Shown piece after piece: positions 1 through 64,000 of a DNA stretch of 64,000 nucleotides. The DNA lies in NCBI GenBank assembly GCA_030704615.1, contig CM060733.1, positions 70,556,001 through 70,620,000 of the forward strand, in the 5' to 3' direction. The notes under the pieces were generated by a model. It was not told where the DNA came from. It saw nothing but the letters and a program-made list of their open reading frames with translations, and searched no databases. The DNA comes from Takakia lepidozioides (taxonomy: Eukaryota > Plantae > Bryophyta). A program made the position numbers and the translations under genes. Positions within the stretch are counted from its first letter, which is position 1; each line of letters starts with the position of its first letter.

Positions 1-956
1 TGACAGCTCCATATCCGGAACCTCCATTGTGGAGGAACCTCCAACACGACGGCAAGCTCCAGCATCAAACAGTGCCACTGAAATGGTGCAGGAGAGAAAC
101 AACCCCCTTGATGTGCTTGAGTCCGCATGCCCGACCACGTTTGGCACATAGAACGCACAAGTGTAGGGTCTCGTGTGAAATGTACAGCGATCAGGGCAAC
201 TAATTTTGAGAAGTGCACTTCATCTATATCCAGAGGTGGTGGCCGAACTCCTGCTCCGACTTTCACGGGTTTGATGCGTCCATACGGTCAACCAAAAGCC
301 AAGAACCACAAGTTCTAGTTCTGCGCAGATGATTGTGCCAGATGTGTGTATGGAACTGTGCGTCCTTCCGTAGTGATGAAGCCATCTCCTCCAACCGTTT
401 GGCCCGTGAAGGTGGGAACACATCTCAGCTTTCAGGAGATTGAAATGTTGGAGGAGGCAGGTTTTTCCCTTGCGAGACAACCCCAACTCCATGCATGTGC
501 TACTACTTCTGCGTCCTCCCGGGTCCCCCGGCAAATCCTGACTTGTGGCCAACCAAACGAGATGGAAAGCTCGTTCGGCGTTTCCCTCCAACCGCTGAAC
601 ACTTTGGCAAAGTGGAGTCCGCAAGAATGCTCCAAGCTCGTGTTGGAAGCACCGCGGAAGTACCCAATCCAGGATATGGTCGGGTATTCACAATCATCAC
701 TTCCACATCTGCTGTTCATGACAGGACCTACGACATCACGTTTCCAATTTCCCCAATTGCACATGTCCTGATTTTGTGAATATGCTATCAACCAGTTTGG
801 GCAAGAGAGGTAAATTCATACCCTGCAAACATTTGTATTTCATATTTTTGAAGAGGATGGTTTGCGATCCCAAACGTGATAGCTTTATTCACCATGCCAC
901 TATGAGTTTCAACGAGGTCAATACTCTATTGCAGTGGGATACAACACATGGGTAGC
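1..956 (+). pseudogene. C-terminal part of a SWIM zinc-finger, MULE-associated transposase-like gene (frameshifted)
   Basis: Manual translation of ~745-956 gives NFPNCTCPDF...KFIPCKHLYFIFLKR (SWIM CxC-xn-CxH). The upstream WPVKVGTHLSFQEIEMLEEAGF is homologous to WPIAPGCNLSQNEADAVIAAGF at 49948-50259. Confidence 0.75.
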
Positions 957-1359
957 ATCAACTATGCAATGTGGTATGTGGACGACCATGATTTGAAATG
1001 TGTAATTCACATCAATTCGTCGGCGGTGCAATGATATGGCCTCCAACTATATGGAGTGAGCTCTGAGTGGCATCTTTTAAAAGCACATTTGTCATTGCAC
1101 CGTTCGAAGTCTACATGTCTTGCTGTCGCTATGCACTACAATCATCTTTTGAAGATGATCCTAACTCTCATTGTTATTTGAGGAGGGAGGAAGGTCTTCC
1201 CGTGGCAGCCTTTATGGCGCACACTTTGTGATGATATTTTCTCGTCCTCGTAATTGTAAAAGTGAAACAAGCATTTGTAATTGTACAATATTGGATGCTA
1301 CAATTGTAGGCCTCATGGTAGTCTTGATTCTATTTAGGCAAGATTCCCTGCATTAATTC

Positions 1360-1600
1360 CACGGTCATAGGACCATCCTCGGTTATAGGCGGCGCATGTT
1401 AATGCTGACGTGGCAGATGACGGACAGTGCCACGTCATCATTTGCCGCCACATCAGCATGCTGACATGATGCTCATGCCACGTCAGTGTGGGTGCAGGCT
1501 CACGCCACATCAGCTGGCGTGAGCGTACGCTCACGCCATGTCACTCCTGCGTGAGCGTACGCTCGCGCGCTCACGCGCAACGCTCACGCCATTGCGTCGT
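1360..1600. repeat. Palindromic, G-box-rich transposon subterminal-like region
   Basis: Perfect 24-bp palindrome TGGCGTGAGCGTACGCTCACGCCA at 1515-1538 and several GCCACGTCA/TGACGTGGC motifs. A related array lies at 40790-40890. Confidence 0.55.
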
Positions 1601-1783
1601 TGTTTTCATTCTTGTGTTTGGATCCCCTCCACACCTGCATGCTTGATTGTGCGCCATGCTAGTTTTGTGTGGGCGCTTGATTTTATAGGTGATTGACTCG
1701 GGTTTGATCGCCGATCCAACCCTAGAGCATGATGTCGATGGTGAGGCTGGGCTGATGACCAGTCAGACCATCTTTGTTTCTCC

Positions 1784-2614
1784 TGTGGTGAGGTTGGAGG
1801 TGATGACCAGCCAACCATAGGAGTGCCTGCGGTGGATGCAGGTGCAGGCTATGTTAGGAACCTAGTATTCCAGACCCTAAGCCGCATCAAGTTCTCTACC
1901 CCGACACCTTGTGGAGAGGGGGTTAGGGACATGTTCATGACCAGTTGAGTGTCAGTTTGTCAACACAGAGGTGCCACTAGTTGCTGGGGAAAGTGCCGGT
2001 ACGAGCACTAGCGATTCTAGCGGGTATACGAGATGGGGTGTGGGCGCAGTGCCGAAATCGGGTGACTCATATCCAAGGGGCAAGGAAACTTGCGCCTTCT
2101 TTGGGAGTTCACGTGCTAGTGCACACTTGGCGCGTGCGCGTACTATAACTGCGCTACCGAGGGGGTTGTCTTGTAGTGCGGGCTAACGCGGAAGCTACGT
2201 GTTTCCGTTCACGTACTAGAATTGTGTAACCTCGGGACGAAGTTGTAGTGTGGCTTCGGCGTGTTCCCATACCTCAGGCGTGCATTCCAAAGCGGACCCA
2301 ATTGTAGTGATTGGGGCGCACAGTTGATTCAAGATTATTGTCGTGCGCATACATATCGCTACACAACTACATCGTTGTCCAGAATCACACAACACATGTG
2401 CACACCAAACACTAATCCAACCACTAGTCTGCCATTAGTGCAGCCACTAGTCCATCACTAGTCTGCCACTAGCCACCACTAGTGCAGCCACTAGTCCAAC
2501 CACTAGTCTGCCACTAGCCACCACTAGTGCAGCCACTAGTCCACCACTAGGCTGCCACTAGCCACTACTAGTGCAGCCACTAGTCCATCACTAGGCTGCC
2601 ACTAGTCCATCACA
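1784..2614 (-). repeat. 3' LTR of the DNMT-gypsy element
   Basis: On the minus strand the PPT AGGGGGGCGAT (2615-2625) directly precedes TGTGATGG at 2614. The probable end is ...CCTCACCACA at 1784 (lower boundary less certain). Contains CCACTAG-based tandem repeats at ~2420-2612. Confidence 0.6.
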
Positions 2615-2868
2615 ATCGCCCCCCTAGCTGTCGCTTAGGTCCCTCTAAGTCCAGGTAGCCACAAGATTTGATAGTGGCCATAGCCTCACAAAGTCCTCCA
2701 CCACTGTCCCTACTACACTCAAACTCAATAGATCAAGAGGCCGGGTACAAGAGTTGCCCCATCGTTAGTCGTCGTCTTGCAACCTTTGAGCCTGAGATCT
2801 TGGGTATTGACTCCTATGAGCTTGGCCTCCCATGTCTTGTTAGCTGCCACTAGTCATATCCACTGCCA

Positions 2869-3483
2869 CTATCCCAAGCAGTGTGGACATAACCAATCTC
2901 CATCAGGAACCCTCTCAAGAGGTGGTATCAAGCATCCCATGTGCCAACCTCTTGAGCATCGATCACTCACCAGCATAGTGGCGGCACCACGAGCATGCCC
3001 ACATAGCATGCAACGCAATCGTGCAGGTACCACTGCAAGGTTGGGATCTATCCTCTCATCCACATGTGGAAGGTGACATGGCGCACAATTACGCACATGC
3101 TCCTTCCATACCATGCCATCTCGACCCTCCAGAATCAACACTCCTGAAGGCAACACCTCCCTGACCCTTACAATCACACGTCCTGCTGTGACATCCAAGG
3201 TCGTAGGCGCTGTCTGCTGCAGATACACATAGTCCCCAGGGTGGAAACGCCGAACACTTGGCCGATATCCCCCTCCACGTATAGTGACATACATCAATGT
3301 GTCTCGGTGTTGGGCAATAGCAAGATTCTCAAAAGCCATATGCATGACTCTCTTGAACAATTCTGCCTGATGGGCACATGTTTGTGTCCACACATCCGGA
3401 TCATCAAGGTTGAGGACTACTGTAGCCTCCCTGCGAATAGATGCAGGCAAATCCGGCTCTCGGCCAAAGAGAAGGAAATATGG
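2869..3483 (-). pseudogene. Integrase C-terminus plus PHD finger
   Basis: PYFLLFGR integrase tail, then CMLCG...ML(V)SDRC...WHMGCL.PPL..VP.GDWLCPHC (C4HC3 with one Cys changed to Ser). Confidence 0.88.
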
Positions 3484-4326
3484 CACTACAACAGATCGCG
3501 GTATTTATGACTGTATATATGACTATTCTGCAATCATAAACGGTACATATGACTTCTATGACTGTAAGTCGTGCAAACCAAGTGAATACAATGAGTATAG
3601 GATGGTACGGTCCGGATAATTATAGTCAGATGAACCAAGTGATATCTCTCACTGCAGTCATATATACCATACTACAGTCGCCGCTGCCGCGCCACGTGGC
3701 GAGGCGCAATTGATTAAAAAAATTAAATTAAATTTTTTTTATTAAAAAAAAACAATTGTCAGACGCCTTGTCACACCGCATTGTGCCAGGTGGCATAATG
3801 CATTTTATAATAATGAAAAAACCACATGGCAGCCCATCTAGGGTACCACGTGCTATCCCTAGCTCGCCTACTAACCCTAGGGCCATCTTATCCATTTGAT
3901 TGTACTTAGAAGAGTTTGAACCTGCAACCTCTTTACTATAAGAATTATAGTTCACTACCTGCTAACCAATACACCCATTAATCATTCATGTGATCATTTG
4001 GTGTTTTAATTGTATTATACACACCAAATTACAAAATCTCCAGTAGTCATCATGACTATGTAACCTCATCCATGTACATTGTAGTCATGGAAATGACTAT
4101 GAATGGTGAGCTAAATTTGGTCAATTGCCGTTGACCAGCCTTCCGCCATTCCCAAGCCATGTAGTCATACAGACGACTACTTAGATAGTCATTTATATAA
4201 CTACACTCGTATGAACGACTGCGGGAGGTCAATTTCATATAAAAACATGGTGCAGTCATGGTCAAAGTCAAGAAAACCATGACTACCACGGTTTGGCAGT
4301 CATAACTACCGCGATATGTTGTAGTG
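3484..4326. mobile_element. Non-autonomous CACTA (En/Spm) element inserted in the integrase
   Basis: TIRs CACTACAACAGATCGCGGTA and TACCGCGATATGTTGTAGTG. Near 3-bp TSD (TGG / TGA). ATGACT/AGTCAT subterminal repeats. Removing it restores ...SFSPYFLLFG. Confidence 0.88.
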
Positions 4327-4329
4327 TGA

Positions 4330-4800
4330 TGAGAAGGAGGCAAGTGACGCTTGCTTGCTGAACCTGTAGCTAATGGCTAACCAAGGTACTTGAAGATCTC
4401 AATCTCCTAGGTGTCCCTTTTACAAGCCATACTTGCGCAAACCCCTCTTCACTGTCTGAACCACTCTCTCTGCCAAGCCATTGGCCTCAGGATGATCCCG
4501 AGAAGTGGTACGGTGGTCTATCAAGGCTTTATCACATAAAGGCTGAAACTCCCCCAAGAACTCTTTCCCTTCGTCCGTGAGTTTCGCAGCTGGAGCACCG
4601 AATCGGCTAAGCACACGATCCAGGAATGCATACGTAGCCCCCTCACTAGCCTTGTCAGGCAATGGAACCAACTCAATCCACTTGGAGAAGTGCTCCACCA
4701 TCACCAACACATACCTGTGGTGGCGCATCGTCAGTGGCAACGGCCCTGCGAAGTCAAGACTCCACCTGTAGCCCAATCCCATGATGGGTAATGGATGCAA
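4330..4800 (-). pseudogene. Integrase catalytic core (rve)
   Basis: WSLDFAGP...VEHFSKW...LTDEGKEF...HPEANGLAER (D-D-E triad). Confidence 0.9.
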
Positions 4801-5915
4801 CTATGGTGTAGGGGCGTTGAATGAAGCACGCACCCTGTCACACACCATGCACATAGCCACGAATTGTTGCACCTCTGTTTGCATACCACGCCACCAATAC
4901 TGCCCCTGCAGTAAACTATGAGTGCGTTGCACTCCAAAATGCCCCAACTCCTCATGGGCACGCTGTGTTGGGTGAGGCACGATCCTCACTCGACCATCCT
5001 CCCACACTCGAAGCAGGTGTATCCCCTCCCACTTGAACCTCTTGGCTCGTTGCAGGATCCGATCCCTCTCCTTGGCAGTCACACTAGCTGTCGTGTCTCC
5101 AGTGCGGAGGTAGTCCAACACAACCGAATCCTCATGTATATCTCTGGCACCACCTGGCTCATCACTAGCCTCAGGGTCCTCAGACACTCCATCTACAATC
5201 ATCCCTGTTGTAGGTCCAATCTGACCTCCCGATGCCAAGATACACAAAAAGGCAGATGCATGCCATCCCGACACCATCTCCTCGTCCGTCTCACCATGCC
5301 ACCGAGCTCCAGTGTCATCCTGTTGGCTCGTGCATGGATTGCGACTCAGTCCATCCGCATCCCTATTGACCAAACCCGGTCGATGCGTAACCTGAAAGTC
5401 ATACTCATGGAGTATAAGTGCCCACCGTGCAAGCTTCCCCGTAAGCTTGTCTGACTCCATCAACCACTTGAGTGGCTGGTGATCCGTGACAAGGGTGAAG
5501 AGATTGTCGTATAGATAGCACCTGAAGTGTGCCACGGCCCACACTGCAACTAAGCACTCCCCCTCACACACGAGCTATACTTAGACTCTGCAGCGTTGTT
5601 TGAGCGGCTAGCATAAGCCACTACAAACTCTCTTCCCTCATCATCCACCTGTGTGAGCACCGCTCCAAGCCCCAGCATGCTCCAATCTGTATGCAACTGA
5701 AAAGGACGCCCCCTGATAGGTCGTCTCAAGATGGGCGCCGAGGTCAACCTCGCCTTGAGCTCTTGAAAAGCTCGCTCTTGCTCATCTTCCCACTGCCGCT
5801 CTTGGTCTACCTTGGTCAGCTTGGTTAGAGCCTTTGCAATAGCACTAAATCCCTTGACAAACCGTCTATAGTAGTTTGTCAACCCCATGAAAGCTCGAAC
5901 ACATCTATGGGGCAT
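4801..5915 (-). pseudogene. RT connection, RNase H and integrase HHCC zinc finger (frameshifted)
   Basis: FMGLTNYYRRFV; HTDWS.LGLGAVL; E.LVAVWAV.HF; VTDHQPL; ADGLSR; HEELGH...CMVC. Confidence 0.88.
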
Positions 5916-6667
5916 GGAATCTGTGCAATGGCCTCTACCTTAGTCTGCTGCACCCCCAATCCTCCAGGATATATCATGTGGCCCAGATACTCAATCTGGT
6001 TGTGGAAGAACTGGCACTTCCCCGGATGTAATTTCAATTCGTGCGCTCTCAAGCGCTCAAACACCACCTGAAGGTGTCTCTCGTGCTCCTCCATCGTAGC
6101 ACTAAAGATGATGATGTCATCTATATAGCACCGAGCAAAGTCCACCCCTGCTAGAATCCTGTCCATGACTCTCTAGAATTCTGTAAGAGCGTTCTTAAGC
6201 CCGAATGGCAAGAACCGCCACTGATATAGGCAATCCTTCCCGTGCTCATTGATCCCCCAGAATGTCGTCTTCTGCTTGTCCGCCTCCTTGATCGGCAACT
6301 GGTGATATCCGGACCGCAAGTCTAACGTGCTAAAGACCTTGGCATGCCCAATGGCATCAAAGATCTCCTCAGGTGTGGGCATGGCATACTTATCGGACTT
6401 GGTCTGATGATTTACAGGCCGGTAGTCACCGCACATACGTCTCTCCGTCCAATTGCCATAGACATCCTTCTTGGCTGGCATCACCGTGGCTAAACCATAC
6501 TCTCCACCAGAGAGCTCCACCAAACCAGCCTCCCAGAGATCTTGAGTCCTCATCTGAATCAAAGACCTCTCTATGTCACTGTATTTGTAGGGTCTCCGAA
6601 AGATTGGCGTGTCGGTGGCCAACTCAATACGAATCTCCTGACCCTTCAGTGCTCCCAAATCCTTCAA
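5879..6667 (-). pseudogene. Gypsy reverse transcriptase
   Basis: RMCGDYRPVN, FSTLDLRSGYHQ, LPFGLKNA, YIDDII. One in-frame TAG at 6173-6175. Confidence 0.93.
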
Positions 6668-6826
6668 ACTAAAGGCAAAGCAATTCCTGTAAGCCCTCAG
6701 GATCCGCCGTATACGTCATCTCTCTCCTCCAGTGACAATGGGTCCAATGTCAGGCTCCCAATTGCCCTCCGTAACTGCAACCTTAAGTCCAGCAGACTTA
6801 GAGGTAGAGGACGCGTCCCGTGGTTG

Positions 6827-8125
6827 CTATGCCACAACCTCTTGAGCAGTACTCCTTGCCTGCTTAGTCAATGACAAGGCCTCATCCTGCCCCATCATCT
6901 CATCCTTGAGGACCTCCTCAACCCGAGAAGAATCCCCAACCTCATCCATCACAGCCGCCTTGGCTGCCAACTCCCTCTGAACCTCGAGCACCTCCCATGT
7001 GTGCCATGGATGTCTACACCCCGTGGTCCTCACCGGCTCGCCCCCACTCACTGCCTGTACCACCTCGGTAGGCAGAGAGACCGTTAAAGGAAGTGCACTC
7101 CGCACTCTACGTTGCTCAGCCATAGCCAAGCTGATAATCCAGGTCAAGCAATTTAGATCCATCACTTGCCCCAACACCTGACGATGTGATGCCTCAAAAA
7201 GAGAAGGCACCGCCGTGGTCCCAGTGGAAAAACCCATAGCCCGCTCTCGCTCGTCGGCATTAGGCTCCACTAACTGCTGCAACTGAGCATCCCACAGGAG
7301 GCCAGGTCCACTATCCCAGAAAGCATGCGATCATGGGAAGCTGAGCAGTGTAGGTAGTGTTACTCGTGGTCGACCCACCTTGTTGACTACTGCCAAAGGC
7401 GGACGGTCATCGTGTCTCACACCCTGAGACTGCCTCCCCGTGTCCAAGATGTTATCAACTGTGAGGTGTGTTGGCCGCTGCATCCCATCAAATGCACGCT
7501 TGAGCAGTGCGGGTGGCATCAAGTTAGTCCACCATAGCCGTGGACGATGAGCCCGTGACCCCACTGTAGCTGCATCCAGCAACACTACTGACCCAAGCCA
7601 CGACCAGACTTGATGCACACTGGCCATCACCCTGGCCCGAGAATCGCCCATCACTGGCACATTCTCCAAGATGTATGCTGGAGATACAGCTTGATGAAGC
7701 TGTAAGTGGCGCAAAACCCGCACCATCTCCCAAAACAGACCCGACCTCGAGTCTCACAATCCATTGTCATGCCCGGCTGATCAATGCCCTTGGCAGGGCC
7801 AACCTGCCACTACTAGATCAATGGAGCCAACCCGCTCCAAATCCTGCGCCCCCAGCAACGAAATGTCTGCTGGCAAGGCCTGCTGATATCCACAAACTGC
7901 AGACACCGACAACAATTCAGGGTACCGCTGCACCAAGTGAGCACCATGGTGTAGGGAGACGCGTCGTGCAGTCTCATCCCTCTCCACATACAGGTAACGC
8001 CAAACTCGTACACCTGCCTGTAGAACAGCAGCCAATCCGGTGCTGATCCCGCCAAACAAATCCAGAAGGCAAATGCCTTCATCTGGACATTGCCACACGA
8101 TTGGTGTGGTGTCCAATGGAGACAA
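6827..8125 (-). pseudogene. DNMT3-like C5 cytosine DNA methyltransferase domain within pol
   Basis: Motif I LDLFGGISTG; II YVERD; IV DLVVAGWPCQG; GL*DSRSGLF; VI YILENV; VIII LLDAATVGSRAHRPRLWWTN; IX/X ERERAMGF...RQVLG. All are in the RT reading frame and broken only by TGA/TAG stops. Confidence 0.9.
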
Positions 8126-8436
8126 CTGAGGTGGACCCGGTGCAATCCCCGCACCGTCCTCCTCTCCTGACGGTACAAAAGCCTCTACCTAGGCTTGTTA
8201 CACCCGTCGATCAGCAACCCGCTGCAAATCCTTGCTCGAGCCCCACAATGGAGTGTGAGCAACCATGGCAGACAACTCCGCCATACCATACATGTCATCC
8301 TGCTCTCCCAGAGGTGACACATCCTGTGAATGAGTGTTGCCATCCAACAACTCTCCAGGCCAAGTCACTGCAGCTGTGAATGCTGCTAGTGTTGGCATCT
8401 TGCCTCGCTGGGCAACCGCAACTCCTCCTATGAACG

Positions 8437-9267
8437 TCACAAGGAGCTGCACACGCCAGCCCTCCCCTGACTGCCATCCAGGCCTATAGGAAGCTGACTC
8501 CTCCCAAAAATCAAGGTGAAGCCCATGGGGTACAACACTGCCCCACCAACAATGACATTGTACGAGACCGCATTTGTCACAATGGCCTTGGCTCTCATCA
8601 CTGAGCCATCTAGCTCACGCCATGTCATGCCCCGAGCCTGCTCTGATCCTCCCAGAGATGTCTGTATCTGGAAAGGGCACGGCTCCATATCCGCCTCCGT
8701 GAGGCCCAAGCCTGCAATAGCAGCTCTGTTCAACATCAATGGCTGAGCTCCCGAGTCCAACAAGACCCGTAGTGGCCGGTACCTCTTGCCTACCGGTCCA
8801 CTCAAACAGAAAATGTCATCCTGGTTGTCTAACATGACAACTCCAGGTGTCACCATGGCGCGCTCAATGGTTGGCCTAGCTGGTAGCTCCATCAACCTGG
8901 CAGCTGCAGCTTGCCATGGCACCGCCATGGCAGTCTTGACCCTCACATCTGAGGATCCCTCCGGCACTACACCTCCCACTATCTCCGCAGAAGATGAAGT
9001 AACCTCCCCACTCTCACAAAGTGTAGCTGCCAGCCTGAATACCTCAGCTGGTCTTACCCCCGGCGTTGCAATCATGGTAGCCGAGAACAATGGAGCCTGG
9101 CACACAGTTGTGGCCACCCCCAACAGCACACTAGCTGCCGTAGCCTTGGCAACAGTAGGTAGTGGTGCTGCCTGTGTAGCTCTCCCCAATGGCATAGTAA
9201 CCTCCGCCTCGGTAACAGTCGGGCGAGAACTAGGTGCCATGGACGGCGTCGACACTGTATCTGCCAA
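8437..9267 (-). pseudogene. Retroviral-type aspartic protease with upstream linker
   Basis: VLLDSGA catalytic motif followed by the YNVIVG flap-like motif. Confidence 0.75.
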
Positions 9268-9550
9268 TGTGAATGACTAAGGAAGCCTGGCTTGATGGCT
9301 TGCCTCCCCACGCTGTGGATCCAACTCCACCTCTGCACCCCGTGGCTCAGGAACTCGTGCTGCTCCTCGAGTCACTGCCATAGCTGACTCCACTTGCACT
9401 AGTGGTAGTCCTGCCCCGCACATAGTGGTAGTGGTAGTGGGAAGCACAACATTTGGAAACCATTTCATTTATAAACAAAATTTGTACAACACAAGTTTTT
9501 TTTTAATTTAATTTTTTTAATCAATTGCACCTCGCCACGTGGCGCGGCAG

Positions 9551-9829
9551 CTGTGACTGGCTGTGTGAAACTGTGACGGGCTGTGACTGGTTGTGACGAC
9601 TGTGACGGGCTGTGTTGGCTGTGTCGGCTGTGACGACTGTGTTGGCTGTGTTGGCTGTGTCGGCTGTGACGGGCTGTGATGGCTGTGTCGGCTGTGACGG
9701 GCTGTGTAACCCCTCTCTACAGTGCGCTGTTATCACCCCTAAGGCTCCTGTTGGTCTCAGTCTGTGCAAAAATTAAGGGTACTCCTCAGATCCCGTAAAA
9801 ATGTCTAAGTCCCTGACAGTCCTCTAACA
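9551..9829 (-). repeat. Truncated 3' LTR (second LTR family) with GGCTGTG(AC) microsatellite
   Basis: Minus-strand PPT GAGAGGGGAAGGGG(TAA) precedes TGTTAGAGG at 9829. Homologous to the LTR starting at 59504 (+). Confidence 0.75.
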
Positions 9830-9868
9830 TTACCCCTTCCCCTCTCAAAAAGCCGTGTCCTCACGGTT

Positions 9869-12238
9869 TTACTGTTTGGGATTAGCAAACCTTTGTGAGT
9901 GAGCACCCTTCTGACGTTGAGAGTCTCGTGAAGGACTTTGTGTGCGAGCCCGAGGTCTGCCACTGGTTGACGGAGATGATTGAACACTACCTGGATATGT
10001 AAGGCCCTCTGGAGGCTGATATCGAGGTAATCTTTCAGGCATAGGAGACCCCCGTCGCTTCTTTTCTTCCATCTGAATTGCATAGTCTTCTCCCATGTCA
10101 AAAGAATCCCTCGAAGAAACAGTTGTATCAGAATCCTCATCGCCTCTCAGGTGTTTTGGTTGTCGAACTTTTGGTGGAATCCTCTGGGGCATACAATGTT
10201 GTCCTACCATGTCTGGAAGTTTATATTTTAAAACTTGGTATAAACGCTGAATTGCAAAATTGGTGAAGACACTGAGCTCCTTGTCTGTCCAGGTGAGTGG
10301 GGTACCAATGACTTGTGACTTGTTCAAGTATTTCCATGCCACATGTGCCTTAGAGAAAATATCATCAATGCCGAATTTCTGTGTTGACAAATTGTTCCAG
10401 GCTGCCTGAAACCATGAACGAATTTGACAATCATTTTGCATCATAACTTTTGGCTCATATAGGTACATATGAGGTGGCACTGAAGGTAAGACCCAATGAT
10501 CCCCACTGGAATAACTCAGAAAGCGCGCTTGCATTTTTTGCTGCTCAATGTGATAACGTACCAGAAAACAAGCAGCGTAGTATAATTCACATCCCATGAC
10601 AATACTCGCTACCTCCTTGGTCTTGGTATAAATGAATCCATGTACAACTTGGAAGACAATTAATTCCCTCAACATTGTACCTGCCTCATGCCAGTATTGT
10701 GCAAAGTGATGATCTTCAATTGGTCGATTGTTCGGAAGAACTTTAGTCCTAGTTGCCACTGGCAGCCAAATGCGCATGATTTGGTAGTAATGTGCAAATG
10801 ACTGCGGAGGACTAAATTCTTTCCAAGCCAAAATCCAACATGATGGGAATTTGGTTGAAGGGCAGAATCATAGCCCTACTGTACTCCCTTGCAGCTGGAG
10901 TTTTAGGTGGGTTAAAAGCAGCATTGCCCCATACCTCAGACTGTGGTGGCTGTGGTGTAGTTGTAGTAACAACAGGGTCAGCTATTGGCACAGTGACTTG
11001 CTGTGATGTTGGTGGCACTGGCTCTTGTACCATTGGCATCTCCTGCACCTCCTGTGAAGAAGACTGAAAAGCTAAAGTTCTCGCTTTTAAATAAGAAGCC
11101 ATTAGCTGTTCATCAGGTACACAGACTCTCTTGTCGATATTTGAAGTGAGGTCCTCCACTTGAGTCTGCAGGCCGTCTATATCCTCTTGTAACTCCGCTA
11201 TCCTACTATAGACATTGTCTATAGTAGTTGTGGCAATGTTCTGCACTTGCAGCCTGAGCTCATTCATCTCGCTTTGGGTGAGCTTTTGTGGTGCTTTGCC
11301 CTCCATGGCCCTTGTGCTAACCAGACCTGCATAAGGTGGTTATCCACCAAGTTGCTTGTGGTTCCTCTGAGAGTGTGCTCCTCTCTTTGTTTGTACACAT
11401 CTAACTGCTGTTGTAAAGCCTCCATGCGCTTCGCATGAGGTTCAACCAAATTCGCATAGGCAGCAGCCAGATTATTGGCTTCCTTCCAAGCTTTGTTAGC
11501 CACAGAGAGTTCATTTCTATTGGCCATGACCGTTTGTTGCAACTCCAGGATGTGCCTCTCTTGGTCAGCTTCAACCTGCCTGTATTGCTTGAAAGTATCC
11601 TCATTGCGACAGATTGTATTCTTCATGTCGACAATGAGTTTAATTTGCTCAACATTCTGTGCTTCTGCCTTCATACTTTTTTCCGCTTGACTGTTTATTT
11701 CTATTGTAGATTGGTCAAGCATAGTTGTGAGTGTAGCACATTGGATGGCCATCCTGTCATGCACTGTCTGCAACTCCGTATGTAGTGCATTTACTTGTTG
11801 CAACTTGCTTTCATGCTTCACCTGCATTTGGTATAGCTGTTGCTTATGTGCTTCGTGCAACTGGTCTTGCGCGAGGTCTGCCTCAATCAATTGTTCCTTG
11901 GTCAATTGCAAAGCCGCTTCTGTATTTTCCAAGTCCTGCTGCATCTTGAGAGTGACCTCCTCATCGACCTTGTTTGCACACTCAGTGGCTAGTCGAGCCT
12001 CAAACTCCTTCCTGAGTTCCTCTCTCAAGGCTGTCAATTGGGTAGTTGGAACATGGGATTTGACATAAGTCCCCAACAAATTAAGTGTCCTGCCTATGGA
12101 ACTCATCAGCATTGCCTGTTGAGGGTCATCATGGTGAGGTTGCTGCTGTTCCTCCTGATCCTCAACCGTGTGATGTCTCACGAACCATTCAGGCCATTGT
12201 CCCACCGGATTTTCTTCCTGAACCACATCATCCATCAC
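9869..12238 (-). pseudogene. Large accessory ORF (coiled-coil N-terminus, unknown C-terminal domain) just upstream of the PPT of an LTR element; two frameshifts
   Basis: Three overlapping ORFs (324, 164 and 320 aa), with a Q/E/L heptad-rich N-terminus, ending ~25 bp before the PPT. Confidence 0.6.
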
Positions 12239-12761
12239 CGGTGCTGCAGTGTCTTGACATTCTACCTGTGGTATAGTGTGAATTACATTGGTATAGACAA
12301 TGTGTGTGGGCTTTCCAGATTCCCTCTAGACAGCCCTTCACACAAGCATCAAGCTGCTGTATTATCTGCCCATCAGATAGATCCCAACAGGGCCAGAGAT
12401 TTCATAAGCTGTTGAACGGAGGTGCAGGGACTATGTTTATAATGTTCCTGAAGAGGGTCGCTCGCTAATGAGAATACTAACACTGACATGCTCTCTTTGA
12501 GCACTGCAACGTGAATGTATCAAAGAGAGCCAGCCTGGTCTTCATGGAAAACACCTCTAGACTCCAGATTAACCTTGAGACGGGTACTTTTTAGCCTACA
12601 AATAGCTTGCCAACTGCGTTAAGAAGCGTGATGCCGTGCTAGCGTGATGCCGTACTCATAAGATGTTTTTTGTCAGGTCCTCACCAACTAAGAATCATCA
12701 TCTACTTATAAAGTCTGCAAATGGTCATAGCTGAACATAAATGTCGTTATATTATTGATGG

Positions 12762-13557
12762 TTGCAGAATGTATCCACAATGTCAAAAGGGCAGAAGGCA
12801 AGCAGTTCTATGCCGAAGGAACAGAATACAAGCATTTCAATGCCCAAAGAAAAGAACACAAGCGGTTCAACCCAGGACGTTCCATTTGAAGTTAAATGTA
12901 CCCAAACTTACGAGCAGTTTTCATGCAACGTGCATCATGCGGTAAACGTAGGCAACACTTGGAAACGCTTTCCACCTTCCACTAATTTTTACAGTACATT
13001 GTGGAACGACAATGCTAACTCCGAGGAAATAGTATTATTCCTCGGAATTTGCAAATTTTCGTACTTAACGGAAATTGGAAATCTTAACTCTGCCCCATTT
13101 GCACATGAGATGCACCAAGCAAAATTTTCTATTCAGTTAGAGGAGAGCTTTCATCATTACGAGTACACCAGTAAGATTAATGACTGGAGAGCCTATTGGC
13201 AGAAGGCTTCCAGGGATTTAGAATGGGTGGGTGGAGAAAATTTGAATTTCACCAAAAAAGTTACAAAATCCAAAGCAAAAAAATCTGATCTGTCAAATTT
13301 GACTACAAACAAACGGCAGAAAGTAAATGAAAGTGAACTCTATAATACAATTGAGGTCATCAATGACAAAAACGAGACGATCAATGGATTGTCTATTAGT
13401 ACGGGAGACTTTGTTGTCGTCAAATGTAACATAAGATATTGGCAGAATCTTTGAGAGAAGAAACACGGCACTTCTTTCCAAATGCTAGGAGTCAAGCTTT
13501 TTGCCAAAGCTCCTTTACACATAGAAGATCCGGAGTATATGAAAACTGTAGCTTGGT
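12762..13557 (+). pseudogene. Unknown protein (degenerate, possibly spliced)
   Basis: 230-aa ORF. The frame continues past a TGA to a GTAAAT donor-like site at ~13556. No family recognised. Confidence 0.35.
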
Positions 13558-14577
13558 AAATTTTTGAACACATTCTGTAAAATATTGAAAACAATTATCA
13601 ATGTACAGACAATTTTATATATATATCAAGAACGAGTATTTATCCTATCTCTTTGTATTTGCATAGTAAGCAATGGTTTAAAGTGCTTATAGCACTGGAA
13701 ATGCACCTCCAGCCGATGTGCAAAAAATTCATCGAATCAGTATTTACAGGTTTCTCATCATACATTATGTTTTTATTTCATTATCGGTTTCACATCATCA
13801 ATGGATAAATCGATTGGTATTAGCCAAGCCTGTAACTCAAAATGATGATTGACTATTTTGAATTACCAAAATTCACTCGTGATTATAATTGTTCAATAAT
13901 TGTGATTTAACTGCACATGAAGTATTAATCCAAATTAGAATTTCAAAACATGACAAGGTAGGAAGGGATGTAAGTGAACGATAGTTAAAGATAAGCCTCT
14001 CCATTTTTTTCAAAAAATAAACCTCGAAAGATTAAAAAAAATCCAGGATTTTCCTCATTTTTTAGGTAAGCTTAACTCACATCACAATTATCTCATTTCA
14101 GTAACATACTTGATGATCCTTGAGTTTTTGTCCCAGTTGTTGGAAGTGATTGGTTAATATAGAAAGATAGAAATATGACAAAAAATTGTATTTCTTAATC
14201 TATAGGTGACCGTGGCTCGGCGGTCCGATGTGTCCCAATAGAGTTAAGAGAATCGCATCCACAAGCATGGACAAACATCTCCCTCCACTTTATGATCACT
14301 TTTGCTCCTCCGTGAGTGCGGTTCCTTGGCTTCCTGTAGTCTTCGGACTTCGTTGCGTGGCACTGCCAACGTGTGCAAAGGTGTTTGTTTTGGGAGCGAG
14401 AAGTTGTCGATTTTTAATCGGGTCAGTCCCACAGCTGTTCAACCTCTATTCACCGTTCCATTTGTCGTTTTAAGATCTCATGTGACCCGTTTTTGCAGAA
14501 AATATCAAGATATCATCCAGACACATCTATTATATATTTTTTTCTCCCATCCCCTGTAGTGGGCAAAGGTTTATATA

Positions 14578-15150
14578 ATGTCAGGGACTGCAAACTCAGA
14601 TACTGGGCCGGGGTCGTTGTCTAGGGGTCGGAGGAAGAGAAAACATGCCCACGAGCGAGATAGCCAGGTCAACAAGCAACACTATCCGGGACCAGAGGCT
14701 TTAGACAGGGTTAAAAGAAATATATTTGATTATTTCAAAGAAAAAGACATTATGAGGCTGCAAAGTGTTTATGTCCGGCATGGACACGAGGTGTTTCGTA
14801 TTTTTCAGCAAAATATGGAGAGGAGAATGAGAGAGGGTTTGGCTGAAGATCAGTGGACGGAGGATATGAACAAGCCGAAATTCTTGCATTGGCTCGAGAG
14901 TAGGGCAAAAGACACCACGTGGAATTTGAGGCAGGTAATGAGGACATGGAAGGATAGAACAACCCAAGGTCGGGTGCCTAGCTGGGAAACCGAGTTATAC
15001 CAACTTGTCGAGTGGTGGGCGCATTCATCAAGCGCCAATGCACATCACCGGACTAGGTTAGTCCCTTGGAAAGCGGCATCATCAAGCGGGGGAAGCACAA
15101 TAAGTCTTATTTACGTAAACACAAGTGCTCAGGTCCAACAACTTGGCCCC
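14578..15150 (+). pseudogene. Kinase-like gene, 5' half (split by CACTA insertion)
   Basis: The ORF ends in ...QQLGP at the TSD and joins in frame to YKERGYARVRKC at 22727. Confidence 0.8.
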
Positions 15151-18100
15151 CACTAGAAGAAAAACGTGGCATAACCACTGGCCCTTTAACCACTACTGTC
15201 TTTTCCCACTCAATAAACCACTAGTAACCACTTGCCAGTGGTTAATCCCGATGAAACGCCACGGTGGCATCACAGACAGTGGTTGGAAGTGGTTTGAACC
15301 ACTTAGTATTCCACGTGTAATAATTTGTTTTTATTTTTTATTTTTTATTTGATAATATATTTTAATTAATATATATTATTTTCCACGTGGATAGGTGCAG
15401 TGGTAGATTGTGAGTGGTTATAGACACCTCAGTGATGGGAAGTGGTCGAAACCACTTGCTACTCCACGTGTATTAATTCAAATTTTATTTATGATTTATG
15501 ATTTGAAAATCTATTTTAATTAATATAATATAATATTCCACGTGGACGGGGACAGTGCACGTTGATCTTGAGTGGTTAAAGACACCTTATTGATTTGCAC
15601 CACTTTGACAGTGATGGAGAGTGGGTGGTGAAAGACACTGCAGTAATTGGAACCACAATTCTAGTGGTCGCGCATGAGTGGTTGCCTACACAATAGTGAT
15701 TGGTACCACTTCTGTGGTGATATATGAAAAACTTTAAGTGGTTTGTGTACCTGTGACAGATTTGAAAAACAGTCAAGTGTTCATACTGTACACTACAACA
15801 CACCTCGGTTTTTTCAACCTGTCAATTTGACGATTTTTTTTACTGTTGTCATTTTTTTTTCCCGACCATTTCATAGTAAAAATATATATAATATTAAAAC
15901 ATTCAACATAGTACACGATAGTGAAATAGTTTCACTATTTCAGGGCCATAATTGCGAGAGACTTTGACTACCTAAATCAACTTATTGACACAACCATTTA
16001 AACCATGACACGTGCATCTGCAATATATTTATTATTTATATATTAATGTGGATAAGTAAGTAGTAAAAAGTTTGACTATACTTTCACCGGAATTTTATAC
16101 TTTCCACATTGTGGTGTATGGGTTTAGTTAGTACTCCACTGCAAACGGAATAAATCATGAACTTATGAAATCTGCCCTCGGGAAGACGAAGAGGTGGTCG
16201 TCGCACTTTGCAATGTATACCGAATGCAATGCAAGCTTAACAGTCCTCATATTATGATTGAAGGGAGTCAAACTAAGTGTGGCCATATCAGTGCAGGGAC
16301 ATAAATACGAATCATTCAACATTGTAAAATGAAAACGGGGTACAGCTAGTACATGGTACCTTTAAAACTTGTTGCAGAGTTCAAAAGGTTTTTAAAAAAT
16401 TACAAAAGTTGCTTATAGGGTTTGTAAAAAGTTAAAAAAATTAAAAAGTTGCCATCCCGGTAGCCTTGAACAGAGGGCTGGGACTTAGAGCAGTGAGCGG
16501 CAAGGAGGGAGAGAGAGAGGGCTGCAACTTAGAGCGAGTGAGCGGGAGGGAGGGCAAACATGGGAGGCCCGCAGTTGGAGCAACCTTCGCATCTGAAGCA
16601 AGCGACAAACACTAGGGTATGTGTGCGAGGAGGTGTCCGCTGAGAGCTCGCCCTTGGGGAGAGTCAGTTTGGTCTTAGGTCGAGGACAATGCGGTGAGGG
16701 CATCTTCTTCTTCGACCTATTTCAGCCTGTTTTGCGCTCTCATCATACTCAGCCCTGAGTTTGCAACACGGAGCAGAGCTGGCATGAGTTTTTAAAGATC
16801 CTTCATGATGGTGGGACAACCGCAATCACAAGCGCACCCCGTTCCATCGTTGCATGGGAGGCAGTTTCGCACCATTGCTACTCTGTTCCCCCTCTGTGTG
16901 CTGGCCGAGACTGGGCCCACAACCGTCTGCTCCCTCCCAATCTTCCTGCCACATCCAGTCGATTCCGAGTTTGTTTTTGGTAGTCAGAAGTTGGAAGAAA
17001 ATCGTTGTAGTGTTGGACTTGAGGGAGTAGGAACGATTGAATTGAAGTGAGATGAGTAGGAAGGAGCCTGCATTGGGGACTGGCAAAAAGGGGAATGTAG
17101 AGCATCTGTAGGGTGGATGTGATTTTGGGTGCTTGGAAGAGGCGAATCAGAGAACTAGACAAGGAGAGCTTTGGACCTGGCTCATTTGGTGAGCCCAGAG
17201 GGTCTTCCACGTGATAACGTCAGAAGGAAGGCCATGTTTGGGCCAGTGAAAGAGGCGGTTAAGAGTAGAGCTGCTGGCAACAAGTAGGTCGAATCAAACG
17301 TGGGGTACGTTGTTGTGGAACTCGTGCTCGGGTGTGAAGCCCAGTTAGACGTTCAAGTGAGTTGGGCGTCATCGTTACGAATCTCTAAGGCTTGAGTACG
17401 CGGGCTGGAGGTTTTATGGATAATCGGCACGTACTCTGCAGAGGTAATCCAGTCTATATCCCATTCCGGTTGACTGTCTCCTCTACAGTGCTGCCCTGTC
17501 ATTTCAGCTGTCTGAAATCTCTTACATAGATTTTGTCAAGGGACCTCTTTCCGAGTCTGCAGATCTAGTCTTAACTCACTGGTTTTTTCTTAATGTACGA
17601 TGTTATCTCCCCGTCCTCTAGGAAGCCTATTGCCATTGGGTGGACTTGATACGGGAGTACATTAATGTCTTTGTGACTAAATGCCAGCCTTGTGACCTCA
17701 TGTCTTTGTTTGTTTCGACCTGAAGCGCTTGCTCCAGGTAAGGTAGTGCATTGGATTTAGTTGGAAAGCTTGGGGCCTTTCCCTCTTCAGAATATGCCTA
17801 CACGGGCCATTCCCTGCAACTCCCTGGAGTGTGATCTCTGAATGGTAACAAGCGGACCCCTACCGCTTGGGGGCAGCCCCTCTGCCCAATTGGGCGGTCG
17901 TATGCTCTGTCTAGCATACTCGGCACTTGGGCTCGGGTTGGTTCCCATGCTTAAACTTATGGCCTGCGACAACAATCAAATCTTAGCTCCTATCAACATC
18001 AACACTCCTCAGGCTGATTCCTGGGAATTGGTTACTTATGGCAAATCTAGGGCTTCATGTGTAGTTTTTGGGGTGAATCCCAGGATGGACGCCATGTCCT

Positions 18101-18254
18101 TTAAAACTACATGCTCTAACTTAGGCTTGGATTTCATGGCCAATGGCTCCATCTTGAGACTTGATAACAGGGGCACTTTGAAGGTTGCAATGCCCAAAGG
18201 GGCTTCTAATAGAGTCCCACATCAAAAGGGGTTGGATTCTTTGTCCGTGATTTC

Positions 18255-18790
18255 TTGTTTGACAATTGTGAAATTATCAACAAGGGTTTGAGGTACAAGC
18301 ATAGTATCTGGCTAAAGCTGAAACTGAAGGGCGGCATGAGTATGAAGGACCTCTTTGTGGGTTGTGTTTACATGCCCACAGATGGGTCCCTTAGTGCTGA
18401 TGCAGACAAAGCCTTCGAAGATGTAAAGCTAGTCTGTGCTTCGTTCCTTGCCAAAGATTAGGTGATCTTATTGGGTGATTTCAATGCCCGGGTGGGTAAA
18501 GGTCTCCATCAGGATGATATCATTGGGCCTTTTGGTGAGGACGAGCTGAACTCTAATGGTAGACGGTTAATTAATTGTCTGGAAGAGCTTCAGCTTATGG
18601 CCTTGAACAATAGGGCAAAAGGTGAACAAGTGCAGTGGACTCGTGAGAAATCCCAAACTGGGGAACGTTCCATTGTGGATTATATCATAATGGACAAAAA
18701 TTTGTTTCCCCAGAGTGCCAATGTGTTGATCGACAAAACTAATATTGGTACCTCTGACCACTTCCTGTTTTGGACTGAGATCAAAAGGTG
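18255..18790 (+). pseudogene. LINE AP-endonuclease fragment
   Basis: VGCVYMP...ILLGDFNARVG...NSNGRRL...WT...SIVDYII...TSDHF. Confidence 0.85.
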
Positions 18791-18959
18791 TTTTCCCAAC
18801 CCAAAAGATCTATGTGAAGTCGAAAGAGCAGTGGATTCTTGGGATATAATGTTGGCAGGATTTACCAAGCATGGGTGTGGTAGGAATGCTTTGGAGACCT
18901 ATGAGCAAATGATGGGCAAAGGGTACCACCAACAGTCTGGAGGCTGTGATGGCTGCATA

Positions 18960-21310
18960 CGTGTGGGGAAAAAGAAGCGAAGTGATAGAGTGTGGCTAGA
19001 TTTCAGGCACAAGATTACTTATGATTCCACGTGAATCAATAGCTACTAGCAACCTGCATGGGTAGATGGTCAACTGGAAGTTGCAGCAGCAGCAACACAA
19101 TTGATAAATTCAAGCATTGCTAATGAAGGCACCTTCTTCAACACATTTCACCCTGTTTTTCCCTCTTATCAGAATCGGCCCTGAATTTTCATGTTGAATT
19201 CCGCAAGTTAGCTTGTTGAGTGAACCTTCGATAGTTTGGAAGGACTGACTGATATTGCCAATGTGACAACAAAGTATCCAGAAACAGGTAACAAAGACAA
19301 GGAAACCAGGAGCTGTGGAATGAATACTTTTCTGACCCAAGTCAATGGTGGGACAATCAAGGCAAAAGGCAAATGCCTATTGATTTCAGAGAGTAGAAAA
19401 TGCAATTGAGTAGAGGAACTAGTGTGATAAGTTGAGTTGGGTGTTTCCTAGAACAATTATAGGCTTGCATTGTTAGTGACTAGCAGCAAGGCAAGGGTGA
19501 ATGTATGATTTGTGCGGAGGCATGGATAGGTGAAGGAGCAGGGCAGTTGCAGGATTGGGTGGATCAAAAGCGGCACATGTTGGCTTGTTCTTAGCAGGCC
19601 GTGAGGGCACCTTCTTCTTCAACCTATTTCAGCCTGTTTTGCCCTCTTATCAGACTCGGGCCTGATATGCATATTGAAATATGTAAGTTAGCTCGTTGGT
19701 GCAAGAGAGAGAGTCAGCTTGGTCTTAGCAAGCCGTGCTTTGTTCAAAGCTGGAATTGTACCTAATGTCATTCTGAACACTGCCTGGCAGCTCTCGAAAA
19801 GGGGAAAGAGGTCGACATGTTTGCAAAATGAAGGCCTTGCTTGGTGCCTGCAGAATCCATGGCAATGTGGAGATGGTTGAACGTGCGGCATGAAGGTACC
19901 TTCTTCAACACATTTCACCCTGTTTTTCCCTATTGCCAGAGTAGTCCCTAAATTTTCATGTAGAATTTTGCAAGTTAGCTCGTTCGTGATATGAGGTTGC
20001 ATGAGTTTTATACCGATCTTTCATGATGGTGGGACAACCGCAATCACCAGGTGTGGCTTTTCTTAATGTACGATGTGAAGAAGTTCGTCCATCCTGCAAA
20101 GGTGGGCTCTTGACTCCTGTGAGTACCATGATTTAGTATTCTTCCTAATGTTTACAAGGTTCTCGGGGAGAGTCAGCTTGAAGGTCTTAGCAGGCCGTGT
20201 TTCAATCGTTGCCTGCTCTACTGCACCGTGGTGGTTCTCAAAGACCAATCCGACATTACCTGACTACAGACAAACAACACACACAAGAGGTCATTTTGGG
20301 TTGATGGTCGGTCAAATCCTCCATGGGTCAAGGACAATGTGGTGAGGGCACGTTTCAGCCTGTTTTTCCCTCTCATCAGACTTGGCCCTGAGATGCATGT
20401 TGAATTCTACATGGGTGATAAGTACGGTTGGGTGTTTGCTGGAACAATTGTAGGCTGTCATTGTCAGCCGCTAGCAGCAAGGGAAGGATGTATGCATGAT
20501 TTGTGTAGAGCTTGGATAGCTGAGGGAGCAGGGGTAGAGTGTGGCCGGTCCAGATTCATCCAAGAGGGCGGGTCTTCAAGCTCACGATTACCTATAATTC
20601 TCTGTGGATCAATAGCTGCAAGAAACCTGTATGGGTAGATGGTCAACTGGAAGCCGCAGCAACAACGACACAATTGATAAAATCAGGCACTGCTAATGAA
20701 GGCACCTTCTTCAACACATTTTCACCCTGTTTTTCCCTCTTATCAGAATTGGCCCTAAATTTTCATGTTGAATTCTGCAAGTTAGCTGGTTGAGTGAACC
20801 TTTTGATATTTTGGAGTGACTTTGACATGGTACTGCCAATGTGACAACAGGGAAGTATCCAGAAACAAATAACAGCTGAGACGAGGAGAAGCTGTGGAAT
20901 GAATACTTTTCTGACCCCAGTCCATGGTGGGACAATCGAGACAAAAAGGTGAATGCCTGTTGGATTACAGAGAGTAGTTGATGCAATTGACCATAGTGAT
21001 AAGTTGAGTTGGGTGTTTCCTAGAACAAATCTAGGCTGTTATTGTCAGGTGCTAGCAGCAAGGCAAGGATGTATGCATGATTTGTGCAGCGGCATGGATA
21101 GCTGAAGAAGCAGGGATAGAGTCTGGGTCCAGATTCATCCAAGAGGGCCGGACTTCAAGCTCCAGATTACCTATGATTCCATGTGGATCAATAGCTACAA
21201 GAAACCTGCTGCATGGGTAGATGGTCAACTAAAGGTAGCAGCTGCAGCGGCACAGTTGATAAAATCAGGCACCTCAACCATGACCACAGCTTCTGAAAGA
21301 GGATCAAGAG
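18960..21310 (+). repeat. Repeated ~600-bp captured module with exon-like VWVQIHPRG...KITYDS...KPAWVDGQ; partial copies, also at ~16650-16830
   Basis: Near-identical blocks at ~19005-19210, 20400-21000 and 21000-21310, and inverted at 27518-28252. Confidence 0.75.
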
Positions 21311-21312
21311 AG

Positions 21313-21600
21313 GTGGCTGAACGAGATGTGGTGTTTTGGAATGCCATGATTGCGAGGTATGTGCAGCATGGGTATGGGATTTAGGCTTTGGAAATCTAGG
21401 AGCAAATGATGTGGGAAGGGATGAAGCAAGACTAGGTCATGTTCATTTGTGTTTGTAATATGCATATGGGAGCCTAGCAGCCCTGGGAAGGGGCAAAGAG
21501 GTTCATGGTGACATTATCAAAGCTGGAATTGTACCTGATGTCATTCTGAACATTCCCCTGGTGTACATCTACATCAAATGTGAGCCTGGCAGCCCTGGCC
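21313..21600 (+). pseudogene. PLS-class PPR fragment inside the CACTA element
   Basis: AERDVVFWNAMIARYVQHGYG...[20 protein letters not shown] with stops. Confidence 0.8.
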
Positions 21601-22726
21601 AGAGAAGAACATGAAGAGGGCTTACAATTTCATTCGCCCGGGCGTAGACATTGCTGGCAATGAGAAGAAGGCAGGAAAGCAGTTCAGTGTTCCTAGCATG
21701 CATGTGGAGACGCCGTGTAGAAATTAGGCTCAGACTTTTATCATGGCTGGATTTTGTTGACAGTGTTCCAGCACTTACTCTCTGGGATTCTATTTTATTT
21801 TGTGGAGCTTGAATCCCCAATGGTACTTCTTTCACTACACTAGTGGTATGTGTTCCTCTAGTCATGTTCCTAATCACTTGCACGCCACTGTAATAGTGGT
21901 ATATAACTTAAAATTGTAAGAGTAGCCAAATATACACAATTGCCTCCATTACCACTCCTGTAGTGGTATAAGTAATCACATATATATTACTGTATTAGTG
22001 GTATGAATTCCTCCAATGGTATTTTTAATCACTTACACACCACTCTGTTAGTAATCATTCCAATCCATAGTTCCCACTCAGAGAGACACCATGGATGATT
22101 CAAACAGCTTACATACCACTATGTGGGTAATCATTCCAATGACCTGCTGAGAGATGTCATCCACTCACATAACCACGGTTTGAGTGATATTGTATATTCT
22201 CAGTTTTCATAGAATGACTCTGTCAGTCATTTCGCGATCACTCAACAAGTGGTTTCGGAAGTCATTGAATTTTTCACTCCATCCATTTCGTAGCACCGAC
22301 ACATGACACGTGTCCATGCTGAGAGTGTCGTCACTTGTCAACATAATCTCCAATATCATCCACGGATCACCGACTTCCACGTGTCCACTAGAAAACGGAA
22401 GTGGTTACTTTACCACTATGACACGTCAGTTTACCACTGTGACACGTCAGAAGTGGTTGGTTTACCTCAGTGACACGTCAGAGTGGTGAGTTTACACGTC
22501 ACAGTGGTTAATTTACCACTGTGACATGTCAGCGAACAGGCGGACCCGGACGTGAGTGGTTCGAACCACTGTCCTTAACCACTGATGCCACGTAATGTCT
22601 TTTACCACTCACTTGTCCTAATCCACTGGTTCTTCATCACTCTGGGGCCAGAGTGGTTTAGTGTCTTTTAGCACTCAAAATGAGTGGTTAACAGAGTGGT
22701 TATTCCGCATTTTTCTTCTAGTGCCC

Positions 22727-23641
22727 TACAAAGAGAGAGGATATGCCAGGGTTCGTAAGTGTAGGATTGTTGGCGATTCACGAATACCGTGTAGTTGGGA
22801 GCTAATAGGGAAAACACCCAAAGCCAAAAACCCAGAAGTTGCGGTGATGCAACATAACAACGAGTCTTTGGCAGTGAGATTCCAACATGCGGGAGTCATT
22901 ACATACTTTGCTGTGAATGCAACTGAGCTAGAGGGTTATACTCACTGGTGGAATGGGGGAACAATAAGTGATATGTTGAACCTTGACAAAAAATGGGGCA
23001 GTGATTGGGACAACAAAGAGATTGAAAGACAACCAGGAACGGAAGAAGAGTATCAGGCAACCGATCGCTTGGTTCGTTTCCGGAGAGAGCGCAGTAAACT
23101 TGCATGGGCACTCGTGAGCATTATGGATGTTGTCCATAAGAACCATGTCAAACACAACAACTTGTCTCCCAACAACATCTTGTTGCATTTTCCACATGAC
23201 ACCGAGGAGATTAAGATTGGAGTGTGTGATTGGGGGTTGGCCACCTCAACGGAGATACGCAAAACCTCGTCGTACCAGTTTGAAAACAAAGACAAAATAA
23301 GGCAGGCTCTCAAATGTAGATGGTGGGTGGATCCTGCAATTGCCATGGCTTTTAACAAGGAAAGCAGTCAGGTGGATGACACACCACAAATGCAGACACA
23401 AGTCATGACCTCGGAGGCCTTTACAGTTGGAAAGATAGCGGTAAGAATAAATGGCGGCAATTCGTATGATGCCAATCTTTTCAAGGATCAATACACAGGA
23501 CTATGTTGGAATTCTGCCCTACGAAGGTTATATAATAGCACGGTCCCGTCTGAGAGGCTCACATTAGCCCAAGTAGTGTTCCGCTTCATGAACAAACCAT
23601 TCAGTTGGGTAGAGCCCCAAGACGTCTACAGGATGGAATAG
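22727..23641 (+). pseudogene. Ser/Thr kinase-like domain, 3' half
   Basis: Gly-loop-like ERGYARV, ELIGK, HNNLSPNNILLH catalytic loop (N in place of D), IGVCDWGLA. Confidence 0.82.
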
Positions 23642-24069
23642 ACCATAGTTTCATACATACTAGTTTTGTGGGCGTAGTATAGTACAGTTTCCAAAACAAA
23701 AGTGAATTTTGATCATGCATGTACTGAATAAAATTTTATCATTGTAAATATTAAATTGCATATGAGCGAGTCATACATGTGTCATTTCAATGCAATTGTT
23801 TGTGTACCCTCTCAATGTTTATATATTCCAATGTTCCATGTTTCGATTCCTCCGCTAACCACTCCTCAAATGAAGAACTCAAAATTTCCATCATTCTTGA
23901 AAAAACTGACATATTTAGCCTTCCTTAGACATTTCATGTGTGGAACTAATAGTTATAGTTGGGTGGGACGATGATTCAGGCTGCAACAAATCGTCCAGTG
24001 AACATGCTATGTGAAGGTCTGGTTTGAATAATCATTCACCCTCACAAGCATTTGATCCGGTTGACATCA

Positions 24070-24436
24070 AACCCCGACCATATCTTGCAGCATCACTAGG
24101 GGACTCAAACTCTCTCCGAAGAGGCAAAGCCGGGGGGGTTGGAAACCTTTATTATCTTTTTCCTTTTTATTTTTCCTCTCTCCCATATCCTCTAAGGTGC
24201 AGAAAATATCCAATCTTTCCCCGCCAATATACTACCGTAGGCTCAAAGTCCTTCCAAGGCTTGTTACATTAATAGAACAATCCACCTTGCACCGACCCTA
24301 TCTTGCAGCATCACTAGGAGATTCGAGCCCAGTCCGGTGGGGCAGAATGGCGGATTTGAAACAATTTTTATCTGGGGACTCGAACTCTCTCCGAAGAACC
24401 AGAACCGGAGGGGTTTGAAACCTTTATTATCTTTTC
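24070..24436 (-). repeat. Inverted copy of the 35.2-37.6 kb tandem array units
   Basis: Contains TATCTTGCAGCATCACTAGG and CTCTCTCCGAAGA, the reverse complement of the array unit. Confidence 0.85.
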
Positions 24437-27400
24437 CACATCTGGTACAATTCTAGCTTTGGCGATGCAACCATGCACCTCTTTGCCCTTTTCCAGGGCT
24501 GCCAGGCTTGCACACACACTGCAAACGCACACAAACGCAATGTGGTTGCGCTTCACCCCTTCCACCATCATTTGCTCATAGGTCTCCAAGGCCTCCATCC
24601 CGCCCCCCTGCAGTGCATACCCTGCAAGCATGGCGTTCCATGACACCAAATCTCGTTCAGGCGTATTGTTGAACTCTCTCCACGTCCTCAATGCCCACAT
24701 TTGACATATATGTCCCCGAGGGTGTTGTTCATAATCACATCTGGTACAATTCCAGCTTTGACGATGCAACCATGGACCTCTTTGCCCTTTTCTAGGGCTA
24801 CCAAGCTTGCACAAGCATTGCAAACGCACACAAACGTGATATTGTTGCGCTTCACCCCTTCCCCCATCATTTGCTCATAGGTCTTCTAGGCCTCCATCCC
24901 ATGCCCCACTGTGCATATCCTGCAAGCATGGCGTTCCATGACACCAATCTCGTTCAGCCATATTGTTGAAAACTCCCTCCGCATTTGGCATACATGTCCA
25001 CAGGGTATTGTTCAAAATCACATCTGGTACATTTTCAGCTTTGACGATGCGACCATGGACCTCTTTGCCCTTTCCAGGGCTGCCAGGCTTGCACACGCAC
25101 TGCAGACGCACACAAACATTATGTGGTTGGGCTTCACCCCTTCCTCCATCATTTGCTCGTAGGTCTCCAAAGCCTCCATCCCGCGCCCCTGCTGTGCATA
25201 TCCTGCAAGCATGGCGTTCCATGACACCACATCTTGTTCAGCCATATTGTTGAACACTCCCTCGGCATCCTCAATGCTCCCACAATTGGCATACATGTCC
25301 ACGAGGGTATTGTTCAGAATTCTGGGATGCAACTTGTCATCTACAACAAAGGTATGCACCCTGTTGCCAACCTCAATGCAGCAGCGACCTGGCTCCTTTC
25401 TAACCCCTCTGACCTTCATCATTCTTCTCACCTTTGCAGTATCATCCCACTTGCCAGCTGCAGCATAGATGTTTGATAGCAACACATAAGGCATCTTGTT
25501 CACAATCTTAAGTGCCTTCATAATGGTGAGGGGCAACCTTACAAGGTGAGACTAAGCCACCCACTTGAGGATAGATGTTGCCACACGTTCAGCCATCTCC
25601 ACATTGCCATGGATTCTGCAGGCACCAAGCAAGGCCTTCCACACCACAACATCTGGATTGATTGGCATTTTATTAATCAAGTCCACTGCCTTATCCAGTT
25701 GTCCCGCACGTCCAAGAAGGTCCACCCGCAGCCAAAGTGCTTTACTGTCGGAGTGACACCATGATCTTGACTCAGGGAATCGAAGTAGCATCTTCCTTCA
25801 TTGAGTAGGCCAGTGTGGCTGCATGCAGAGCGAACACATATAAAGGTGATATTGTCCACCTTCAAGCCGTTCTTTTCCATTCCTTCAAATAGTTGCAGGA
25901 CCTCCGTATGACAACCATGCTGGGCATATCCTGCGATCATCGCATTCCATGACACCACATTTCGTTCAGCCATATTGTCAAATACTCCCTTTGCATTCCC
26001 ACATCCCTGCTATGCATACCCTGCAAGCATCGCGTGCCACGACACCACATCTTGTTCAGCCATAGTGTTGAAGACTCCCACCGCATCCTCAATGCACCCA
26101 CATTTGGCATACATGTCCACCAGGGCAGTGTTCAAAATGACATCTTGTACAATTCCAGCTTTGACGATGTCACCATGGACCTCTTTCCCCTTTTCAAGAG
26201 CTCCCAGGTTTGACATCTTGACAAGGGTGTTGAGAAGCAAAACACTTGGCGTGAATCCACTTTGGATAATGTGAGTGTGCACGTGCTTTCCAGCTTCCAG
26301 ACCTTTCATCGTGATGCACTTAAGCAAGAGGCAGACAACCGTATCTGAATCTACTGAAATGCCTCCTACATTTGGCATACTTGTCCACGAGGGTATTGTT
26401 CAGAATGACATCTGGTACAATTCCAGCTTCCACGATGCAACCATGCACCTCTTTGCCCTTTTCCAAGGCTGCCAGGCTTGCAAATGCACACAAACGTGAT
26501 GTGGTTGGGCTTCACCCCTTCCCCCATCATTTGATCATAGGTCTCCAAAACCATCATCCCACATCCCTGCTGTGCATACCCTGCAAGCATCGCGTGCCAT
26601 GACACCACATCTTGTTCAGCCATAGTGTTGAAAACTCCCTTTGCATCCTCAATGCACCCACATTTGGCATACATGTCCACCAGGGCAGTGTTCAGAATGA
26701 CATCTGGTACAATTCCAGCTTTGACGATGTCACCATGGACCTCTTTCCCCTTTTCAAGAGCTCCCAGGTTTGACATGTTGACAAGGGTGTTGAGGAGAAA
26801 AACACTTGGCGTGAATCCACTTTGGATAATGTGAGTGTGCATCTGCTTTCCAGCTTCCAGACCTTTCATCTTGATGCACTTAAGCAAGAGACAGACAAAC
26901 GTATCTGAATATGCTGAGATGCCTCCTACATTTGGCATACATGTCCACGAGGGTATTGTTAAGAATGACATCTGATACAATTCCAACTTTTGCGATGCAA
27001 CCATGCACCTCTTTGCCCTTTTCCAGGGCTGCCAGGCTTGCAAATGCACACAAACGTGACGTGGTTGGGCTTCACCCCTTCCCCCATCATTTGATCATAG
27101 GTCTCCAAGGCCACCATCCCACGTCCCTGCTGTGCATACCCTGCAAGCATCGCGTGCCACGACACCACATCTTGTTCAGCCATAGTGTTGAAAACTCCCT
27201 TCGCATCCTCAATGCACCCACATTTGGCATACATGTCAACAAGGCAGCGTTCAGAATGACATCTGGTAGAATTCCAGCTTTGACAATGTCACCATGGGCC
27301 TCTTTTCACTTTGGATAATGTGAGTGTGCACTTGCTTTCCAGCTTCCAGACCTTTCATCTTGATGCACTTAAGCAAGAGACAAACAAATGTATCTGAATA

Positions 27401-27517
27401 TGCTGAAATGCCTCCTTGGTTTAAAGTCTGTAGAGCCTCTTTCAGTCTGCTTGCCTCACAAAGCATCTTCACATGCCCAGAAGTGCCAGAAGAGGCATTG
27501 TGGACCCCTCTCTTCAT
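24437..27517 (-). pseudogene. Scrambled, tandemly duplicated PLS-class PPR (E/E+) gene fragments
   Basis: Repeated [16 protein letters not shown]...DVVSW.AML.GYAQ motifs. E/E+ domain YVLLSNIYAAAGKW...KEPG.CCIEVGNRVHTFVV...HP. ~560-bp tandem copies (26347 vs 26907). Confidence 0.9.
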
Positions 27518-28252
27518 CCTGTTTCAGAAGCTGTAGTCATGGTTGAGGTGCCTGATTTTATCAACTGTGCCGCTGCAACAGCTGCTTTTACTTGACCATC
27601 TACCCATGCAGGTTTCTTGTAACTATAGATCCACAGGGAATCATAGGTAATCTTGTGCTTGAAATTTGGCCCTCTTGGATGAATCTGGACCCACACTCTA
27701 TCCCTGCTCCTTCAGCTATCACTGCTTCTGCACAAATCATGCATACTTCCTTGCCTTGCAGCTGATAATCACAGCCTAGATTTGTTCTAGGAAACACCCG
27801 ACTCAGCTTATCACACGAGTTCCTATGCTGAATTGCGTCTGCTACTCTCTATAATCTAACAGGCATTAACCTTTTTGCCTTGGTTGTCCCACCATTGACT
27901 GGGGTCAGAAAAGTATTCATTCCACAGCTACTCCTCATCTCTGTTACGTGTTTTTGGATACTTTCCTGTTGTCACGTTGGCAGTATTATGTCAGAGTCAC
28001 TCCAAACTATCAAAGATTCATTCAACCAGCTAACTTGCAGAATTCAACATGGAATTTTAGGGCCGATTCTGATAAGAGGGGGAAAAAGGATGAAATGTGT
28101 TGAAGAAGGTATCTTCATTAGCAGTGCCTGATTTTATCAATTGTGTTGCTGCTGCGCTTCCAGTTGACCATCTACCCATGCAGGTTTCTTGCAGTTATGG
28201 ATCCACAGGGAATCATAGGTAATCTTGAGCTTGAAATCCGACCCTCTTGGAT
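27518..28252 (-). repeat. Inverted copies of the KPAWVDGQ module directly 5' of the PPR array
   Basis: Reverse complement of ~20550-21310. Confidence 0.8.
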
Positions 28253-29078
28253 AGCCTTTCTTGTGTGAAGGCTTTCTGTAGTAATTTTTGTTCCCTTTTG
28301 TTTTGTCACATACACTCACCCCTCTCTCACATCCGTGGTATCATGATTCAGTCCATTCGCATCTACAAAGCAAAGACAAGGAGCTCAACCAGTATAAGAA
28401 TTTCACTCGAGTATTTGAAACTCACCGTCTCTGCGAACTTCCGTTACAACCGACACACAGAAATGACGATGATGTGGCTGTCGACGCCGACGTGGCGTGA
28501 CGACGATGACGTGGCGATGATGACGTGGAACTATGGCACCCTATTCACGCTCCACGCTAAACTAGCTCTCGACCTTCGGTCGTCGCTAGAACTAGGGGTT
28601 CGCATTGCTCCGCACTACTAGTGACTAATTTTGAGATCTACGTTCAATTGGCACAAAAAAGGGCGGGTCATCCCCACGCATACAATGTTTCTTTTGATAA
28701 TTGGAAATATATACTCGCTTCATTTATCTATGCCCAAGAAGTGAGGGGGATTTGAACCCCCTTTTCTGCCTGGTATGCAGACCCCCCCCCCCCCCCCCCT
28801 CCCCCTCCCCCCTCCCCGTCCCTCTGTCCGTCCCTCCCCAAGCATCAGACATCACATCAAATAATCACCCCATGTAGCTGCACTGATCGCCCTCCCGAAA
28901 TAAGGAAAGAAAAAAAAACATCCAAAAAATTCGAGAAACCCAAGCCCTCCATAGCATCCTGACACTGAGCCTCGAAGGAAACAACAAATACCAACGCACA
29001 CACCTATGGCACTCCCAACATCGGGTTGGATCCCACGCAACAGCAAACAAGCACCACGCACACTACAACATTTTAAAT

Positions 29079-29603
29079 TTAATGTTGTTTTGGAAATGGC
29101 TCAATTCTTTGATTGTTTATGCAATCTCTCAAGTGGGTTCTCCTGGCGGATGTTGCGTATCGGGAATGTGCGGGATTTAATCCGAATGCTATATCCGTGG
29201 CATAAGCTATCGCAAATACGCCACAGGATGAATCGTCAGTCTGTTGCATGACATCGACATAGAAATAATTGAATTGTGGGATTGGGATTAATTTCGCGAG
29301 ATGTTGTTCTATTTCGCTCGGTAGCTTCTTATCCGTGGGCATGCTGGAATCAAACACCGTACATTGACAATTTGTTTTGTTCGGATTTATCATTGTTAGA
29401 ATCCAATGGTTGTTGTTGACGAACACGTGCTGCAAACACTTCTTGGTGTATTTCGTTCTGCCCAGTAGAGTTGAATATGCATGTTGCTGGTAGTTTTGTG
29501 TTTCCAGTTCCTGATCAAATAGTATTTGCATCCCGGCCGCCAAATGCTGGTCACACAACCATCCATTGTCATCCAAGATGATTTGTTCGTCGTGCGCTGT
29601 CAA
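29079..29603 (-). pseudogene. Ulp1/C48-family cysteine peptidase domain
   Basis: WLCD...NHWIL...FDS...QQTDDSSCGVFAI (H-D-Q-C). Same frame as the helicase. Confidence 0.8.
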
Positions 29604-32600
29604 TAGGAGATCTTCGTGCCATTATGTTTCTTGGCGCAAATTTGTGTTTTCTGTGTCGGATTGTTCGTCTTCGGAATCGATTTCTATGATTTTGAGCGGT
29701 GTGGGAGGTAATTCTGAGCAAGTTTGGTTTTCATCTGATTCTATTGGTGTGGGATGTTCGGCTTCAGAATTGGTTGACATTTTTATTTCTCCGTACGTGT
29801 GTCTTGGTTGGAGCGTTTTGGCTGCAAGGTTTGTATTCACCGTGCTGATGTGTTCCGTGGTCTTGTGTGATTTTTGTTTTTGGACATTACAATCGGCTTG
29901 TGGAGCCATGAACTCTACTGAGCCTGTCTTGAATTTGGCTCTTTGGATGTCTTCGAACTTAATGTCCCGAAGTATTACTAGTCCTTGTAGGGAACGCAAA
30001 CGAGACAGTGTGAAGTAAATGTTGTGCATGTTCAAGGGATGTCCATCTGGTGGTTTTTGCAAGTCGATGATTATCCTATCAAAAGTTTTGCCTTGGCCTT
30101 TGTAGTCGGTTAGGCAGTATGCGGGTATCGGAGGCAATTAACGCCTGCTGATTTTGAATTTCTTTGGTTTTTTCAGTTCATCCTCCGTGTGGTGATAATC
30201 GAACGTTCTTGAAACAGGTGTGATGGGCACTACGTTTTCTGGGAGATTTTCTAAAGTCATGCTGCTCAATGTTTGGTGTTGACTGATGAATTCCCCGAAG
30301 TCGATTAATACGTGATTTGGCGGGTGCATTAAATTATCTTCTCGTACGATCCAATCGTTTTCTGTTGTCGAGATCCCCACTATTTGTCCGACTGCACCGT
30401 TTACAAGCCCCAATCTAGGATACAAATTGTCGGTTAGCATGACTGTCATTCCTTTGTACAATCTCAAAAATGGAAGAAGGTTGTGGCTTCTATTCCCGGG
30501 TACGGTCTGTCAGATTGCGAATTGGAACTCGTCGCGGAGTGCGTGCTTCTTGTAGGTGTCTGTTGCTACTATGGTGTAGGACGCGTGGTTAGATTTACGT
30601 GTGTAGTATTCTATCATTTGGTGACTCATGGCGTTCTTTAACTGGTTTCGAGGTACAATGTACGTTGCTTTATCCCATGGTTCGTTGAAGAGGTTGATTT
30701 TCAGGTTCGACATAAATCTTGTCTGTAATAATTCGAAATCCGTTTGGGTGAAGTTGTCTTCACGTAGATTCTGTAGCAATTTCGCATATTGTAGGTCGTG
30801 GGCTTGTCTCATTTGCTGGGTCAATATGATTGTGTTAGGCCGTATGTAATTTTCCCATAGGCTCTTGCCTATAATCTTTTTTTGTGTGTATTTTGTGAAT
30901 GTGAATATGGGTTGTATGTTCGTTGAATATAGAGGCGCGTCAGTGACAGGTGGAAACTGCATGAAATCGCCCAGGAACATTATGTTGAGTCCTCCGAATG
31001 ATAACATGTTTGATTTGAATTTTTGCAACTTCAGATGGATATCGGCGATCATGTTGCATCCGACCATAGATACTTCGTCTATAATCAAATAGTCTGTCCC
31101 GGACCATTCGTTTATGAATTTTTTTGTGTCGGATTCGTTGACACTCTGGCTGATTTTCAGTCTCAATAGAGCGTGGACGGTTGATCCCCCTATGATGGTT
31201 GCGGCGTTTGCTGTGTAGGCACCGATTTTCAGTATTCTGGGTCTCTTGGTTTTTATGAAGTACGTTTGGATTGCTTTAATTATTTTTGTCTTTCCCGTTC
31301 TGGCAGCACCTCCCACATACATTAACGTTTGTTTTCTTCCATCGAGATGGTGATTTTGTGGATCTATGAAACGTTCAAATGCTGATTCTTGCGAAGTGTT
31401 GAGCTTGTATTTTTTTTATCACAAAATATTTAGCTATTTGATGTTGATCTCCATTGTGCATGATATGAGGATCTACATCGTAATTGTCGTCATCTGTGAT
31501 ATCCATTGATTCGGGTTTTGGAATTTCTCTCAATTCTGGATTTTTGTGTTGGAGGTTAATGTTTTTGGATGACTGAGTTGCATTTGCAAACTTGTACAGG
31601 TCGTTGTCAATGCCGGTGGGTGGATTTTTGGATTCGCGTAATGTTTTCAACCATTTGTTGATTTGGGTTCTATTTGATTTTTTTGTTGCAGTTTGGATCA
31701 TTCCTATTTTTGGTGCGATATGGTGTTGTGGTGATATTTTCCCGTTGGCATCCGTAACGAGCTTGTTAGTAACCTCGGTCACATATTGATTTTCGCTTGT
31801 ATTGCACATGAGATATTCGGTTTGTAATTTCTGGCCTTTTGTGACTATGTCTTCTGTACGTTGTTGCGATGCTGAATTGTCGTCCACATATATATCGTCG
31901 TCATCATCATTGTGCATTTCGTCTGGCATCTCATTGTATAAGGGGTCGATGTTGATGTCTTCTGGATTCTCGTCATCATCTGGATTTTCGTTCTTCAGTA
32001 ACAGTCTGTCGGAGTCTTGTGATTCTTTGCATTCGTGGAGCATGTCGATATTTGCGATGATTTTTCTGTTGAATTCCGAACATATTGGATATAGTTCGTC
32101 GAAAGTGTCTTCCCAACTTTGTTGTGATCTTGGCTTTAAGTCGTGGATAGATCTCCATGGCATGAACAGAATACAAATAGCGCGAGCGTACGTTGCCGCA
32201 TCATTTTTTTTCGAAGGTATTTTGTAACCTTGTATTACCGGCACTTTGGTTACCCGGGATTCGTATACACTGTGGGTGTCACTTTGCGGATGTTCTTGCA
32301 TGAATTTGTAGTAGTACGGGCTTTTCACCTTGCACGATTTGCTGCAGAACTCGTAAGGTGACATTTCCCTGAACTTGTGTGGCCTGCTTTGGTAGTCGAT
32401 GCGGAAATTATACATAATCAACTTGTCGTTCTGTTCGGATCTTTCGACTTTGAACGTTTCGAAGGTGTTTTCTGGGTCGTTATCGTCAGGTGTGTTGTTC
32501 AGATCGTTGTTTCCATCTTCGTTCGATCGAAATTATTCTTGTTCATGGATCCATGCCGATAAACCATACCACAGCAGATATGCAAACTGGTGGTCTATCA

Positions 32601-34599
32601 AATGGTCTGGATATTTCATCAGGTAACTGACTGCCCTTGTTGCCGATATCTCTTGTTGGGATCCAATTGTGTTCAAACATCGAATCAACAATTTTCGGCT
32701 TTTGTCGACTGAATGTTCGGAATATAGATCGTCATAAGTCGTTTGGATTTTTTTTACGGCTATTTGCAAGAGCGAATACATGTGTGATGTGTAGACGGAA
32801 GATTTTGTGATGTAATCCGTGATGTAGTATATCAGAGGATGATGTACAAATGCTGGATTTAAAGTGAAGAATAAGCTTGGTGTTCCCAACTGTTGCATCA
32901 TGCTGAATATTTCGTTTCTCTGTGTTGCGCGGCTAATTCCAGATGCCATCACTTGTTTACTTGATACTTTCAAGTGACGCAATAACTTTTGAATTTTCGG
33001 TTTGTTGTTTATTGTTGTCACGTCCTCTATTATGTCGTTGAAGTCTTTTGAACGGATATTGTTGAGGAGTTGTGGTTCACTTTAAAATGATGATCTTGAC
33101 ACTGTCAGTTTTGCACCCAGGCATATTTGTCTACGTTGCATCAGATTGAACATGAAGAATGGAAATAGGTGGTGTTTTGAAAAGTCGTGATGGATATCAG
33201 TGAGACTCATCAAATACTCAACGTGGGCCTCCAAAGTTACTTTGATTGGACGGTTTTTCATTTCGGTTACGCCGATTCCAAACGGAAATAACATTGAAAA
33301 CATGCACGCGATTAGTTTTGGGTTTGCGTATTTGTTCACCATTTCGGTTTCGTGCGTGTATGATAAGTACATGTTTTGTTGTAGTTGCAATCCATTTAAA
33401 GCGTTGGAGATTAGGTCGTCGTGCTTTATGTCTATTCCGTCAAAATCAATGAGTCCGGAGGTGTCTATGATGGGCTGGATCGTATCGTCGTCTTTGTTTA
33501 TTGGTGTTTTTTTGTTGTTGCAATCTGTTATGTTGGTACGATGTTCAGCGTTGGCAAAATCAATGTCAGTGGATTCAAACACCGATCTCAAGATTGATGG
33601 TGGAATATCGTTCTATGGTAGTCCATCCAATATGTCGTTATCAATTTGAATGTCCTTGTAACCCGTGTGATTTCTTTTCAGCCACGTTAACCAGGTCGTT
33701 ACTGCAAGTCTACGTACGTATAGCAAATTACATGTTTTTACGACATTAACGGGTGGATGTGAAGTGTCGACGAAGTGGACGGCGACCATATCGGATAATG
33801 AATCTAAGAGAGGTGGCAATTTGTTCAACAATTCGACTGCACGGCATGGATTTTGAGCAAAACGCACCAAATTTCCTCTCAATGCGCGTTGTCTTTTTTC
33901 CACCCTTATTTATATATCGTAATTTGAACAACATCACACGACAACGGTATCTTGCTATTAATGCTTCTTCAACCATAGTTAACTTTGGCAAAATGTCGTG
34001 AACTTTTCCGATCCACAAACCATTGGCGAGTGCAAATTTTGGCATCTTGTTATTTTTCAAGGTGGAACTGCAGTTTTTGCAAATGAAGATGGTACGTGCA
34101 GTATTTGATACTCTTCGTTTGTCCAATAACAACCCATTTAATTCGTCCAGCTGATGTTTTGTGTCATTGATCAATTCTTGGGGAACCTCTTCTAAGAGAA
34201 CATGTTCTTCGAAGTGATTTTCTACTTGTAGGCTTAACCACTTTTTCATGTGTTTCATGATGTCACTTTGTAGTTCATCGATTCTCCATTTGAATATGTT
34301 AGAGGTTGCTACGTCTCCGCTGCAAATACAACAATACTGATTGGTGAAAGTCACATTGCTGATGTATTCGTTGAAGTTGGATAAACAAGATAAGTTGTTC
34401 TCCAAACATTTCTCTGGTGGGAACAGATTATTCTTTGGTGTTTTTGCAGGAGGGCAATGCATTTGCTCTCGTTTTCTTTTGAGTTTTTGCTTCTCGTCAT
34501 TTTCGTTTGCGATATATTTTTGAGTTTGTGTAGCACATGTTTGATCTTTGATCAGTGGATCTTGGGTTTTTTGAAATGCGTATTTTTCACGTCTTTTGG

Positions 34600-34960
34600 C
34601 ATTTGTCTCTTTCGGATTGGGAGTCGGTTGAGATTCTATTTCCGTGGGTTTGTTGTGGTTTTTCGAATCTGTATTTTTCCCTTCATTTAGTATTTGTTTC
34701 ATCTGGATCTATTGTCATGGTTTGTGGTGGATTTTTTATTCTATAATTTTCCCTTCGTTTAGCATTTATTTGGTCTGGATCCGGTTCCGTAGTTTGTTGT
34801 GGATGTTCAAGTCCATAATTTTTCCTTCGTTTAGCATTTGTTTGGTCTGGATCTGGTTCCGTGGTTTGTTGTGGATGTTCAACTCTGTATTTTTGCTTTC
34901 GTTTAGCATTTGTTTCGTTTAGTTTTTCTTTGTTTAAAGCATATTTTCTCCGTCTCTTAG
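34600..34960 (-). repeat. Coding tandem repeat (~72 bp; TNAKRRK.Y..EHPQQTTEPDPD) in the RepHel N-terminus
   Basis: Four to five imperfect units are visible in the DNA and in ORF 34683-34982. Confidence 0.75.
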
Positions 34961-35215
34961 CATTAGCAAGTTGTCTATCCATATTAAACTGAAGTTATAC
35001 ACGTAAGTTTTTTAATAAATAAATAATGATATTTATGTATATATTGGTATTTTTGATAGAATTAGTAATGACCGTCCATGTATAGATAAAATTTTGATAA
35101 ATATATATATTTAGATATAAATCATTGTATTGATATAAAATGAGTGTTTTGAATGGAGATTTAGCTATTTGGAGTGAAATTTACCAATGGAAAGATAGTA
35201 AGGTGAAGGAAAATT

Positions 35216-37641
35216 TCAGGGGATAAAAAAGAAGTTTGAGAGTAAGAAGATAATTTGAGTCTCCGGGATGAAAGAGGAAAAAATAAAAATAAAAACTAAT
35301 AAGGTTTCAATCCCGTCATTCTCCCCCATCGGATTGGGCTCGAATCCCCTAGTGATGTTGCAAGATATGGGAGAGAGGAAAAATAAAAAGGAAAATATAA
35401 TAAAGGTTTCCAACCCCCCCCCCGGCTCTGCCTCTTCGGAGAGAGTTCAAGTCCCCAGATAAAAATTGTTTCAAATCCGCCACTCTCCCCCACTGGACTC
35501 GAAGCCCTTAGTGATGTTGCAAGATTTGGTCGGTACAAAGTTGATTGTTCTATTAATCTTACAAGTCTTAGAAGGACTTTGAGCCTGTGTTGGTATATCG
35601 GTGGCAAAATATTGGATAGAGGAAAATAAAAAATAAAAGAAAACAAAGGTTTCAAACCCGTCCGGCTCTCCCTCTTCGGAGAGAGTTCGAGTGCCCAGAT
35701 AAAAATAGTTTCAGAACCGTCAGTCTGTCCCACCGGACTTTGAGCATGTGCTCGTATATCGGCGGCCAAAGATTGGATACTTTCTGCACTTCAGAGGACC
35801 GCAATTTGACTTCTTTGAAAGAGTACTTCGGATGAGACCTGGTCCGACAAACTTTAATTTTACTTATAGAATGGGGTTTCTATCTCCGGGAGGAAAGAGA
35901 AAACTATAAAGAACAAGATAATAAAAGTTTCAGACGCCCCGCCCTGCTCTCCCTCCTCGGAGAAAGTTTGAGTGCCCAGATCAAATAGTTGCAGAACAGC
36001 CATTCTTCCCCACCGGACTGGGCTCGAATCCCCTAGTGATGCTGCAAGATAGGGTCGGTGCAAGGTGGATTGTTCTATTAATGTAACAAGCCTTGGAAAG
36101 ACTTTGAGCCTATGCTAGTATATCAGCGGGGAAAGATTGGATAAGAGAAAAAATTAAAAATAAAAGATACAAGGTTTCAAACGCCGTCGGCTCTCCTCTC
36201 GGAGAGAGTTTCGAGTGCCCAATAAATAAATAAATCAAGATAATAAAGGTTCAAACCCGTCTGGCTCATCCCCTTCGGAGAGAGTTCGAGTGCCCCAGTA
36301 AAATAGTTTTCAACCGCCATTCGCCCCCACCGGACTGGGCTCGAATCCCCTATTGATGTTGCAAGATATGGGAGAGAGGAAAAATAAAAATGAAAAGATA
36401 ATAAAGGGTTCAAACCCCTCTGGCTCTGCCTCTTCGGAGAGAGTTCGAGTCCCCTAAAAAAAAATTTAAAAATGGTTTTCAAACGCCATTCTCTCTCCTC
36501 TCCCCCACCGGATTGGGCTCGAATCCCCTAGTGATGTTGCAAGATAGGGTCGTTGCAAGGTGGATTGTTCTATTAATGTAACAAGCCTTGGAAAGACTTT
36601 GAGCCTATGCTAGTATATCGGCGGGGAAAGATTGGAATATTTTCTGCACCTCAGAGGATATGGGAGAGATGAAAAATAGAAAGAAAAAGATATCACGTTC
36701 AATTTCCCGGGCTTCTGCCCCTTCGGAGAGGAATTCGAGTCCCCAGATAAATTGTTTCAAAACCGCCATTCTATTCTAACCCCCACCGGACTGGGCTCGA
36801 GCCCCTAGTGATGCGCAAGATTTGGTCGTGCAAGGTGGATTGTTCTATCAATCTTACAAGTCTTGGAATGACTTTGAGCCTGCGTTGGTATATCGGCTCG
36901 CAAAGATTGGATAAGAGAAAAAATAAAAAATAAAAGATAACAAAGGTTTCAAATCCGTCCGGCTCTCCCTCTTCGTAGAGAGTTCAAGTGCCCAGATAAA
37001 ACATAAAATAAAAGATAATAAAGGTTTCAAACCCGTCCGGCTCTCCCTCTTCGGAGAGAGTTCGAGTGCCCCCTAAAAATAGTTTCAGAACGTCAGTCGC
37101 CCCACCCGGACTTTGAGCATGTGCTCGTATATCGGCGGCCAAAGATTGGATACTTTCTGCACTTCAGAGGACCGCAATTTGGCTTCTTTGAAATAGGACT
37201 TCAGATGAGACCTGGTCAAACAAACTTTAATTTTACTTATAGAATGGGGTTTCTGTCTCAGGGAGGAAAGAGGAAAATAATAAAGAAAAAATAAAGAAAA
37301 GTTTCAAACCCGCCCGGCTCTCCTTCTTCGGAGAGAGTTTGAGTGCCCAGATAAAAATAGTTTCAGAACCGCCATTCTTCCCCACCGGACTGGGCTCGAA
37401 TCCCCTAGTGATGTTGCAAGATATGGGAGAGAGGAAAAATAAAAAGGAAAAGATAATACAGGTTTCAAACCCCTCCGGCTCTGCTCTTTCGGAGAGAGTT
37501 CGAGTCCCCAGGTAAAAATTGTTTCAAATCCGCCATCCTCCCCCACCGGACTGGGCTCGAATCCCCTAGTGAGGTTCAAGATAGGGTTGGTTCAAGGTGG
37601 ATTGTTCTATTAATGTAACAGCCTTGGAAGGACTTTGAGCC
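35216..37641 (+). repeat. Complex tandem repeat array of mixed subunits, upstream of the Helitron, running into the gap
   Basis: Recurrent GGTTTCAAACCC...CTCTTCGGAGAGAGTTCGAGT...CCCCACCGGACTGGGCTCGAATCCCCTAGTGATG.TGCAAGAT subunits. Confidence 0.9.
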
Positions 37642-38141
37642 NNNNNNNNNNNNNNNNNNNNNNNNNNNNNNNNNNNNNNNNNNNNNNNNNNNNNNNNNNN
37701 NNNNNNNNNNNNNNNNNNNNNNNNNNNNNNNNNNNNNNNNNNNNNNNNNNNNNNNNNNNNNNNNNNNNNNNNNNNNNNNNNNNNNNNNNNNNNNNNNNNN
37801 NNNNNNNNNNNNNNNNNNNNNNNNNNNNNNNNNNNNNNNNNNNNNNNNNNNNNNNNNNNNNNNNNNNNNNNNNNNNNNNNNNNNNNNNNNNNNNNNNNNN
37901 NNNNNNNNNNNNNNNNNNNNNNNNNNNNNNNNNNNNNNNNNNNNNNNNNNNNNNNNNNNNNNNNNNNNNNNNNNNNNNNNNNNNNNNNNNNNNNNNNNNN
38001 NNNNNNNNNNNNNNNNNNNNNNNNNNNNNNNNNNNNNNNNNNNNNNNNNNNNNNNNNNNNNNNNNNNNNNNNNNNNNNNNNNNNNNNNNNNNNNNNNNNN
38101 NNNNNNNNNNNNNNNNNNNNNNNNNNNNNNNNNNNNNNNNN
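37642..38141. other. Assembly gap (500 N)
   Basis: Run of N. The round size suggests a scaffolding join, so true adjacency is not guaranteed. Confidence 0.97.
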
Positions 38142-38143
38142 CT

Positions 38144-40160
38144 TCTCACTTCAGAGACTGTGGCTGGTACCTTGACTGCCCACCGGAGCACACGACCTTT
38201 CAAGAACAGCATATGAAATATTTGAACAATAATGCTGAGATGCTGGCGCATCTGACTGACGAAGAGTACCAAAGAAACATAGCAACATTTGCTGCCAAGG
38301 AGCTTGATGCTCAGGGAACGCCGCAGAAGGGAAAGAAGGCGGGCCGCAAACCAAAAGACAAGGCTCTTGATGTCATAGCCATCTCACCAGCAAAGCCAAA
38401 GGACAAATACAAGTCCAAAGAGAAGGAAAATGACAAGGGGAAGGAGAAAGAAAATGAGATGGAGAGTGGGCAGGACTTCACTGCTGGAAGATATACCCGC
38501 ACAGTTCAGTGCGTGTTCGATGCCAAGCCACACCCTTCCCGTTCTGATTCGGCAGAAGATATTAAAATTGTCAATGAGGGTTGGCTGTCGATGATGCATA
38601 GTCGAAAAAGAAGATACATTGGGGTGCCTTCGCCTACCTAGGACAACATAATCTCATTCCTCAATCTGGTGAGAATTCCAGTTTCTTTCTTTTTTTCTCT
38701 GAAAGTTTCATTGGCAGTATTTCAGTCTGGTTCTTTGAAAACATTCTTGTCATCGTTCTTAAAAAAAACATGTCTGTTGCAGGTGAGCACAGGTCCCACC
38801 TTCGTGTGCGGTGTGTAGAAAACATATGCGGCTGACATTGTGATTCTCGACATCCCGGATGGCCAGGCTGTGCCAGAAGTTCTTCCAAAGGACAAGACGC
38901 AAGGCTGGAACAAATTCGAGGACAACTACTGGAGTTGGGTGTTCGGGTTCTGTAATAATTTCCTCTCTGATGCAGGGACACTTCTGCTTTTTCAGTCATG
39001 TGACAAAGATAGTCGTCGGGCATTGGCATCATACTTGAAGTCTTCAAGGTTTGAAGTTTTGCGCACATGGAATTGTGTGAACAGCCTCTACCTTGTGAAA
39101 GGGGGTTTCCCTGGTCAGCTGGTAGGTCGTCTCCCTTCTGCTTGTGCTTTCATGATGAGTTTCAATGTTCTCTGCAGCTCCACTTTACCGATCATCACCG
39201 ATTCGTGATAAAAATGATTGTTTTGTGCCTGAGTTCTGAATAGCCGATGTACACACTTCCACTATAGATTGTGTTTACCACACTAACCTGCTATCTTTGG
39301 CAGACGAGGATGTTCGAGGCGATCTGCCTGCGGAGGATTCGCACCTCCAAGACACCATCCTCCATCCGCAGCTTTGAGATTTCTGACCAGAGTTGTTTCG
39401 TCAACCCCCCCTATGAGCCGCACGTCGATGACATTTTGTACAACTTCATGCAGTCCAGTCAGACTCTGAAGAGACCAGATGGCACTCCCTGGAGAGGTGC
39501 AAAGGAAAAATCCCCAGCGTTCATGCAAATACTGCTGGAGTCATGCAGCCACCACTCTGCACGGGTGGTCGATCTTTCTGTGTCCACAGGTTCGTTCTCT
39601 CCATTCCGAATTGATTTTCTTTCACCAGTTCCATCTGCTTAAATCCCCCCCACCAAACTGTTCATGTCCTCCTGTCTGGTGCAGGAGCAACTTACCATGC
39701 ATGCAAGGCAGGCGGAAGAAGCCTTTTTGGCATGGAGGGTGATTCTGACCTCTACAACATAGTGCTCATCCCCCTTTTGTCTGGCTCCACTTCAGGCATA
39801 CAGACTGATCGGATTCAAATTCGAAATGATGACGATCCCGAAGATAAGCAGGTCGACAATGACTTTTTATGTGAGTAAGTGCTAAACCCAATTTGGGAGT
39901 CATACTCAATTTCTCAATAACATCAAAGTTACAGTAATAACTTTTTCAGGCTGTCTTTCAGGAAAGGGAGCGGTGGATCTTCAGGAGATACAGTCATTTG
40001 TGGCGAGTCTGTTTTCAACAGCCCCCTTTCCAATTTTCTGCTTCCTGATTATGCCAAAGCAATGGCACTTCACACGGCCGAATCCCTATCCCCTGAATTT
40101 TTACTGCCCGGCCGTAGGTGTAGCCAGCGTAGATCCGGAGTTCTTAAATACTTAGACTTA
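38144..40160 (+). pseudogene. Spliced beta-class N4-C/N6-A DNA methyltransferase-like gene, copy 1
   Basis: Frame-preserving GT-AG introns at 38669-38782, 39122-39303 (CACTAAC branch point) and 39590-39684. The spliced product has ADIVILDIPDG...FLSDAGTLLLF and ...EKSPAFMQILLESCSHHSARVVDLSVSTGATYHACKAGGRSLFGMEGD. Two in-frame TAG stops (38639, 38816). Confidence 0.72.
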
Positions 40161-40739
40161 GATGCAGAGGAAGTGGGGAACATTGTACTGACTCTGAGTC
40201 AGACTGAACTATGTTCTTTTACTATTCTGTTTCATCATCTTTGGAAAACGTTGAATCCCCTTCCTCCACCGTAGTTGTTCCTTTGGAAAGAAAAATAATC
40301 AAAGAATCAACTACCATTTAAATTGCAATATGTATGAATCCATCTCACAAACCTCCCTCACTCTTGTCATATCCATTGTGCATTCATCTACAGTGTATTC
40401 ATGCGTGCTCCATTCATGAATGTTTTCCTTTGTTCAACATCCATTGTACATTCATCCTCTGTACTCTTTAATCCACCCCACAAACCTTCCACACTCATGT
40501 CATATACGTTGTGCATTCGTCTAAAGTTTTAGTCATGCATCTTCCTGTCATGAATGTTTGTCATTCCTCAACATCCATTATACATTCATCCATTTGACTC
40601 TTATCCATCCCTCATTCATCCATCTACATTCATTTTTCACACTCATCCATCTGTTTATCATCCAAATGTACATTCATCCATCCTTTATTCAATGTCTTTT
40701 ATTATGTCATCCAGCTTGTTTCCGCGGTAAATGGTGCCA

Positions 40740-40890
40740 ATCCGCGGGAATACACTCCACTTCTTCCTGGGCGCGTGGTGACGCGGTCTTCAAGTGTGAT
40801 GACGTGGAGTGAGCCCCGTGATGTGGCATTGGCGCAAGGTGACGTGGCGTGAGCGCAGTTGCGCTCACGTGACCAGGCTCACGCCGAGAC
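40740..40890. repeat. G-box/palindrome-rich subterminal-like region
   Basis: TGACGTGG repeats and the imperfect palindrome CGTGAGCGCAGTTGCGCTCACG, related to 1515-1538. Confidence 0.5.
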
Positions 40891-42684
40891 ATCCCTGGAA
40901 TGAAAATAACAACTCCCCCACACCAAAAACAACTCCACAGTGTCGCTCCTGCAACCCAGCCCAAACCCGGACTGACTCTTGCCTCCACCTACGGAAAGGT
41001 CTCGGCCTACAGAGAAGGTGGAAAGCTACGAGGAAGGGAAACTAAAGCAATGCCTATCCCCAGCACGCTCTCATCCCAACACCCTCTTTTTTCCTCTCTT
41101 CTCTCACTTGCATGACCATGAGAACATCCTGTAGACACTCCTCAAACCGCCCTCCACGAGCTCATGAAACTTGGCCTCCAAGGCCCCATGCAAGCCTCCA
41201 CAGGGTCCGCCAGTGCCTCCTTACGTCCACCAGTCATTCCTTAGAATGGAACCACCTCAGGAAACCACGCCGTTCACTGAAGGTTAAAAAATGGAGCAAA
41301 TAGAGGTACATATAGGCCCCAACAACATTCTGTCCAAAGGAATTACCTGCAGGCTGGTCTCCCCCATAGTTAAGAATTGGGCTGAAAACCAGAAAAGATT
41401 ACCTGCAGGGGAGTAATCCCCTTTGTTAAAACGCAACAGGGAGGCAATTCCGACTTTTCTGCCGGATCAGCTAGCTCAAAACCATTGTTCTTCAGAGCCC
41501 AGCCTCCCCATCAAGGTCCCACGAAACGAGTGAATTTTTTTTTTTAAAAAAAATTTTCTCACTTTGCTTGTTCGCGGCCGTCCGTGGCTCCAACCGCCAC
41601 TACTCCTCACGGCCCGCCCTAGGCACTTGTTGGCCACGGGCTGCCCAGTGATACCCCGTGGTACCACTCCCACGAGCCTTCACGGCCCGCCATCCCCACG
41701 ATCTGGTCACCGTGCCCACCCGTTGTGTCCGCACCACGACTTCCAACGGTCACGGTCAACCATCACGACCTGGGCTCGTGATATCTCGTGATACCGCCCC
41801 AACGGCCCATCATGGCCACTGTTCTCTGTTCCTTGGAACTCCCAACGAGTTCCTATGCGTTCCCGAGGCGTTCCCGAGCTGGGGTTTGCTCCTGCACCTG
41901 CTGCCGACGAGCTATGGCTTCTGCGAAGCCCCCAGACCTGCTGCCATGCTCTCATGGGCTCTCACGACCCACCAAAGGCACCCTAAACTCAACAAGCAAG
42001 CATTATGCTGCCCAACAAGCTCCATTTCTTCATGAAGCCCACAAAAACGAATCTGAAAATACAACCTTGGTGTACCTGCAGTTCTACTGCACATCCCCTG
42101 GCTCTAGGACGCCTCGTTGCTGCCCTTCCAGCCCCGCTCTTGCCACTCCAAGAGCCCTTACACTGCTGAGTTTCAGATTGAAACTCCAACTCAGCACATG
42201 CTTCACAAGTGCATTGCTTTGCACACAAGAGGGACCAACCCCCTCTCTTCACTCATACCTCTTCATGAGCTTGGAGCTGAAGCTCCCAACGGGTTGCGAT
42301 GCATCCCCCTCGTAGCTCCACCATTCGGCTGCTCCTCATCTATCCGCAACAACTAGTTTCGGGCAGAAATACCTGGAGCTGATCATATCATCTCCAACCT
42401 GCAACATGTTAGCTTCCCATGCGTAGCCCACATTTTTGCAGCTCCTTAACTCGGCCTGCAGCTGAAGAAGATAACCACCAGTTCGCCCACTCGTGGCCAG
42501 CATCTCCTCCGCTTCACACTAGAAGCCCAAACTTGGTTGCCATAGCGTTGAGCTATGCAACACTGACCGCCTCTCTATCCATTGCAAACTTGCAACCTAT
42601 TCGCCTTTGCACTCTATCTGCTTTGGATAGGCTCATGCATGGATCCATGCACTCTAGGCTGAACCGCTTCTCATGATCTGAAAA

Positions 42685-43060
42685 CACAAATGCTACAACT
42701 AACTCGAACCTGGCACTCACAGACTCGAACTCATCTTTCTCGAGTGATAAGGAAATGAATGATACAAGCACACAAGCTCTCGCAAACTCACATACTTGCA
42801 CATGAAAACATCACTCATATATTAAGTCGAGCCAAGTGCACCCCACGCCATGGGGAATCCACACCACAGCGCCATAGCTAGCGCGGTGAGGCTCAACTCG
42901 AGAAAGATGAGCCCACCGCGATCTGCCGTGAAGATTACAATGTCAGGTGCCCAAACATGTATTGGCCCCTGGATTGACACTTGGGTCAATCCCAAATGTC
43001 AATATATAAAAGCTAGCTATTTCCTAGCTAACTTCACACTAGTGGTAAAATAACTTGACA
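42685..43060 (-). repeat. Chromovirus 3' LTR (part shared with 56098-56486)
   Basis: On the minus strand a purine tract AGGAAGATAA precedes TGTCAAGTT at 43060. Strong similarity to 56098-56486, which ends at the same base. Confidence 0.75.
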
Positions 43061-44389
43061 TTATCTTCCTAGTAAAAAAGGATTAAAGGTGAACCCTTGC
43101 TCAAGGTGATGCCAAAAAGCGGCATCATGAGTGATCGCAAGCAATGTTGTTGCAGTAAGGCGATTCGATCCTCGGGGATGATCGTTCCTTGGCCTTGAAG
43201 TGGGCCAAGAAGAGTGCACTGGGTGGAGCTGGAGAGGCTCCACCCTTGGCCGGGACTTGGAGGAAGTCGGCGGAACTAGCTAGTGGAGAGTAGAGTCAAG
43301 TGGGGGTTTGGTTCTTTGCCATGGGATGCCATGGTACGGAAACAAACTTCTTGATGTGGGATGCCACAACTTGGATATTAGTTTCTACAAAATGGACAAG
43401 TCGATGAGGACATCGACTCCCTGTTGGTAGGGGTGTGTGTCGCGGCCATTTGCCTTGAGGGCAGGGGGTCGGGACACAAAAGGGGCTGCCCTGGTGGTGG
43501 GGGCAGTGGCAACAATAGATACGGGGGCTGAAGCACCCTTGAGTACCCAAGGCACTCAAGGAGGCGGAGGCGCTCATTAGGTGGAGCCCCGCACACCAGG
43601 TTGCGGTGGGGGTGGGTCCACGAGGGGTGGTGGTAGCTTAGTGGGTCATAGTGGGGGTGACATAGGACTCACCATGGGGCGGAGATCTTGTGGTGGGAGT
43701 CGTGGGGAGTCTTGGGTCTCATCACGGTCCAATGGGGCCGTGGTGGGTGGGCCAAGACTCACCGCGACTCATCACCGGGAATCAAGGGTCTTTGTGGTGG
43801 TTCGCCATAAAATGACTGGGTTGTTTGTGAAACCCCCGCAGACAGTCACATAAGTATATATAGGGAGTAGTAACCCCGAGAATGGTGCAAGCCCATTGGT
43901 GACCAAAAACTAATGAGTAAGCGTGCGAGCCGGAAAGCGACCAAGGAGTGGGGAGCTGTTCCGGACTGCCAACAACCAAAGGGAATTTCCACTAGGCCCA
44001 AAGTGAGCGAGGGTCTTGTGGAGGAGCAAAGGGGGACCGTTATGTCTCGGTGAGTAGCCGAAGCTCCGAGTTGGCCCGGCGGCCAGTTTGGGAGTTAGGC
44101 GCACGCATCAAAGTGACTATGACTTGAAGGAGAGCTTACCAAAGTGAGGTGCACGACACAATTAATCCAATTTACCACTCCCACTTTTGTAAGCTAGCAT
44201 GCATTCTACACACTAGCCAACCATACCATGCATCACCATTCCAAACAAAATAGGAAGCACAACATTTGGAAACCATTTCATTTATAAACAAAATTTGTAC
44301 AACACAAGTTTTTGCAATCGGATTCCTGAGCTAGCTAAGCCGGACTAAGCATGCATTTCCTCCCCCACGATCCAAGGTTGATGTCCCCA

Positions 44390-45393
44390 TCAACGCTTCT
44401 TCCGCTTCTGAGGTCGCCCTTCGAAAGCTGCAACTGCCTCGGATGTGTTTCCCATTTCTGAGGCACGTACCCAAGTTGCCTCCACTTGATGATAGCCCTT
44501 CCATTTCACGAGATACTTTGTTTCTCGATTCTTGAACCTCCTCGACTTAAGCATTGCCTCCACCTCGTACTCAGGTTGATTTTCATGATCCAACAGCACA
44601 GGTGGCGGACGCAACACTTGATGCCGATTCGGACGCGCTTTATCTTTGAAGTAAGGCTTCAAAAGGGAAACGTGGAATACCGGATGCACCTTGCTGTTTG
44701 CCGACAAGTCCAATTCATACACATCCTCATTCATAACCTTCCGGATGCAAAAAGGCCCCGCATACGGAGGTATAAACTTTGGACTCACTTCCGGAGGTAG
44801 TCAAAAATTCTTGATGTTCAACCAGACCTCCGTGCCTGCCTCAAACTTAACTTCCGTCCGCTTCCGATTCTCTTGCCGTTCATACCATTTCCTAGCTTTG
44901 GCAATGTTGCGAGCTCCAACAAACGCTTGCGTTCTTCCAGCACCGTTGTTGCTGCCGGTTCCTCAACGTCCTAGGCGGCCCAACTTGTCGGCGCCAGAGG
45001 TGCTTTTCCATAGACCAATATGAAAGGGGAAACTCCCGTTGCGGAGTGTTTTGTGTTATTATAACAGAACTCTGCCGCATCTAAGTGCTCCACCCAGTCT
45101 GGCTGGTCTGCCACATAATTTCGCAAGATCTGCTTTACCACAGAATTCACTCTTTCCGTTTGGCCGTCCGTTGTAGGTCGGAAGGCCGTGCTCATCTTGA
45201 GCCTCGTCCCCATTTTCTTCCAAAGTTCTCTCCAAAATTTACTTGTAAACTTTGGATCGCAGTCCGAGACAATATCCTTCGGGAGTCCATGATGCTTGAA
45301 GATGTGGGCGAAGTAAAGTTGCCCCGTCTCCTGCGCCGTTGTCATCTCCTTGGTGGGAACAAAGAAAATATATATGGTCTCAATGGAATTCAA
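44390..45393 (-). pseudogene. Chromovirus integrase core, GPY/F motif and chromodomain
   Basis: IVSDCDPKFTSKFW...TDGQTERVN; PYAGPF; EYEVEAML...YLVKWKGY...ATW. Confidence 0.92.
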
Positions 45394-48049
45394 CTACCAA
45401 TTAGATAATGTCCGAAGAAGACTGCAACGACAGTATCCTTCAAGGAGATAGCAAAAATCATACTTGGCAATCCATGCATAGACCCACTCTCCTGGGTAGT
45501 TGGCACCAACTTCATAATTAACATATGGGAAAATGCGGCTCCCTTTGCTGATCATGTCGACTTGTGTGTGACCTGTCTCTTTGCAGCACACTCAGCCTGT
45601 CCTCCAACAGTCCGCAAAAGATAAGTTCTCTCTTGCTTCTCTTTTTTGCTCTGTTGTGTATCTTTCCTTTGTTCATGACATCTGTGATTCCTCATGGAAT
45701 GCGATGTCCTTAGGTTGATCTCATCTTGGTAGCTCCCATGCTTCCCGACTAACTTCATTTCCTTGGTTTGCCTTGTGACGTGCACAGATTTCTCTCACAA
45801 CACCACCCTCTGGTCTTCTTGCTGCTTCAGTTTTGCTAACAACCACCATTTGCTCAACCTCCGAAACTTCCAAGCCAAGTTCCATGGCAACCCTTGTTGT
45901 GCAGTGATATGCCTCATCTGCGTTTGTTCTTGTGCCTGAGATTGTGACTCACGACTTTTGACTGGGAAGTACACCCTCCATAACTCAGCTCCCTTGAGAT
46001 GGAGTTCTTTGACAGTTTTTCCCCAACTCTTGATTACCTCATACGTGGCCTTCACTATCATTTCCATGTCTCTCTGAGATCTCTCATTGGGAGCTATGGT
46101 CTATATGGTATCTATAAATTTTTCCTTAATCCATAAAACCAGTTCTATGATGTTAATTAGAGCCTTTGCTATGTTGTCAAGTATCCATGCTCTCAATGGT
46201 TGCTTTCCTCTCACAATGATAGGGTTTTGACCCTGCATTCACCAGAAGGAAGTTTGTCCTTTATGACTCGGGAAACAACTTATTTTGAGTCGAAAGTCAA
46301 AAAATCAGGATCGACTTTGACTCGTAAAAGACTAGTTACAACAGACATCCCAGTTGGATCGGACATGCCAATGGTTGAGTGGTATCGGACATATGTAAGA
46401 TTGACTGCTATGCAATTATTGCATGAGAACCACGTGGCATATCTAGGCGGTTCGCCCGTGTGTCTGACTTTCAAGTTGATTTTGTATTTTGACTTCGTAT
46501 GATTGACTTGACTCACCGGAAAAGGGTGACAGATGGATGCGGACGGACGTGGACGCAGACGTGGCATCGCCGCGACGAAGCACATGGAATGCACATACTT
46601 GGCTATGTGCAGACACGTGGCCGCACAGCCAAGGCACCACGTGGTAGTCGAGCACATAACTCGCAGTGCTAAATGTCAAGTAGCACATGCGACAGGGAAA
46701 GTCGGCGCAACCACTGGTTTACTACTTTAAATGAAGTGCTCAAAATTACTTGAACAATCATTCATAGTGGTTCATGCTCTGAAATTAGTGAGCCAACTAC
46801 TACATACGCATGTAATGCCATGCAAGAGAACTGATCATGTCATTAGAAATGCGAAAATGATGAAAAACCAGTAGTTCTCCTGGACAGCAAATAGATAAAA
46901 GAAGGGGTTAGCATGTATGACCCACTAGGATGTGGTGAAGAGCTGAAAATTGTCCCAAGTAACACAAATAGCAAAGGAGGAAATGCCGGCAAAAAACACA
47001 AAAAGGGAGGGCAAAGCTCACATGGAGCAAGGGTTGTGCAATCGAGGGATGATCGAGGGAGGTCTGAAAACGTGGGGGCAGAACTGAAATGTCCATGCAG
47101 TAAGGAGGGTGAAAAAGAAGGAGAGCAAAGGACTAGGCATAAATGCTACAAAGCACATATGGGAGGTGGCAGGAGCTGTCCACAAAACATGTGATCAGAT
47201 ACATTAAGAATCTCATAAATTAGGCAGCAAGCAAAAAAAGTGTGGGGCCAACATGGACGGGGAGTTGAGATTCTGCAAAATGGAGGATAATATTCAAAAG
47301 TCAGCAACAGGAGTTGAAAGAACGAGAGCAACACACCAGATTTGGGAGCAACCTTTGTGTGGAGACAACTGGCCCAAAAGTAGCAACGGAGACAATAATA
47401 CTCAGAAGCCAACATCAACATCAATGACAACAATCTGGAATTTTTGGAGGCGGCAGCAAAGGTATGAGTTTAAGACGGAAATTGACACAATGGAGGTGTC
47501 CTATGCGCATATCAGTAACATGGAGACAGACATAAGAAGGGACAGCAAAGAAGAGACATAAAGAAGGGAATATTGTAGCAAGTGAGGCGATTGCAGCTGT
47601 ATGAGGAAGGAAAATTTGACGAGACAAGGGTAGAGGCAAGCATGGAGCAGAAAATGTTTATCATAGGAGCCTTGTGGGGAGTCATGAACAGTAGAGGTCA
47701 CAATGGGATAAGTGATGTTTCAGCCACCATCAACACGAAACCAACGCCATCAAAGGTAATCAGGAAGGATGAGCACCAGCCCTGTGACACAGTACAAGAG
47801 CAAATGAGTGAACATGAGAAGGAGAGTAAGCAAAACAAGGGTCAACAAAGAGCAAGATTTTCAAGAGGAACGAAGGATGAAGGAAATTATGAAGGACGGG
47901 GAAAGAAAAAGAAGGAAGAACGGGAGTCAGAGTTCATAACTGGATCAGCAAGGAGAAGGAAGCAAACAAGACTGCTAGTGGTGCCTTGTGGATACCCACC
48001 ATGCATATTCTGCAGCCAAAATTGCCCCAAACTATGTCGCGGAGTCCCG

Positions 48050-48950
48050 TTCATCCCACTTGAGAATAGATGTTGCCGCACAACCATCTCCACATTGCAA
48101 TGGACTCTGCAGGCACCAAGCAAGGCCCTCCACACCACAGAGTTTGGTTTGATTGGCATTTTGTTAATGAAGTCCTCTGCCTCATCCAATCGCCCCGCAC
48201 AGCCAAGAAGGTCCACCATGCAGCCAAAGTGCTCCAAAGCTGGAGTGATACAGATCTTGACTCATGACGTTGAAGTAATATTTGCTTTCATCCACTAGGC
48301 CGGCATGGCTACATGCAGAGAGAACACACATAAAAGTGATATTGTCCAACTTCAATCCTTCCACTTGTATTTCTTTCAACAGTTGCAGGGCCTCCATATA
48401 TCACAACCATGCTGGGCATCTGCAATCATTGCATTTTAGGACACCAGATTTCGTTCAGCCATATTGTCGAACACTCGTTTTGCATCCTTAATGCTACCCC
48501 TTTGGCATACGTGATGTCCACCAGGGTACTGTTCAGAATGACATCCGGTACAATTCCAGCCTCAAGATGATGTCACCATGGACCTCTTTGCCCTTTTCCA
48601 GGGCTGCCAGGTTTGCACATGCATTGCAAACACAAATGAATGTGACCCGGTTAGGCTGCACCCCTTTCCGCAAAATTTGCTCATATGTCTCTAATGCCTT
48701 AATCATCTCACACCCATGCTAGCCATATCCTGCGATCATCGTGTTTCATGAGACAACATCTCGTTCAGCCATGTTGTAAACTCTACCTTCGCAGCTTCGA
48801 TGCTGCCACATTTGGCATACATGTCCACCAGGGTATTGTTCGGAATGACATATGGTACAATTCCAGCTTTGATGATGTCACCATGGACCTCTTTGCCCTT
48901 TTGCAGGGCTGCTAGGCTCGCACACGCATTGCATATACAAACCAACGTGA
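48050..48950 (-). pseudogene. PLS-class PPR fragment
   Basis: [12 protein letters not shown]; TFMCVLSACSHAGLVDE; [24 protein letters not shown]...VW.ALLGACR.H. Confidence 0.88.
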
Positions 48951-49446
48951 CCAGGTCTGGCTTATAGTAATGCTTCAGCTTTCCTGATATCCTTTCGTCC
49001 TACGCAGCCCAACTTGAGAATTAGGGCTTCCGTTCATTTTGTCTTTAAACTCTCTTACCGGCTGGCTGGAGCCCAAAGGATCCCTGGCCATCCTTAGTTC
49101 AAAGCACAGACCTTCCCTCTCCACCAAATACATGGGCATCGAGAAGACAATCCAAAAGCTGTGATGCATCCTCTTCCAAGCAGCTAATTACACTATACCT
49201 ACAACCCCACATCTTAGTCTTCGTCCCCTGCGCACTGCCAAGGGGATGCCGCTCTCAGCTCCATAGCTCAGCCCTTTAATCCACTGCATGACGCGAGGCT
49301 TCTTGGAAGACCAAAGTGGGAGGACAGGGCTGTGGTACAAGCCCTCTACGGACAGAGGCAGGAGTATTGTCATTAGATTGCAGAACAAAGTCTACTGCAT
49401 AAAAATGCAATTGAAAATATTCAAATGATGGATTCACTTTGCCCCA

Positions 49447-52400
49447 TCAATGATTTCCTGAATCCTTGCCCAGGAGTTTGTGCAGCTCGTTCCGGCTCAA
49501 TGTTGGCGCATGAATGTAGTCATCAGCAGTCAAGTTATACTTCAGCCTCTTCAAGTAAACATAATATAGATGCTTGCATGGACAATACGCACCCTTCTTT
49601 GAATCCATCAACAGAAAGTCCACACAACTGCAGGTGGGGATTTCCAAGATTGTAATGGTGTATACCTTGTTGCGTGCAGCTGAGCCTACCGTTGCCATCT
49701 GATAAACACGCCCAAGGTCGAGTGCGGGTACATCCGGGGAGCTCTGAATTGTACAACTCATCCCAAGAGCATTGGCAATCCGAGTGTCATTCATGTTGGT
49801 GGGAGGGCTTCATCTCTTCACTTTTCCCCATTGCTTGTTGGGATGTGCAGAATTGTCCACTCCGTCTCTCCTGGACCTTGTAATGTGCAATGGCTGGGTC
49901 TGAGGAACTGGAAATGGGTGGGCCGGGACGTCTATGCGTTGCACCATTCAAAATCCCGCTGCAATAACAGCATCCGCCTCATTTTGAGAGAGGTTGCAAC
50001 CCGGTGCAATAGGCCAGATAACGGGAGGCTCCAGCATTCCCTGAATCCCGTACTTGGGCTTGCCAAATACGCAATTCATTATGTCGTGCCTACAGAACCA
50101 AAACACCTGCGTTGTGGCTGCAGCAAATCTGGCAGTCAAAAATCTGCCGCTGAAACAAGGTACAAATACATCACTGTGTGGGTTCCTCCTAATCATCTCA
50201 CCGCAGCGTAGTCTGGTATCCACCCGGATGGCGCAACACTTCCCTTGAAATGCTAGCAATGTCCTAGCAATTCTCTACTGTGATTCAGACATTCTTGTCT
50301 CCACAATGGGTATGTTGTATTGCATCACCACAGATGGCTCGGAATGTTCCTCGAGCACGTGCCCTGTGCTAAAAGGAGATGGTAATCTTGAACGTTATGG
50401 GCTTGCGGTGCTGGAAGAGGCGTCGTCCGGCAACATTACGAGACCTCAAGGGAGGGTTTCAATATTCTTGTCAGCTCGCCAGAAATCCTCTTCGCCGCCA
50501 GGTTGGTCGTCAATTCAACGTCTCACTGGACGGGTGCGTACATCTTTTTTCCAGGTGCAAACCTCTTTGAAGCAATGGCGTGTCACGAAGGTTCTCTCGC
50601 AAGGTTGCTGCCCACTTCCAAGGATTCTTGGATCTGGAGGTACTCCGCATCAGCGTTTCTTGTCTGTCCGGCCCCAAGCCCCATTGTTTCCCTTTCAAAA
50701 ACTCGTTGTACCTAGATTGCTGCATGATTGACCTCACAATGTCCTATGTTGTGGCAGTGAGGATATCCACCAGATGCGTCGCAGAGGAGGCACGCCATGA
50801 AGAATGCACTGATTCGGCCATGTTTGTTGTCGGCATATCGGTGTCGGAGTCCAGACACAACACCTGCACCTGCACTTTCTCAGATTAGAAGCAAGTTACA
50901 AAGCATTGACAACCATAATATTGTTGGGGACGTGAAATTGTTCAACTCACCTGCCGCATATACTCGCCGAACTATCCAAAATGATAATGCAACAAAGCAA
51001 GCCAACTGTCCATTGCTCCCTCATCTTCTTTCTTTACAGCACCTGAAGTTGTCCACCAAGCCCGTATACATGCAAACTTTGTCTCTGCATCATCCAAAGT
51101 GGGAGCATTCTTTCATGCAGGAGACACATGGAACGATGGTCTTCTCTGAAAGCTGGCGCCACAAGTTTGAATTTGTAGTGCGACAAGCTCTGTAGAAAAT
51201 AGAATCCACAAGATCTCTTATTTCCTTCCATTGGAACATTTGTGTCTTCCCCGTACACCCTTCGGATTGCAGCCCAATTTGCTTGTGCATTGTCCGCCAT
51301 GAAACCATGGAAATTTGGCGGGGGCAATCCCGCCTTGACCATCTGTTTGTTTATTCCCTGCCCAAGGTGCATCTCCGATTGTGTGTCCTCCCTTTCATCT
51401 CACAAATAGCAATGGTCATTAGCATTCTACAGTGGGGGTCGTAGACATGTGTACCCATTGTCACCCACTCAAGACTTGTAATACGCTTGATGGTCGAGAC
51501 TCGAACATGACCCAACTATTTGACAAGTCTCCACTCGTCATCCGGCGGACCAGATCCACGCCGCTGCCAAGACCACACGTTGACATTTTGAATATGAAAC
51601 AACGGTTTGCCTCACTCCCTTGTCCACATCGTTGCTTGATTGTCGCGGTACTTAGCAAATGGCGGAACAAGGGTACATTACCACGGGAGCAGTAGTGGGT
51701 AGTGTAGTAACCGTGGGCCGTGAACCACGATATCACATGGCCACGTTAGCATCGGCTTTAACCAATAGAGGGAGTAGTGGACCGTTTACCACTATGGCTC
51801 ACGACCACTGCAACGAGCCACTTTTTAGCAAACTTATAGGTTGCGTAGGCAGTTAGACAAACGGTCATTAACGACCGCATACTTGTAACGGCTCTTTCGA
51901 GCATAGTATAAAAAGGCTGCACGCAACTTAGAAGAGAGAGCAATATGAGTATGAGTATCAGTGATCAATGTGTATTCAGTGTGTACTTTTGTGATGATGT
52001 GACGAACTCTGAAGTAAAGCCATGCTATTCGAAGTATCTCTGTGTAGAGTGAATGTGAGATGGAGAGAATGTGCATTATGAGAGAACGTGAGATGGTGAG
52101 AATGTGTATCATCTCAGCATAATTCTTGTTTTGTCTTGACTACCATCTGCTTATCTGAACAAAGAGACTTCAATCCTTTCGACTAAGGTCTGTTATGCCA
52201 AAGAGGCTATAGATTAGGCTTAATCAATATGATTAAGCGGCCTGTAGGGATATGGCTTCATACGACGTTCATAGCTTAGCTATCCTTAAAACGATTACTT
52301 CGTAATTGTTCCTGAAAGCATACCGTCGGACAACCTCTGTTGCATGTCTTAGGAAATGGGCAGTAGTGTTGTTAGCCTGTTTTGCCTAAGTCATAAACCA

Positions 52401-53376
52401 GCGGTTAACAAGTGCACACCAATCTGTATACAAGCTCGCGTGAGGTCTAGCAAAAGGCTACACACGTAGTACTGCTTCGCATTACAAACAGACATGCAAA
52501 CGGGTGGTTCTTTGCAATGCGTGCACTTGAAAGTGGAGTGCGGAACCTTTTCCCGAGCACAAAAGGGTTGAAGAGTTGTGCCTGTCCAATCCGTCTCGTT
52601 CCTGTGTCATTTGGATTTATAGTGGAAGCAGGTCGCGGAGAAGCACCGTAGCATGCCGGCACGCAAAATGTAACGCACCCGGACACCATTGGCAATCTTC
52701 ATGTGCTTGATCTTGTGACGCACCTAGGGTGCCCGTCATGTTTTCTATCCATATCCGTCAACATTCCAGACGCTTTGGAATTGTCCGACAGAGGAGGGAA
52801 CTCAAAAATTGCATTCCCATTGACGTCTGGGGGAAGATGTGTTACCGATTTAATTGTGAACTTGTTGTAGTCCAGCGCAGCCAGCTTGGAGCGGTGTCCC
52901 TCCGTCTGCAGCCCTCGCAGAATATCAAGAATGGATCAAGTTACTGAGCTCGTAGAGGGAATATGACTCCCTCCTCCGCTGATGTCCATTTCGGACCTCC
53001 CAGATTTCCAAGATGATCTTGGAACTTCCATGAACTCGTCTTTGTCAGAAAGGTTGTGCACAACCTGGTTCTCGCCCATCGTCCGCAATTGCGGGGCCTT
53101 TGGATTGAATTCCCTGCTGAACTCTCTACTTGCGGTTCCAACTTTCAGATTCGCGACCTCTTTTGTAGAAGGTGGGAGGAGAGAAACCGCATTTGGGCCC
53201 AAAATGGGTGACCCAACAGCCCGGAAGATGACGGTGTCCAATGGTGGAAGTAGCCATTCCTTGCCGTCGCCTCGATCGTCGTGGAGGACAACAATACTTT
53301 TGACAACAACTCCATTTGAATCCTTCTTTTCCTCCTCCACAAATATTGACCCGGGTTTCAGCTGGAATTGACGCAA
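49447..53376 (-). mobile_element. Degenerate Mutator-like (MULE) transposase gene with C-terminal SWIM finger
   Basis: Manual reading gives WVMF(D)H.KR...WVTMGTHVYDP...LMTIAICEMK; ORF 51034-51372 has FMADNAQANWAAIRRVY...SCGF. SWIM CSCVDF...CPCKHLYY lies at 49447-49794. Confidence 0.7.
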
Positions 53377-54092
53377 AGATATTTCTCTGCAATGACACAG
53401 ATTCCCCCTCTGCTAGGAAATATGGCTATGTTGGGGGAGGACGGCAGTACACTATGGCGCTGGAGTTTGCAGCCATGGGAGACGTGCACAGTGGTCTGCG
53501 AGCATGGCGTTCGGGCAAGTGGCCTGGGAGAAGCAAGGAGGTAGCGAGGCAATGTAATGCAAGGCCAAACTATGTGCGAGCAAGGAAGCAAATCCATGAA
53601 TTCGGCGAGCCCACACTCCAAAAATTCCACTGTCAGAGTTTTCATGAACTTGGTCTCCGAAATGCCCCTGGCCTTTGCGCAATAACTGCCAACAATATGC
53701 AGTCAGAAGGTGGCAGACCTGTGCTATGTAAACTAATAATTGCATTGACTGACGAGAGGCGTGGGGGGACGACCGTGCCAACACCTTGCACATGTACAGA
53801 GGGAATTGAAAGAGACACAGTGACAAAGTTCCATCCGTCCTGGAAATGTGACATTCCGCAGGGTTGGTTCGGGACTGAGTACAAGATTGAGTACTGGACC
53901 CTCTCGTGCAAAAGTCAGCATTCAACATAACTCAACATTGCACAAAAAGTGGAACTTTTGCTCAAAGAAAACTTTTATTCATATAATGAACTGTGACAAG
54001 TATGCATGCAATGCATGCTCAAGTAAGCTTGAAGTATGCAAGCAATCCATGCTCAGGTATCCTCAAAATTCGATGCTGTGTTTGTACTGTTG

Positions 54093-54428
54093 TCACCAAG
54101 AAGCTGGGACCTCGATTGGCCTTTGAACAAGATCATGACTGATTTTGCATCTCCAAGTAAACACAATGGATGCAGTCATTGCCCCCTTGTTGTAGGGGAC
54201 AACAATGTCATGTCCTCCGATATAAGCACCATTGTAAATGGAGATTTTAGGTGTGGAAACTCTGTGTCCGTAGGACTCATCCTTGTAGCTTATGAGAAGT
54301 CCCCATAGACTGTTTGCGAGGGAATCCGCGGAGGCGTGTATGTCAGCCCAATGACATCGTTGTAGGTCCATTGGCAGCAATTCCAACGAACAAAAAGGCC
54401 GTCCGGCTTTTGGGGAACTCCCATGCAT
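54093..54428 (-). pseudogene. Unknown small protein, paralog A
   Basis: KISIYNGAYIGGHDIVV...ASIVFTWR...HDLV.RPIEVP aligns to 55702-56100. Confidence 0.5.
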
Positions 54429-55701
54429 ACGGATACTCCATATTAGTGATTTTCAGGCACCACATCCGCGCAAGGTCGCCCCCGCGAGTGAATCGTAGTA
54501 GCCATCGAGCCACTCAAGAGCCCGTATATTCACCCGCCTCTGCTGGGACTCGTCCACAAAATCCTGTAGGTATATGAAGATATCCCCAGATTTGGGTGTG
54601 AAGTTTCGACCTCGGTAGATGCAATTGTTGGGATCACGGCACGCCATCTTCCTGTAGAGTGAAAGAGCAGGCTACTAACACAAACAGAGTAAGGGGCCTG
54701 GGAGGACAGGAAATGCATGTGGTGGGAATGGTCCTAATGGTCACATTTGGAACGGAGTGGGTGTGGGGGGGTGGGTGGACAAGTCGCAAACCAAAAAGCA
54801 ACATTAATATCCCCTTACCCGGGAATTCGGCGCCGCATTTACATCCTTGTCGGAAAGAGAATGAGAGAGTAGGCCGCACTTTATCATCCCTCTGGATGTA
54901 AATGCGGCACCGCATTTCCATCCAGTGGGGTTGGATGAGACCAACATGGATGGAAATTCGGCTCCGCATTTCCACAAAGCGGGGTGGGTGTAATGGAAAT
55001 GGAAATGGAAATGGCCATGTGGCCTTCACTGTACATCTTTCGACAAGGACTCCCAATGAACTTGGAATGGTATCTATGGGGTGAAAAAAACCTTGAGCAA
55101 TGATTTTTCAAACTCCATATTGAAACCCCAAAGTTCACATTCATTGTCATGGTTCCGGATACAATGGATGTCGACATATCAGCCAACATCTTTACTTGCA
55201 CATCCTACACACTGAAACTCAAACACTGACCATATTGCGGGGGCTGCTATTTCATGAGCCATGAGCCATGAGCGGCATGAGCCATGAGCAGAGTCGTAAG
55301 TGTGGAAAAAAACATGAGCAACACTATTTTCCGGAAATGAGTGTCCGCGGGAATAGGGTTTAGGGTGCCACGGTCATAGGGGGAGAAGGACCTCCCGATG
55401 AAGGAGGTTCGGCAATGTTATTTAGAATTATATATTGAAAGGCAATGTTTCGCGAATGGTAGGGTGGTACTGCTCTGTACAATGGGGGCCCATTTCAGCC
55501 TACCAGCCACTTGCAAAATCCACCCACACTCCCAATCCCAAACGAAATGAGCAATGACGCATTCTCGGAACGATGGACACTGAATAGAATAAAAAGAGGG
55601 CACAATGAGGTTTTTATTGATCCACATGAATTGCATTTGAAGCACGTCTACTGTGCTGATTGTGCAATCAAATCTTTAGCCCTGTGCCTACTGAATACAA
55701 G

Positions 55702-56100
55702 TCACGTTGTCAATGGGACTTCGACTGCTCTCAGAACTAGCTCATGAGTCATGGGGCTCCTCCAGGTAAAGTCGATTGCAGCCGTTGTATCGCCCCTAGT
55801 GATGTTCACCACAATGTCCTGCCCTTCAATCATACCACCATCAAATATGGAAATCTTCACGTTTTCGTCATCCACACCAATGCGAATGTCCCCATACAAT
55901 GGAGAAGAGGAGCGCACTCCTTCAGGAGAATAGGTCTCTCCGATGGAGTCCACCCACGTCCAGTGGCAGCAGTTCCACCGCAACAGCATAGCAGTGCATG
56001 GGTGACCGTCGTAGCTGGGAAAATCGGAATCGAGGATGCGCAGGAGCCACGGACTCCTCAGACCAAGATCGTCACCCCGCTCGAAGGCGTAGTGGCCCAC
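55702..56100 (-). pseudogene. Unknown small protein, paralog B
   Basis: KISIFDGGMIEGQDIVV...AAIDFTWR...HELV.RAVEVP. Confidence 0.5.
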
Positions 56101-56486
56101 ACAAGTGCTACAACTAACTCGTATCTAACACTCACAGATACGAGCTCATCTTTCTCGAGTGATAACGAAGAAGAATACAAGCACAAGCTCATGCGAGCTC
56201 ACAAAGCTGAAGCATAAACTCATGCATATATAACCTCATCACTCAAATACAAGTCAAGCCAAGTGCACCCCACGCCATGGGGAATCCACACTACGGCGCC
56301 ATAGCTAGGCGCGGTCAGGCTCAACTCGAGAAAGATGAGCCTCCCGCGCTTGCCGTGAAGATAACCACTCCAGGGCCTAAATTTGCCTTGACCCCTGGAT
56401 TGACACTTGGGCCAATCCCAAATGTTAATATGTAAAAACTAGCTATGTCCTAGCTAGTTTCACACTAGTGGTAAAATAACTTGACA
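56098..56486 (-). repeat. Truncated chromovirus LTR fragment
   Basis: Homologous to 42685-43060 and ends ...TAACTTGACA. Confidence 0.8.
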
Positions 56487-56796
56487 TACATCACCATTTT
56501 CTTCGGTTGCGGAACCTATTACCGTGAAATTCGGCGCCATTTTTACAGATGTCGGTCGGAATTTCCATGAGCGCAAGAGAAAATATCATGAGCACGGCTC
56601 CCAAAACTTCAATTTCAGCTTCAAACAAAAAATATTATATTATTATTGTTCTGACACATTCCATTAAAATAATGTTTTTAATGTTTTTTAATTCCAAAAT
56701 TTGAACTTCTGCTCATGAAAACCGATTGTCTTATTACTCCGCTCATGCCGCTCATGCTCATGAAATAGCTAACCTCAAGTCTAGCCCCGCGAGAAT

Positions 56797-58080
56797 CCTA
56801 TCCATGATCCTCTGAAACTCTGCAGGAGCATTCTTCAACCCAAACGGTAAGAACCGCCATTGGTACAAATAATCTTTCCCATGCTGGTCAATCCCCCAGA
56901 ATGCCGTCTTCTGCTTGTCAGCCTCTTTGAGTGGCAACTGGTGGTAACCAGATCGGAACTAAATGTACTAAACACCTTCGCATGCCCAATGGCATCAAAG
57001 ATTTCCTCCGGAGTTGGCATGGCATATCATCGGACTTAGTTTAACGATTCACATGGCGGTAATCCCCACACATCCTTCTTTCTGTCCAATTGCCATAGAT
57101 ATCTTTCTTAGCTGGCATCACCGTTGCCGAGTCATACTCCCCGCCTGACAACTCCATCAATCCAGCTTTGAACAACTCCATAGTCTCCGACTAGATCGAA
57201 GACCTCTCCATGTCACTATACCTGTAGGGCCTTCGAAAAATTGGTGTGTCATGCCAAATCAATACGAATCTCCTGGCCCTTCAAACTCTCGAAATCCTTC
57301 AAACCGAAAATAAAGCAATTTCTATAAGCCCTTAGAAATCGTTGGATCCTCAGTCTCTCTCCTCCGGTGACTGTAGGTCCAACATCGGGTTCCCAATGGT
57401 CCTCAGTGATTGCAACCTTGGGTACACTAGCTTGGAGATAGGAGACGCATCTTTTGGTTGCTAGATAGCAACCTCTTGGGCCTTGTCCGCCCACCCTGAC
57501 TGTGGCGTAGCCTCAGTATATGGCTCTCCCCACTCCTCATATTGTTGCTTAAGAGATCCAATGACTCTCTCTTTGCGCATCTCATCCCACATTTGCCATG
57601 GGTGTTTATACCCCATGATCCGGTGCTCGCCCCCACTCACTGCCTCAACCATCCCGGTTGGCAAAGAGGATACAATATCCAATGGAAGTGCAAAAGTAGC
57701 CATCAATGCTTGCAATCTCCGTTGCTCAGCCATGCATAAGCCAATGACCCATGTCAAGCAATTTAGATCCATTGCTTAACCCAACACCTGTCGGCGTGAT
57801 GCCTCTGACAGAGCTGGCACAGCTGTGGTGGCCGTGGCAAACCCCATTGCCCGCTCTCTCTTATCCGCATTGGGCTCCACCAATTGCTGTAGCGCACTAT
57901 CCCAAATCAACCCTGGACCATTGTCTCAAAAAGCATGAGACGAGGGAAAGCCCACAAGTGTAGGCAAGGCCGCACGTGGTTGCCCCACTTGATTAACCAC
58001 CGCCAAAGGTAGACGGTCATCATGTCGCACCCTCTGTGGTTGCCTCCCTTGGTCCAAAATGCCCTCAACCGTGAGATTGA
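56797..58080 (-). mobile_element. Second, diverged DNMT-gypsy copy (DNMT C-terminus, linker, RT N-terminus)
   Basis: MPTPEEIFDAIGHAKVFST; RAYRNCF; MDLNCLTW; EPNAD.RERAMG. Colinear with ~6150-7460. Confidence 0.88.
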
Positions 58081-58265
58081 GCGGAGGCAGAGGGCCAAAT
58101 CGAGTGCCCCAAAAAAACTACTTTCCTATCGTTGAGCTTGTGCTCTTGCAAAAAAAGAATATTATTGGAGACAAGCAAGGAAGAGGCCCAACTAGGAATT
58201 CTACTCCTCTTAGGCACGGATGCTTTGGAGCCTATTCCCTTAATGTTCCATGATGACAATTTCCA
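58080..58265 (-). pseudogene. LINE AP-endonuclease N-terminus fragment
   Basis: SWNIKG...ILFLQEHKL. Confidence 0.65.
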
Positions 58266-58775
58266 ATTCGTGGAGGCAGCAAGAAGAAGTCCATGATTGG
58301 ATCACGATTTGATGGCTGGAAAAGAGTAACTTCAAACATCAGTCGGGGGTCGGCAGGAAGAAGAGATTTGAACCCCGGAGGCGCCAAAACTTCCAAGGAA
58401 CCTACAACCCAAAAGACACACAGTTAGGATGGGAAGAATCAGCAGCATTGGGGTGAACAATATCCTCAATAGAAACAAGATAAAGAGTATTCATAGATAC
58501 TTGGAGAAACTTAGAGATGAAAAACATAGCCTCCCGGATTGAACATGAAGATGGGCAACTCAAGGCAGGCAACGAAGTGAAGATATTGCTCGACCTCATT
58601 TGGTTCTCGACCAAATTGTATAGTAGTTTAGTCATGTTATTTGTAAATATATTTATGAATATATTTTATAGAAAGAATGGAAGAACATACCTCTATGTTT
58701 GATGTGACACTTGTATTTCCTACATATGAATGGATTATAGGGCACCTGCACATCCCGATGGTCCACCAAATGTCC

Positions 58776-59500
58776 TCATGTTTCATAGCCGCGACCAATA
58801 TTATGTCTCCTTCGATATAATGGATATCCATCAGTATCCATGGAGGTCGCTTCTTGAAAGGCCTTTGGATATCGTTTTGTACACCTTGCATCTTTCATGC
58901 ATGGAGATTGGAGGTTTTGTGGTCCACATGGGCCGTGTACGATTGTCTTCAAGATTGTGTTGAAAAGAACGGGATCAAGTTCAGGATCCGGAAACTCTGC
59001 ACAAACGATTCGATCTACTGCTGCTACATCAACCACTTTGTCTTTTGCTGCAAAGAATATAAGAAAGTGCATGTGGGGCAATCCTCGTTTCACATGCGCC
59101 ACAGTTCGTCCAAGTACATTGATTTTCAAGATATCTCGAAGTAGTGCCCTTGACCTCTGCTTGAAAACACGGGCAACCAGATCAGGTCGATGTACTGCGT
59201 TTTGTCCTAGAAATAATGCAATTTTGATCTCAGGCCACTCAGGGTTTGTAGTCATTGTTCCAAATATGTCAGGGTGCTTGAAATAGCGAGTGATGGCCAT
59301 AGAATCTTGAAAGATCTCAAACATATTGCGGGAGCTACCCACGAATGAGGAAGGTAAGATAATCCTACGATCGAGATTTTGAAGTTCTATCTCTTCATTT
59401 GCCTCATTCCCTCCTATATATCCGCAAGACCTTGGTATACGTCAGCTCGTAGTGTCGCCTGGTTCATTTCTACCCATCGCAACCGAGCTTGCTTTGTTGC
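58776..59500 (-). mobile_element. Canonical Helitron Rep fragment, truncated by an LTR insertion
   Basis: RLRWVEMNQATLRADVYQGL; QDSMAI...PDIF.T.T.NP.WPEI; RPDLVARVF; KRGLPHMH (HUH); HGPCG; GYPLYRRR. Confidence 0.9.
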
Positions 59501-59503
59501 AGC

Positions 59504-62470
59504 TGTTAGAGGGCTGTCTGGGTCTTAGACAGTTTTACGGATTCTGTGGGGTACCCTTAATTTTGCGCAGACTTACGGATGGTAGACTCAGACCAACAGA
59601 GGCCTTAGGGGTGGTAGGCGGGCTCACACAGTCTGTCACAACCTGACACCGCTTGTCACAGCCTTACACAGCCTGACACAACCTGACACAGCTTGTCACA
59701 GCTTGTCACAGCCTGACATAGCCTTACACAGCCTATCACAGCCTATCACAGTCTATCACAGCCCAACACAACCCGACACAGTCCGACATAGCCAGTCACA
59801 GCTCGGCACAGTCACAGCCCGACATAGCTTGGCATAGCCCGTCACAACATTCACAGGGAACGGTTAGCATTGATAGGGAACGACTGTGTGGGAACGACAT
59901 CTGCAGAGGGAACGTGCATTCTGTCTTGGATGACAGTTAGTTAGTTAGGCAGTTAGAACAGCTTGCAGGTAGAATAGGCAGAGTAGCGACATGGAGGGGG
60001 TCACTTCTTGGAGCACTTCTTGGTCATCACTTGAGGAGATCAGGCGGAGAGCACGATTTTAGAGCACAGGGATAGAGATTACACAGAGGAGGAGATACAA
60101 CAAGATGATGCTTGATTCATGCAAGCTATAGAGATGCACTGTAGAGCATATTAGAGACACCATGGCTTCGGCCTGATACATGATAGATATTAATATGATT
60201 CCTATTTCATATTCACACCGTGTAGAGAGATATGAGTGAAGCTGTGGAATGAATGCTTGAGTAGTTGGATCATGGTAGATTGCAAAAGCAATCTGATACT
60301 TAAACCTAGATAGTAAGGTAACTTACTGAACATGAATGCAGGAAAGAATAGATATATGAAAGCACCCCATGATACACTAGATGTAGGTCATGACTGATTG
60401 TTCTAAACGGGCTGAGTGCTTAGAGATTTCCAACTCTTCTGTTTTGGAGTTTCCACCTCGGATAGCTAAGGGATGGGTAAATAAAAGCCGCTCGACATTT
60501 GGCGACCATACTGGGGAACTGAGTCAAGAACAACCAGATGTGACAGGCATCTGGTGGGATCATGGTGGATGGAGAATCAAAGAATTTGATGTGAATCAAA
60601 TTCCCTGTGGAACTGAGAAAGAAAGATGGTCCAAACCATTCCTTCAGAGGTTCTTGGAATTGCCAGACGGTTGTAAGGAAAACATTCTTAAGAGAGTGCA
60701 TGATGCTGATCCAGAGTGGGGTCTGGAGAAAGGAGTGATAAAGATTCATCAAGTGGCCTGTAGAGGGAGAGCAAGTTGGTTACCAACACTGGTTTATATG
60801 ATAGCATTGCTATCCATTAAACGAGTTGAGCTTGAAAGCTGGGAGGAATGGAAGGTGAATGTTTACACTCACATGCATGAAGAACTTGTACTGGTAAAGA
60901 ATTGGATTCCTAAGGATATCTTATGGATCAAACTTACACTAAGAACAGCTTTTCAGATGTGCTTGCCATATGGTTATATGGTAATGGAGCCTTCTAGTAT
61001 AGCCAATGGTGCATTAAAGCTTGAAAGAAATCCAGGCATATATGAGAGATACTACAGAAGAGAGTTTTGGTTATTTCCTCATTAAAGATATGGAAGACAT
61101 GGGACATGAGTGATGAAAGGGAAGCTAGACTCCATAGATATTCAACAAAAAGAGAAAGTTATTTGAAAGCTAATTATCCGTATCTCTGGGAGAGAGGAAT
61201 AGACATAGGGGAATCATCTGGACCTCTCACACCATTAAGGCCAGAGAGTACATCACCCATACCGGAAGAACCAGAGTTGGGTGCCACTCCTTCTTATTCT
61301 TTACAAGAAAGATTAAGGGATTTGGTACAGGAAGAAGATCAGCCACGAGGGGAAAGATCTGAGGTACATCCCTGGGTTAAAGATTTGACATAAATCTTTG
61401 ATCAGAGTTGGCATGGAACACCAAGAGCAGGAACTCTAGTTTCTGAAGCACAAGACAAAGAAGGAGAGGAAGATGTGGCTACCAGCCAAGGAATCAGGAT
61501 TATAGGAATAATCCCAGAATAGACCAAGGGTGAGGACCCAATGGTGAGGAACTGTGTTATTATTGTAACCAGGCAGGACATCACAAAGCAGCCTGTCCAT
61601 TCTGGATCAGACACCAGAATGAGATGAGAGCTCCTGTGAATGAGGGCCTAGTAGTGGCAACTCACATGGTTATGCCATGTTTTGTACCAGAAGTAAGTAT
61701 AATGATAGTTATCAGAAGCAAAGCTAAACTTATACCTCCAATGGATGAGGAAGAAGATGTAAATGAAGATGGTAGTGATGTGCCTGAAGATGATGAGGCA
61801 TGGAGAGATGAAAAGGAACTGCACAAGGAAGTGGCTGATACCATAAGGGAAATGGAGAAGGATACTGATATCCCTATGGCAGATTCTTCTGACTCTGAAA
61901 GAGAAGATGAAGAAGGTGAAGATGAAGTGAAGCGATAATGAAGGGGCTTTGGCGGAAGTAATATGCCAATCCAAAGCTGAGATTACAATTGGGCAGCTAT
62001 TGGCTGTGGCACCCCATTGTAGACACAGGTTGTATCAAGCAATCAATCAGATTGCTCATGTGATAGAGAACACAGACCTGAATAGCAAGGTGACAAGTTA
62101 TAATGTGAAGCCTGAAGGGAGAGAAATAGTCATGGACTTTGATGATTCCATGCCAGTAATCCAATTGAGAATTGGAAGCACAGACTTGACTGATGTACTG
62201 ATAGATGGAGGCTCAGGAGTGAATATTATGACAAACCAATTAAGGCAGAAGCTTGGTCTAAGTAACATGAAACCAGCCCCATTCACAGTAACAATGGCAG
62301 ATCAAAGGAGTGTATAGCCATTAGGCTTGATAAGAGGAGTAAAGATATAGATTCAGAAGATGATCTTTAAGATCACAGTGATTGTGTTGAAAATGGATGA
62401 TGTCATGGAAGCTTACTCCTTATTGTTGGGTCGACCATGGCTGAAACAGGCCAGGGTATTCCATGACTGG
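59504..62470 (+). mobile_element. LTR retrotransposon 5' part: LTR, unknown ORFs, aspartic protease (degenerate)
   Basis: Starts TGTTAGAGG, homologous to the 9551-9829 LTR with a CACAGCC microsatellite. VLIDGGSGVNIM...YSLLLGRPWL protease. Confidence 0.8.
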
Positions 62471-62608
62471 AATTCCCAGTTCGTCGATGATCATCCTGAA
62501 ATCATGATCATGAAGAAATTGAGTGCGTTGACGCACTCAGTTCTCCCGGGGGTGGGGGGAGGAGAGGGAACCCAAAAAAATAAAAATAAAATAAATAAAT
62601 AAATAAAA

Positions 62609-63790
62609 TTGTTATTATACAATCTGTCACGATGAGATATCGCCGGGAGCTGGCAAGCTACTTGAAAGCCTGGGGGATGTGGATTATCAAGACCTGGAAC
62701 TGTGTCAACAGCCTATATCTGACGAAGGGGGATTGCCCAGGGCAGAAGGTGGGTTTCAAATACTTTGTTTTTATGCCTTCTCTGTTGAAGTTCCACTGTA
62801 CTGAATGTTATGAAGTCATGTTGTTCGCACTGCCTGAATTGAGTGCTTCAGCGCACTCAGTTATGGCGTTGCATGAGCAATGACTTTGAACCAGTTCCAT
62901 CCGGAATGGGTCTGCACTCCCACCCAAATGTGCTATGAAACATTCATCAGTAATTATTGTCCTCTTCATCGCAGACCCGTCTATTTGAGCCCGTCTGTCT
63001 CGTGAGGGTAGATCCACTGTCGACTCCCACCACAGTGGTGGAGTTCGAGCTTCATGGGGGAGGATGTTTCATAAACGAGAGGTTCGATCCTGTCGTCGAC
63101 GACATGCACTACAACTATGTCGACTCCAACGTATGTTTGCAAAAGCCAAATGGAACGCCTTGGAGAGGGGCCCGTGAAAAAAACCCGGTTTTTATCCAAA
63201 CGATCATTGAGAGTTGTTCTCGACCAGGGGCCCGCATCATAGATCTCACTCTCGGCACATGTTTCTCTTCTTGCCTTTGTCATCGATTTCTTTTCTTCTG
63301 CATCTTCTTTACTCAATATTCTAAAACTCTAATTCCTTCAATCTGTCTCTTGCAGACGCTTCTTACCATGCTTGCAAGGCAGGTGGCAGGCACTTGTTTG
63401 GGATGGAAGGAGATGCAGATATTTTCACTGGCCTCCTCGCCGAGTTGCAAGGGGGCGCGTCTACCTCCAATGTCAAGGATGTCACTGCGCAAATTGATAT
63501 CCTCGATGGAGACGACAAGGACTTGGACAATGACTTTTCATGTGAGTAAGTTCATTTTCTATCTATTTGATCCCTGTGTATATGCTCTGTCGCGTCCCCT
63601 TCTGTTGTCTGATTGTTACCCAAATGGTGCATTTCTGATTGTAGGAATGTGAGCGCACTCCCGTGGCCCCTGTCTTCCATATACTTGAGGGACTTGTGTT
63701 GGAGCCCACCTCCTAATTATGTCCTTCCTGATTACGCGGAAGGCATTGCTCATGTGCAAGCAGCTGTGCTTTCTCCCCTACCCTTGCATG
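62609..63790 (+). pseudogene. Spliced beta-class N4-C/N6-A methyltransferase-like gene, copy 2 (5'-truncated)
   Basis: Introns 62749-62974 and 63261-63355 are at the same positions as in copy 1. WNCVNSLYL; GTPWRGAREKNPVFIQTIIESCSRPGARIIDLTLGT.ASYHACKAGGRHLFGMEGD. Confidence 0.72.
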
Positions 63791-64000
63791 GAGTTCCAGG
63801 AAGACGCTCAGGCACCTCCGCGCAAAGGTCTTCATAGATGATAGTGCAGCAGTTTCAGGTGGTAGTAGTACTTCTAGCAATTCAGCAGATTCAGGTGGTA
63901 GCAGTAGCAGTGTTGACACCACCTACGGATGTACTCAAGGGCATTCATTTATGGAACATGAGGGGACACACTCTCCGTTTTCCGTTGCACCACCATTTCT

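What the first reader, a model, noticed from the sequence alone, without database searches (positions are those of the whole stretch)
2869..3100. The same retroelement pairs a methylation writer with a PHD chromatin reader on its integrase
Seen: a C4HC3-type PHD finger ends the integrase, in the position where chromoviruses carry a chromodomain. Established: host DNMT3 enzymes read unmethylated H3K4 through a PHD-like ADD domain. Inference: the element may rebuild a reader-plus-writer pair, with histone-guided integration and pre-methylated cDNA.
Basis: partly seen in the sequence, partly recalled or inferred. Interest (0 to 1): 0.7.

Follow-up and report, generated by a model that had tools for sequence, protein, structure and literature searches.

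The report
PHD-tipped integrase of Gypsy-DNMT3 retrotransposon
This is a broken copy of an abundant plant-lineage jumping gene whose integrase ends in a PHD zinc finger that likely grips histone tails, and which also carries a DNA methyltransferase, but a conserved stop codon between them likely makes the two separately dosed tools and not one linked reader-writer machine.

Summary
Observation largely right. A PHD finger (2878-3012, minus strand; Pfam E 1.3e-8) ends the integrase of a dead Ty3/gypsy copy that also encodes a DNMT3-like domain (7118-8077). In this copy the third zinc ligand is Ser and an 846-bp CACTA-ended insert splits the integrase; both defects are private to it. The element belongs to a large green-lineage clade that contains a Klebsormidium pol (Gypsy-DNMT3 kind). 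Of 107 relatives scorable for both domains, 95 have both, 10 only the DNMT, 2 only the PHD. Both domains are under purifying selection, yet each has been lost separately. The PHD has no methyl-K4 cage and resembles readers of unmodified H3; in the land-plant clade it also lacks the acidic K4 contacts. The ADD analogy fails for this host: plant DNMT3 has no ADD. Algal relatives place the DNMT next to the integrase and often add a Tudor-like barrel and an adenine-methyltransferase-like fold. No histone binding or enzyme activity was tested.

The parts
2869..3018 (-). PHD finger ending the integrase (Cys1 at 3012, last Cys at 2878, stop 2869-2871); third zinc ligand is Ser in this copy
   Evidence: Pfam PF00628 E 1.3e-8; nearest solved sequences CHD4, KDM5A/B PHD1, ATXR5, PHF21A, BAZ2A/B, UHRF1; ligand state
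3037..3483 (-). Integrase C-terminal part: long helix and SH3/Tudor-like barrel (integrase CTD)
   Evidence: AlphaFold model, mean pLDDT 76.5; barrel matches Tudor/SH3 folds at Z about 7-8.7 and foamy virus integrase 4bac at Z 6.6
3484..4329 (.). 846-bp non-coding insert with CACTA terminal inverted repeats, private to this copy, splitting the integrase
   Evidence: inverted 30-mers 3484-3513 / 4297-4326; joint 3483-4330 in contigs of other copies
4330..4965 (-). Integrase H2C2 zinc-binding domain and catalytic core (one in-frame stop)
   Evidence: Pfam Integrase_H2C2 E 3.7e-14, rve E 6.2e-12
5400..6715 (-). Reverse transcriptase and RNase H (stop and frameshifts)
   Evidence: Pfam RVT_1, RT_RNaseH, RT_RNaseH_2; family profiles
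6821..6829 (-). Conserved in-frame amber stop with CAR-YYA context between DNMT and RT; likely programmed readthrough signal
   Evidence: context described for tobacco mosaic virus in PMC2194720 (passages)
7118..8077 (-). DNMT3-like C5 cytosine methyltransferase domain; catalytic PC, ENV and RxR motifs present, three premature stops
   Evidence: family profile 334 bits over 327 of 329 positions; intact relative L001 best matches DNMT3A/B/C, E 7e-8; motifs; stops
8611..8778 (-). Aspartic protease
   Evidence: Pfam Asp_protease_2 E 0.0065, below the curated cut-off; tblastn with L001 ORF1
8779..9402 (-). Remnant of the gag-protease spacer; similarity to relatives stops near 9402, so gag and the 5' repeat are missing
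   Evidence: tblastn and tblastx with L001, L013, L021
2329..2868 (-). 3' untranslated region with short tandem repeats; the 3' terminal repeat probably begins near 2333 (weak evidence)
   Evidence: blastn patches with L013 and L021, whose direct terminal repeats of about 340 bp start at the matching place
56777..58084 (-). Second, fragmentary family copy (end of DNMT, same TAG context, start of RT); no integrase or PHD
   Evidence: blastn 71-76% and tblastn

Best explanation
The stretch is the decayed PHD finger at the end of the integrase of a dead Ty3/gypsy copy from a green-lineage clade that also encodes a DNMT3-like enzyme; in working copies the finger likely tethers the integration complex to histone H3 tails, while the methyltransferase likely acts separately, on the element's own cDNA. 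Shown here: the domain order PR-DNMT-(TAG)-RT-RH-IN-CTD-PHD; conservation and purifying selection of PHD and DNMT; absence of a methyl-K4 cage; a conserved TAG-CAR-YY junction; separate losses of each domain. Inferred: (a) the TAG is read through at low rate, so Gag-PR-DNMT is the abundant product packed in the particle and RT-RH-IN-PHD the rare one; (b) the element's protease releases the domains, so PHD stays on the integrase and not on the DNMT; (c) the PHD binds the free H3 N-terminus (A1/R2), which in algal members probably also senses unmethylated K4 and steers insertions away from H3K4me3 promoters, and in the land-plant clade is probably a weaker or mark-blind nucleosome tether; (d) the DNMT methylates cDNA in the particle. 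The two tools serve one strategy (land in quiet chromatin, arrive methylated) and are co-inherited, but neither needs the other.
For: PHD sits after the SH3-like CTD, as chromodomains do. 116 of 120 listed relatives of the C-terminal part carry Pfam PHD. In 142 intact PHDs, Asp follows the third Cys in 136 and Trp two before the His in 0. Best fold matches of the PHD part are ORC1b (Z 8.8, rmsd 1.2, 51 aligned) and ATXR5 (Z 8.2), both solved with H3 peptide. dN/dS between L001 and L002: PHD 0.06, DNMT 0.11, RT 0.04. L001 has exactly two long ORFs, gag-PR-DNMT and RT-RH-IN-PHD, in one frame around a single TAG; L002 has the same junction. TAG-CAR-YY is exact and in frame in 28 of 40 scorable loci and 38 of 40 when C-to-T/G-to-A decay is allowed; background 0.012 per 95 nt. 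No other letter reached 5% at 6820-6831 in four runs while neighbours varied; the copy's stops at 4801-4803 and 6173-6175 do differ in other copies. DNMT without PHD: the Closterium-like clade (P0158, P0187, P0163, P0165) and P0279/P0309, catalytic motifs kept in five of these six. PHD without DNMT: P0076 and P0218, each nested among DNMT-bearing elements in the integrase tree.
Against: No binding, readthrough, cleavage, insertion-site or enzyme data were obtained. Co-occurrence is high (95 of 107; 26 of 27 loci scorable for both) and no member lacking both was scored, which also fits some functional coupling. In 78 algal-type proteins DNMT and IN-PHD lie in one frame 100-417 residues apart, and some DNMT-before-RT elements have no stop (P0022, P0148, P0174), so the separation by a stop is clade-specific. 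The land-plant-clade PHD has the acidic wall in 2 of 19 and N-terminal acids in 4 of 19, so histone binding may be weak. CpG depletion of the element (o/e 0.53) is no stronger than the whole window's (0.59), so it gives no sign of self-methylation. The Klebsormidium enzyme was inactive in yeast. The TAG could instead be a splice acceptor or mark an internal start, as the Tca2 paper warns.
Confidence: 0.6

Rival explanations
1. ADD-like coupled reader-writer: the PHD targets or allosterically controls the DNMT, so that methylation is laid at or around the insertion site according to H3K4 state.
For: High co-occurrence. In algal-type elements the DNMT lies directly before the integrase in one frame, with an acidic-wall PHD (67 of 93) and often further reader and writer folds behind it. 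The PHD is of the unmodified-H3 class.
Against: No ADD in plant or algal DNMT3. A conserved stop separates the two in the window's clade. DNMTs with intact motifs persist in PHD-less lineages, and PHDs in DNMT-less ones. The PHD stays on the integrase while the DNMT occupies two different slots.
Confidence: 0.15
2. The PHD is a non-histone module: it binds DNA, a host protein or the integrase itself, and has no role in reading chromatin marks, at least in land plants.
For: Land-plant-clade PHDs are net basic (mean +1.6) and lack acidic K4 contacts. A review on atypical PHD targets exists (PMC10124903, search listing only).
Against: The Asp after the third Cys and the C-terminal P..G.W pocket are kept. 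Closest sequence and fold matches are H3 readers. Position equals that of the chromovirus chromodomain.
Confidence: 0.2
3. Passenger domains: PHD and DNMT were captured once and simply hitchhike in a successful clade.
For: All members form one clade, so co-occurrence is largely shared ancestry; losses are tolerated.
Against: dN/dS 0.06 and 0.11; ligands intact in 142 of 151 PHDs and catalytic motifs in nearly all DNMTs across algae and bryophytes.
Confidence: 0.05

Closest known systems
KnitGypsy-Dnmt3 / 'Gypsy-DNMT3' of Klebsormidium nitens (de Mendoza et al. 2018, PMC5890265; abstract, passages and three supplementary files searched; figures and the main supplementary PDF not seen)
   Same: Ty3/gypsy pol with a Dnmt3-like domain under purifying selection; a Klebsormidium pol fragment (P0157) falls inside the family in the RT tree.
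   Different: Text has no mention of PHD, moss or readthrough (0 hits for 'PHD' in text and in the three files; Fig. 4c may still draw one). There the DNMT is said to share the ORF with RT; here a conserved TAG separates them in the land-plant clade. The family extends to Marchantia, Calypogeia, Sphagnum, Closterium, Pleodorina, Haematococcus, Tetraselmis and Cymbomonas.
Chromoviruses (e.g. MAGGY; as described in passages of bioRxiv 2021.11.30.470311 and PMC6673714)
   Same: A chromatin-reader domain at the integrase C-terminus, behind an SH3-like domain.
   Different: Reader is a PHD of the unmodified-H3 class, not a chromodomain for H3K9me; RT and integrase trees place the family apart from the chromodomain-bearing elements included.
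PHD-bearing retrotransposons: REM1 of Chlamydomonas, CR1-like LINEs, Chlamys PLEs, cnidarian PYGO-like fusions (passages of PMC8557442, PMC6673714 and bioRxiv 2021.11.30.470311; the REM1 paper itself was not held)
   Same: PHD as an accessory domain of retroelements in the green lineage is in print and called common.
   Different: Those passages name no cytosine methyltransferase in the same element. Whether REM1 belongs to this clade was not tested.
EpiLTRs and DAM-LTRs (bioRxiv 10.64898/2026.05.21.726589; passages and part 2 of 5 read)
   Same: A reader plus one or two DNA methyltransferases in one LTR element.
   Different: Theirs have a chromodomain, a DIRS-derived DAM and a DNMT4-like enzyme, stated to be distinct from Gypsy-DNMT3. 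Algal members here have DNMT3-like, PHD, Tudor-like and a different-looking amino-methyltransferase fold with no Pfam Dam hit.
Animal DNMT3A/3L ADD domain (PMC12344493 and PMC11244446, passages)
   Same: A zinc-finger reader of unmodified H3 and a DNMT3-type catalytic domain in one gene.
   Different: ADD is adjacent to and controls the catalytic domain in one protein (recalled); here a canonical PHD is on the integrase, more than 1,000 codons and one stop away; plant DNMT3 has no ADD.

Membership tests
PHD finger (C4HC3) | Profile match above the curated cut-off | tested here: met
   PF00628 35.2 bits against 24
PHD finger (C4HC3) | All eight zinc ligands, in this copy | tested here: not met
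   Seven of eight; third ligand Ser. A private lesion of a dead copy
PHD finger (C4HC3) | All eight zinc ligands, in the family | tested here: met
   142 of 151 proteins; 30 of 49 mostly decayed genomic copies
H3K4me3-reading PHD | Aromatic cage with invariant Trp (PMC3241642, passages; its position two before the His is recalled) | tested here: not met
   Trp at that position in 0 of 142, Gly in 131
Unmodified-H3K4-reading PHD | Acidic cluster before Cys1 or acidic wall before strand 1 (PMC3241642, PMC5415848, passages; mapping to positions is mine) | tested here: inconclusive
   Acidic wall in 67 of 93 long-tail algal-type PHDs but 2 of 19 land-plant-clade PHDs, absent in the window copy
Unmodified-H3K4-reading PHD | Binding to H3 peptide | not testable with these tools
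Ty3/gypsy LTR retrotransposon | PR-RT-RH-IN order with gypsy-type RT | tested here: met
   family profile's best solved match is Ty3 Gag-Pol
Ty3/gypsy LTR retrotransposon | Direct terminal repeats | tested here: inconclusive
   About 340-bp direct repeats in L013 and L021; the window copy lacks its 5' end
Gypsy-DNMT3 (KnitGypsy-Dnmt3 kind) | Dnmt3-like domain without rearrangement, inside pol | tested here: met
   Best solved matches DNMT3A/B/C, ahead of bacterial enzymes and DRM; motifs in I-IV-VI-VIII order
Gypsy-DNMT3 (KnitGypsy-Dnmt3 kind) | Same lineage as the published Klebsormidium element | tested here: inconclusive
   Klebsormidium P0157 is in the clade but is a fragment without the DNMT, and the paper's files gave no ids to match
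Gypsy-DNMT3 (KnitGypsy-Dnmt3 kind) | DNMT in the same ORF as RT | tested here: not met
   Same frame but a conserved TAG intervenes in the land-plant clade; met in P0022, P0148, P0174
Chromovirus | Chromodomain at integrase C-terminus | tested here: not met
   PHD then stop in the window; no Chromo hit in 15 family proteins scanned
Chromovirus | RT groups with chromoviruses | tested here: not met
   Separate from the Haematococcus chromodomain elements in RT and integrase trees, few outgroups
DNMT3-ADD reader-writer module | Reader adjacent to the catalytic domain in one mature protein | tested here: not met
   Window and land-plant clade: stop plus RT-RH-IN between them; the whole integrase lies between them in algal types
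DNMT3-ADD reader-writer module | Reader binds and regulates the catalytic domain | not tested
TMV-type stop-codon readthrough | In-frame stop followed by CAR-YYA between two open frames | tested here: met
   Window, second copy, L001, L002, L005, L028, L053 have the full context; one moss-type subfamily has CAA-CCC
TMV-type stop-codon readthrough | Measured readthrough | not testable with these tools
   Needs a reporter or ribosome profiling

The most novel reading that the evidence does not exclude
An old green-lineage gypsy clade carries a self-contained epigenetic kit. Integrase-PHD reads unmodified H3 tails to choose sites; a DNMT3-like enzyme, made at Gag level by a leaky amber stop in land plants or fused ahead of the integrase in algae, methylates the new copy; and algal members add a Tudor-like reader and a second, adenine-type methyltransferase behind the PHD. 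The element would then set the chromatin state of its own insertions, and in high-copy bryophyte genomes contribute de novo methylation to the host.
Probability: 0.25. Interest if true: 0.78.

Novelty: new variant of a known kind. Interest (0 to 1): 0.45.

Why it matters
Each part is in print: DNMT3 in a Klebsormidium gypsy element, PHDs on algal retroelements, chromodomain-plus-methyltransferase EpiLTRs. My ten searches found no text that describes the PHD-DNMT3 pair, its spread from chlorophytes to bryophytes, the readthrough junction or the four-module algal form (bear on this; figures and paywalled papers were not searchable). The family offers natural controls for an open question, namely what retrotransposon-borne methyltransferases and readers are for: PHD-less and DNMT-less sister lineages, and two DNMT positions with different predicted dosage. 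Relatives are annotated in Marchantia, a tractable model. The window copy itself is dead and adds nothing beyond being a family member.

Tried and rejected
No genome was held for the window, so copy number, insertion sites and host DNMT3 could not be examined directly. A viral-contig scan found no relative. The protein atlas was not available for the algal tail. Complex prediction of DNMT with PHD was not available: no verdict. No H3 sequence was held, so no PHD-H3 model was tried. The REM1 paper and the Sanchez and Zhou review were not held. No RNA holder was listed; run X8 is only guessed to be RNA, so expression is untested. CpG o/e gave no signal of self-methylation. Foldseek's top hits to PHF1/UHRF1 Tudor-PHD cassettes were rejected as evidence of a Tudor reader: rmsd about 13, identity 16%, and an SH3-like barrel is the ordinary integrase CTD. 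The stop at 6716-6718, meant as a control, lay near the edge of the stretch and gave no row, so it is uninformative. Tetraselmis gene models P0215, P0217 and P0223 end in a half PHD and were not counted as true losses; P0136, P0075 and P0366 are doubtful. L012 (no DNMT) has a broken RT start and was not counted as a loss. L023 fell oddly in the RT tree, probably an extraction artefact. The direction of the DNMT move is unresolved: the RT tree nests the mid position among upstream ones, the integrase tree does not. A formal independence test was not run: one clade with about four loss events has no power. No tRNA gene in the window. Three look-ups of earlier findings were empty.

Full report
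1. What is at the coordinates. Window 2869-3504 on the minus strand is a 211-codon open frame ending in a Cys/His-rich stretch. Pfam PHD matches residues 165-209 over all 47 profile positions, E 1.3e-8, 35.2 bits against a cut-off of 24. Upstream lie, in order, integrase core and H2C2 domain, RNase H, RT, a weak DNA_methylase match and a protease. This is a Ty3/gypsy pol with an extra domain. The copy is dead. It has stops at 7781, 7754, 7331, 6716 and 6173 in the DNMT-RT frame, further frameshifts, and no similarity to relatives beyond about 9402. The PHD has Ser at the third ligand. An 846-bp insert with CACTA inverted ends splits the integrase. Contigs of four public runs (at most three samples; one may be the window's own source) show that both lesions are private: 13, 6, 1 and 1 contigs join 3483 to 4330, and nearly all depth reads another letter at 2967. 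61,141 contigs of run X1 lay on the 6.7-kb stretch, so the family is very abundant in this organism; depth is not a copy number.

2. The family. A search with the C-terminal frame gave 128 longer proteins; 116 of the 120 listed carry Pfam PHD, with named sources Marchantia, Calypogeia, Sphagnum, Pleodorina and Cymbomonas. A search led by RT-RNase H added Klebsormidium, Closterium, Tetraselmis and Haematococcus (best 120 of 3,794 listed). A search led by the DNMT gave 265 representatives at E up to 1e-30, of which 150 were listed. In an RT-RNase H tree (104 sequences, 445 columns, FastTree) the family is one group (support 0.93) apart from the chromodomain-bearing elements. The window copy groups with a Marchantia protein and locus L052 (0.997), and a Klebsormidium fragment lies inside the family. 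The host is therefore probably a bryophyte (inference). The DNMT of the intact relative L001 best matches DNMT3A/B/C (E 7e-8), ahead of bacterial enzymes and DRM. Catalytic Cys, EN and RxR are kept in nearly all intact proteins.

3. I scored all 368 proteins with family profiles. 53 were not family. In 107 both states could be called: 95 had both, 10 DNMT only, 2 PHD only, 0 neither. The other 208 were fragments or began after the conserved stop. By search: RT-led 19 both, 7 DNMT only, 1 PHD only; DNMT-led 43 both, 4 DNMT only. Of 77 DNA loci, 39 lacked one end and 2 were rearranged; 26 had both, 1 broken copy lacked the DNMT and 9 were undecidable. The loci are redundant and were found with a query that includes the PHD. 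Six DNMT-only proteins are clean losses in two branches (four Closterium-like; P0279 and P0309), and five of the six keep the catalytic motifs; four are doubtful. The two PHD-only proteins run from protease to RT without a DNMT and nest among DNMT-bearing elements in the integrase tree. So the domains do not assort freely, but the pattern is one ancestral pair with a few separate losses. That shows neither independence nor obligate coupling. Both are under purifying selection (L001 against L002: dN/dS PHD 0.06, DNMT 0.11, RT 0.04).

4. What the PHD could read. Closest solved sequences are CHD4, KDM5A/B PHD1, ATXR5, PHF21A, BAZ2A/B, DPF3 and UHRF1. The AlphaFold model (mean pLDDT 76.5) shows a long helix, an SH3/Tudor-like barrel and the PHD. 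The PHD part best matches ORC1b (Z 8.8, rmsd 1.2, 51 aligned) and ATXR5 (Z 8.2); the barrel matches Tudor/SH3 folds and the foamy virus integrase CTD (Z 6.6). The chromovirus remnant in the same window has SH3 then chromodomain, so the positional claim holds. By the published rules (PMC3241642, PMC5415848; passages), K4me3 readers need a cage Trp and unmodified-K4 readers have acidic residues before Cys1 or before strand 1. The mapping of these to positions is mine and partly recalled. The cage Trp is absent in 142 of 142; the Asp after Cys3, recalled as the R2 contact, is present in 136. The acidic wall is present in 67 of 93 long-tail algal-type PHDs, 11 of 30 other short-tail ones and 2 of 19 in the land-plant clade. 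An H3 N-terminal tether is likely; specific sensing of unmethylated K4 is doubtful for the window's own clade.

5. The junction. L001 has two long ORFs, gag-PR-DNMT (1,369 aa) and RT-RH-IN-PHD (1,047 aa), in one frame around a single TAG; L002 has the same junction, with a frameshift in gag. The TAG is followed by CAR-YYA in the window, its second copy, L001, L002, L005, L028 and L053, and by CAA-CCC in a large moss-type subfamily. It is exact and in frame in 28 of 40 scorable loci, 38 of 40 allowing deamination, against 0.012 expected per 95 nt (loci not independent). In 13 aligned junctions of 59% mean identity the TAG is invariant. In the window's own organism no other letter reached 5% at 6820-6831. 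CAR-YYA is the tobacco mosaic virus readthrough context (PMC2194720, passages); the same paper shows that such predictions can fail. If read through, the DNMT is made at Gag level and integrase-PHD only rarely. That suits methylation of cDNA inside the particle and argues against an ADD-like module. The arrangement is clade-specific: P0022, P0148 and P0174 have no stop, and 78 algal-type proteins carry the DNMT between RNase H and integrase.

6. The ADD analogy. PWWP and ADD are features of animal DNMT3; land-plant DNMT3 has a domain of unknown function, and algal and protist DNMT3 none (PMC12344493, PMC11244446; passages). The element cannot be rebuilding a host arrangement; at most it converges on the animal one.

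7. Algal relatives. After the PHD, 60 of 78 mid-DNMT proteins have a Tudor-like stretch and 45 a further domain. A model of P0094 (pLDDT 88.3) folds that domain like N6-adenine methyltransferases (METTL5 Z 13.1, type I M subunit 12.4, M.TaqI 12.3), and it matches a phage DNA methyltransferase family at E 1e-9. Of 50 strong tails, 27 show the SAM-binding motif and 25 a motif-IV-like stretch. The window's clade ends at the PHD.

8. Known work. Gypsy-DNMT3 was described from Klebsormidium (PMC5890265): text and three supplementary files have no 'PHD', but Fig. 4c and the main supplementary PDF could not be seen and may show it. Its DNMT was inactive in yeast, a result the authors call inconclusive. 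PHDs on retroelements are called common in Chlamydomonas. EpiLTRs combine a chromodomain with DAM and a DNMT4-like enzyme (preprint supplements closed). Searches for the pair, for Marchantia or moss members and for the readthrough found nothing that describes them. Six earlier notes of this scan describe the same family in other windows and agree; they are not independent support.

9. Verdict. The pairing is real, old and conserved, and is a variant of a known kind. Chromatin tethering by the PHD is likely; direct reader-writer coupling is unlikely in this clade. The readthrough junction and the four-module algal form are the parts most worth following. Interest 0.45.

Noticed in passing
window 6821-6829 (-); L001 5083-5091; L002 4661-4669: Conserved in-frame TAG-CAR-YY between DNMT and RT, likely programmed readthrough; it would explain why many database proteins of the family start just before RT.
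   Followed up: yes
P0094 residues 356-542 and about 50 related proteins (not in the window): Algal-type relatives continue after the PHD with a Tudor-like barrel and a class I methyltransferase fold with DPFxGxG and SPP/W-F motifs; best fold matches METTL5, type I R-M M subunits and M.TaqI (Z 12-13), PHROG DNA methyltransferase E 1e-9. Present in 45 of 78 DNMT-IN-PHD proteins. Activity unknown.
   Followed up: partly
P0022/L001 type versus P0032/P0037 type: The DNMT occupies two slots, PR-RT and RH-IN; DNMT domains from the two slots form separate groups (21 and 112 sequences, support 1.0).
   Followed up: partly
window 3484-4329: Non-autonomous CACTA-ended element; it holds a 58-bp stretch (3675-3732) that recurs inverted at 9502-9559.
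   Followed up: partly
window 44390-45393 (-): Chromovirus integrase remnant with SH3_Tf2-1 and chromodomain.
   Followed up: partly
window 9440-9500 and 44253-44313: 61 bp identical at 100% at the point where the element's 5' part is lost; perhaps a recent small insertion.
   Followed up: no
window 29079-34708 (-) and 58776-59441 (-): Broken helitron-like replicase/helicase frames (judged by eye).
   Followed up: no
window 18462-28250 and 48400-49020: Clusters of PPR-like gene fragments in direct and inverted repeats, interleaved with a repeat that recurs at 35273-37576.
   Followed up: no
window 22622-23641 (+): 339-aa open frame with protein-kinase-like motifs (by eye).
   Followed up: no
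window 9549-9829 and 59504-59856: Related tandem 10-mer repeat regions in opposite orientation, each next to gag-like frames (9869-12325 minus; 60387-61938 plus); probably another retroelement family.
   Followed up: no
window 37639-38140: Assembly gap (run of N).
   Followed up: no

Follow-up and report, generated by a model that had tools for sequence, protein, structure and literature searches.

The window (the whole stretch of 64,000 nt analysed here) carries on its minus strand what is very probably a decayed, 5′-truncated copy of a Gypsy-Dnmt3 retrotransposon, in which a protease, a DNMT3-like cytosine methyltransferase (DNMT), a reverse transcriptase (RT), RNase H, an integrase and a PHD finger follow each other in that order. 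The features are:

2339..9400, minus strand: Gypsy-Dnmt3 copy, gag and 5′ repeat missing (tblastn coverage by relatives from 9396 to 2878; 3′ end placed at 2339 by the conserved end of the repeat)
8512..9396, minus strand: end of the Gag-protease linker and aspartic protease (LLDSG; Pfam stretch ~8611-8778; PF13650, E = 0.0065, below the cut-off; 48% identity to Marchantia P0125, residues 436-732)
7121..8074, minus strand: DNMT3-like C5 cytosine methyltransferase (PF00145 and likeness to DNMT3A; catalytic Cys ~7793-7795, ENV ~7658-7666; stops at 7781-7783, 7754-7756 and 7331-7333)
6821..6829, minus strand: in-frame stop TAG CAA CCA (CARYYA context), end of ORF1 and likely readthrough site (52 of 55 loci have stop and CAR-YY, 51 of them in the RT frame)
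5900..6760, minus strand: RT (PF00078, E = 6.8e-30; stops at 6716-6718 and 6173-6175; frameshift near 5895)
5401..5900, minus strand: RNase H (PF17919, E = 2e-23; PF17917, E = 5.9e-16; frameshift near 5568)
4330..4965, minus strand: integrase zinc finger and core (PF17921, E = 3.7e-14; PF00665, E = 6.3e-12; stops at 4801-4803, 4420-4422 and 4399-4401)
3484..4329, no strand assigned: foreign insertion of 846 bp within the integrase gene (contigs of four out of four sequencing runs join 3483 to 4330; homology to relatives is interrupted at the same place)
2869..3483, minus strand: C-terminal part of the integrase with the PHD finger (~2878-3012; PF00628, E = 1.3e-8)
2339..2628, minus strand: purine tract (from 2628), then the B terminal repeat with the end ...CACGACA at 2339, a 3′ end of the single-B form (tract and end as in relatives)
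56777..58084, minus strand: second, diverged family fragment with the DNMT end, the TAG CAA CCA stop and the RT start (71-76% nucleotide identity to the first copy)

The order protease-RT-RNase H-integrase and the DDE integrase core are those of Ty3/Gypsy elements, and the profile matches to RT, RNase H and integrase, with the DNMT between protease and RT, bear out the assignment to Gypsy made in an earlier note on this DNA. That note had the element at 5879..8452; it reaches further, from ~9400 to 2339. The six ORFs listed there (8198-8452, 7781-8125, 7331-7726, 6827-7282, 6173-6667 and 5879-6166) do share one minus-strand frame, but they are not separated by nonsense mutations alone, as had been stated: of the stops between them, the one at 6827-6829 is conserved family-wide. 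Neither do they include the protease, which lies at ~8611-8778 in a frame that differs by one from that of the DNMT, behind a frameshift at ~8512-8539. Two flanking stretches (9440-12325 and 1-2338) were excluded as candidate parts of the element, as they match neither the relatives’ Gag nor their A repeat; the latter also lies outside the element because the end motif sits at 2339. The stop at 6173-6175 differs in most contigs from the sequencing runs. The DNMT is not confined to this copy: the second fragment in the window and the loci of relatives make the family multi-copy, as had been supposed.

Prior to the profile search, the window was read in a single minus-strand frame with an X put at each stop. 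The domain thus reconstructed matches PF00145 over 6992-8125 (E = 6.7e-12; score of 45.9 bits, cut-off 22), which was the check proposed in the earlier note, and RT (E = 6.8e-30) is in the same frame. All the C5-methyltransferase motifs named there are found (I, LDLFGG; IV, GWPCQG; VI, ENV; VIII, RAHRPRLWWTN; IX/X, ERERAMGF...RQVLG), in the unrearranged order I, IV, VI, VIII, IX, X, and the closest family is DNMT3. The proposed likeness to DNMT3 was upheld by the best solved matches by sequence, i.e., human DNMT3A (E = 2e-8) and DNMT3B, ahead of DRM (1e-3) and HhaI (2e-3), and by a profile search against the PDB (DNMT3A, 7e-23; DRM, 4e-11; HhaI, 1e-6). The predicted model of a relative (P0003; pLDDT 79) matches DNMT3A with E = 1e-19 and a TM score of 0.80 by target. 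The sole match in a viral collection, a phage-type methyltransferase (L081), was too distant and was excluded from the tree.

Across 311 DNMT domains, an ENV-like motif occurs in 292 and the catalytic Cys is also kept; the count of 138 out of 311 for motif IV is too low, as the pattern used overlooked WEC variants. Between lineages, dN/dS is 0.05-0.16 in six of 13 pairs, dS is saturated in four, and the remaining three, all of them close, decayed copies, give 0.53-0.66. Judged by these ratios, the DNMT is under purifying selection, in line with the check that had been suggested. The CpG ratio of the element is 0.53, against 0.59 for the whole window, and CpG and CHG depletion, compared within the window, does not distinguish the element from the sequence around it; there is thus no sequence sign of self-methylation.

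According to the earlier note, the DNMT lay inside pol, in a single ancestral PR-DNMT-RT-RH-INT polyprotein. This is not supported: in the land-plant clade, a conserved stop closes a Gag-PR-DNMT ORF just after the enzyme. The stop codon at 6827-6829 is a conserved feature of the family rather than a nonsense mutation, and the six bases that follow it in the window fit UAG-CAR YYA, the readthrough signal of TMV (PMC2754532). The junction count covers 55 loci having both anchors; most belong to a single subfamily, and together they represent 43 distinct contexts and about six independent lineages. For comparison, the most stop-prone codon within the DNMT is a stop in 17 out of 79. Strict CARYYA occurs at seven of the 52 junctions, namely both window copies and five other loci. 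In L079, open frames of 1369 and 1047 amino acids are divided by a single TAG CAG TTA. The order GAG-PR-DNMT without RT was found in 36 long proteins, six of which stop ~80 residues past the enzyme, while some relatives (P0438 and P0502; P0468 and P0503 from Closterium) have no stop whatever. Given that stop and CAR-YY are conserved in 52 of 55 loci, the DNMT closes the Gag-PR-DNMT ORF and the production of RT-RNase H-integrase-PHD likely needs readthrough. Among 1129 contigs of run X1, positions 6820-6831 showed no variant of at least 5%, but neither did the decay stop at 6716-6718, a control near the end of the stretch, which makes this absence of variants weak evidence. One contig spans the junction stop without a joint, in a run only guessed to be RNA; it is uninformative on splicing and expression.

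The terminal repeats depart from the ordinary two-LTR layout, which the relatives lack: their repeats are split, as A-ORFs-B-A-B or A-ORFs-B. The DIRS-like arrangement A1-ORFs-B1-A2-B2 is complete in L065 and L073 and partial in L007, L039, L042, L045/46 and L048/49, and the window copy keeps one B end, which aligns locally to the L065 B repeat with a score of 41 (maximum of 27 in 200 shuffles). The purine tract sits before B1, not before an ordinary 3′ LTR, and where a tRNA primer site was sought, after A1, the bases do not start with TGG. Relatives have TG...CA ends and a short target-site duplication; the window copy retains the 3′ CA end only. The 4-bp duplication is perfect in four of six loci with both ends recognisable and holds for three of the four bases in the other two; in a seventh locus checked, the 5′ motif is missing.

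Annotated relatives with up to ~70% identity occur in Marchantia, Calypogeia, Riccia and Sphagnum. Land plants carry the Gypsy-Dnmt3 family, and the extension into land plants put forward in the earlier note rests on these named bryophyte genomes. In Marchantia, a single cluster at 90% identity contains several annotated genes, of 1278-1281 residues. Of 80 metagenome loci, the long ones show the full order GAG-PR-DNMT-RT-RH-INT-PHD, and the window’s domain order is common to Klebsormidium and Closterium proteins. Green algae (chlorophytes) have a sister lineage in which the enzyme lies between RNase H and integrase. This lineage, the PHD finger and the split repeats had been overlooked in the earlier note. 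The nearest solved PHD fingers are those of CHD4, KDM5A/B, ATXR5 and PHF21A. In the DNMT tree, the window DNMT falls in a nine-row clade (100/99) with Marchantia, Calypogeia and Sphagnum, and the RT tree agrees; both trees are unrooted, lack an outgroup and leave out host DNMT3 and DRM rows. The named matches, from searches scoring ~8000 candidates each, include no fern, lycophyte, hornwort or seed-plant name, which does not amount to absence. A literature search found no report of a land-plant Gypsy-Dnmt3, and papers of 2025-2026 already write “streptophytes” for Gypsy-DNMT3.

The reading that we prefer, with a probability of roughly 0.6, is that the window holds a dead copy of a streptophyte Gypsy-Dnmt3 whose intact members would make Gag, protease and DNMT3 in one reading frame up to the conserved stop, and RT-RNase H-integrase-PHD by likely readthrough of it. 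The placement of the enzyme in the Gag ORF ahead of a leaky stop implies bulk synthesis with the particle protein: the element’s protease would free the methyltransferase, which would be packaged in the particle at Gag-like amounts and may methylate new cDNA at insertion or ahead of it. The PHD finger might steer insertion to chromatin without H3K4 methylation, and reader and writer would then be coupled, as in animal DNMT3A. A new copy would likely profit by resembling the heterochromatin of its host or by being protected against attack on naked DNA. In chlorophytes, the enzyme is placed after RNase H, so that bulk synthesis is not needed everywhere.

How much this copy tells about land plants depends on its host. 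The earlier note had deduced an embryophyte from PPR genes, and, so far as it was tested, the argument stands: the gap-free stretch that carries the element also has several PLS-type PPR pieces with an E motif. PLS-type PPR genes may also be present in some algae, and the window could then come from a charophyte alga or a contaminant and be uninformative on land plants. We consider this very improbable, as the window DNMT shares 65-72% identity with bryophyte-type proteins but 33-39% with those of Closterium and Klebsormidium, and the run carrying the element extends into flanking low-depth DNA (13098-13761) with zero differences. The tree is better evidence for a land-plant host than the PPRs, the host is likely a non-seed (non-flowering) land plant, and the presence of the family in land plants rests on named genomes anyway. 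The family might also not be a single old lineage. Chlorophyte and streptophyte elements could have captured DNMT3 separately, as their different enzyme positions would suggest, or bryophytes could have acquired the element horizontally, given that the rows of Marchantia (a liverwort) and Sphagnum (a moss) lie nearer one another than either does to Calypogeia (a liverwort); unrooted trees without host DNMT3 leave room for both. Against this, the two groups share the integrase-PHD tail and ~39% DNMT identity, far over the 22% to DNMT3A, and the same chlorophyte-streptophyte split appears in the DNMT (99/92) and RT (95/79) trees. Such capture or transfer, in place of a single old lineage, seems unlikely to us.

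Within the family, the downstream ORF could instead be expressed by splicing, with TAG as a 3′ splice acceptor, or by reinitiation after a plain stop. In a large Sphagnum-like subfamily, a T-rich run precedes the stop, mostly followed by CAA CCC and then ATG, so that reinitiation would be possible there, and in Ogre elements stops between protease and RT are spliced out. Yet 16 of the 52 junctions have TAA, which retains the stop and loses the AG; DNMT and RT stay in one frame across all seven observed linker lengths, which splicing would not require; the first in-frame Met comes 92 codons past the stop in the window and 117 in L079, with no early ATG in either; and the six bases after the stop fit CARYYA in the most divergent lineages. 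Readthrough of the conserved stop is, from this pattern, the probable route to RT-RNase H-integrase-PHD, and splicing or reinitiation is quite doubtful. As to the enzyme’s role, we see about an even chance that it would chiefly be cDNA methylation. We rate as somewhat unlikely that cDNA is not the main target and that the enzyme instead modifies chromosomal DNA, either in trans or where the element inserts (to silence the element itself and so limit harm, or to mark the locus), or that it has been retained for binding DNA. In favour of this, free enzyme would result from bulk synthesis with Gag, self-restraint is among the options in the 2018 paper (PMC5890265), motif IV has drifted from WPC to WEC in many algal members (GWECQD in 68 of 201), and the element has no extra CpG loss. 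However, an enzyme acting in trans would benefit all elements alike, and any single one should lose it; nevertheless, the polyprotein keeps the enzyme from green algae to mosses under purifying selection, and the catalytic Cys and ENV are retained.

A wider scenario, which we advance tentatively and hold to be improbable as a whole, is that of one Gypsy lineage as old as green plants with a PHD and DNMT3 reader-writer kit: the enzyme would sit between RNase H and integrase in green algae, would have moved onto Gag in streptophytes and would be made in bulk via the leaky stop in land plants, whose particles would methylate their own cDNA. The split repeats would stem from a circle opened at an internal palindromic B|A joint (...GACA-GC-TGTC...) before integration, which would yield both the A-ORFs-B and the A-ORFs-B-A-B forms. 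Such a route is unusual for a DDE integrase.

Why a transposon carries its host’s silencing enzyme is a question dating from 2018, and the sole earlier Gypsy example, from an alga, had few copies and showed no activity when tried in yeast. With the family present in Marchantia, a model with genetics and methylomes, the question of the enzyme can be put to the test in a plant. From the conserved stop, one would expect the enzyme to be a major protein of the particle. Element copies swell the DNMT numbers in gene sets of bryophytes and algae, and could also contribute methylation beyond host control.

The closest known system is KnitGypsy-Dnmt3 of Klebsormidium nitens, described with Gypsy domains, an intronless Dnmt3-like enzyme under purifying selection and DIRS-like split repeats (de Mendoza et al. 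2018, PMC5890265). Self-methylation of cDNA was proposed there for elements of this type; the enzyme gave no methylation in yeast, a result that its authors call inconclusive. The window family likewise has an unrearranged, intronless Dnmt3-related methyltransferase inside the Gypsy coding region, with purifying selection on it (Ka/Ks under 0.2), and relatives with DIRS-like split repeats. In one K. nitens protein (GAQ93235.1; P0491), PR and DNMT follow each other as in the window; it is 36% identical and falls on the same side as the window in the unrooted DNMT tree without host DNMT3, split from the chlorophyte group (99/92); this protein, whose record is marked partial, and its sister end 12 residues past the enzyme. 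Unlike KnitGypsy-Dnmt3, the window family has a land-plant host, a C-terminal PHD finger (a word absent from the text of PMC5890265) and a very high copy number as against few in K. nitens, judged by the number of distinct contigs only, since summed contig depth is not copy number. In PMC5890265 the DNMT is put in the Pol ORF, with one ORF common to DNMT and RT in the 2018 review file, whereas in the land-plant clade the two share a frame but are parted by a conserved stop with readthrough context.

SymbioDIRS-Dnmt3 and SymbioLINE-Dnmt of Symbiodinium are likewise retrotransposon-borne cytosine methyltransferases, the former with de novo CG methylation in yeast, but have DIRS and LINE backbones without a DDE integrase and are separate captures according to the authors (PMC5890265). 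EpiLTRs of Cymbomonas and Euglena also couple a DNA methyltransferase and a chromatin reader in an LTR element, but with a DNMT4-related enzyme, an adenine methyltransferase and a chromodomain, and their authors separate them from “streptophytes (Gypsy-DNMT3)” (bioRxiv 10.64898/2026.05.21.726589). Gypsy-7a_cRei of Chlamydomonas, compared by description only, also has a Gypsy polyprotein with a PHD finger, proposed as an insertion guide, and no methyltransferase is listed for it in that description (bioRxiv 10.1101/2022.06.16.496473). For the plant Gypsy clades of REXdb (chromovirus, OTA, Phygy, Selgy), the account in PMC6317226 mentions no homeodomain finger or methyltransferase domain; a PHD finger in Selgy elements was not borne out by it. 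The host plant DNMT3, such as PpDNMT3b with its de novo CG and CHH methylation in non-flowering plants (Yaari et al. 2019, PMC6453930), is likewise unrearranged, but is a cellular gene outside retroelements.

The six open reading frames that the earlier note had placed in one minus-strand frame do share it in the window, and the predicted cytosine-5 methyltransferase (DNMT) is borne out: translated with X at stops, 6992-8125 match PF00145 (E=6.7e-12, 45.9 bits, against a cut-off of 22 bits), and the same frame runs on into the RT (E=6.8e-30). Motifs I, IV, VI, VIII, IX and X are all present, in unrearranged order. The proposed resemblance to DNMT3 also holds, as DNMT3A and DNMT3B are the nearest solved proteins by single-sequence comparison (2e-8), by profile (7e-23, versus 4e-11 for DRM and 1e-6 for HhaI) and by fold, as modelled for a natural relative (pLDDT 79; E=1e-19).

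Matches to relatives span 9396 to 2878 and cover protease, DNMT, RT, RNase H, integrase and a PHD finger (PF00628, E=1.3e-8); Gag and the 5′ repeat are absent. The copy is dead, broken by three frameshifts, ten additional stops and an insertion of 846 bp. Features of the window are as follows:

near 8525, 5895 and 5568, minus-strand element: frameshifts
3484-4329: 846-bp insertion, skipped by contigs of all four read runs compared
2628 to 2339: 3′ end of the element, a purine tract at 2628, then the B repeat, whose final CA lies at 2339
56777-58084: second fragment of the same family, 71-76% identical to the first copy
29079-34708 and 58776-59441: Helitron pieces (PIF1 helicase, Helitron N-terminal domain, Ulp1-type protease ORF)
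24368-27318, 47887-48929 and 18462-19034: broken, repeated PLS-type PPR pieces, one E motif
44390-45393: chromovirus remnant (integrase core, SH3, chromodomain)
22622-23641: 339-aa ORF, weak kinase-like match below cut-off (E=6.7e-6)

In one read run (X1), 113,529 contigs match 1-16000 and 1129 match one 181-bp piece of the element; hence, the genome contains many diverged copies, contig depth itself giving no copy number. A different high-copy repeat (1-2338) borders the 3′ end of the element, and this run has 37 contigs that exit the window at 2338; within the repeat, a short ORF (722-955, plus strand) has a Cys/His pattern that we take to be SWIM-like. Another high-copy element (9440-12325, minus strand) occupies the expected place of the DNMT element's gag. 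Its coiled-coil ORFs have no convincing Pfam match; a run of purines is followed by TG at about 9830, and its 10-bp tandem repeats recur at 59504-59803. Positions 9440-9500 are identical to a 61-bp stretch at 44253-44313. The large Helitron piece has a CpG o/e of 1.11 (window: 0.59). The PPR pieces resemble duplicated parts of pseudogenes; one is fused to an ORF for a LINE-type endonuclease.

The extension of Gypsy-DNMT3 elements into land plants is solid. The host of this copy is likely a non-seed land plant: PPR pieces with an E motif (E=1.3e-14) share a gap-free stretch with the element, and bryophyte-type proteins have 65-72% identity to its DNMT, those of algal streptophytes 33-39%. A 500-N scaffold gap lies at 37642-38141, and the main PPR cluster is on the element's side of it. 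Named relatives, up to about 70% identical, occur in Marchantia polymorpha, Calypogeia fissa, Riccia sorocarpa and four Sphagnum species. PF00145 is fused to RT and RNase H in two Marchantia proteins (P0131, P0140), and Gag, PR, DNMT, RT and integrase are joined in one of Sphagnum fallax (P0143). Among the best 80 of 124 metagenome loci, every one long enough has the order GAG-PR-DNMT-RT-RH-INT-PHD. A profile search returned 579 clusters at E under 1e-30; the 20 looked up included one of Klebsormidium nitens (GAQ93235.1) and five of Closterium. Chromosomes 4, 5 and V of Marchantia carry several near-identical genes for Gag-PR-DNMT (P0125, P0227, P0228, P0234, P0235), annotated as hypothetical proteins, which is a sign of recent spread.

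A sister group with the order RT-RH-DNMT-INT-PHD, complete in 112 proteins, has named members in Chromochloris, Monoraphidium, Haematococcus and Chlamydomonas eustigma. One branch (99/92) of the DNMT tree, built from 70 chosen rows, separates the two domain orders, and the window element falls with Marchantia, Calypogeia and Sphagnum in a clade of nine rows (100/99); the RT tree, of 37 rows, has the same split at 95/79. As both trees are unrooted and without host DNMT3, a single capture is no more than likely. The chlorophyte Gypsy group is large (P0145, P0149, P0258-P0371 and others); at least six members also have a G-patch (PF01585), and in many the catalytic WPC is replaced by WEC (GWECQD in 68/201). 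The RT tree places P0348, labelled as coming from a Minisyncoccia bacterium, with Monoraphidium; the protein probably stems from algal DNA that was binned into that genome.

The single ancestral PR-DNMT-RT-RH-INT polyprotein of the earlier note is not supported: in the land-plant clade, a conserved stop parts DNMT from RT. TAG or TAA followed by CAR-YY lies 150-240 bases ahead of the RT anchor in 52 of 55 loci containing both DNMT end and RT start (53 fetched, two in the window); with 43 distinct contexts from about six lineages, the loci do not count as independent. The stop is in the RT frame in 51 of the 52; the pattern was not found at the junction in L051, L064 and L078. For comparison, the most stop-prone codon within the DNMT reaches 17/79. 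The full CARYYA occurs in both window copies and in L025, L028, L070, L079 and L080; in the large Sphagnum-like subfamily, the stop is mostly followed by CAA CCC. All seven linker lengths preserve the DNMT-RT frame; in L079, frames of 1369 and 1047 aa are separated by one TAG CAG TTA, and 36 long proteins end after GAG-PR-DNMT.

UAG with CAR YYA is the readthrough signal of TMV, the short product being about tenfold more abundant (as described in PMC2754532); from this we infer that the enzyme would lie on the abundant side of the recoding site. Two observations count against it: some relatives have a single open frame, and in the large Sphagnum-like subfamily the stop is followed by an ATG.

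Under readthrough, ORF1 would be translated as Gag-PR-DNMT, and a few ribosomes would likely pass the stop, yielding RT-RH-INT-PHD. Cleavage by the element's protease would free the domains, the enzyme (its activity predicted) would methylate cDNA inside or near the particle, and the PHD finger would direct insertion away from active promoters; the whole mechanism, readthrough to insertion steering, is proposed from sequence. The nearest PHD fingers are those of CHD4, KDM5, ATXR5 and PHF21A, which bind unmethylated H3K4. DNMT dN/dS is 0.05-0.16 in six of 13 pairs, 0.53-0.66 in three (all close decayed copies) and undefined through saturation in four. Among the six, the two window copies give 0.08, and L079 with L070, a pair without saturation, gives 0.12 (interval 0.06-0.21). 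CpG depletion of the element is no stronger than that of the whole window (0.53 vs 0.59). The K. nitens DNMT domain gave no methylation in yeast, a result termed inconclusive in PMC5890265.

Relatives start with TGTCATG and finish with CAYGACA, flanked by 4-bp target duplications (perfect in four of six, one mismatch in two). Their terminal repeats are split into parts A and B, arranged as A1-ORFs-B1-A2-B2 (complete in L065 and L073) or A1-ORFs-B; B1 comes after a purine tract, and the B1|A2 joint forms a near-palindrome whose halves lie 2 bases apart. Conceivably, both forms come from a one- or two-repeat circle opened at this joint; recombination between B copies would give the same single-B form.

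The Gypsy-Dnmt3 kind has been described (PMC5890265), and later papers attribute it to "streptophytes" (PMC12344493; bioRxiv 2026.05.21.726589); TE-PHD fusions as such are known already. Our search, thin on subscription papers, found no paper on land-plant or chlorophyte Gypsy-DNMT3, on its pairing with a PHD finger or on the stop at the junction, and PMC8616336 yielded nothing pertinent; the trees and supplements of the two later papers, and the main supplement of the first, may already include bryophyte or chlorophyte sequences. The window element belongs to a known kind, its function being predicted; the stop conserved at the junction and the sister group in green algae add mechanism and age. 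KnitGypsy-Dnmt3, the K. nitens element, has DIRS-like repeats (PMC5890265, Fig. 4c legend), a likeness to the split repeats in relatives of the window element.
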